Shown here piece by piece: positions 1 through 64,000 of a stretch of 64,000 nt of DNA. Each line of letters starts with the position of its first letter. Position 1 is the first letter of the stretch. The position numbers and the translations under genes were made by a program. The stretch is from NCBI RefSeq assembly GCF_011386835.1, contig NC_088806.1:29078001-29142000 (forward strand). Reading direction: 5' to 3'. The DNA is from Chrysemys picta bellii (Eukaryota). The notes beneath the pieces were generated by a model. The model did not search any database, was not told where the DNA came from, and was given only the letters and a program-made list of their open reading frames with translations.

Positions 1-3000
1 TGTGAAATACACAATGCCCATGACCAATTGTTACTGGCTAAGTACCAATAAATCAGAGCTAGAAATCTTGTTAAGTATTTTATTTTTTGTTCTTCTCTTT
101 CTTGGATGCCTTAAAAATAGAACTAACCCAGAGATGTCCTTGTTAGGCATGAGGCTAACACAATGCAAACTTTTTAAAACCCTCAGATGCCCACAGTGAA
201 CATGTTGTTTGCTTGTGAGCAGACTGCCAGCTGTTCCAGGGACTGGGGTCCACAAACTCTGCCAGGACATCTCAGTCTCCACCCACAGCTACGCTTGCTT
301 CTCCAGTGCTCATCACCCAGAGCTCTGCTGCCCATACACCTCCCTCATACCAAGTGTGGCATTCATCACACAGTGCCTCAGCTTCACTAATTATATCCCC
401 GTCACCGTTTTTCCTCAACATGGATTTTGAAGCCCATTGTGCATCAAGGAAAATCTTGACACATTTCCCTGGCTGTAATTCACTTCACAGGCATGTCTCA
501 GGATGTGCCTTCTGCTTTCTGAACATTAGGAGGCATCAGTGTCTAGAGCTGATCTGAAAGCAGAGTCTATAGGCAGACAGACCTGGACAGTCTGTTTGTT
601 TGTTTGTTTGTTTTTTAAGACTGAGCTCCTCAGAGCAAGGATTGTGCCTTTCTAGGTGTCTGTGCAATGCCTAGTCCACTTGGCTGCTACTGTAATACCA
701 GTACAGATACTAACACTGCAAATGCTGGGTACCTATTAACCTAGCTAACCATGCATTCCCCTTAGGAGATGGTTGGGTTTTTTTGCTTTGGCTTTTGCTC
801 AGTGCCTTTCAGCCTGTATATTACTACAGCAGATCAGGCAAACCTGACCCGGTGATCCAGCAGGTGATGGAGCTGCAGGTCTTTTTGTCTTTGACTTTTC
901 CAAGGAAAGCACATTCCCGGCCCCACAGCCAGCGTTGACACCTTCCCTCTGGCTCCCAACATTCTACTACTAACAGTCTCTCAGGGCAGAGCAACCCGGG
1001 TGGGTCACAGATGATGAGGCAGTTCCTGAGTGAGCCTCTCAGATCCACCTTGGAAAAGAGCGTGTGTGTGTGTGTGTGTGTGGGGCGGTGATTGGGCACC
1101 ACTCCCACCCCAGGCTGGGGACACTGCTGTGCCTCAGTTCCCCTCCTTCTTAGCCCCCTGAGGAACTCACACACCCACCACAGGTGTTTCAGTATAATCC
1201 CCCCCCCTTGATTCCTGCTTTATTAATCCAGAAACAAACAAACCACAACCAGTTCACTTGGCTCACCTAAGCATAATCTGTTTTGTTGTCATCTTTGCAA
1301 TTTAAACATGAGTGTCACAATATTTGGTGTTTTCTTAAAGCCCCACCTGCTGAAGTGACCTGATGATGTGAGAATCTCAGCTTTCTTTTTTTGGAGGGGT
1401 GTGGGGAGGGGGTCAAGTAACTTTCTAGCCCTCATGGTTTTGGGGGGAAACCCTGAAAAACACAACCTGACTGTAACCAACAGGCTCAGCAAGCAAAGAA
1501 AAAGGACCCAGCATATATTATTATTATTTTCAAGTCCCTTGATTTTTAAGCCTATCATGATTTTTTGGGGCCTTGTGGTGCTTCCATGCTTGGGGATGGC
1601 CATACTGCTTTCCTTTGTCATTAGGGTTTCCCAAGAGAGTTCTGCTACCCTTCCCAGCAAGTCTCTCTTACGCCATTCACCTAGTTAGCTTTCCCACCTG
1701 GTTACCTTTCCCCAGAACTCTCAGAAACAGAGCGTGCGGGGCGGGCAGCCCCTTTTATAGCAGCCGTGCTTCCAGCCTGGACTCAGGTGATCCTAATCTC
1801 ACGCTCTTAGGCAGTCCTGTGCTCCCCCTGCTCAGGTTTTCACCAGCATCGGCTCACCCCACCCTTCAGCGGAAAACCAGGACAGTTAGAGATATGCCCA
1901 AGCTGCCTTCAAGGGCGAGCTCACCTTATGATGGGGCCACAGGGAGGAGATGGAACACAGAAGCCAATGTACACAGGGCAGCCCTAGAACAAATGGTGCC
2001 CCAGGTGAGGAGTGTCCTCAGCGCCCCCTCCCTGCCCACATTTGTTAAACTTTTGAATACCTTACAGCACCATGAGCTCAGCACCCTCCCAATCCCGGCA
2101 CCTGGGTCAACTGCCCCTAAATCTGGCTCTCAATGTATATACTCCTGTCAGATTGTCACTGCACCCCTGTCCCAGATTCCTGGCTTGTGAAGTGTCCTCA
2201 GAGCATCAGTCGAACCTGTTTATCCAAGAACGTAACACGAGGACGAGTCGGAGGTTAATCTAACTAACTGCAAATTACCCAAGAGAGTCAGGCAAGGGAA
2301 CGTGGCTTAGTGGCACGTAGTCCTAGTCCACTTTCTCTGAGATAAGATGAGGGGTTAAGTATCAAGTGCAAGAGCAATAAAAGTGTTTAGATACAAGCGA
2401 TGTCAGGGCAGTGCTTCGATAAACAACATATTTCAGTTGACCTCTTCCCTCCTGTGCAGCTGGGACACTGACCTGGTCGAGGCTGAAATGGAAGTGGTGC
2501 CTCTTCCGACATGAGACCAAAGTCCCTGAGGGCTCAGTTGACTTTGGTGGAGTTGCGCCACCAGCAGAGAATTTAGCACAATGCTCCTTCTACAGAGAGG
2601 CTCCTTTCCAGCCAAGCTGGACATACATGTATGTGGCTACCTGGGGCCTTTGTCTCAGTCATGGGGATTGCCGAAGGTCAGCGGTTCCCTTTGCCAGAAT
2701 GGGTTGAGTGCCACAGATTTTGGGTCAGTTCTCGCAGGGGAATTAGCCAGAAGAGTTTTAGGCCCAGATCCACAAAGGGACTTGGGCGTTGCAGCATTCG
2801 GCATCATGGCGCCTGACTTTTAGATGCCTAGAAAGTCACAGGAACAGCACAGCGATCCATCAATGCAATGAATAGGGAGAGACAGGCGTCTTTGAACGGG
2901 AGCCACCAACGCCCGAATGCTAAGCACGGAGCTGCCCAAGCTAGCCCAGGGGAAATGCTGATGACAGGACAGAATGTATGTAAGTGTACAACCAGCTCAC

Positions 3001-3351
3001 CACAATGTCCCCACCGCTCCCATGTACTGTTTGTTCCTGGTTTGACTGTGATACATTTGAGTATCTTGCAGCAGTGCCACCATCATGGGCTATGGTGGCA
3101 TCAGAACCTACAAGCAGAGCCATGCTGGGATGAACGGTACCTGTCCAGTAGCTAGAGAGGGGCAGGAGAGGATGCAGTTCCCTCTCTGCTGATAGCCAGG
3201 GCTCAGAGAGGAGCCAGAGTCCACAAGAAAGGCCATGGAATCCCACTTTTACTCACTGGCATCCCCCAAGAGAAGTACAGAGAAAAATCAGCCCAGGGGA
3301 GAAAAGAGTTCAAGGGTCATGAATGGTTGGGGAGACACTGGAGTTTGGGGC

Positions 3352-4286
3352 GGTGATGCTGTATGGAATATGGGTTTTTAATAATTTATAAAATTAACAG
3401 CAATATTACAAATTGGAATGAATCATGCAAGATATCTTGTGTAAGGTATCAGTGAACATGTTCTGATTTGCCAAGTCTAATAATCTTGTTTATGTTTGTA
3501 TTGCCTTTGTATTGTGAGTTAGAGATATGTAGGGTATACCTGTATTTCCAAACTTGTGCTGTGTTTCAGGGTGACACCACCCAGGCAGTTTGACATCAGC
3601 ATTGCCTAGCCTGTTTGATGGTCCATCAAGGATCATCGGCTGTACAATTGACTCATTGAGAGAAGGCAAGGGATACATCTTAGGAGTCAGCAAGGCATTT
3701 AGTAACTGGAGTAACTTTTCTACAAACAAAGCTCTAAACAAAGTACTGAAAGACCCATCCAAGCTGTGGATGTGTTCCACAGGGACTTCCAAGCCAGCAA
3801 ACTCACCATTACTCCTAAGAACATGATATATGGACTTGGAAGTTTATATGTGTTTGAGTGCTTTATCATTTAACAACTCTTTATAATAAACCTTTAGTTT
3901 TAGACACTAAAGGATTGGCTGGCAGCATGGTATTTTGGGTAGGATCTAAACTAATATTGACCTGGTAATATGGCTGACCCTATGGGGTCAGAAGAACATT
4001 TGGTATATGTGAGCAGAGTTTTTAAATGACTTCTCCCTGTACTGGACCTAGGTGCTGATTGGGAACCAGAAAACTGGAATGGAATTAGGAGACTGGGGGG
4101 GGGATTTCTTTTTTTTTTTTAACTTCTTGATAACCAGCGTGGGAGATCAGAAGTACGAACTGTGACTGGTTGGTGAGTTTAATTTCAGTGTTAACCACTA
4201 GTTTGGGAAGTATCTGCTCTCCCTTCTGCAGCCTGGCCTGACCTTGGCATTTTCAGTGAGGGCAGCCCCGGGCACCCCGGGTCACA
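3352..4286 (+). mobile_element. Putative solo LTR directly upstream of type A exon 1 (also 33354-34274, 47088-48022, 60293-61221, inverted 26267-~27177)
   Basis: In unit 3 the termini are TGTGAC...GTCACA; near-duplicated 5-bp flanks ggggc/ggggt; internal AATAAA near 3885; ~930 bp long. Confidence 0.6.
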
Positions 4287-4423
4287 GGGGTGTGTGAGGG
4301 AATTATGAAGAAAGCCTGTAATCTGATATTTGGACAAAAGAAGGTGGAGCCATGGCCGGGAAGAGCTGAGGAATCCCATATTAACCCAGATCGAGAACAG
4401 CCAGGCAGTTGAAGGTCTGCAAA

Positions 4424-7809
<3,386 letters not shown>

Positions 7810-8737
7810 AGAGAAAATACATCAGCCCAAGGCAAGTAGAGAGGCAGAATAGAGTAGCTGTAGATGCTGGTAGACCTGAAGATCAATGTGCTCTGTGGAG
7901 CTTTGATGACCTCCAAGAACTTTGGAGAACCTGTTTGTTTAGGATGCACTAGCTTGAACCCCTTGTTGTGCCACTAAAACTGCCCTCATCCCCGTTCTTT
8001 CCCACTCAGAGCTGCCATAACGTCTCCCTGGCCTCCAATCACTCCACTTTGCTTCATCCAGTGTAGCTGCACCGCACTGGGCTTCATCCTCTCCCTGCTC
8101 TTGCCATGTTTTGCCTCGGCCATACTGCAGCTGTGCAGCTAATAATAATTACATAATGAATCATATAAATCTCTTCTCACTGCTAATGGACTGGAGCCTG
8201 CTCCCAGTAGTCAGGGGCAAAACTCCCATTGGCTTCAGTGGTGCAGGACTGGGCCCAATCAGTGCTGGGTTTGGAATCATTGGTGGATGGGGTTTAGAAA
8301 GAGGATCAAAACACATCTACAGGCCCAACCACCCCAGACATTTAGGAACAGAGGTTCTGCCACTGAGCTGCCTCTAGATACAAATTCTGCAAATAGCTCC
8401 ATTTGATAATGGGTTGACCTACTCCTTTCTTACCTCAAATTTTGCAACTCGCTCCCATGTCACGTGTTTAGCTTTGTGCCTTTCTATGCATCTGCATTAG
8501 ACTGTAAACTCCTTGGGGCAGCCATCCTGCCTATGTGGGAGTCTTGTCTCCCGGCATTGAGAGCATGGCTCACACTGTACACATCGTCCTCAATACTGGC
8601 TTTAACCTCGCTGTGATTTTAACATTGATCCGTTTGAACTGATTGGCTGGGGCCTGACAGCTGCATTGGGCCATGGTGTTGGTTGAATGATTTGTTTCGG
8701 TGAATAATTGTAATCTCCACCCAATCGGTGCTTACCT

Positions 8738-8743
8738 AATAAA
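8738..8743 (+). promoter_or_regulatory. Candidate polyadenylation signal of type A
   Basis: AATAAA ~930 nt after the A1 stop; the cctaataaagatct context is kept after A2, A3 and A4. Confidence 0.45.
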
Positions 8744-8842
8744 GATCTGTTTCCCATATACAATAATCTGTGGTTCCTGGTCTTACTATTACCTTTGCAG
8801 AAGGAGATTTACAGGTTAATATATTTGGATTTAAACTATATC

Positions 8843-9028
8843 ACTATGTCTACACAGGGATAAAAAACCTGAGGCTGGCCCAGGTCAGCTGACCAGGGCT
8901 CGTGGGGATTGGATTCTGGGGCTGAAAAATTGCTGCATAGACATTTGGGCTTGGACTGGAGCCCGAGCTCTGGAACCAGAGCAGCCATGGCCGTGCCGCA
9001 GGTCTTTTATCCCTGTGTAGACAGACCC
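8843..9028. mobile_element. Harbinger-like MITE between A and B (also ~16967-17153, ~22022-22208, ~39783-39968, ~52657-52842)
   Basis: Inverted termini tgtctacacagggataaaa / ttttatccctgtgtagaca. Confidence 0.7.
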
Positions 9029-9724
9029 TGAGTCAGTCCTCTCTTCTCTTAAGGGACACAAGTGAAAGGATCTAAATTCTCTCCTGAAAACCCTCTAAAG
9101 CAGAGTCTCAATGCTGAATGTAAAAGGAAAGTTGAGTGAAATACCACTACACTTTTTCGCTCCCCAAAAGGGGACAATCACAGCCAATGTACACCGCCCA
9201 CCGCTGCAGAATACAGCTAAAACAGATGCAAAGATGTTGCAGATACCATTACTGCGCATTTGGCAGATGCATTCTTGGGGATCCATCACGCATCACCAAA
9301 AATGATAGCAGCGGCTCCGTGGGAGCCTGTAGTCTGTGACAGGACCTTGGCCTAATCTCAGAGCCCTCTCACTATGCAAGTATCTGCTTTTGAGCTCTAG
9401 AAGGGCAGAGGCTGGCCTAATGCTATGAACTATTTATAGAACTTGATATCAGCTTCCAGCCTGGGATTCCCTTCGGGACCTGTAATCTGCCCTGGAGTTG
9501 TGAAAAGCAAATGAGAGTAAGAAAAAAAGTTTTTAAGCAACACCAAGTTGTACATCTAACGTTAAAGGCCGTAGGGGCTGAGTTCCACAGCTGCACTCTT
9601 CTTGCAGACCCATGAAAGTGTTAAAAGGCAGCGTTCAGAGAGTGCGTCACTAGGGGCAGCTCACTGTGGGTAGGGGACCCTAGGAAAACCAGCACAGTTT
9701 ATGTGCAGACTCAGAGCGAGCACC

Positions 9725-12518
<2,794 letters not shown>

Positions 12519-12687
12519 ATCCTTTGGGGAGTACGGGTAAAGGACCCCCCCCAAAGTAAGGGAGATAATATTACTAATAAACATACCAATGAAATGAATG
12601 CAGTATTTTCTCCAGCAATGTTAACTACATTAACCCTTTGTTGTGAAATACACAATGCCCATGACCAATTGTTACTGGCTAAGTACC

Positions 12688-12693
12688 AATAAA
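12688..12693 (+). promoter_or_regulatory. Candidate polyadenylation signal of type B (also 47-52, 43628-43633, 56513-56518)
   Basis: AATAAA ~170 nt after the B stop in every unit that follows an intact B. The copy at 47-52 implies another B gene just left of the window. Confidence 0.55.
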
Positions 12694-13710
12694 TCAGAGC
12701 TAGAAATCTTGTTAAGTATTTTATTTTTTGTTCTTCTCTTTCTTGGATGCCTTAAAAATAGAACTAACCCAGAGATGTCCTTGTTAGGCATGAGGCTAAC
12801 ACAATGCAAACTTTTTAAAACCCTCAGATGCCCACAGTGAACATGTTGTTTGCTTGTGAGCAGACTGCCAGCTGTTCCAGGGACTGGGGTCCACAAACTC
12901 TGCCAGGACATCTCAGTCTCCACCCACAGCTACGCTTGCTTCTCCAGTGCTCATCACCCAGAGCTCTGCTGCCCATACACCTCCCTCATACCAAGTGTGG
13001 CATTCATCACACAGTGCCTCAGCTTCACTAATTATATCCCCGTCACTGTTTTTCCTCAACATGGATTTTGAAGCCCATTGTGCATCAAGGAAAATCTTGA
13101 CATTTCTCCCCCATCGCCTGTAATTCACTTCACAGGCATGTCTCAGGATGTGCCTTCTGCTTTCTGAACGTTAGGAGGCATCAGTGTCTAGAGCTGATCT
13201 GAAAGCAGAGTCTATAGGCAGACAGACCTGGACAGTCTGTTTGTTTGATTTTTTTTTTTTTTTTTTTTTTTTTAAGACTGAGCTCCTCAGAGCAAGGATT
13301 GTGCCTTTCTAGGTGTCTGTGCAATGCCTAGTCCACTTGGCTGCTACTGTAATACCAGTACAGATACTAACACTGCAAATGCTGGGTACCTATTAACCTA
13401 GCTAACCATGCATTCCCCTTAGGAGATGGTTGGGTTTTTTTGCTTTGGCTTTTGCTCAGTGCCTTTCAGCCTGTATATTACTACAGCAGATCAGGCAAAC
13501 CTGACCCGGTGATCCAGCAGGTGATGGAGCTGCAGGTCTTTTTGTCTTTGACTTTTCCAAGGAAAGCACATTCCCGGCCCCACAGCCAGCGTTGACACCT
13601 TCCCTCTGGCTCCCAACATTCTACTACTAACAGTCTCTCAGGGCAGAGCAACCCGGGTGGGTCACAGATGATGAGGCAGTTCCTCAGCGAGCCTCTCAGA
13701 TCCACCTTGG

Positions 13711-13717
<7 letters not shown>

Positions 13718-13768
<51 letters not shown>

Positions 13769-13770
13769 GT
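13718..13770 (+). repeat. (TG)n microsatellite (variable-length homologues at ~1063, ~18790, ~44800, ~57537)
   Basis: Direct inspection. Confidence 0.95.
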
Positions 13771-16700
13771 GGGGAGGGGAGTGGCAGGGGTGATTGGGCA
13801 CCACTCCCACCCCAGTCTGGGAGCACTGCTGTGCCTCAGTTCCCCTCCTTCTTTGCCCCCTGAGGCACTCACACACCCACCACAGGTGATTCAATTTAAT
13901 CCCCCCCCCTTGATTCCTGCTTTATTGAGCCAGAAATAAAAAAAACAAAACCAGTTCACTTGGCTCACCTAAGCATAATCTGTTTTGTTGTCATCTTTGC
14001 AATTTAAACATGAGTGTCACAATATTTGGTGTTTTCTTAAAGCTCCACCTGCTGGAGTCACCTGATGATGTGAGAATCTCAGCTTTCTTTCTTTGGAGGG
14101 GTGTGGGGAGGGGGGGCAAGTAACTTTCTAGCCCTCCTGGTTTTGGGGGGAAACATGACTTGACTGTACCCAACAGGCTCAGCAAGAAAAAAAAAGGACC
14201 CAGCATATATTATTATTATTTTCAATTCCCTAGATTTTTAAACCGATCATGATTTTTTGGGGCCTTGTGGTGCGTCCATGCTTGGGGTTGTCCATACTGC
14301 TTTCCCTTGCCATTAGGGTTTCCCAGGAGAGTCCTGCTACACTTCTTAGCAAGTCTCTCTTACACCATTCACCTAGTTAGTGTGTAAACTTTCCCACCTG
14401 GTTCTCTTTCCCCAGCGCTCTCAGAAACAGAGAGTGCAGGGCGGGCAGCCCCTTTTCTAGCAGACGTGCTTCCAGCCTGGACTCAGGTGATCCTAATCTC
14501 ACGCTCTTAGCGAGTCCTGTGCTCCCCCTGCTCAGGTTTTCAGCAGCATTGGCTCACCCCACCCTTCAGCGGAAAACCAGGACAGTTAGAGATAAGCCCA
14601 AGCTGCCTTCAAGGGCGAGCTCACCTTATGATGGGGCCACAGGGAGGAGATGAAACACAGAAGCCAATGTACACAGGGCAGCCCTAGAACAAATGGTGCC
14701 CCAGGTGAGGAGTGTCCTCAGCGCCCCCTCCCACCCACATTAGTTAAACTTTTGAATACCTTACAGCACCCTGAGCTCGGCACCCTCCCAATCCCGGCAC
14801 CTGGGTCAACTGCCCCTAAATCTGGCTCTGAATGTATGTACTCCTGTCAGATTGTCACCTGCACCTCTGACCAAGATCCCTGGCTGGTGAAGTGCCCTCA
14901 GAGCATCACTTGAACCTGTTTATCCAAGAATGTAACACGAGGACGAGTCGGAGGTTAAACTAACTAACTGCAAATTACCCAAGAGAGTCAGGCAAGGGAA
15001 CGTGGCTTAGTGGCACGTAGTCCTAGTCCACTTTCTCTGAGGAAAAATGAGGGGGTTAAGTAACAAGTGCAAGAGCAATAAAACCATTTAGATACAAGCG
15101 ATGTCAGGGCAGTGCTTCGATAAACAACTTATTTCAGTTGACCTCTTCCCTCCTGTGCAGCTGGGACGCTGACCTGGTCGAGGCTAAAATGGAAGCGGTG
15201 CCTCTTCGGACATGAGGCCAAAGTCCCTGAGAGCTCAGTTGACTGCGGTGGAGTTACGCCACCAGCAGAGAATTTAGCCCAATGCTCCTTCTACAGAGAG
15301 GCTCCTTTCAAGCCAAGCTGGACATACATGTATGTGGCTACCTGGGGCCTTTGTCTCAGTCATGGGGATTGCTGCAGGTCAGCAGTTCCCTTTGCCAGAA
15401 TGGGTTGAGTGCAACAGATTTTGGGGCAGTTCTCGCAGGGGAATTAGCCAGAAGAGTTTTAGGCCCGGATCCACAAAGGGACTTGAGCGTTGCAGCATTC
15501 GGCATCATGGCGCCTAACCTTTAGATGCCTAGAAAGTCACAGGAACAACACGGCGATCCACCAATGCAATGAATAGGGAGAGACAGGCACCTTTGAATGG
15601 GAGCCACCAACTCCCGAATGTTAAGCACGGAGCTGCCAAGCTAGCCCAGTGGAGATGCTGATGACAAGGTGGTGTGCCGTGCCCCAACACCTCCCCCAGT
15701 GTTGATCACTGGACTCTGAGAGGCCCCAGTTTTATGCTTCCCCTCATACTCTCCCATTGACTTTGGATGGCCTGCCTGACTCGTGGGCACAGTCATGTTG
15801 TCACTGCAGAAACTGGAGTTGCTGGCCATTTTTCTGGAGGACAATGCTACACTCAGTGCAGCTGTGCTGACAGGCTCTGTTAACAAGAATGACTGACACA
15901 TTCCATCCTTCCACCTGGGTGAAAGGTAACTAAGAAAATCTTCTCTGATAAAAGATAAATCCAGGTCTGCAATCATGTTTCAGTTAAAATATCTCCAGCT
16001 ATAATGTAGCATTGGTGTAGACAACACAGAGCAAAACACAGCAGAGATTCACCATCTAAGAATAGCTAATAGCCTGGTGGTTTGGGCAATCAGCGGGGGT
16101 GTGGGAGAAGTTTATGTCAGTGCTTTAAATAAGGCAGAGCAGGACCTTGAACCTGGTTTTTCCAGGTGAATGCCTTACCCCTCAGGATACTGGCAAGTCT
16201 GGCTTGGTCCTTCATTACTGCTAGTTATTTGAGAAAAACTTGAAAAGTCTCAGGTCCCTCGCAATGAGGAACAGGAACATTTCTGAAATGTTGTAAGTTT
16301 GGCCATGACAGGAAAGCATTTCTCAGCCATCTCTATTCACTATCTCCTGCCTATGTCTGGTAGCTTAACGGGGAGATAAACTTATATAAACTAAATGGGG
16401 GAATAAACATTATATCTTACACAATGGATCTGTGTCCTGCCTTTTGATCCTGTTGGATACCAGTAGTCCTTCTGGTTGACACTTTAACCTCTTATTACAC
16501 ATGCAAATTGCATTCTTCATGTATCCATTGGGGAGTTTCATTCTTCACACCAAGATAGATTCTTGTAGAACCCACAGGAAGCAGAAAAGTATTTGTTGGT
16601 GGAAGAGAGGGGGAATGAAATATACCTGAGTTGGTGTTTAAGGGGAAGCTTCAGGGGCATTGGGGCAGAGTACGTGAGCAAGCTACAGGGTCTCACTGAG

Positions 16701-17661
16701 CCACTGTTATCATTTTTGGTGATACGTGATCCCCAAGAATGCATCTGCCAAATGCACAGTAATGGTATCTGTTACAGCTGTATTCTGCAGCGGTGGGAGG
16801 TGTACATTGGCTGTGATTTTCCCCTATTAGGAGGAGAAAAAGTGTAGTGGTATTTCACTCAACTTTCCTTTTACATTCAGCATTGAGACTCTGCTTTAGA
16901 GGGTTTTCAGGAGAGAATTTAGATCCTTTCACTTGTGTCCCCTTAAGAGAAGAGAGGACTGACTCAGGGTCTGTCTACACAGGGATAAAAGACCTGCAGC
17001 ATGGCTGTGGCTGCTCTGGTTCCAGAGCTCGGGCTCCAGTCCAAGCCCAAATGTCTATGCAGCAATTTTTCAGCCCCGGAAACCAATCCCTACGAGACCT
17101 GGTCAACTGACCTGGGCCAGCCTCAGGATTTTTATCCCTGAGTAGACATAGAGCTATAGTTTAAATCCAGATGTATTAACCTGTAAATCTCCTTCTGCAA
17201 AGTTAATAATAAGACCTGGAACCACAGATAATTGCATATGGGAAACAGATCTTTATTAGGCAAGCACCGATTGGGTGGAGATTACAATTATTCACCAAGA
17301 CAAATCATTCATTCAACACCATGGCCCAATGCAGCTGTCAGGCCCCAGCCAATCAGTTCAAACGGATCAATGTTGAAATCACAGCGAGGTTATAGCCAGT
17401 ATTGAGGACGATGTGTAAAGTGTGAGCCATGTTCTCAATGTCGGGAGACGTTATGGCAGCTCTGAGTGGGAAAGGACCGGGATGAGGGCAGTTTTAGTGG
17501 CACAACAAGGGGTTCAAGCTAGTGCATCCTGAACAAACTGGTTCTCCAAGGTGCTTGGAGGTCATCAAAGATCCACAGCGCACATTGAGCTTCAGGCCTA
17601 CCAGCATCTACAGCTAATCTATTCTGCCTCTCTACTTCCCTTGGGCTGATGTATTTTCTCT

Positions 17662-18097
17662 TTAATCTTCTTTGCCCTTCCCTTTGGAAGCAACTAGGTA
17701 AGAGATCTCCTCATGCTCTACCAAACTATCTGGATAGCATATGGGAGTCACCTCAAACTTCAAAATATCATAACCAGCCTCCTTCACTGCTTCCTCCAGA
17801 ACCTCCTTCTCCAGAAAGAGGCAGGGAAACTTGTGTTGGCCAACTACAAAATGACTACACTTCATTCCGTTCACCATCAGCAAGTGACCCCCTGGCTTTA
17901 ACAGGGAGCTGACATTCTTCAGTGCAGCACGGTAGGTACTCAGGTCATTGCAAATTCCTACTAAACAATGGCACATGAGCAGGCAGTCAGCAGGGGGCAG
18001 AGAGGCAAAAGTCAGAGGGTTGAATTTGGTGACATCACATTCCAGAACCTGCTTGACCGTTCTTCGTAACTTCTCTTCCTTCTCAGCCCACTTGTTC
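17662..18097 (-). pseudogene. Orphan type A exon 3 (complete 436 nt); exons 1-2 absent
   Basis: Exon 3 with intact acceptor. The upstream intron 2 homology stops at ~18330 at a poly-T junction that restarts the ~5.06 kb duplicate. Confidence 0.85.
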
Positions 18098-18782
18098 CTG
18101 GAAAGATAAATATAACACTGAAGAGAAATGTGCTACTGTTGTGCCAAAGAGCCCGTCATATCCAGGACCAATGCACAGTCAATATATCTGCAATCGGCTC
18201 AGTGGATGAGAGTTACATAATCACATGAAATCTCTGTTGGGTGCAATTCACCTGCTTAAGGCCAGATTTTCAGAAGAGCTCTGCTCTCATTTATCCAGAG
18301 TTGGTCACACTTTATATGAAGCTCCCATTTTTTTTTTTTTTTTTTAAGACTGAGCTCCTCAGAGCAAGGATTGTGCCTTTCTAGGTGTCTGTGCAATGCC
18401 TAGTCCACTTGGCTGCTACTGTAATACCAGTACAGATACTAACACTGCAAATGCTGGGTACCTATTAACCTAGCTAACCATGCATTCCCCTTAGGAGATG
18501 GTTGGGTTTTTTTGCTTTGGCTTTTGCTCAGTGCCTTTCAGCCTGTATATTACTACAGCAGATCAGGCAAACCTGACCCGGTGATCCAGCAGGTGATGGA
18601 GCTGCAGGTCTTTTTGTCTTTGACTTTTCCAAGGAAAGCACATTCCCGGCCCCACAGCCAGCGTTGACACCTTCCCTCTGGCTCCCAACATTCTACTACT
18701 AACAGTCTCTCAGGGCAGAGCAACCCGGGTGGGTCACAGATGATGAGGCAGTTCCTCAGCGAGCCTCTCAGATCCACCTTGG

Positions 18783-18824
<42 letters not shown>

Positions 18825-21800
18825 GTGGGGAGGGGAGTGGCAGGGGTGATTGGGCACCACTCCCACCCCAGTCTGGGAGCACTGCTGTGCCTCAGTTCCC
18901 CTCCTTCTTTGCCCCCTGAGGCACTCACACACCCACCACAGGTGATTCAATTTAATCCCCCCCCTTGATTCCTGCTTTATTGAGCCAGAAATAAAAAAAA
19001 CAAAACCAGTTCACTTGGCTCACCTAAGCATAATCTGTTTTGTTGTCATCTTTGCAATTTAAACATGAGTGTCACAATATTTGGTGTTTTCTTAAAGCTC
19101 CACCTGCTGGAGTCACCTGATGATGTGAGAATCTCAGCTTTCTTTCTTTGGAGGGGTGTGGGGAGGGGGGGCAAGTAACTTTCTAGCCCTCCTGGTTTTG
19201 GGGGGAAACATGACTTGACTGTACCCAACAGGCTCAGCAAGAAAAAAAAAGGACCCAGCATATATTATTATTATTTTCAATTCCCTAGATTTTTAAACCG
19301 ATCATGATTTTTTGGGGCCTTGTGGTGCGTCCATGCTTGGGGTTGTCCATACTGCTTTCCCTTGCCATTAGGGTTTCCCAGGAGAGTCCTGCTACACTTC
19401 TTAGCAAGTCTCTCTTACACCATTCACCTAGTTAGTGTGTAAACTTTCCCACCTGGTTCTCTTTCCCCAGCGCTCTCAGAAACAGAGAGTGCAGGGCGGG
19501 CAGCCCCTTTTCTAGCAGACGTGCTTCCAGCCTGGACTCAGGTGATCCTAATCTCACGCTCTTAGCGAGTCCTGTGCTCCCCCTGCTCAGGTTTTCAGCA
19601 GCATTGGCTCACCCCACCCTTCAGCGGAAAACCAGGACAGTTAGAGATAAGCCCAAGCTGCCTTCAAGGGCGAGCTCACCTTATGATGGGGCCACAGGGA
19701 GGAGATGAAACACAGAAGCCAATGTACACAGGGCAGCCCTAGAACAAATGGTGCCCCAGGTGAGGAGTGTCCTCAGCGCCCCCTCCCACCCACATTAGTT
19801 AAACTTTTGAATACCTTACAGCACCCTGAGCTCGGCACCCTCCCAATCCCGGCACCTGGGTCAACTGCCCCTAAATCTGGCTCTGAATGTATGTACTCCT
19901 GTCAGATTGTCACCTGCACCTCTGACCAAGATCCCTGGCTGGTGAAGTGCCCTCAGAGCATCACTTGAACCTGTTTATCCAAGAATGTAACACGAGGACG
20001 AGTCGGAGGTTAAACTAACTAACTGCAAATTACCCAAGAGAGTCAGGCAAGGGAACGTGGCTTAGTGGCACGTAGTCCTAGTCCACTTTCTCTGAGGAAA
20101 AATGAGGGGGTTAAGTAACAAGTGCAAGAGCAATAAAACCATTTAGATACAAGCGATGTCAGGGCAGTGCTTCGATAAACAACTTATTTCAGTTGACCTC
20201 TTCCCTCCTGTGCAGCTGGGACGCTGACCTGGTCGAGGCTAAAATGGAAGCGGTGCCTCTTCGGACATGAGGCCAAAGTCCCTGAGAGCTCAGTTGACTG
20301 CGGTGGAGTTACGCCACCAGCAGAGAATTTAGCCCAATGCTCCTTCTACAGAGAGGCTCCTTTCAAGCCAAGCTGGACATACATGTATGTGGCTACCTGG
20401 GGCCTTTGTCTCAGTCATGGGGATTGCTGCAGGTCAGCAGTTCCCTTTGCCAGAATGGGTTGAGTGCAACAGATTTTGGGGCAGTTCTCGCAGGGGAATT
20501 AGCCAGAAGAGTTTTAGGCCCGGATCCACAAAGGGACTTGAGCGTTGCAGCATTCGGCATCATGGCGCCTAACCTTTAGATGCCTAGAAAGTCACAGGAA
20601 CAACACGGCGATCCACCAATGCAATGAATAGGGAGAGACAGGCACCTTTGAATGGGAGCCACCAACTCCCGAATGTTAAGCACGGAGCTGCCAAGCTAGC
20701 CCAGTGGAGATGCTGATGACAAGGTGGTGTGCCATGCCCCAACACCTCCCCCAGTGTTGATCACTGGACTCTGAGAGGCCCCAGTTTTATGCTTCCCCTC
20801 ATACTCTCCCATTGACTTTGGATGGCCTGCCTGACTCGTGGGCACAGTCATGTTGTCACTGCAGAAACTGGAGTTGCTGGCCATTTTTCTGGAGGACAAT
20901 GCTACACTCAGTGCAGCTGTGCTGACAGGCTCTGTTAACAAGAATGACTGACACATTCCATCCTTCCACCTGGGTGAAAGGTAACTAAGAAAATCTTCTC
21001 TGATAAAAGATAAATCCAGGTCTGCAATCATGTTTCAGTTAAAATATCTCCAGCTATAATGTAGCATTGGTGTAGACAACACAGAGCAAAACACAGCAGA
21101 GATTCACCATCTAAGAATAGCTAATAGCCTGGTGGTTTGGGCAATCAGCGGGGGTGTGGGAGAAGTTTATGTCAGTGCTTTAAATAAGGCAGAGCAGGAC
21201 CTTGAACCTGGTTTTTCCAGGTGAATGCCTTACCCCTCAGGATACTGGCAAGTCTGGCTTGGTCCTTCATTACTGCTAGTTATTTGAGAAAAACTTGAAA
21301 AGTCTCAGGTCCCTCGCAATGAGGAACAGGAACATTTCTGAAATGTTGTAAGTTTGGCCATGACAGGAAAGCATTTCTCAGCCATCTCTATTCACTATCT
21401 CCTGCCTATGTCTGGTAGCTTAACGGGGAGATAAACTTATATAAACTAAATGGGGGAATAAACATTATATCTTACACAATGGATCTGTGTCCTGCCTTTT
21501 GATCCTGTTGGATACCAGTAGTCCTTCTGGTTGACACTTTAACCTCTTATTACACATGCAAATTGCATTCTTCATGTATCCATTGGGGAGTTTCATTCTT
21601 CACACCAAGATAGATTCTTGTAGAACCCACAGGAAGCAGAAAAGTATTTGTTGGTGGAAGAGAGGGGGAATGAAATATACCTGAGTTGGTGTTTAAGGGG
21701 AAGCTTCAGGGGCATTGGGGCAGAGTACGTGAGCAAGCTACAGGGTCTCACTGAGCCACTGTTATCATTTTTGGAGATACGTGATCCCCAAGAATGCATC

Positions 21801-22716
21801 TGCCAAATGCACAGTAATGGTATCTGTTACAGCTGTATTCTGCAGCGGTGGGAGGTGTACATTGGCTGTGATTTTCCCCTATTAGGAGGAGAAAAAGTGT
21901 AGTGGTATTTCACTCAACTTTCCTTTTACATTCAGCATTGAGACTCTGCTTTAGAGGGTTTTCAGGAGAGAATTTAGATCCTTTCACTTGTGTCCCCTTA
22001 AGAGAAGAGAGGACTGACTCAGGGTCTGTCTACACAGGGATAAAAGACCTGCAGCATGGCTGTGGCTGCTCTGGTTCCAGAGCTCGGGCTCCAGTCCAAG
22101 CCCAAATGTCTATGCAGCAATTTTTCAGCCCCGGAAACCAATCCCTACGAGACCTGGTCAACTGACCTGGGCCAGCCTCAGGATTTTTATCCCTGAGTAG
22201 ACATAGAGCTATAGTTTAAATCCAGATGTATTAACCTGTAAATCTCCTTCTGCAAAGTTAATAATAAGACCTGGAACCACAGATAATTGCATATGGGAAA
22301 CAGATCTTTATTAGGCAAGCACCGATTGGGTGGAGATTACAATTATTCACCAAGACAAATCATTCATTCAACACCATGGCCCAATGCAGCTGTCAGGCCC
22401 CAGCCAATCAGTTCAAACGGATCAATGTTGAAATCACAGCGAGGTTATAGCCAGTATTGAGGACGATGTGTAAAGTGTGAGCCATGTTCTCAATGTCGGG
22501 AGACGTTATGGCAGCTCTGAGTGGGAAAGGACCGGGATGAGGGCAGCTTTAGTGGCACAACAAGGGGTTCAAGCTAGTGCATCCTGAACAAACTGGTTCT
22601 CCAAGGTGCTTGGAGGTCATCAAAGATCCACAGCGCACATTGAGCTTCAGGCCTACCAGCATCTACAGCTAATCTATTCTGCCTCTCTACTTCCCTTGGG
22701 CTGATGTATTTTCTCT

Positions 22717-25700
22717 TTAATCTTCTTTGCCCTTCCCTTTGGAAGCAACTAGGTAAGAGATCTCCTCATGCTCTACCAAACTATCTGGATAGCATATGGG
22801 AGTCACCTCAAACTTCAAAATATCATAACCAGCCTCCTTCACTGCTTCCTCCAGAACCTCCTTCTCCAGAAAGAGGCAGGGAAACTTGTGTTGGCCAACT
22901 ACAAAATGACTACACTTCATTGTGGTCACCATCAGCAAGTGACCCCCTGGCTTTAACAGGGAGCTGACATTCTTCAGTGCAGCACGGTAGGTACTCAGGT
23001 CATTGCAAATTCCTACTAAACAATGGCACATGAGCAGGCAGTCAGCAGGGGGCAGAGAGGCAAAAGTCAGAGGGTTGAATTTGGTGACATCACATTCCAG
23101 AACCTGCTTGACCGTTCTTCGTAACTTCTCTTCCTTCTCAGCCCACTTGTTCCTGGAAAGATAAATATAACACTGAAGAGAAATGTGCTACTGTTGTGCC
23201 AAAGAGCCCGTCATATCCAGGACCAATGCACAGTCAATATATCTGCAATCGGCTCAGTGGATGAGAGTTACATAATCACATGAAATCTCTGTTGGGTGCA
23301 ATTCACCTGCTTAAGGCCAGATTTTCAGAAGAGCTCTGCTCTCATTTATCCAGAGTTGGTCACACTTTATATGAAGCTCCCATTTATAATGACACAGGGA
23401 TCTTACAGACACAAATACTATGCATCGTAAATGTTCGGTTATCAGCAAATCTGTAGAAAATGGTGTAAATCTTTATAAGCTATCTATTGCTCTGTTGGGC
23501 CCTGTAACACTTTTGAGCAATAGACTAACCCGTTATTAAAACATGTACTCACCATTTATTCACCCTTTATAGCCCACTCATATAAATGGAAGATTATATA
23601 AAGTGTGGCCAATAATCTAAGGAGCTCAGCACCCCGTGTGCTGAGCTGTTTGGAATATCTAGTGCTTACAGCCCATTTTGAAGGCTAAAATGGGAGTGAA
23701 GGGGTGTCTAATCCTGAAATGTTTGCCACTCTGCCGGGGGGGAAATTACCCTTGTAGGAGTAAACCTTCCTCTTGTAAGCATTGCAAGTTCAAGCTCTGA
23801 GTCTGCTGAATTCAGAGGAATCCCTTGCTAGCGGTAGCTGGAGGGGAGTCCTGGTTCCAGACTTCTCTTAAATTTTTCCTTTACTTCAATCCAATCCACT
23901 TCTTTCTTTTTATACGTATTGAACACCACCATAATACATAACAATTATTAGGAAAAAAGTACCCCAGAGAAGATCCACAAATTAAAAGGTATTTTTACAT
24001 TTTTTTTTAGTTGAATTGTAATAGAACTAGGTCTCCTCCCCATACCTGTCCCCTTCCAGTTCACACACGTATTTCACCACCGGAGTCCAGTTAAATGCTC
24101 CCGGCTCTTTCTTTAGCCATTTCTGCAGTTCCTGGCAGTTCCGATCCATATAGTTTGTGATGACGATCTCCTTAAAGGACTCACAGGCAGAGAGTAGTTC
24201 GAAAATGCTGGGCACAGCACCAATATGAATCAGGGTGTTGCCTTTAACGCCATCTGGTTTGGAATGCAAAATACCTGTGTATCAGCACATACAGCAGCAG
24301 AGGATGGGAGAGGAGGAGGTTTGGGGGGGCTAAGGGTACAAGCTGGACAATTTCCCCTCTGGGTTTATAAAGGGTTTTAAGAAGGCCAGTTCCAGGAGAG
24401 GTAAAATGCAGCGAAGGACCCCTGACTGGCTTCAAGACTGAGCTTGATAAGTTTATGGAGGGGACGGTATGATGACCTTGCCTTATAAACAGATTGAAAA
24501 GGATTAGATTTGTATCGCTAAACGTCAATAAACGTTGATTTCACCACACAAATGGAAACAGACTAAAAAGCATTTCCATTGATAATAACTGAAATATACA
24601 GATAGACAATGTAAGAGAAATCCTGACTTGGATTTAAGAATATTTAGCTGTAAAATATTTGACATGTGATATTGACAATTGGTGTTTTAAAGGTTATAAA
24701 ACTTTTACTTTTTAAATCTCAGTGTCTACTGTCATTAAATAATTGTTGTCTGACTCTCCCCCGAGTGTCATATAATTTCCCACAAGTGTGAAAATTTAAA
24801 TCAATAAAAATAAAGAAGCTTAAAAATAAACATTGATCTTATCCATTGAAAGTATAAAAAAATTAATATTGAATTCTGCCAATCCTGCCTGGAAGTCAGA
24901 TTTTTAAGCCTTCTCTCTTTTTTTGTTGTTCTCCCCTGGGCCCTCTCCAATTTGTCCATATCTCTCTTAAAGCTGGCACCGGGAGATCTCATCTCATCTC
25001 TCATTTGAATAAATAAATTCAATTAAAGCTAGTTTCTAGCGTGAAGAGTTGTGGAGAAAGCTTAAAAAAATAACAACCCGAAAAGCTCAAAATCCAGAAG
25101 GCACCGAAACAAAACCCAAGATGTGTTGTCTTTTAAAATCTGTTATTTAAGCTCACTTGGCTTGAAGTTAGCAATACCCACACAGCCCAGGTAGCTTTAA
25201 AAGTACATTCTACAGGCCCACAAACCTAGATACACCAACAGCTTGAGAGAGAGTCCCTCTTTCGGGGACCGCTGGGGAGCTCCTTGACTGGCCACTCCTG
25301 GCTCAGAGGCACGAGCCGGCTTCTGATCTACCACCAGCCATTGGTCATCTTAATGCTGGGACCAGGGCTTGCTGGGGAATGGCACCAAGCTCTACTGCAT
25401 GGGATGAGGAGCTGGTCAATCTTGTAGGGAGACTGTACTTAAGGCACAAACTAGTAAAGGAGGATTTGCTCTGTCCTGGTCTGTGCCATAACCGCTGTCA
25501 CCAGTGATGTCGCCAACCACTGCACCCTACAGGACCCTGTGCACAAGCTCTGATGCATGCTCTCCCCCCCCCCCATTCCTCTCCCCTCTTCCATGCTGCC
25601 ACGATCCAGGTGCACCTTCTCCGCTGTTGATTCTTCAGCCTGTAGTGGCCCCCATTTTATGCTTCATCTCAGACTCTCCTATTGACTTTGGGAGACCCAT

Positions 25701-26117
25701 CTAGGTCATTAGCACAGCCCAGTGTTGTCATTGCACACACTAGAGGACAATACTACTCTCAACGCACCTATTGTGCCAGGCTTTTGTAATGACTATGACC
25801 AACTGTGGCCCATCATGCCATAAAGCAGGGGTAGAAGATAATTAGGGAAAATCTCCTCTGCTAAAAGAAATCCAGATCTACACACTCATGTTTCCAGCAA
25901 CACGCATCCCACTATAAAACAGCCTTTGTGCAAACAGAATGGCACAAAACACACCCGACTCACCCAAAATGAAGGTCTTAAAGAAGTTTCTCAGAAGAAA
26001 CATCAAAATATCATTTTTTTCACTGCTTGTGGAGTCAAAGGAATAATACATTTTCAAAAACTCTTTTGGATCAAAAAGTTTCTCCAAAGCTTCTTTCTTA
26101 GTGCGGCTCTGGTCCAT
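22717..26117 (-). CDS. NNMT-like: Type A2 (inverted) NNMT/INMT-family methyltransferase-like protein, 265 aa; complement(join(22717..23152,24046..24253,25964..26117))
   Basis: Exons 154/208/436 nt, GT-AG, open frame. Motif I region LIHIGAVPS; TNYMDRN. Confidence 0.92.
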
Positions 26118-27479
26118 TTTGTCTCTGAGTTTGCAGATGTTCAACTGCCCGGCTGTTCCCAATCTGGGTTAATATGGGGTTCCTCATCTCTTCCTGGCCA
26201 TGACTCCACCTTCTTTTGTCCAAATATCAGATTACAGGCTTTCTTCATAACTCCCTCACACGCCCCTGTGACCTGGGGTGCCCGGGGCTGCCCTCACTGA
26301 AAATGCCAAGGTCAGGCCAGGCTGCAGAAGGGAGAGCAGATAGTCCCCAAACTAGTGGTTAACACTGAAGTTAAACTCACCAACCAGTCAAAGACAGTAC
26401 TTCTGATCTCCCACGCTGGTTATCAAGAAGTTTAAAAAAAGAAATCCCCCCAGCCCCCTTACTGCATTCCAGTTCTCTGGCTCTCAATCAGCACCTAGGT
26501 CCAGTACAGTGAGAAGGTATTTAAAAACTCAGTTCACATATACCAAATGTTCTTCAGATCCCATAGGGTCAGCCACGTTACCAGGTCAATATTAGTTTAG
26601 ATCCTACCCAAAATACCATGCTGCCAGCCAATCCTTTAGTATCTAATACTAAAGGTTTATTATAAAGAGTTATTAAATGATAAAGCACTCAAACACATAT
26701 AGAGATTTCCAAGTACATATATCATGTTCTTGGGAGTATCGTGAGTTTGCTGGCTTGGAAGTCCCTCTGAAACACATCCACAGCTTGGATGGGTCTTTCA
26801 GTACTTTGTTTAGAGCTTCGTTTGTAGAAAAGTTACTCCAGTTACTACATGCCTTGCTGACTCATGAGGTGTATCCCTTGCCTTCTCTCAATGGGTCAAC
26901 TGTACAGCCGATGATCCTTGATGGACCATCAAACAGACTAGGCGGTGCTGATGTCAAACTGCCTGGGGGTGTCTTCCAGAAACACAGCGGAAGTTTGGAA
27001 ATACAGATATACCCTACATATCTCTAACTCACAATACAAAGGCAATACAAACATAAACAAGATTATCAGACTTGGCAAATCACCAACACCTTACACAGCA
27101 TATCTAGCATAATTCATTCCAATTTTATAGTATTGCTGTTAATATTATAAATGGTCACCCATATTCCATACAGCGTCGAACTCCAGTGTCTCCCCAACCA
27201 TTCATGAACCTTGAACCCTTTTCTCCCCTGGAAGGATTTTTCTCTTACTGACGCTGGCTTCCCCCAAGAGAAGTACAAAGTGGGATTCCATGGCCTTTCC
27301 TGTGGAATCTGGCTCATCTATGAGCCCTGGCTATCAGCAGAGAGGCAACTGCATCATCTCATGCCCCTCTCTAGATACTGGACAGGTGCTGTTCATCCCA
27401 ACATGGCTCTGCTTGTAGGTTCTGATGCCACCATAGCCCATGATGGTGGCACTGCTGCAAGATATCCAAATGTACCACA

Positions 27480-27651
27480 AGAGGTTCCCTGCCTCTTTCT
27501 GGAGAAGGAGGTTCTGGAGGAAGCAGTGAAGGAGGCTGGTTATGATATTTTGAAGTTTGAGGTGACTCCCATATGCTATCCAGCTAGTTTGGGAGAGCAT
27601 GAGGGGATCTCTTACCTAGTTGCTTCCAAAGGGAAGGGCAAAGAAGATTAA
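27480..27651 (+). pseudogene. 3' fragment of type A exon 3 at the inversion breakpoint
   Basis: Encodes ...[20 protein letters not shown]...KGKGKED* and is fused at 27476-27479 (caca microhomology) to inverted non-coding sequence. Confidence 0.85.
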
Positions 27652-28685
27652 AGAGAAAATACATCAGCCCAAGGCAAGTAGAGAGGCAGAATAGATTAGC
27701 TGTAGGTGCTGGTAAAACTGAAGATCAATGTGCTCTATGGAGCTTTAATGACCTCCAAGCACGTTGGAGAACCGGTTTGTTCAGGATGCACTAGCTTGAA
27801 CCCCTTGTTGTGCCACTAAAGCTGCCCTCATCCCGGTCCTTTCCCACTCAGAGCTGCCATAACGTCTCCCTGGCCTCCAACCCCACTGTGCTTCATCCAG
27901 TGTAGCTGCACCGCACTGGGCTTCATCCTCTCCCTGCTCTTGCCATGTTTTGCCTAGGCCATGCTGCAGCTGTGCAGCTAATTATAATTACATAATGAAT
28001 CATACAAAGCTCTTCTCACTGCTAATGGACTGGAGCCTGCTCCCAGTATAAGGGGCAAAACTCCCATTGGCTTCAGTGGTGCAGGACTGGGCCCAATCAG
28101 TGCTGGGTTTGGAATCATGGGTGGATGGGGTTTAGAAAGAGGATCAAAACACATCTACAGGCCCAACCACCCCAGACTGTTAGGAACAGACATTCTGCCC
28201 CTGAGCTGCCTCTGGATTCAAATTCTGCAAATAGCTCCATTTGATAATGGGTTGAGCTACTCCTTTCTAACCCCAAATTTTGCAACTCGCTCCCATGTCA
28301 TGTGTTTAGCTTTGTGCCTTTCTATGCATCTGCATTAGACTGTAAACTCCTTGGGGCAGCCATCCTGCCTACGTGGGAGTCTTGTCTCCCGGCATTGAGA
28401 ACATGGCTCACACTGTACACATCATCCACACCTCCCACCGCTGCAGAATACAGCTGTAACAGATACCATTACTGTGCATTTAGCAGATGCATTATTGGGG
28501 ATCCATCACGTATCACCAAAAATGATAACAGCGGCTCAGAGAGAGCCAGCAGCTTGCTCACGTGCCCTGCCCTAAGGCCCCTGAAGTTTCCTCTTAAACA
28601 CTGACTCAGGTATATTTCATTCCCCCTCTCTTCCACCAACAAATACTTGCCCCCTGCCAGATTTCTGCCTTCCATTTAGCACAGA

Positions 28686-28781
28686 GAGTTTGAGGTTCTC
28701 GTCAGGGATGATAATATCGATGACAGCTCTGATTTCTCTGGGAAGTTCTTCATTCTCACTCGCAAAGAGGAAGCAATATAA
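28686..28781 (+). pseudogene. 3' remnant of type B exon 3 ([31 protein letters not shown])
   Basis: Matches the last ~96 nt of B1 exon 3 plus its downstream flank; the rest of the gene is missing. Confidence 0.85.
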
Positions 28782-29269
28782 ATCCTTCGCTGAGTACGGG
28801 TAAAGGAAACCCTCCCCAAAAGAAGGGAGATAATATTTCTAATAAACATACCAATGAAATGAATGCAGTATTTTCTCCAGTAATGTTAAATACATTAACG
28901 CTTTGTTGTGAAATACACAATGTCCATGAGAAATTGTTACTGGCTAAGTACCTATAAATCAGAGCTAGAAATCTTGTTAAGTATTTTATTTTTTGTTCTT
29001 CTCTTTCTTGGATGCCTTAAAAATAGAACTTACCCAGAGATGTCCTTGTTAGGCATGAGGCTAACACAATGCAAACTTTTTAAGACCCTCAGATGCCCAC
29101 AGTGAACATGTTGTTTGGTTGTGAGCAGACTGCCAGCTGTTCCAGGGACTGGGGTCCCACAAACTCTGCCAGGACATCTCAGTCTACACCCACAGCTACA
29201 CCTGCTACTCCAGTGCTCGTCACCCAGAGCTCTGCTGCCCATACACCTCCCTCATACCAAGTGTGGCAT

Positions 29270-30329
29270 TGTAGGGAGACAGGGTGGCTGCCCTCCGAAC
29301 CTGAGGGTAAAGGGCCTTTCCCTCAGCCTGAGTGAGCGGGGCCAGCCCAAGCTCGCTCCACCCCCCGGAAGGGGAGGGGTGGAACAGGAAGTATAAAGGG
29401 CGGGGCCCTTAGCTCAGTTAGGGCAGCACCAGGGAGGGAGGCAGACGCAGACCGCGGGCTGCTCCCTTCAGACCCTGCTGCCACGCCGGGGGAGGCCCTG
29501 GCCCAGTGGAGACCTCGCCTGGAGGACGGACTGGGGCTGCCAGGACTGCCCGCGGCCGAGTACCCAGAGGAACTGGAGGAGCCGGAGGGGGAGCTGGAGC
29601 TGCCAGCCGCCGAGTATCCAGAGGAGCTGGAGGAGCCTGAGTCTGAGGGGGAGCTGGAGCTGCCAGCAGCAGACTATCCCGACGCACTGGCGGGACCAGA
29701 GGGATTCGGACGAGCGATCGGGTAGGAAGTAGCCCAGGGACAGAGCTGCACAGTGGTGAGTCTGTACTGCGGAAAGACCCCGCTGATCCAGTGGCAGGAC
29801 CCTCGTCCTGCCACTGTCAGGGCCCTGGGCTGGAACGCAGTGGTGTAGGGTGGGCCTGCGTTCCCCTACCCGGCAGAGCCACGCCGGGACCTCTGCCGGC
29901 GCTCCCCTGCCTGAGGGGCGCGCTACTGACCTCAGCCGGCGCTCCCCTGCCTGAGGGGCGCGCTACTGACCTTTGCCGGCGCCCCCCTGCCTGAGGGGCG
30001 CGCTACTGACCTTTGCCGGCGCCCCCCTGCCTGAGGGGCGCGCTACTGACCTCTGCCGGCGCCCCCCTGCCTGAGGGGCGCGCTACTGACCTTTGCCGGC
30101 GCCCCCCTGCCTGAGGGGCGCGCTACTGACCTTTGCCGGCGCTCCCCTGCCTGAGGGGCGCGCTACTGACCTTTGCCGGCGCTCCCCTGCCTGAGGGGCG
30201 CGCTACAGACTCTGGCTGGCGGCTGCCCCGCCGCTAATTCCCCGCTGACGGAGGCGTGACCCAGGCCGGCCAGTGACCTCGTAGCTCCCCACCGCCCCCT
30301 AGCGGGTAGGTGGGCCGACACCGATCACA
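29270..30329 (+). mobile_element. Solo LTR, 1,060 bp, CpG-rich, private to unit 3
   Basis: TG...CA termini, perfect 5-bp TSD GGCAT (29265-29269 / 30330-30334), empty site in the other units, TATA-like gtataaaggg near 29391. Confidence 0.85.
29888..30207 (+). repeat. 40-bp GC-rich minisatellite, 8 copies, inside the LTR
   Basis: Unit gacct(c/t)(t/a)gccggcgc(t/c)cccctgcctgaggggcgcgctact with period 40 and no spacers. Confidence 0.97.
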
Positions 30330-30461
30330 GGCATTCATCACACAAGTGCCTCAGCTTCACTAATTATATCCCCGTCACCGTTTTTCCTCAACATGGATTT
30401 TGAAGCCCATTGTGCATCAGGGAAAATCTTGACACAATTCCGCCTCCCCCCCTGTAATTCA

Positions 30462-31417
30462 GAGCTAACTTTGATTCCATTAGGAGTCCAGTTACAGGCT
30501 GCTGAGCTGAATTCACTTTGGGCCAATAGTGCAACAGCACTGGGGCTCCCCTATTACTAGCTGAAATCACAAAAGAGGTAAAGTTACTAAGAGCTGAGAT
30601 CACTGAGTGCCGTGTTAACTAGTGGGGGAACCTGAAGCTATATTGCTCAGTGGCTGGCGGAGCAGTTTGCGGGGATAGCTGGAGGAGGAGCGGCTAGCAG
30701 AGCGGAGCCCTGTGGGGATAGTTGGAGCGGCCCAAGGAACGGGGAACGGAGCGGAGCTGTTTGTGGGGACGGCTGGAGCAGCTCACAGGTCAGTGAGCGG
30801 AGCAGCTGGTAGAGCAGAGCAATTCATGGGACGGCAGGAGCGGCTCACGGGACGGCTGGTGGAGTGGAGCGGCTTGTGGTGAAAGCTGCGGCAGAGCCCC
30901 ACGGAGAGGCGGCCGGTCGGCCTCGGATCACGTAAGGTGCCCCTTAACACCCTGTGTGCCCCCCCCCTTTGAACTCTGGGGCTGCACTGACCAGGGACAG
31001 AGTCTTTGGGGGTGTTGGACTTTGGTGAATCTTGGGTTGCTGGACCCAAGAGACTTTGGGGGTGTTGGACTTTTGGGTGATTTTTGGGTTGCTGGTTTCA
31101 AGAACCAACGGGAAAGGACACGGCCCAATTTGCTGGGGTGGGTCTTCGCTCATGGTTTGGTCTATGAACTCTGTGTATTCCCAATTTAATGCTATGTCGT
31201 TTACCTCATGTTATTAAACATTTTCTGCTACACCGAGACTCTGTGCTTGCGAGAGGGGAAGTATTGCCTCTTCGAGGCGCCCAGGGGTGTGTGTAAGATT
31301 TTCCCAGGTCACTGGGTGGGGGCTCGAGCTGGTTTTGTGTTATGCTGTTGGGAGGGGACCCCTATGTACTGAACCCGGCCCTTGCTGCTATCAACTCAGC
31401 CTGGCAGAAGGGTCACA
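30462..31417 (+). mobile_element. LTR-like sequence (3' end intact) replacing ~785 bp of the unit
   Basis: Ends ...ggcagaagggtcaCA; ATTAAA near 31213; absent from other units; no TSD because flanking host DNA (unit-1 ~483-1267) is missing. The 5' boundary is approximate. Confidence 0.65.
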
Positions 31418-34400
31418 TAAGCATAATCTGTTTTGTTGTCATCTTTGCAATTTAAACATGAGTGTCACAATATTTGGTGTTTTCTTAAAGCCCCAGCTGC
31501 TGAAGTCACCTGACGATGTGAGAATCGCAGCTTTCTTTTTTTGGAGGGGTGTGTGTGGTACAAGTGACTTTCTAGTCCTCATGGTTTTGGGGGAAAACCC
31601 TGAAAAACAAGACCTGACTGTACCCAACAGGCTCAGCAAGCAAAGAAAAAGGACCCAGCATATATTATTATTATTTTCAAGGCCCTTGATTTTTAAGCCG
31701 ATCATGATTTTTTGGGGCCTTGTGGTGTTTCCATGCTTGGGGTTGTCCATACTGCTTTCCCTTGTCATTAGGGTTTCCCAAGAGAGTCCTGCTACCCTTC
31801 CCAGCAAGTCTCTCTTACGCCATTCACCTAGTTAGTGTGTAAACTTTCACACCTGGTTCCCTTTCCCCAGCGCTCTCAGAAACAGAGCGTGCGGGGCGGG
31901 CAGTCCCTTTTATAGCAGGCGTGCTTCCAGCCTGGACTCAGGTGATCCTAATCTCACGCTCTTAGGCAGTCCTGTGCTCCCCCTGCTCAGGTTTTCACCA
32001 GCATCGGCTCACCCCACCCTTCACTGGAAAACCAGGACAGTTAGAGACATGCCAAGCTGCCTTCAAGGGCGAGCTCACCTTATGATGGGGCCACAGGGAG
32101 GAGATGGAACACAGAAGCCAATGTACACAGGGCAGCGCTAGAACAAATGGTGCCCCAGGAGAGGAGTGTCCTCAGCGCCTCCTTCCCCACCACACACACA
32201 CATTTGTTAAACTTTTGAATACCTTACAGCACCCTGAGCTCGGCACCCTCCCAATCCCAGCACCTGGGTCACCTTCCCCTAAATCTGGCTCTGAATGTAT
32301 GTACTCCTGTCGGATTGTCACTGCACCCCTGCCCCAGATCCCTGGCTTGTGAAGTGCCCTCAGAGCATCAGTCGAACCTGTTTATCCAAGAACGTAACAC
32401 GAGGCCAAGTCGGAGGTTAATCTAACTAACTGCAAATTACCCAAGAGAGTCAGGCAAGGGAACGTGGCTTAGTGGCACGTAGTCCTAGTCCACTTTCTCT
32501 GAGGTAAGATGAGGGGTTAAGTAACAAGTGCAAGAGCAATAAAAGTGTTTAGATACAAGCGATGTCAGAGCAGTGCTTCGATAAACAACATATTTCAGTT
32601 GACCTCTTCCCTCCTGTGCAGCTGGGACGCTGACCTGGTCGAGGCTGAAATGGAAGGGGTGCCTCTTCGGACACAAGGCCAAAGTCCCTGGGGGCTCAGT
32701 TGACTTTGGTGGAGTTATGCCACCAGCAGAGACTTTAGCCCAGTGCTCCTTCTACAGAGAGGCTCTTTTCCAGCCATTCGGCATCATGGCGCCTAACTTT
32801 TAGATGCCTAGAAAGTCACAGGAACAACACGGCGATCCACCAATGCAATGAATAGGGAGAGACAGGCGTCTTTGAATGGGAGCCACCAACGCCCGAATGC
32901 TAAGCACGGAGCTGCCCAAGCTAGCCCAGGGGAAATGCTGATGACAGGGCTTTGCATATTGGGGACTGCCCAGAATGTATGGAACTGTGCAACCAGCTCA
33001 CCACAATGTCCCCACCGCTCCCATGTACTGTTTGTTCCTGGTTTGACTGTGATACATTTGGGTATCTTGCAGCGGTGCCACCATCACGGGCTATGGTGGC
33101 ATCAGAACCTACAAGCAGAGCCATGCTGGGATGAACGGTACCTGTCCAGTAGCTAGAGAGGGGCAGGAGATGATGCAGTTCCCTCTCTGCTGATAGCCAG
33201 GGCTCAGAGAGGAGCCAGAGTCCACAGGAAAGGTCAGGGAATCCCACTTTGTACTTCTCTTGGGGGAAGCCAGTGTGAGTAAGAGAAAAATCAGCCTAGG
33301 GGAGAAAAGGGTTCAAGGTTCATGAATGGTTGGGAGACACTGGAGTTGGGGGCTGTGACATTCTATGTATTATGGTGGTCATTTATGATATTATTAACAC
33401 CAATATTATAAAATTGGAATGAGTCATGCTAGATATGCTGTGTAAGGTATCAGTGAACATGTTCTGATTTGCCAAGTCCGATAACCTTGTTTATATGTTT
33501 ATATCACTTTTGTATTGTGAGTTAGAGATATATAGGGTATATCTGTATTTCCAAACTTGTGCTGTGTTTCTGCATGACACCCCCAGACAGTTTGGCATCA
33601 GCACTGCCTAGCCTGTTTGATGGTCCATCAAGGATCATCGGCTGTACAATTGACCCATTGAGAGAAGGCAAGGGATACACCTTATGAGTCAGCAAGGCAT
33701 GTAGTAACTTTTCTACAAACGAAGATCTAAACAAAGTAATGAAAGACCCATTCAAGCTGTGGATGTGTTCCAGAGGGACTTCCAAGCCAGCAAACTCACC
33801 AATACGCCTAAGAACATGATATATGGACTTGGAAGTCTCTGTATATATTTGAGTGCTTTATCATTTAACAACTCTTTATAATAAGCCTTTAGTTTTAGAC
33901 ACTAAAGGATTGGCTGGCAGCATGGTATTTTGGGTAGGATCCAAACTAATATTGACCTGGTAACATGGCTGACCCTATGGGGTCAGAAGAACATTTGGTA
34001 TATGTGAGCAGAGTCTTTAAATAACTTCTCACTGTATTGGACCTCAGTGCTGATTGGGATCCAGAGAACTGGAATGCAATAAGGGGGTTGTGGGGATTTC
34101 TTTTTTTTCATTTCTTGATAACCAGCGTGGGAGATCAGAAGTACTGTCTGTGACTGGTTGGTGAGTTTAACTTCAGTGTTAAACACTAGTTTGGGGAGTA
34201 TCTGCTCTCCCTTCTGCAGCCTGGCCTGACCTTGGCATTTTCAGTGAGGGCAGCCCCGGGCACCCCGGGTCACAGGGGTGTGTGAGGGAATTATGAAGAA
34301 AGCCTGTAATCTGATATTTGGAGAAAAGAAGGTGGAGTCATGGCCAGGAAGAGCTGAGGATCCCCATATTAACCCAGAACGGGAACAGCCGGGCAATTGA

Positions 34401-34423
34401 ATGTTTGCAAACTCAGAGACAAA

Positions 34424-37400
34424 ATGGACCAGAGCCGCACTAAGAAAGAAGCTTTTGAGACATGTTTTGATCCAAAAGATTATTTGAAAACTTATTATTC
34501 CTTTGACTCCACAAGCAGTGAAAAAAATGATATTTTGATGTTTCTTCTGAGAAACTTCTTTAAGACCTTCATTTTGGGTGAGTGGGGTGTGTTTTGTGCC
34601 ATTCTGTTTGCACAAAGGCTGTTTTATAGTGGGATGCATGTTGCTGGAAACATGATTGTGTAGATCTGGATTTCTTTTAGCAGAGAAGATTTTCCCTAAT
34701 TATCTTTCTACCCCTGCTTTATAGCGTGATGGGTCACAGCTGGACATCCTCATTACAAAAGCCTGCCACAATAGGTGGGTTGAGAGTAGTATTGTCCTCT
34801 AGTGTGTGCCATGACAACACCAGGCTGTGCTAATGACCTAGATGGGTCTCCCAAAGTCAATAGGAGAGTCTGAGATGAAGCATAAAATGGGGGCCACTAC
34901 AGGCTGAAAAATCAACAGTGGAGAAGGTGCACCTGGATCGTGGCAGCATGGAAGAGGGGAGCGGAGGGGGGGGGGGAGAGCATGCATCAGTGCTTGTGCA
35001 CAGGGTCCTGTAGGGTGCAGTGGTTGGCGACATCACTGGTGACAGCGGTTATGGCACAGACCAGGACGGAGCAAATCCTCCTTTACTAGTTTGTGCCTTA
35101 AGTACAGTCTCCCTACAAGATTGATCAGCTCCTCATCCCAGGCAGTAGAGTTCTGTGCCATTCCCCAGCAAGCCCTGATCCCAGCATTGCGATGATGAAG
35201 GGCTGGTGGTAGATCAGAAGCCGGCATGTGCCATTGAGCCAGGAGTCGCCAGTCAAGGAGCTCCCCAGCTGTCCTTGAAAGAGGGACTTTCTCCCAAGCT
35301 GTTCATGTATCTAGGCTTGTGGGTCTGTGTCATAACTATAAAGGGAAGGGTAACAGCTGTCCTGTGTACAGTACTGTAAAATCCCTCCTGGCCAGAGAGT
35401 CCAAAATCTTTTTACCTGTAAAGGATTAAGAAGCTCAGGTAACCTGGCTGACACCTGACCCAAAGGACCAATAAGGGGACAAGATACTTTCAAATCTTGG
35501 GGTGGGGGAAGGTTTTTGTTTGTGCTCTTTGTTTGGGAGTTTGTTCGCTCTTGGGACTGAGAGGGACCAGACATCAATCCAGGTTCTCCACATCTTTCTA
35601 AACAAGTCTCTCCTATTTCAAACTTTTAATTAAACAGCCAGGCAAGGCGTGTTAGTTTTACTTTGTTTTCTCAACTTGTAAATGTACCTTTTACTAAAGT
35701 GTTTATCTCTGTTTGCTGTACTTTGAACCTGAGGCTAGAGGGAGGTCCTCTGAGCTCTTTAAGTTTGATTACCCTGTAAAGTTATTTTCCATAATGATTT
35801 TACAGAGATTATTTTTATCTTTTTTCTTTAATTAAAAGCCTTCTTTTTAAGAACCTGATTGATTTTTCCTTGTTTTTAGATCCAAGGGGGTTGGATCTTG
35901 ATCCACCAGGAGTTGGTGGGAGGAAGGAGGGGGGATGGTTAATTTCTCCTTGTTTTAAGATCCAAGGGGTTTGGATCTGTATTCACCAGGGAATTGGTGA
36001 AGAGTTTCTCAAGGCTTCCCAGGGAAGGGAATCCATTTGGGAATGGTGGCAGCGGACCAGATCTAAGCTGGTAGTTAAGCTTAGAAGTTTTCATGCAGGC
36101 CCCCACATTTGTACCCTAAAGTTCAGAGTGGGGAAACAGCCTTGACAGCCTGTAGAATGTACTTTTAAACCTACCTGGGCTTTGTGGGTATTGCTAACTC
36201 CAAGCCAAGTCAGCTTAAATAACAGATTTTAAAAAATAACATCTTGGGTTTTGTTTCAGTGCCTTCTGGATTTTGAGTTTTTCGGGCTGTTATTTTTTTA
36301 AGCTTTCTTCACAACTCTTCACGCTAGAAACTAGCTTTAATTTAATTTACTTATTCAAATGAAAGATGAGATCAGATCCCCTGGGGACAGCTTTAAAAAA
36401 CATATGGAGAAATCAGGCAGAGCCCAGAGGAGAGCAATAAAAAAAGAGAGAAGGCTTAAAAATCTGACTTACCGGCAGGATTGGCAGAGTTCAATATTTT
36501 TTATATATATAGTTTTAATGTATAAGGTTAATGTTTATTTTTAAGTTTCTTTATTTTTATTGATTTAAATTTTCACACTTGTGGGAAATTATATGACACT
36601 CGGGTGGGGGGAGTCAAACAACAATTATTTAATGACAGTAGACGCTGAGATTTAAAATGTTAAAGTTTTATAACCTTTGAAACACCAATTGTCAATATCA
36701 CATATCAAAATATTACAGCTAAATATCCTTAAATCCAAGTCAAATAAGTTCTGGAGCAGGATTTCTCTTACTTTGGCTAGCTGTATATTTCAGTTATTAT
36801 CAATGGAAATGCTTTTTAGTCAGTTTGTGTGTGTGTGTGTGTGTGGTGTGAAATCAACGTTTATTGACGTTTACCGATACAAATCTAATCCTTTTCAACC
36901 TGCTTATGAGGCAACCTCATCATACCGTCCCCTCCATAAACTTATCAAGCTCAGTCTTGAAGCCAGTCAGGGGTCCTTCGCTGCATTTTACCTCTCCTGG
37001 AACTGGCCTTCTTAAAACCCTTTATAAACCCAGAGGGGAAATTGTCCAGCTTGCACCCTCGGCCCCCCAAACCTCCTCCTCTCCCATCCTCTGCTGCTGT
37101 ATGTGCTGATACATGGTATTTTGCATTCCAAACCAGATGGTGTTAAAGGCAACACCTTGATTCGTATTGGCAATGCTCCCACCATTTTCGAACTGCTCTC
37201 TGCCTGTGAGTCCTTCAAGGAGATCATCGTCACAAACTATATGGATCGGAACTGCCAGGAACTGCAGAAATGGCTAAAGAAAGAGCCAGGAGAGTTTGAC
37301 TGGACTCCAGTGGTGAAATACGTGTGTGAGCTGGAAGGGGACAGGTACGGGAGGGAGACCTAGTTCTGTTACAGTTCAACTTAAAATATTTTAAAAGCCC

Positions 37401-38750
37401 TTTTAATTTTTTGGTCTTCCTTCCCTGGGGTGCTTTTTTCCTAATAATTATTATGTATGGTGTTATGGTGGTGTTAGGGTGACCAGACAGCAAATGTGAA
37501 AAATCGGGATAGGAGTAGGGGGTAATAAGAGCCTATATAAGAAAATTACCCAAAAATCGGGACTGTCCCTATAAAATCAGGACATCTGGTCACCCTAGGT
37601 GGTGTTAAATAAGTATAAAAAGAAAGAAGTGGATTGAAGTAAAGGAAAAATTTAAAATGTCTGGAACCAGGACTCCCCTCCAGCTACCCCTAGCAAGGGA
37701 TTCCTATGAATTCAGCAGGCTCAGAGCTTGAACTTGCAACGCTTATGAGAGCAAGGTTTACTCCTACAAGGGTAAATTCCCCCGCCGCAGAGTGGCAAAC
37801 ACTTCAGGATTAGACCCCCCTTCACTCCCATTTTAGCCTTCAAAATGGGCCGTAAGTGCCAGATGTTCCAAACAGCTGAGCACACGGGATGCTAAGCTCC
37901 TTAGATTATTGGCCACACTTTATATAATCTTCCATTTATATGAAGGGCTATAAAGGGTGAATAAATGGTGCACGATTTACACCATTTTCTACAGATTTGC
38001 TGATAACCAAACATTTACAATGCATAGTATTTGTGTCTGTAAGATGCCTGTGTCATTTACTAACCCTTATAAAACCATTAGAAATGGGAGCTTCATATAA
38101 AGTGTGACCAACTCTGGCTAAATGGGAGCTGAGCTCTTCTGAAAATCTGACCTTAAGCAGGTGAATTCCACCCAACAGAGATTTCATGTGACTATGTAAC
38201 TCATCCACTGAGCCGATTGCAGATATATTGACTGTGTGCACTGGTCCTGGATATGAAGGGCTCTTTGGCACAATAGTAGCACATTTATCTTCAGTGTTAT
38301 ATTTATCTTTCCAGGAAAAAGTGGGCTGAGAAGGAAGAGAAATTACGAAGAACGGTCAAGCAGGTTCTGGAATGTGATGTCACCAAATTCAACTCTGTGA
38401 CCTTTGCCTCTCTGCCCCCTGCTGACTGCCTGCTCTTGTGCTATTGTTTGGGAACAAATTGCAAAGACCTGAGTACCTACCGTGCTGCACTGAAGAACAT
38501 CAGCTCCCTGTTAAAGCCAGGGGGTCACTTGCTGATGGTGACCACAATGAAGTGTAGTCATTTTGTAGTTGGCCAACACAAGTTTCCCTGCCTCTTTCTG
38601 GAGAAGGAGGTTCTGGAGGAAGCAGTGAAGGAGGCTGGTTATGATATTTTGAAGTTTGAGATGTCTCCCACATGCTATCCAGCTAGTTTGGTAGAGCATG
38701 AGGGGATCTCTTACCTAGTTGCTTCCAAAGGGAAGGGCAAAGAAGATTAA
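34424..38750 (+). CDS. NNMT-like: Type A3 NNMT/INMT-family methyltransferase-like protein, 265 aa; join(34424..34577,37137..37344,38315..38750)
   Basis: Exons 154/208/436 nt, GT-AG, open frame. [13 protein letters not shown]; LIRIGNAPT; TNYMDRN. Intron 1 carries a solo LTR and intron 2 a hAT MITE. Confidence 0.93.
35328..36147 (+). mobile_element. Solo LTR (820 bp) in A3 intron 1
   Basis: Termini TGTCA...TGACA; 5-bp TSD gtctg/gcctg (1 mismatch); empty site cttgtgggcc(t/c)gtagaat in the other units. Confidence 0.88.
37475..37597. mobile_element. hAT-type MITE (123 bp) in A3 intron 2
   Basis: TIR tagggtgaccaga...tctggtcacccta; perfect 8-bp TSD ggtggtgt. Confidence 0.92.
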
Positions 38751-40662
38751 AGAGAAAATACATCAGCCCAAGGCAAGTAGAGAGGCAGAATAGATTAGTT
38801 GTAGGTGCTGGTAAAACTGAAGATCAATGTGCTCTATGGAGCTTTAATGACCTCCAAGCACGTTGGAGAACCTGTTTGTTCAGGATGCACTAGCTTGAAC
38901 CCCTTGTTGTGCCACTAAAGGTGCCCTCATCCCGGTCCTTTCCCACTCAGAGCTGCCATAATGTCTCCCTGGCCTCCAACCCCACTGTGCTTCATCCAGT
39001 CTAGCTGCAATGCACTGGGCTTCTTCATCCTCTCCCTGCTCTTGCCATGTTTTGCCTAGCCCATGCTGCAGCTGTGCAGTTAATAATAATTACATAATGA
39101 ATCATATAAAGCTCTTCTCACTGCTAATGGACTGGGGCCTGCTCCCAGTAGTCAGTGGCAAAACTCCCATTGGCTTCAGTGGTGCAGGACTGGGCCCAAT
39201 AAGTGCTGGGTTTGGAATTATCGATGTATGAGGTTTAGAAAGAGGATCAAAACACATCTACAGGCCCACCCACCCCAGACTTTTAGGAACAGAGGTTCTG
39301 CCCCTGACCTGCCTCTTGATTCAAATTCTGCAAATAGCTCCATTTGATAATGGGTTGAGCTACTCCTTTCTAACCCCAAATTTTGCAACTCGCTCCCATG
39401 TCACGTGTTTAGCTTTGTGCCTTTCTATGCATCTGCATTAGACTGTAAACTCCTTGGGGCAGACATCCTGCCTCCGTGGGAGTCTTGTCTCCCGGCATTG
39501 AGAGCATGGCTCACACTGTACACATCATCCTCAATACTGGCTATAACCTCGCTGTGATTTTAACATTGAACCGTTTGAACTGATTGGCTGGGGCCTGACA
39601 GCTGCATTGGGCCATGGTGTTGGTTGAATGATTTGATTTGGTGAATAATTGTAATTTCCACCCAGTCAGTGCTTGCCTAATAAAGATCTGTTTCCCGTAT
39701 ACAATAGTCTGTGGTTCCTGGTCTTACTATTGCCTTTGCAGAAGGAGATTTACAGGTTAATACATCTGGATTTAAACTATATCACTATGTCTACACAGGG
39801 ATAAAAATCCTGAGGCTGGCCCAGGTCAGCTGACCAGGGCTCATGGGGATTGGTTTCCGGGCTGAAAAATTGCTGCATAGACATTTGGGCTTGGACTGGA
39901 GCCCGAGCTCTGGAACCAGAGCAGCCCCGGCCATGCCGCAGGTCTTTTATCCCTGTGTAGACAGACCCTGAGTCAGTCCTCTCTTCTCTTAAGGGACACA
40001 AATGAAAGGATCTAAATTCTCTCCTGAAAACCCTCTAAAGCAGAGTCTCAATGCTGAATGTAAAAGGAAAGTTGAGTGAAATACCACTACACTTTTTCGC
40101 TCCCCAAAAGGGGAAAATTACAGCCAATGTACACCTCCCACCATTGCAGAATACAGCTAAAACAGGTGAAAAGATGTCGCAGATACCATTACTGTGCATT
40201 TGGCAGATGCATTCTTGGGGATCCATCACGCATCACCAAAAATGATAGCAGCGGCTCCGTGGGAGCCTGTAGTCTGTGACAGGACCTTGGCCTAATCTCA
40301 GAGCCCCCTCAATATGCAAGTATCTGCTTTTGAGCTCTAGAAGGGCAGAGGCTGCCTAATCTATGAACTATTTATAGAACTTTATATCAGCTTCCAGCCT
40401 GGGATTCCGTTCGGGACCTGTAATCTGCCCTGGAGTTGTGAAAAGCAAATGAGAGTAAGAAAAAAAGATTTTAAGCAACAGCAAGTTGTACATCTAACGT
40501 TAAAGACCGTAGGGGCTGAGTTCCACAGCTGCACTCTTCTTGCAGACACATGAAAGTGTTAAAAGGCAGAGTTCAGAGAGTGCGTCACTAGGGGCAGCTC
40601 ACTGTGGGTAGGGGACCCTAGGAAAACCAGCACAGTTTATGTGCAGACTCGGAGCGAGCACC

Positions 40663-43455
40663 ATGGCTCAGTTCACCGGAGGAGACGATTACCAGGCAGA
40701 GTTTGATCCAAAGGCCTATCTCGGATATTTTAAATTTGGAGAAGACACCTTGGGAGAGAAATATCTTAACTTTGCCCTGAAACACTATTGTAAAACCTTC
40801 ACTTCAGGTATGGCCTGTTGGTGGGATCTGGGACTCATCCCTGGCTTGTCTATTCTTCTCTGCCGTGGCGCTGGAACATTTTTAATAGTGGGGGAGTTGA
40901 AAGGAGCCCCCTTCCCCAGTCCATGCCCCACCCAAGAGCTGGGGCTGGGAGCAGAGCCGTGTCTCCAGGAGGGGTGGACCCGAAAAGGGTAAGGGGAACG
41001 AGGCTGGGGCTGGCAGCTGGGAACCCAGGCGCGTGCCGGGAGCCTGCTGGGAGCCAGAAGCAGAGCCCCGGTGTGGGTCCGGCGGCTGCGACTCCATGTG
41101 CAGGGCCGGGAGCAGAGCCCAGCGTAAAATCTGAGGCTGCTGCAACACCTCCCACACCCCTGATTCCCGCGTCTATGCTTGTCGGTGACATTAGAAACCA
41201 GGTTATTGTCATGGCACCTTTTGGCCTGGGTTGTGGTGAAGTATCCTGTAATATGCATTAGTTATTTGGTTTCCATGGTCACGCCTATCTGATGTGCAAG
41301 AAACATGCTAGGGCAGTTCATCAACACTCACCTTGCGTCACAGGGGGGCTGAGGACCCGTCAGCTAGTGTGTCTAGATAAAAAGCCCATTAAATAGGCTA
41401 AATATTATTGTTCAGCCTTTGGAAGTACCACAGGTCCTCAGAAAGCTTTTCCCATCCTCCCCTTTCTGCAAGCATCCATGCACTACGGCCCTGGACTGAG
41501 ACTCAGGACACCTGAGTTCTGTTCTCAAGCCTGACACTGACCTTCCCATTGACCCCGGGCAAGTCACATCATTGCTCTGTGCCTCATTTGTAAAACAGGG
41601 ATAATGACATTAGTGTTCCGGTCCAAAGCGCTTGGAGCTGTACAAATGTAAAGCACTAGACAGAAAAGTTAGTTATTATTCATTATTATCTAGCAAATTT
41701 CCCCGTAGCCTTCTCCTGGGAGCGGAAATGAGGTCTTTTATGAAGAGCTCCAACTCTGTTCAAAAATCACCCCTGCAGTTAAATTTTTGAATATACTTGC
41801 TTGCATCCCTTACTACGAAGTAGATGTGATGCAAATTTAAATTCTGTTTACAAAGCTGTTGGATTGCAAGGGCCAGAGATATTGCATCATACTGTATTTT
41901 TCTAGTATTAACTATTGGTGTAACCATATAGATACATACATAATCGTGGGGATTGTCCTTCAGTTCAGTAACTTGTAAGGGGGAATTGCTTGGCTCATGG
42001 GGACTGGTAATAAACTTAGAGGATCTTACATTACAGAAAAACTAAAACTGAATCGAAATCTAAGTGCAATAAAAAGGGTATCTGATGCTAATTTGCATGT
42101 CAAGAAGCATTGAGGACTTGCAGCCAACGCTTTGTAACACTGAAGTCACCAGGCGTTTGGCCATTGTCTTCAATGGAAGCAAGATTAACGCTAGACGTAT
42201 TAAACTAAATCAACTAAGTTTAATTGAGACGAAGTTGCATTTTGTCTGATTAAGATGCAATGAGCTCCAGGAATTCTTTATTGTGAAACAGGTGTGGTGA
42301 AAGGCGACACCCTGATTGATATTGGCAGTGGCCCCACCATCCACCAGCTCCTCTCCGCCTGCGAGTCCTTTAAGGAGATCATTGCTTCAGACTATACAGA
42401 TTGGAACCTCCGGGAACTGGAGAAATGGCTGAAGAATGAGCCAGAAGCATTTGACTGGACTCCAGTGGTGAAATACGTGTGTGAGCTAGAGGGAAACAGG
42501 TACAGGGGCTGGAGAAAGCAGATTGTCTACAGTCCTTGTGTATTGCTTAGTTTGTCTGTGCATCATCATCTACTTATCCTCCTGGAAGCTGCAACATAAT
42601 CAGTGGTGAATACAGGCAGAAATTTTGGGGAGAAAATAAAGAGCAGGGGGAATGTGGTTTTCAGTCATGGTAGGAGTCTGTATAGGGTCCCCAGGAGGTC
42701 TCAGCATCAAAGATCTTGGAGAGAGCTATCAACTGATAATGGCATTTTCCCGTCTGAAATGCAGAGGCCAGGGTAAATTCATCTGGTTTCAGATTTTTTA
42801 AAAATCCAAAATTCAGACAGAGGGTCCACTGAAAAAGTAGCCAGAGCTCATGTCCCGTGGAAAGGGAACTAAAGATAAAGTTAACGCAGGGTCCTACAAA
42901 CACACCTCACTCTAGCGAATTATGTTTTCCTTCTAATACTCACACCTATATCATAGGAAGACACAAATTGCAGGTAACCCTTTGGAGTCCATCTTGTATT
43001 GTCCATGTGTATGTCTCTGCAGGGGAAAGGAGGCTGAGAAAGAGGCAAAATTAAGGAAAACCATCAAACAGGTTCTAAAATGTGATGTCCACAAAAGCAA
43101 CCCCATGGATCCAATTGTCCTGCCTCCAGCTGACGGCCTGGTCTCATCACTGTGCTTGGAAGCTGCTTGCAAAGATCTGACCACTTATCGCATTGCTCTG
43201 AAGAACATCAGCTCCCTGTTAAAGCCAGGAGGACACTTGGTGCTGAGTGGAGTTTTGGGCTGCAGTTTCTACATGGTTGGCCTCAAAAGGTTCTCGTGTT
43301 TGGTCCTGAGAGAGGAATTTCTGAGAGAAGCCCTCAGTGAAAATGGCTTCATCATTCAGGAGTTTGAGGTTCTCGTCAGGGATGATAATATCGATGTCAG
43401 CTCTGATTTCTCTGGGAAGTTCTTCATTCTTGCTTGCAAAGAGGAAGCAATATAA
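40663..43455 (+). CDS. NNMT-like: Type B2 NNMT/INMT-family N-methyltransferase, 261 aa; join(40663..40807,42292..42499,43023..43455)
   Basis: Exons 145/208/433 nt, [20 protein letters not shown]; near-identical to B1. Confidence 0.95.
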
Positions 43456-43703
43456 ATCCTTTGGGGAGTTTGGGTAAAGGACCCCCCCCCCCGAAGTAAG
43501 GGAGATAATATTACTACTAAACATACCAATGAAATGAATGCAGTATTTTCTGCATCAATGTTAAATACATTAACCCTTTCTTGTGAAATATACAATGCCC
43601 ATGACCAATTGTTACGGGCTAAGTACCAATAAATCAGAGCTAGAAATCGTGTTAAGTATTTTATTTTTTGTTCTTCTCTTTCTTGGATGCCTTAAAAATA
43701 GAA

Positions 43704-43850
43704 GAGTATCAGAGGGGTAGCCGTGTTAGTCTGAATCTGTAAAAAGCAACAGAGGGTCCTGTGGCACCTTTGAGACTAACAGAAGTACTGGGAGCATAAG
43801 CTTTCGTGGGTAAGAACCTCACTTCTTCAGATGCCATCTGTTACTTTTTA
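43704..43850 (-). mobile_element. Penelope-like retroelement terminal fragment
   Basis: Insert gggtagccgtgttagtc...gagactaac...aagctttcgtggg...cttcttcagatgc flanked by a ~10-bp duplication aaaaatagaa; empty in the other units. Family assignment is from recognition of the motif. Confidence 0.7.
43794..43834 (-). ncRNA. Minimal type I hammerhead-ribozyme-like motif
   Basis: Minus strand reads GCAU CUGAAGA A GUGAG-loop-CCCAC GAAA GCUU AUGC. Core boxes present, stem I GCAU/AUGC, palindromic minimal stem III; one extra A and a mismatch in stem II. Confidence 0.55.
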
Positions 43851-45506
43851 AAAATAGAACTAACCCAGAGATGTCCTTGTTAGGCATGAGGCTAACACAA
43901 TGCAAACTTTTTAAAACCCTCAGATGCCCACAGTGAACATGTTGTTTGCTTGTGAGCAGACTGCCAGCGGTTCCAGGGATTGGGATCCCACAAACTCTGC
44001 CAGGACATCTCAGTCTCCACCCACAGCTACGCTTGCTACTCCAGTGCTCATCACCCAGAGCTATGCTGCCCATACACCTCCCTCATACCAAGTGTGGCAT
44101 TCATCACACAAGTGCCTCAGCTCCACTAATTATATCCCCGTCACCGTTTTTCCTCAACATGGATTTTGAAGCCCATTGTGCATCAGGGAAAATCTTGCCA
44201 CATTCCCCCCCACCCCCGTAATTCACTTCACAGGCATGTCTCAGGATGTGCCTTCTGCTTTCTGAACATTAGGAGGCATCAGTGTCTAGAGCTGATCTGA
44301 AAGCAGAGTCTATAGGCAGACAGACCTGGACAGTCTGATTGATTTTTTTATTTTTTTAAGACTGAGCTCCTCAGAGCAAGGATTGTGCCTTTCTAGGTGT
44401 CTGTGCAATGCCTAGTCCACTTGGCTGCTACTGTAATACCAGTACAGATACTAACACTGCAAATGCTGGGTACCTATTAACCTAGCTAACCACTCATTCC
44501 CCTTAGGAGACGGTTGGGTTTTTTGCTTTGGCTTTTGCTCAGTGCCTTTCAGCCTGTATATTACTACAGCAGATCAGGCAAACCTAACCCGGTGAGCCAG
44601 CAGGTGGTGGAGCTGCAGGTCTTTTTGTCTTTGACTTTTCCAAGGAAAGCACATTCCCGGCCCCACAGCCAGCGTTGACACCTTCCCTCTGGCTCCCAAC
44701 ATTCTACTACTAACAGTCTCTCAGGGCAGACCAGCCTGGGTGGTTCACAGATGATGAGGCAGTTGCTGAGTGAGCCTCTCAGATCCACCTTGGAAAAGAG
44801 CGTGTGTGTGTGTATATGTGTGTGTGTGGGGGGGAGTGGCAGGAGTGATTGGGCACCACTCCCACCCCAGTCTGGGGGCACTGCTGTGCCTCAGTTCCCC
44901 TTCTTCTTTGCCCCCTGAGGAACTCACACACCCACCACAGGTGATTCAATTTAATCCCTCCCCCGCCCTTTGATTCGTGCTTTATTGAGCCAGAAACAAA
45001 AACACAACAACCAGTTTACTTGGCTCACCTAAGCATAATCTGTTTTGTTGTCATCTTTGCAATTTAAACCTGACTGTCACAATATTTGGTGTTTTCTTAA
45101 AGCCCCACCTGCTGAAGTCACCTGATGATGTGAGAATCTCAACTTTCTTTTTTTGGAGGGGTGTGTGTTGAGCAAGTGACTTTCTAGCCTCATGGTTTTG
45201 GGGGAAAACCCTGAAAAACACGACCTGACTGTACCCAACAGGCTCAGCAAGAAAAAAAAAGGACCCAGCATATAGTATTATTATTTTCAAGTCCCTTGAT
45301 TTTTAAGCCGATCATGATTTTTTGGGGCCTTGAGGTGCGTCCATGCTTGGGGTTGGCCATACTGCTTTCCCTTGTCATTAGGGTTTCCCGAGAGAGTCCT
45401 GCTACCCTTCCCAGCAAGTCTCTCTTATGCCATTCACCTAGTTAGTGTGTAAATTTTCCCACCTGGTTCCCTTTCCCCAGCGCTCTCAGATACTGAGAGT
45501 GAGGGC

Positions 45507-45629
45507 TAGGGTGACCAGATGTCCCGATTTTATAGGGACAGTCCCGATTTTTGGGTCTTTTTCTTATATAGACTCCTATTACCCCCCACCCCGGTCCCGA
45601 TGGTTCACACTTGCTGTCTGGTCACCCTA
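45507..45629. mobile_element. hAT-type MITE (123 bp), same family, opposite orientation to the 37475 copy
   Basis: TIR tagggtgaccagatgtcc; 8-bp TSD gtgagggc/gtgcgggc. Confidence 0.92.
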
Positions 45630-48171
45630 GTGCGGGCAGCCCCTTTTATAGCAGGTGTGCTTCCAGCCTGGACTCAGGTGATCCTAATCTCACGCTCTTA
45701 GGCAGTCCTGTGCTCCCCCTGCTCAGGTTTTCACCAGCATCGGCTCACCCCACCCTTCAGCGGAAAACCAGGAGAGTTAGAGATATGACCAAGCTGCGTT
45801 CAAGGGCGAGCTCACCTTATGATGGGGCCACAGGGAGGAGATGGAACACAGAAGCCAATGTACACAGGGCAGGCCCTAGAACAAATGGTGCCCCAGGTGA
45901 GGAGTGTCCTCAGCGCCCCCTTCTCCCCCCCCCCACATTAGTTAAACTTTTGAATACCTTACAGCACCCTGAGCTCGGCACCCTCCCAATCCCGGCACCT
46001 GGGTCACCTGCCCCTAAATCTGGCTCTGAATGTATGTACTCCTGTCAGATTGTCACTGCACCCCTGACCCAGATCCCTGGCTTGTGAAGTGTCCTCAGAG
46101 CATGACTCGAACCTGTTTATCCAAGAACGTAACACGAGGACGAGTCGGAGGTTAAACTAACTAACTGCAAATTACCCAAGAGAGTCAGGCAAGGGAACGT
46201 GGCTTAGTGGCACGTAGTCCTAGTCCACTTTCTCTGAGGTAAGATGAGGGGTTAAGTATCAAGTGCAAGAGCAATAAAACCGTTTAGATACAAGCGATGT
46301 CAGGGAAGTGCTTCGATAAACAACATATTTCAGTTGACTTCTTCCCTCCTGTGGAGATGGGACGCTGACCTGGTCGAGGCTGAAATGGAAGTGGTGCCTC
46401 TTCGGACATGAGGCCAAAGTCCCTGAGGGCTCAGTTGACTTTGGTGGAGTTACGCCACCAGCAGAGAATTTAGCCCAATGCTCCTTCTACAGAGAGGCTC
46501 CATTCCAGCCATTCGGCATCATGGCGCCTAACTTTTAGATGCCTAGAAAGTCACAGGAACAACACGGCGATCCACCAATGCAATGAATAGGGAGAGACAG
46601 GCGTCTTTGAATGGGAGCCACCAACGCCCGAATGCTAAGCACGGAGCTGCCCAAGCTAGCCCAGGGGAAATGCCGATGACAGGGCTTTGCATACTGGGGA
46701 CTGCCCAGAATGTATGGAACTGTGCAACCAGCTCACCACCACATCCCCACTGCTGCCATGTACTGCTTGTTCCTGGTTTGATTGTAATACATTTGAGTAT
46801 ATTGCAGCGGTGCCACCATCATGGGCTATGGTGGCATCAGAACCTACAAGCAGAGCCATGCTGGGATGAACAGTACCTGTCCAGTAGCTAGAGAGGGGCA
46901 GGAGATGATGCAGTTCCCTCTCTGCTGATAGCCAGGGCTTAGAGAGGAGCCAGAGTCCACAGGAAAGGCCATGGAATCCCACTTTTACTCACTGGCATCC
47001 CCCAAGAGAAGTACAGAGAAAAATCAGCCCAGGGGAGAAAAGAGTTCAAGGGTCATGAATGGTTGGGGAGACACTGGAGTTCGGGGCGGTGATGCTGTAT
47101 GGAATATGGGTTTATAATAATTTATAATATTAACAGCAATATTACAGATTGGAATGAATCATGCTAGATATGCTGTGTAAGGTGTTGGTGAAAATGGTCT
47201 GATTTGCCAAGTCTAATAATCTTGTTTATGTTTGTATTGCCTTTGTATTATGAGTTAGAGATATGTAGGGTATATCTGTATTTCCAAACTTGTGCTGTGT
47301 TTCTGGGTGACACCCCCAGGCAGTTTGACATCAGCACTGCCTAGCCTGTTTGATGGTCCATCAAGGATCATCGGCTGTACAGTTGACCCATTGAGAGAAG
47401 GCAAGGGATACATCTTATGAGTCAGCAAGGCATGTAGTAACTGGAGTAACTTTTCTACAAAAAAAGCTCTAAACAAAGTAATGAAAGACCCATCCAAGCT
47501 GTGGATGTGTTCCAGAGGGACTTCCAAACCAGCAAACTCACCAATACGCCTAAGAACATGATATATGGACTTGGAAGTTTCTATATGTGTTTGAGTGCTT
47601 TATCATTTAACAACTCTTTATAATAAACCTTTAGGTTTTGGATACTAAAGGATTGGCTGGCAGCACGGTATTTTGGGTAGGATCTAAACGAATATTGACC
47701 TGGTAATGTGGCTGACCCTATGGGGTCAGAAGAACATTTGGTATATGTGAGCAGAGTTTTTAAATGACTTCTCCCTGTACTGGACCTAGGTGCTGATTGG
47801 GAACCAGAGAACTGGAATGGAATTCGGGGACTGGTGGGGAGGGATTTTTTTTTTTTAACTTCTTGATAACCAGCGTGGGAGATCAGAAGTACGAACTGTG
47901 ACTGGTTGGTGAGTTTAACTTCAGTGTTAACCACTAGTTTGGGAAGTATCTGCTCTCCCTTCTGCAGCCTGGCCTGACCTTGGCATTTTCAGTGAGGGCA
48001 GCCCCGGGCACCCCGGGTCACAGGGGTGTGTGAGGGAATTATGAAGAAAGCCTGTAATCTGATATTTGGACAAAAGAAGGTGGAGTCATGGCCAGGAAGA
48101 GCTGAGGAATCCCATATTAACCCAGATCGGGAACAGCCGGGCAGTTGAACGTCTGCAAACTCAGAGACAAA

Positions 48172-51613
<3,442 letters not shown>

Positions 51614-53536
51614 AGAGCAAATACATCAGCTCAGTGCAAGTAGAGAGGCAGAATAGATTAGCTGTAGATGCTGGTAGACCTGAAGCTCAATGTGCTCTCT
51701 GGAGCTTTGATGACCTCCAAGAACTCTGGAGAGCCAGTTTGTTCATGATGCACTAGCTTGAACCCCTTGTTGTGCCACTAAAGCTGCCCTCATCACCGTC
51801 CTTTCCCACTCAGAGCTGCTATCATATCTCCCTGGCCTCCAACCCCACTGTGCTTCATCCAGTCTAGCTGCACTCCACTCGGCTTCATCCTCTCCCTTCA
51901 TCCTCTCCATCCTCTTGCCATGTTTTGCCTAGTGTCAGGCTACAGCTGTGCAGTTAATCATAATTACATAATGAATCATACAAAGCTCTTCTCACTGCTA
52001 ATGGACTGGAGCCTGCTCCCAGTAGTCAGTGGAAAAACTCCCATTGGCTTCAGTGGTGCAGGACTGGGCCCAATCAGTGCTGGGTTTGGAATCATTGGTG
52101 GATGGGGTTTAGAAAGAGGATCAAAACCCATCTACAGGCCCAACCACCCCAGATTTAGGAACAGACGTTCTGCCCCTGAGCTGCCTCTGGATTCAAATTC
52201 TGCAAATAGCTCCATTTGATAATGGGTTGAGCTACTCCTTTCTAACCCCGAATTTTGCAACTCGTTCCCTTGTCACGTGTTTAGCTTTGTGCCTTTCTAT
52301 GCATCTGCATTAGACTGTAAACTCCTTGGGGCAGCCATCCTGCCTCCTTGAGAGTCTTGTCTCCCGGCATTGAGAGCATGGCTCACACTGTACACATCAT
52401 CCTCAATACTGCCTATAACCTCGCTGTGATTTTAACATTGATCCGTTTGAACTGATTGGCTGGGGCCTGACAGCTGCATTGGGCCATGGTGTTGGTTGAA
52501 TGATTTGTCTTGGTAAATAATTGTAATCTCCACCCAATCGGTGCTTGCCTAATAAAGATCTCTTTCCGATATGAAATAATCTGTGGTTCCTGGTCTTATT
52601 ATTACCTTTGCAGAAGGAGATTTACAGGTTAATACATCTGGATTTAAACTATATCACTATGTCTACACAGGGATAAAAATCCTGAGGCTGGCCCAGGTCA
52701 GCTGACCAGGGCTCGTGGGGATTGGATTCCGGGGCTAAAAAATTGCTACATAGACATTTGGGCTTGGACTGGAGCCCGAGCTCTGGAACCAGAGCAGCCA
52801 CGGCCATGCCGCAGGTCTTTTATCCCTGTGTAGACAGACCCCGAGTCAGTCCTCTCTTTGCTTAAGGGACACAAATGAAAGGATCTAACTTCTCTCCTGA
52901 AAACCCTCTAAAGCAGAGTCTCAATGCTGAATGTAAAAGGAAAGTTGAGTGAAATACCACTACACTTTTTTGCTCCCCAAAAGGGGAAAATCACAGCCAA
53001 TGTACACCTCCCACCGCTGCAGAATACAGCTAAAACAGGTGCAAAGATGTCACAGATACCATTACTGCGCATTTGGCAGATGCATTCTTGGGGATCCATC
53101 ACACATCACCAAAAATGATGGCAGCGGCTCAGTGAGAGCCTGTAGTCTGTGACAGGAACTTGGCCTAATCTCAGAGCCCTCTCACTATGCAAGTATCTGC
53201 TTTTGAGCTCTAGAAGGGCAGAGGCTGCCTAATGCTGTTAACTATTTATACAACTTTATATCAGCTTCCAGCCTGGGATTCCGTTAGGGACCTGTAATCT
53301 GCCCTGGAGTTGTGAAAAGCAAATGAGAGTAAGAAAAAAAGTTTTTAAGCAACACCAAGTTGTACATCTAACGTTAAAAGCCGTAGGGGCTGAGTTCCAC
53401 AGCTGCACTCTTCTTGCAGACACATGAAAGTGTTAAAAGGCAGAGTTCAGAGAGTGCGTCACTAGGGGCAGCTCACTGTGGGCTGGGGACCCTAGGAAAA
53501 CCAGCACAGTTTATGTGCAGACTCAGAGCGAGCACC

Positions 53537-56334
<2,798 letters not shown>

Positions 56335-58238
56335 ATCCTTTGCTGAGTACGGGTAAAGGACCCCTTCCCCCACCCCCGAAGTAAGGGAGATAATATTACT
56401 ACTAAACATACCAATGAAATGAATGCTGTATTTTCTCCAGCAATGTTAACTACATTAACCCTTTCTTGTGAAATACACAATGCCCATGACCAATTGTTAC
56501 TGTCTAAATACCAATAAATCAGAGCTAGAAATCTTGTTAAGTATTTTATTTTTTGTTCTTCTCTTTCTTGGATGCCTTAAAAATAGAACTGACCCATAGG
56601 TGTCCTTGTTAGGCATGAGGCTAACACAATGCAAACTTTTTAAAACCCTCAGATGCCCACAGTGAACATGTTGTTTGGTTGTGAGCAGACTGCCAGCTGT
56701 TCCAGGGACTGGGGTCCCACAAACTCTGCCAGGACATCTCAGTCTCCACCCACAGCTACACCTGCTACTCCAGTGCTCATCACCCAGAGCTATGCTGCCC
56801 ATACACCTCCCTCATACCAAGTGTGGCATTCATCACACAGTGCCTCAGCTTCACTAATTATATCCCTGTCACCATTTTTCCTCAACATGGATTTTGAAGC
56901 CCATTGTGCATCAGGGAAAATCTTGACATTTCTCCCCCATCCCCTGTAATTCACTTCACAGGCATGTCTCAGAATGTGCCTTCTGCTTTCTGAACATTAG
57001 GAGGCATCAGTGTCTAGGGCTGATCTGAAAGCAGAGTCTATAGGCAGACAGACCTGGACAGTCTGTTTGTTTGATTTTTTTGTTTGTTTTAAGACTGAGC
57101 TCCTCAGAGCAAGGATTGTGCCTTTCTAGGTGTCTGTGCAATGCCTAGCCCACTTGGCTGCTACGGTAATACCAGTACAGATACTAACACTGCAAATGCT
57201 GGGTACCTATTAACCTAGCTAACCATGCATTCCCCTTAGGAGATGGTTGGGTTTTTTTGCTTTGGCTTTTGCTCAGTGCCTTTCAGCCTGTATATTACTA
57301 CAGCAGATCAGGCAAACCTAACCCGGTGAGCCAGCAGGTGATGGAGCTGCAGGTCTTTTTGTCTTTGACTTTTCCAAGGAAAGCACATTCCCGGCCCCAC
57401 AGCCAGCGTTGACACCTTCCCTCTGGCTCCCAACATTCTACTACTAACAGTCTCTCAGGGCAGAGCAGCCCGGGTGGTTCACAGATGATGAGGCAGTTCC
57501 TGAGTGAGCCTCTCAGATCCACATTGGAAAAGAGCATGTGTGTGTGTGGGGGGGGGGTGGGAGAGTGGCCGGGGTGATTGGGCACCACTCCCATGCCAGT
57601 CTGGGGGCACTGCTGTGCCTCAGTTCCCCTCCTTCTTTGCCCCCTGAGGCACTCACACACACACACCACAGGTGATTCAATATAATCCCCACCCCCTCCC
57701 GATCCGTGCTTTATTGAGCCAGAAACAAAAACACAACAACCAGTTCACTTGGCTCACCTAAGCATAATCTGTTTTGTTGTCATCTTTGCAATTTAAACAT
57801 GAGTGTCACAATATTTGGTGTTTTCTTAAAGCCCCACCTGCTGAAGTCACCTGATGATGTGAGAATCTCAACTTTCTTTTTTTGGAGGGGTGTGTATTGC
57901 GCAATTGACTTTCTAGCCCTCATGGTTTTGGGGGGAAAACCCTGAAAAACACGACCTGACTGTACCCAACAGGCTCACTAAGGAAAAAAAAAGGACCCAG
58001 CATATATTATTATTATTTCAAGTCCCTTGATTTTTTTAGCCGATCATGATTTTTTGGGGCCTTGTGGTGCTTCCATACTTGGGGTTGACCATACTGCTTT
58101 CCCTTGTCATTAGGGTTTCCCAAGAGAGTCCTGCTACCCTTCTTCGCAAGTCTCTCTTACGCCATTCACCTAGTTAGTGTGTAAACTTTCCCACCTGATT
58201 CTCTTTCCCCAGCGCTCTTAGAAACAGAGAGTGCGGGC

Positions 58239-58361
58239 TAGGGTGACCAGATGTCCAGATTTTATAGGGACAGTCCCGATTTTTGGGTCTTTTTCTTATA
58301 TAGGCTCCTATTACCCCCCACCCCGGACCCGATTGTTCACACTTGCTGTCTGGTCACCCTA
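58239..58361. mobile_element. hAT-type MITE (123 bp) at the site equivalent to 45507
   Basis: Perfect 8-bp TSD gtgcgggc; same site as in unit 4; empty in units 1-3. Confidence 0.92.
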
Positions 58362-59858
58362 GTGCGGGCAGCCCCTTTTATAGCAGGCGTGCTTCCAGCC
58401 TGGACTCAGGTGATCCTAATCTCACGCTCTTAAGCAGTCCTGTGCTCCCCCTGCTCAGGTTTTCACCAGCATCGGCTCAGTCCCACCCTTCAGAGGAAAA
58501 CTAGGACAGTTAGAGACATGCCCAAGCTGCCTTCAAGGGCGAGCTCACCTTATGATGGGGCCACAGGGAGGAGATGGAACACAGAAGCCAATGTACACAG
58601 GGCAGCCCTAGAACAAATGGTGCCCCAGGAGAGGAGTGTCCTCAGCGCCCCCTCCCCCCGCCCCACACACATTAGTTAAACTTTTGAATACCTTACAGCA
58701 CCCTGAGCTCAGCACCCTCCCAATCCCTGCACCTGGGTCACCTGCCCCTAAATCAGACTCTGAATGTACGTACTCCTGTCAGATTGTCACTTGCACCCCT
58801 GACCCAGATCCCTGGCTTGTGAAGTGTCCTCAGAGCATCAGTCGAACCTGTTTATCCAAGAACGTAACATGAGGACGAGTCGGAGGTTAATCTAACTAAC
58901 TGCAAATTACCCAAGAGAGTCAGGCAAGGGAACGTGGCTTAGTGGCACGTAGTCCTAGTCCACTTTCTCTGAGGTAAGATGACGGGTTAGTTAACAAGTG
59001 CAAGAGCAATAAAACCATTTAGATACAAGCTATGTCAGAACAGTGCTTCGATAAACAACATATTTCAGTTGACCTCTTCCCTCCTGTGCAGCTGGGACGC
59101 TGACCTGGTTGAGGCTAAAATGGAAGCGGTGCCTCTTCGGACATGAGGCCAAAGTCCCTGGGGGCTCAGTTGACTTTGGTGGAGTTGCGCCACCAGCAGA
59201 GAATTTAGCCCAATGCTCCTTCTACAGAGAGGCTCCTTTCCAGCCAAGCTGGATATACGTGTATGTGGCTACCTGGGGCCATTGTCACAGTCATGGGGAT
59301 TGCCGCAGGTCAGCGGTTCCCTTTGCCAGAATGGGTTGAGTGCCACAGATTTTGGGTCAGTTCTCCCAGGGGAATTAGCCAGAAGAGTTTTAGGCCCGGA
59401 TCCACAAAGGGACTTGGGCGTTGCAGCATTCGGCATCATGGCGCCTAACTTTTAGATGCCTAGAAAGTCACAGGAACAACACGGCGATCCACCAATGCAA
59501 TGAATAGGGAGAGACAGGCCTCTTTGAACGGGAGCCACCAACGCCCGAATGCTAAGCACGGAGCTGCCCAAGCTAGCCCAGGGGAAATGCTGATGACAGG
59601 GCTTTGCATATTGGGGACTGCCCAGAATGTATGGAACTGTGCAACCAGCTCACCACCACATCCCCACTGCTGCCATGTACTGCTTGTTCCTGGTTTGATT
59701 GTAATACATTTGAGTATCTTGCAGCAGTGCCACCATCATGGGCTATGGTGGCATCAGAACCTACAAGCAGAGCCATGCTGGGATGAACGGTACCTGTCCA
59801 GTAGCTAGAGAGGGGCAGGAGATGATGCAGTTCCCTCTCTGCTGATAGCCAGGGCTCA

Positions 59859-60143
59859 GGCTTGGTCTACACTAAACCCCCAAATCGAACTAAGGTACGC
59901 AACTTCAGCTACGTGAATAACGTAGCTGAAGTCGACGTACCTTAGTTCGAACTTACCGCCGTCCAGACCCGGCAGGCAGGCTCCCCCGTCGACTCCGCGT
60001 ACTCCTCTCGGCGAGCAGGATTACCGGAGTCGACGGGGAGCACTTCTGAGTTCGATTTATCGTGTCCAGACTAGACGCGATAAATCGAACCCAGAAGTTC
60101 GATTGCCTGCCGCCGAACCAGCGCGGTAAGTATAGACAAGCAC
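59859..60143. mobile_element. PIF/Harbinger-type MITE (285 bp), private to unit 5
   Basis: Imperfect TIR ggcttggtctacact / agtatagacaagcac; 3-bp TSD tca/tta; internal palindromes; CpG-rich; empty site in the other units. Confidence 0.82.
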
Positions 60144-61370
60144 TTAGAGAGGAGCCAGAGTTCACAGGAAAGGCCATGGAATCCCACTTTTACTCACTGG
60201 CATCCCCCAAGAGAAGGCCAGAGAAAAATCAGCCCAGGGGAGAAAAGAGTTCAAGGGTCATGAATGGTTGGGGACACACTGGAGTTCGGGGCGGTGACGC
60301 TGAATGGAATATGGATTTATAATAATTTATAATATTAACAGCAATATTACAAATTGGAATGAATCATGCTAGATATGCTGTGTAAGGTGTTGGTGAAAAT
60401 GTTCTGATTTCCCAAGTCTAATAATCTTGTTTATGTTTGTATTGCCTTTGTATTGTGAGTTAGAGATATGTAGGGTATATCTGTATTTCCAAACTTGTGC
60501 TGTGTTTCTGGGTGACACCCCCAGGCAATTTGACATCAGCACTGCCCAACCTGTTTGATGGTCCATCAAGGATCATCGGCTGTACAGTTGACCCATTGAG
60601 AGAAGGCAAGGGATACATCTTATCAGTCAGCAAGGCATGTAGTAACTGGAGTAACTTTTCTACAAACAAAGCTCTAAACAAAGTACTGAAAGACCCATCC
60701 AAGCTGTGGATGTGTTCCAGAGGGACTTCCAAGCCAGCAAACTCACCAATACTCCTAAGAACATGATATATGGACTTGGAAGTTTCTATATGTGTTTGAG
60801 TGCTTTATCATTTAACAACTCTTTATAATAAACCTTTAGTTTTAGACACTAAAGGATTGGCTGGCAGCACGGTATTTTGGGTAGGATCTAAACGAATATT
60901 GACCTGGTAACGTGGCTGACCCTATGGGGTCAGAAGAACATTTGGTATATGTGAGCAGAGTTTTTAAATGACTTCTCCCTGTACTGGACCTAGGTGCTGA
61001 TTGGGAACCAGAGAACTGGAATGGAATTAGGGGACTGGGGGGGATTTTTTTTTTAAACTTCTTGATAACCAGCGTGGGAGATCAGAAGTACGAACTCTGA
61101 CTGGTTGGTGAGTTTAACTTCAGTGTTAACCACTAGTTTGGGGAGTATCTGCTCTCCCTTCTGCAGCCTGGCCTGACCTTGGCATTTTCAGTGAGGGCAG
61201 CTCCGGGCACCCCGGGTCACAGGGGTGTGTGAGGGAGTTATGAAGAAAGCCTGTAATCTGATATTTGGACAAAAGAAGGTGGAGCCATGGCCGGGAAGAG
61301 CTGAGGAACCCCATATTAACCCAGGTCGGGAACAGCCGGGCAGTTGAACGTCTGCAAACTCAGAGACAAA

Positions 61371-63459
61371 ATGGACCAGAGCCGCACTAAGAAAGAAGCT
61401 TTGGAGAAACTTTTTGATCCAAAAGAGTTTTTGAAAGCTTATTATTCCTTTGACTCCACAAGCAGTGAAAAAAATGATATTTTGATGTTTCTTCTGAGAA
61501 ACTTCTTTAAGACCTTCATTTTGGGTGAGTGGGGTGTGTTTTGTGCCATTCTGTTTGCACAAAGGCTGTTTCATAGTGGGATGAGTATTGCTGGAAACAT
61601 GATTGTGTAGATCTAGATTTCTTTTAGAAGAGGAGATTTTCCCTAATTATCTTCTACCCCTGCTTTATGGCGTGATGGGCCACAGCTGGTCATCCTCATT
61701 ACAAAAGCCTGGCACAATAGGTGGGTTGAGAGTAGTATTGTTCTCTAGTGTGTGCAATGACAACACTGGGCTGTGCTAATGACCTAGATGGGTCTCCCAA
61801 AGTCAATAGGAGAGTCTGAGATGAAGCATAAAATGGGGGCCACTACAGGCTGAAGAATCAACAGTGGAGAAGGTGCACCTGGATCGTGGCAGCATGGAAG
61901 AGGGGAGAGGAGGGCGGGGAAGAGCATGCATCAGTGCTTGTGCACAGGGTCCTGTAGGGTGCAGTGGTTGGGGACATCGCTGGTGACAGCGGGTATGGCA
62001 CAGACCAGGACAGAGCAAATCCTCCTTTACTAATTTGTGCCTTAAGTACAGTCTCCCTACAAGATTGACCAGCTCCTCATCCCATGCAGTAGAGCTCTGT
62101 GCCATTCCCCAGCAAGCCCTGGTCCTAGCAGTGGGATGACGTATGGCTGGTGGTAGATCAGAAGCCGGCTCGTGCCACTGAGCCAGGAGTCGCCAGTCAA
62201 GGAGTTCCCCAGCGGTCCCCGAAAGAGGGACTTTCTCCCAAACTGTTGGTGTGTCTAGGTTTGTGGGCCTGTAGAATGTACTTTTAAAGCTACCGGGGCT
62301 GTGTGGGTATTGCTAACTCCAAACCAACAGAGCTTAAATAACAGATGTTAAAAGATAACACATCTTGAGTTTTGTTTCGGTGCATTCTGGATCTTGAGCT
62401 TTTCGGGTTGTTATTTTTTTAAGCTTTCTCCACAATTCTTCACGCTAGAAACTAGCTTTAATTGACTTTATTTATTCAAAGGGAAGATGAGATGAGATCT
62501 CCCGGTGCCAGCTTTAAGAAAGATATGGACAAATCGGAGAGGGCCCAGGGGAGATGAACAAAAAAAGAGAGAAGGCTTAAAAATCTGACTTCCAGGCAGG
62601 ATTGGCAGAATTCAATATTAATTTTTTTTATACTTTCAATGGATAAGATCAATGTTTATTTTTAAGCTTCATTATTTTAATTGATTTAAATTTTCACACT
62701 TGTGGGAAATTATATGACACTCGGGTGGGGAGGGAGTCAGACAACAATTATTTAATGACAGTAGACACTAAGATTTAAAATGTTAAAGTTTTATAACCTT
62801 TAAAACACCAATTGTCAATATCACATGCCAAATATTTTACAGCTAAACATCCTTAAATCCAAGTCAAATAAGTTCTGGAGCAGGATTTCTCTTACTTTGT
62901 CTAGCTGTGTATTTCAGTTATTATCAATGGAAATGCTTTTTAGTCAGTTTGTGTGTGTGTGGTGAAATCAACGTTTATTGACATTTACTGATACAAATCT
63001 AATCCTTTTCAACCTGCTTATGAGGCAACCTCATCATACCGTCCCCTCCATAAACTTATCAAGCTCAGTCTTGAAGCCAGTCAGGGGTCCTTCGCTGCAT
63101 TTTACCTCTCCTGGAACTGGCCTTCTTAATACCCTTTATAAACCAGAGGGGAAATTGTCCAGCTTGTACCCTTAGCCCCCCCAAACCTCCTCCTCTCCCA
63201 TCCTCTGCTGCTGTATGTGCTGATACACAGGTATTTTGCATTCCAAACCAGATGGCGTTAAAGGCAACACCTTGATTCGAATTGGCGGTGTGCCCAGCAT
63301 TCTCGAACTCCTTTCTGCCTGTGAGTCCTTCAAGGAGATCATCGTCACACACAATACGGATCGGAACTGCCAGGAACTGCAGAAATGGCTAAAGAAAGAG
63401 CCGGGAGCGTTTAACTGGATTCCGGTGGTGAAATACGCGTGTGAGCTGGAAGGGGACAG
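61371..63459 (+). CDS. NNMT-like: Type A5 NNMT/INMT-family methyltransferase-like protein, exons 1-2 only; join(61371..61524,63252..63459); exon 3 expected beyond the window
   Basis: Exons 154/208 nt with GT-AG; intron 2 runs to the window end (917 nt in A1). LIRIGGVPS; THNTDRN. Confidence 0.9.
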
Positions 63460-64000
63460 GTACGGGGAGGAGAGCTAGTTCTGTTACAATTCACCTAAAG
63501 AAAATATGTAAAAATCCCTTTTAATTTGTGGCTCTTCCATCCCTGGGGTACTTTTTTCCTAATAATTGTTATGTATTATGGTGGTGTTCAATACGTATAA
63601 AAAGAAAGAAGTGGATTGGATTGAAGTAAAGGAAAAATTTAAGAGAAGTCTGGAACCAGGACTCCCCTCCAGTTACCGCTAGCAAGGGATTCCTCTGAAT
63701 TCAGCAGACTCAGAGCTTGATCTTGCAATGCTTACAAGAGGAAGGTTTACACCTACAAGGGTAATTCCTCCCCCCCGCCGCCCCGGCAGAGTGGTGAACA
63801 CTTCAGGATTAGACACCCCTTCACTCCCATTTTAGCCTTCAAAATGGGCCGTAAGCACTAGATGTTCCAAACAGCTGAGCACACGGGGTGCTGAGCTCCT
63901 TAGATTATTGGCCACACTTTATATAATCTTCCATTTATATGAGTGGGCTATAAAGGGTGAATAAATGGTGAGTACATGTTTTAATAACGGGTTAGTCTAT

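What the first reader, a model, noticed from the sequence alone, without database searches (positions are those of the whole stretch)
38430..38600. Hypervariable substrate-pocket segments among type A copies in an otherwise near-invariant exon 3
Seen: residues ~159-171 read [13 protein letters not shown] (A1), [13 protein letters not shown] (A2), [13 protein letters not shown] (A3), [12 protein letters not shown] (A4). Residues ~195-211 read [68 protein letters not shown]. Flanking stretches ([30 protein letters not shown]) are essentially identical. Established: these segments hold the NNMT acceptor-pocket residues (164, 167, 197-204). Inference: diversifying selection on ligand specificity, as in a receptor-like repertoire.
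Basis: partly seen in the sequence, partly recalled or inferred. Interest (0 to 1): 0.72.

Follow-up and report, generated by a model that had tools for sequence, protein, structure and literature searches.

The report
Fast-evolving pocket in turtle NNMT-like genes
A painted-turtle cluster of duplicated nicotinamide-methyltransferase-like genes changes its amino acids mainly at the residues that line the enzyme's small-molecule pocket, faster than neutral drift at the substrate side, so the copies probably recognise different ligands.

Summary
The window is Chrysemys picta chromosome DNA carrying a tandem cluster of NNMT-family genes of two types. The quoted peptide strings are real, but there are five full type A exon-3 copies, not four. 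The string MVNGM belongs to an exon-3-only duplicate at 18097-17662(-), not to the copy at 38430-38600.

Within the window, 19 of the 30 codons in the two segments vary in amino acid, against 11 of 114 elsewhere in exon 3 (p=4.5e-9).

I compared 19 type A genes from six testudinoid species:
- The most variable sites coincide with literature-defined NNMT/INMT pocket residues (p=1.6e-7). They also include exon 1-2 sites 20, 64, 65, 69 and 85-87.
- Codon models give omega of about 3 for pocket codons.
- When local synonymous rate is left free, the 13 acceptor-pocket codons keep omega 4.3-4.9 (p about 0.001) and segment 159-171 keeps omega 2.5 (p=0.013).
- Segment 195-211 does not exceed neutrality (omega 1.3, p=0.45). 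It is mostly a two-state cassette at codons 202-205 that gene conversion moves between copies.
- Neighbouring type B genes show no such pattern.

Verdict: diversifying selection on the acceptor pocket is supported. The "receptor-like repertoire" reading is not shown. The scan had already noted this gene family on this same window (s1-328287), not on other DNA.

The parts
38315..38750 (+). Exon 3 of type A gene A3 (protein identical to RefSeq-derived P0156). It contains the finding's coordinates.
   Evidence: Open frame, AG acceptor, stop at 38748-38750. Pfam PF01234, E=7.6e-41.
38427..38465 (+). A3 codons 159-171 ([13 protein letters not shown]): end of strand beta4, loop and short helix. Includes pocket residues 163-165 and 167-169.
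   Evidence: Segment omega 2.47, p=0.013, with its own synonymous rate.
38535..38585 (+). A3 codons 195-211 ([17 protein letters not shown]): end of strand beta5 and hairpin. Includes pocket residues 197, 198, 201 and 204.
   Evidence: Omega 1.33, not significant. Cassette at codons 202-205.
7374..7809 (+). Exon 3 of A1 (protein identical to P0048). Segments at 7486-7524 ([13 protein letters not shown]) and 7594-7644 ([17 protein letters not shown]).
22717..23152 (-). Exon 3 of A2 (protein identical to P0045). Segments at 23040-23002 and 22932-22882.
17662..18097 (-). A2a, an exon-3-only copy inside a near-identical duplicate of the A2 3' region. It carries MVNGM at codons 195-199 (17877-17863). 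No exon 2 lies upstream.
51181..51613 (+). Exon 3 of A4 (protein identical to P0047). Segments at 51293-51328 (one codon, 165, deleted in frame) and 51398-51448.
37137..37344 (+). Exon 2 of A3 (RefSeq-type acceptor). Holds variable motif I codons 63-65 (G-N-A) and codons 85-87 (N-Y-M), which replace D-Y-S of NNMT.
6249..6456 (+). Exon 2 of A1 (motif I G-G-M; codons 85-87 Q-N-T).
24046..24253 (-). Exon 2 of A2 (motif I G-A-V; codons 85-87 N-Y-M).
50053..50260 (+). Exon 2 of A4 (motif I G-G-V; codons 85-87 Q-N-T).
63252..63459 (+). Exon 2 of A5 (motif I G-G-V; codons 85-87 H-N-T). Its exon 3 lies beyond the window (L008 20869-21304).
34424..34577 (+). Exon 1 of A3 (codon 20 = Y). The other exon 1 copies are at 4424-4577 (A1), 26117-25964 (A2, -), 48172-48325 (A4) and 61371-61524 (A5), all with F20.
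12084..12503 (+). Exon 3 region of type B gene B1, used as control. The other type B exon 3 regions are at 43021-43440 and 55900-56319. Canonical DIGSG and DYT motifs, and a conserved pocket.
27476..27651 (+). Orphan fragment of the 3' part of a type A exon 3 (matches exon-3 nt 263-436).

Best explanation
The segment belongs to a subfamily ('type A') of the NNMT/INMT small-molecule methyltransferase family, found so far only in Testudinoidea. These genes sit in tandem A+B cassettes of about 13 kb.

All type A genes examined keep an intact 265-codon frame and a confidently predicted NNMT fold. They have replaced the canonical cofactor and catalytic residues:
- D61 is R, H or Y.
- G65 is M, V, A or Q in most copies, and remains G in some.
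- D85 is Q, N or H.
- Y20 is mostly F.
- D197 is T or N.
- S213 is C.

Their amino-acid changes are concentrated on the residues that line the ancestral cleft. At the acceptor side (20, 164, 167, 168, 198, 204, 242 and neighbours, i.e. the 162-169 loop-helix of the finding's first segment), non-synonymous change exceeds the neutral rate. This indicates positive, diversifying selection that gives each paralog a differently shaped pocket.

Gene conversion between the tandem copies homogenises the scaffold and shuffles ready-made pocket pieces. The clearest case is the NYYM/SHFV cassette at codons 202-205 in the second segment. As a result the repertoire is a mosaic.

Once a pocket version is set it can be held: one three-species orthogroup has no pocket change at all.

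Shown here: pocket localisation, omega above 1 at acceptor sites, conversion, intact frames, a spliced transcript, and the contrast with type B. Inferred: the selected property is ligand (substrate or bound small-molecule) specificity. Whether the proteins still methylate anything is unknown.
For: Identity and fold.
- Pfam PF01234.
- 54% identity and TM 0.92-0.95 to human NNMT structures for an AlphaFold model with pLDDT 88.8.
- Window proteins are identical to Chrysemys picta RefSeq-derived entries.

Pocket localisation.
- The pocket lists were taken beforehand from papers: acceptor residues from PMC12402838 and PMC7918612, cofactor residues from PMC11987180.
- Entropy is 0.90 at these residues against 0.25 elsewhere, p=1.6e-7. 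The top variable sites are 168, 65, 167, 64, 20, 169 and 69.
- 10-11 of the 30-33 sites with posterior above 0.8 for omega>1 are listed pocket residues (p=2e-5 to 5e-5), and 23 lie within two residues of one.

Selection.
- M0 omega is 1.02.
- M1a/M2a LRT is 99 with one tree and 66.7 with four segment trees. Pocket omega is 3.1-3.2.
- With a set-specific synonymous rate: acceptor13 omega 4.3-4.9, p about 0.001; pocket24 omega 2.3-2.5, p about 0.006; segment 159-171 omega 2.47, p=0.013.
- Tree-free minimum-mutation count against pooled synonymous changes: omega 2.4, p=1.3e-5.

Control.
- Type B genes in the same cassettes have 0.33 non-synonymous changes per pocket codon against 0.30 elsewhere. 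Type A has 2.00 against 0.54. Exon 3 outside the segments is equal in both types, at 0.37.

Functionality.
- No stop codon in 19 genes, although about 13 nonsense changes are expected under neutrality.
- A GT..AG exon 2-exon 3 joint appears in contigs of one public run.
- The orthogroup A3/Trachemys/Emys shows 0 of 24 pocket changes against 12-16 of 241 elsewhere, while paralog pairs show 7-12 of 24.

Conversion.
- PHI test p=0.001.
- Non-coding divergence between copies ranges from 0.5% to 15.6% in 250-column windows.
- The cassette is identical at the nucleotide level in A1, two Emys genes and a Mauremys gene.
Against: - Recombination is present, and it is known to inflate site-model tests. 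I used my own implementation of the codon models, with branch lengths fixed up to a scale factor, not PAML or HyPhy, and I ran no formal GARD.
- The most conservative tree-free test, using only the pocket's own synonymous changes, is not significant (44 non-synonymous against 8 synonymous, omega 1.67, p=0.11).
- Synonymous diversity is also raised 1.6- to 1.9-fold in the segments, so part of the excess reflects older ancestry.
- Segment 195-211 alone and the cofactor-side residues are not above neutrality.
- Background omega is high (about 0.8).
- No ligand, activity or tissue is known.
- The RNA evidence is one spliced contig pair from a run whose RNA status is only a guess.
Confidence: 0.6

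Rival explanations
1. Relaxed constraint. Type A proteins are dead enzymes kept for a role that needs only the fold. Their former active-site residues drift neutrally (omega about 1), while the scaffold stays constrained.
For: - Canonical SAM anchors and catalytic residues are lost.
- Cofactor-side pocket omega is 1.8 and not significant. Segment 195-211 omega is 1.33 and not significant.
- Tree-free tests against the pocket's own synonymous changes are not significant.
- Whole-gene omega is about 1.
- There is an in-frame codon deletion at position 165 in A4.
Against: - Acceptor-pocket omega is 4.3-4.9 (p about 0.001) and pocket24 omega is 2.3-2.5 (p about 0.006), even with a free local synonymous rate.
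- A three-species orthogroup has 0 of 24 pocket changes where about 2-2.5 are expected at an equal or neutral rate and about 8 at the family-wide rate.
- The near-identical duplicates A2 and A2a differ by three non-synonymous bases in pocket codons 197-198 and by only two other bases in about 1.7 kb.
Confidence: 0.22
2. Conversion mosaic only. The two segments are old islands that escape the gene conversion homogenising the rest of the gene, or they are imported cassettes. Their diversity would then reflect age and shuffling, not an excess of amino-acid-changing substitutions.
For: - PHI test p=0.001.
- The NYYM/SHFV cassette is shared identically across paralogs and species.
- The synonymous-rate multiplier is 1.6-1.9 in the segments.
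- Pairs involving A1 have dS of 0.16-0.24 inside the segments against 0.04-0.07 outside.
- Non-coding divergence is mosaic.
Against: - Age raises synonymous and non-synonymous change alike, so it cannot give omega above 1 once the local synonymous rate is free.
- Type B genes in the same cassettes, with the same conversion environment, have no variable pocket.
- Escape from homogenisation limited to pocket codons itself implies selection for keeping the differences.
Confidence: 0.13
3. Decaying pseudogene copies, or an assembly artefact such as haplotype duplicates, give spurious 'paralog' differences.
For: - A2a is an exon-3-only copy in a near-identical duplicate.
- An older-assembly protein (P0161) joins an MVNGM-type exon 3 to full exons 1-2.
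- A Mauremys copy has a 1-nt deletion in exon 1.
Against: - Fifteen complete and four partial genes from six species have no stop codon, although about 13 are expected under neutrality.
- Canonical splice sites are present.
- RefSeq-derived proteins are identical to the window models.
- The paralogs differ by 4-9% in coding sequence and up to 15% in introns, far above allelic divergence.
Confidence: 0.03

Closest known systems
Nicotinamide N-methyltransferase (NNMT) and indolethylamine N-methyltransferase (INMT), Pfam PF01234
   Same: - Same three-coding-exon layout.
- 54% identity with gap-free residue correspondence.
- Predicted fold at TM 0.92-0.95 to human NNMT.
- Conserved G63, D142, V143, Y24 and Y25 (mostly), and the PPADC and KPGG motifs.
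   Different: - Motif I G-S-G is degenerate at positions 64 and 65.
- D85 (the ribose anchor) is Q, N or H, and D61 is R, H or Y.
- Acceptor and catalytic residues Y20, D197, S201 and S213 are mostly replaced.
- Pocket residues vary between paralogs instead of being conserved.
NNMT-like gene diversity in amphibians (Schulte et al. 2024, Biol J Linn Soc 142:188, as cited in PMC12617036)
   Same: A lineage-specific multiplication of NNMT-like genes in an ectotherm clade, with an unexplained role.
   Different: That work reports high expression in male breeding glands of frogs. I read only the citing paper, not the original. Here the clade is Testudinoidea, the tissue is unknown, and the feature is pocket-focused omega above 1 together with loss of the SAM anchors. 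The turtle counterpart gland (the mental gland) is absent in Chrysemys and Trachemys (PMC8129087).
Tandem small-molecule enzyme or binding-protein families with positively selected ligand-contact sites (for example cytochrome P450 substrate-recognition sites, and lipocalin-type carrier families). This comparison comes from general knowledge and was not tested here.
   Same: Tandem arrays, gene conversion of the scaffold, and amino-acid diversity focused on ligand-contacting positions.
   Different: Different fold. Here the cofactor site of a methyltransferase is itself among the variable positions.
Engineered human NNMT variants (PMC12402838)
   Same: Laboratory evolution for new acceptor specificities changed D167, A198, S201C, Y242F and N249. 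The library targeted 20, 24, 164, 167, 197, 198, 201, 204, 213, 242, 247 and 249. Most of these positions vary naturally in type A, and C201 is the common type A residue.
   Different: The engineered enzymes keep the SAM site and are catalytically active. The activity of type A proteins is unknown.

Membership tests
NNMT/PNMT/TEMT family (Pfam PF01234) | Significant match to the family profile | tested here: met
   Exon 3 alone gives E=7.6e-41 and 140 bits against a cut-off of 25. Exons 1 and 2 align to family proteins.
NNMT/PNMT/TEMT family (Pfam PF01234) | Class I Rossmann-type methyltransferase fold superposable on NNMT | tested here: met
   AlphaFold model of the A3 protein: pLDDT 88.8, pTM 0.89. 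Foldseek TM 0.92-0.95 and rmsd 1.4-1.7 A to human and mouse NNMT and to INMT 2A14.
Active SAM-dependent NNMT/INMT enzymes | Motif I glycine loop G63-x-G65 | tested here: not met
   G63 is invariant, but position 65 is M, V, A, V and V in A1-A5 (G or Q in some Mauremys and Gopherus copies), and position 64 is G, A, N or S. Type B keeps G-S-G.
Active SAM-dependent NNMT/INMT enzymes | Acidic residue at the end of strand beta2 (D85) that binds the SAM ribose | tested here: not met
   Position 85 is Q, N, N, Q and H in A1-A5. None of the 17 sequences covering exon 2 has D or E there. Type B keeps D-Y-T.
Active SAM-dependent NNMT/INMT enzymes | Adenine-side contacts D142 and V143 | tested here: met
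   Invariant in all 19 type A sequences.
Nicotinamide-specific NNMT | Acceptor and catalytic residues Y20, D197, S201, Y204 and S213 | tested here: not met
   Y20 occurs only in A3 and its relatives, and is F, C, G or L elsewhere. Position 197 is T or N. Position 201 is C, except S in A1. Position 204 is F, Y, C or V. Position 213 is C.
Active SAM-dependent NNMT/INMT enzymes | SAM binding and methyl transfer measured in vitro | not testable with these tools
   Needs recombinant protein.
Gene families under diversifying selection at ligand-contact sites | A site class with omega above 1 that maps to the binding site and survives control for recombination | tested here: met
   - M2a with four segment trees: LRT 66.7.
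- Acceptor13: omega 4.3-4.9, p about 0.001, with its own synonymous rate.
- Posterior sites are enriched in pocket residues, p=2e-5.
- Limits: the models are my own implementation, and the strictest tree-free test is not significant.

The most novel reading that the evidence does not exclude
Type A proteins are no longer ordinary SAM methyltransferases. They would be a germline-encoded set of small-molecule binding proteins, or enzymes using an altered cofactor, built on the NNMT fold. In each, the merged cofactor-plus-acceptor cleft has been reshaped by selection and by cassette exchange between tandem copies. This would give testudinoid turtles a repertoire for sequestering, carrying or modifying different heterocyclic compounds, whether dietary, environmental or signalling.
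Probability: 0.2. Interest if true: 0.8.

Novelty: new variant of a known kind. Interest (0 to 1): 0.55.

Why it matters
Small-molecule methyltransferases of the NNMT/INMT family are normally single, conserved genes. This is a vertebrate clade in which one branch of the family was amplified, lost its textbook cofactor anchors, stayed intact for tens of millions of years, and changes fastest exactly where the ligand sits.

If the paralogs bind or modify different compounds, they would be a natural experiment in re-tuning the NNMT pocket, at the same positions that protein engineers mutate. They would also be a possible case of an enzyme fold turned into a binding-protein repertoire.

I found no paper describing this in the library searched.

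Tried and rejected
- Mental-gland idea. Type A is restricted to Testudinoidea, and mental glands arose in that ancestor (PMC8129087). By analogy with frog breeding-gland NNMT-like genes, I considered a gland secretory role. I rejected it as a lead because the same paper states that the glands are absent in Chrysemys and Trachemys, which both keep intact type A genes (six copies fully or partly recovered in Chrysemys).\n- Approximately-unbiased topology tests of segment trees against the whole-CDS tree failed because of a tree-file formatting error. I replaced them with a PHI test.\n- The look-up of A5 by its 265-residue product was not on record. I recovered it through the longer isoform P0153.\n- Loss of the upstream exon-2 acceptor in A3 first looked like a gene-killing change. 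Exon 3 was searched by reference, and full-length searches used database proteins that proved identical to the window's models. Exons were joined only inside local scripts, for the codon alignments.\n- M7/M8, formal GARD, and coordinate-based distance mapping were not run.
Full report
**What is there.**
The window has no N and looks vertebrate in composition. Positions 38430-38600 lie in a 144-codon open exon (38315-38750, +) that matches Pfam PF01234 (NNMT/PNMT/TEMT) at E=7.6e-41. It aligns without gaps to mouse and human NNMT, with exon residue i equal to NNMT residue i+121.

A tblastn search of the window with this exon finds five full copies of the same type ('A') at 7374-7809(+), 18097-17662(-), 23152-22717(-), 38315-38750(+) and 51181-51613(+). 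It also finds a 3' fragment at 27476-27651 and three copies of a second type ('B', about 56% identical).

Using database relatives as guides, I located exons 1 and 2:
- Four type A genes (A1-A4) are complete in the window, with GT/AG introns and open frames.
- A fifth gene (A5) has exons 1-2 at 61371-63459, and its exon 3 lies beyond the window.
- The copy at 18097-17662 (A2a) has no exon 2 upstream. It sits in a near-identical duplicate of the 3' part of A2.
- The genes alternate as A+B units of about 13 kb.

The spliced products of A1, A2 and A4 are 100% identical to Chrysemys picta bellii RefSeq-derived proteins. A3 matches P0156 in every region inspected. The overlapping locus L008 places the window on CM062333.1 at about 29.08-29.14 Mb. 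RefSeq-type models are 265 residues long, and their numbering equals human NNMT numbering throughout.

Exon 3 was searched by reference, and full-length work used the identical database proteins.

**Check of the observation.**
The four rows, however, mix five copies. [17 protein letters not shown] is A2a, while A3, the copy at the stated coordinates, reads [17 protein letters not shown] like A2.

Within the window's five exon-3 copies, 19 of the 30 codons in 159-171 plus 195-211 vary in amino acid, against 11 of 114 elsewhere (Fisher p=4.5e-9). Codons that vary only synonymously are not enriched (2 of 30 against 6 of 114).

Two caveats apply:
- The flanks are conserved but not invariant, since 234-251 also vary.
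- Within the window, the second segment is mostly A1 against the rest, plus positions 197, 198 and 209.

**Wider data.**
Word-index protein searches and cluster look-ups show type A proteins at 79% identity or more only in three families:
- Emydidae: Chrysemys, Emys, Trachemys, Malaclemys.
- Geoemydidae: Mauremys mutica and M. reevesii.
- Testudinidae: Gopherus, Chelonoidis.

The next hits drop to about 62%. I fetched the genomic DNA of Emys orbicularis, Trachemys, Malaclemys, Mauremys mutica, Gopherus flavomarginatus and the Chrysemys continuation. From these I extracted 15 complete and 4 partial type A coding sequences, all of the same length apart from one in-frame codon deletion in A4.

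None has a stop codon. With a tree length of 1.54 neutral substitutions per codon, about 13 nonsense changes would be expected under neutrality (P=1.6e-6).

Contigs of one public run join 37344 to 38315 across a GT..AG intron and cover exon 3 and the 3' flank but not intron 2. At least one type A paralog is therefore spliced and transcribed. Its pocket letters are A5-like, and the run's RNA status is only a guess.

**Do the variable sites map to the pocket?**
Before looking at rates, I took pocket residues from papers:
- Acceptor site: 20, 24, 164, 167, 168, 197, 198, 201, 204, 213, 242, 247 and 249 (PMC12402838, PMC7918612).
- Cofactor cavity: 20, 25, 63, 69, 85, 86, 87, 142, 143, 163, 165, 169 and 204 (human INMT 2A14, PMC11987180).

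An AlphaFold model of the A3 protein (pLDDT 88.8) superposes on human NNMT at TM 0.92-0.95 and 54% identity, so the residue mapping is safe. Segment 159-171 is the end of strand beta4, a loop and a short helix. Segment 195-211 is the end of beta5 and a hairpin.

Amino-acid entropy across the 19 sequences averages 0.90 at the 24 pocket positions and 0.25 elsewhere (Mann-Whitney p=1.6e-7). The most variable sites of the whole protein are 168, 65, 167, 64, 20, 169 and 69.

It also takes in the N-terminal lid (20), the motif I loop (64, 65), position 69, and 85-87 in exons 1-2. G63, D142 and V143 stay invariant. The canonical D85 is Q, N or H in every copy, D61 is R, H or Y, D197 is T or N, and S213 is C.

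**Selection or drift?**
I wrote a Goldman-Yang-type codon likelihood (F3x4; branch lengths optimised under M0, then scaled).
- M0 gives omega 1.02.
- A fixed partition gives omega 3.09 for the 24 pocket codons against 0.83 for the rest. The LRT against omega=1 is 45.
- M1a against M2a gives LRT 99, with 16% of sites at omega 5.

Gene conversion is present, and it can inflate such tests:
- The PHI test gives p=0.001.
- Non-coding divergence between copies swings from 0.5% to 15.6% along the gene.
- A four-codon cassette at 202-205 (AAT TAC TAT ATG against AGT CAT TTT GTA) is identical in A1, two Emys genes and a Mauremys gene that are otherwise unrelated.

I therefore applied four controls.
1. 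Separate trees for four segments. M2a LRT is 66.7 and pocket omega is 3.16.
2. A separate synonymous rate for the tested codons, so that older ancestry cannot pass as selection:

| Codon set | omega | p |
|---|---|---|
| 13 acceptor codons | 4.3-4.9 | about 0.001 |
| 24 pocket codons | 2.3-2.5 | about 0.006 |
| 13 cofactor codons | 1.8 | not significant |
| Segment 159-171 alone | 2.47 | 0.013 |
| Segment 195-211 alone | 1.33 | 0.45 |

3. A tree-free lower bound, joining the distinct codon states of each column by a minimum spanning tree.
   - The pocket has 44 non-synonymous and 8 synonymous changes.
   - This gives omega 1.67 and p=0.11 against its own synonymous changes.
   - It gives omega 2.4 and p=1.3e-5 against the pooled synonymous rate.
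4. A within-locus control using type B genes from the same cassettes and species.
   - Type B has 0.33 non-synonymous changes per pocket codon against 0.30 elsewhere.
   - Type A has 2.00 against 0.54.

Synonymous diversity is itself 1.6 to 1.9 times higher in the segments, so part of the excess is older ancestry or resistance to homogenisation.

**Orthologs against paralogs.**
Chrysemys A3, Trachemys P0155 and Emys P0157 form a supported group. They differ at 12-16 of 241 non-pocket codons but at 0 of 24 pocket codons. Paralog pairs within a species differ at 7-12 of 24. At the family-wide pocket rate about 8 changes would be expected in that trio.

Pocket change is therefore episodic: it is tied to the divergence of paralogs and is then held. 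Other pairs, such as A5 and Emys P0046, keep changing. A2 and its exon-3 duplicate A2a differ in about 1.7 kb by five bases. Three of these are non-synonymous changes in pocket codons 197-198.

**Reading.**
The best-supported account is diversifying selection on the acceptor side of the cleft, centred on the 162-169 loop-helix of the finding's first segment and on positions 20, 198, 204 and 242. It acts on tandem paralogs whose scaffolds are homogenised, and whose pocket pieces are shuffled, by gene conversion.

The second segment contributes diversity mainly through the two-state cassette and positions 197/198. It is not by itself above neutrality. The cofactor-side changes are compatible with simple loss of constraint after the SAM anchors were lost.

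That the selected trait is ligand specificity is an inference from where the sites lie. Nothing here shows what is bound, whether methyl transfer persists, or where the proteins act. The 'receptor-like repertoire' wording therefore goes beyond the evidence.

**Comparison and novelty.**
The genes belong to the NNMT/INMT family by profile and fold, but they fail the sequence hallmarks of an active SAM-dependent enzyme (motif I second glycine, D85, Y20, D197, S213).

I found no paper on turtle NNMT-like genes. The nearest published parallel is the high diversity and breeding-gland expression of NNMT-like genes in frogs (Schulte et al. 2024, as cited in PMC12617036). A turtle mental-gland link is unlikely, because Chrysemys and Trachemys lack those glands (PMC8129087).

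Laboratory evolution of human NNMT targeted the same positions, and one improved variant carries S201C, the common type A residue.

The scan had already noted the degenerate SAM site and a fast-evolving pocket of this family on this same window (s1-328287). The present work adds the site mapping, the codon tests with their limits, the type B control, the cassette, and the ortholog contrast.

**Limits.**
- The codon models are my own implementation, with scaled branch lengths.
- No formal GARD was run.
- Only 19 sequences were used.
- Several related tests were run. After a four-fold correction, the acceptor set and the 24-codon pocket remain below 0.05.

Noticed in passing
window 17662-23400 (A2a against A2): The exon-3-only copy A2a lies in a near-identical duplicate of the A2 3' region. 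Below A2 position 23388 the aligned copies differ at five bases. Three of them (22925, 22923, 22922) are non-synonymous changes in pocket codons 197-198 (TT to NG). An older-assembly protein (P0161) joins an MVNGM exon 3 to full exons 1-2, so locus against haplotype status is open.
   Followed up: partly
window 37114-37137: In A3 the upstream in-frame exon-2 acceptor used by some gene models (AG in A1, A2, A4 and A5) is TG. The acceptor 21 nt downstream, used by the 265-residue RefSeq-type models, is intact, so the gene is not broken.
   Followed up: yes
window 53540-53683 with 63252-63459; L008: A RefSeq-derived isoform (P0153, 270 aa) joins a type B-like first exon ([13 protein letters not shown]) to A5 exons 2-3, which suggests read-through or chimeric A/B transcripts. 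Mauremys reevesii P0167 shows the same pattern.
   Followed up: no
window 27247-27291 (-) and 33239-33280 (+): Two short open stretches (MESHFVLLLGEASVS) match the alternative first exon of an Emys type A model (P0001). They lie near the orphan exon-3 fragment at 27476-27651.
   Followed up: no
window 35302-36136 and 37473-37639: Stretches inside A3 introns 1 and 2 have very high contig depth in all four public runs laid (thousands against tens on exon 3). They are probably interspersed repeats.
   Followed up: no
L011 22847-22999 (Mauremys mutica): One Mauremys type A copy has a 1-nt deletion in exon 1, while its exons 2-3 are open. It may be a decaying member or a gene that uses another first exon.
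   Followed up: no
L001 20963, L007 22655, L009 22030: A third NNMT-like type (motif [17 protein letters not shown]) lies downstream of the A/B cassettes in Emys, Malaclemys and Mauremys. It looks like the more canonical NNMT gene of the locus.
   Followed up: no
window 38432-38458, run X7 contig: The spliced contig carries an A5-like first segment but with H instead of Y at codon 164. This is either a further paralog or an allele that differs at a pocket residue.
   Followed up: no
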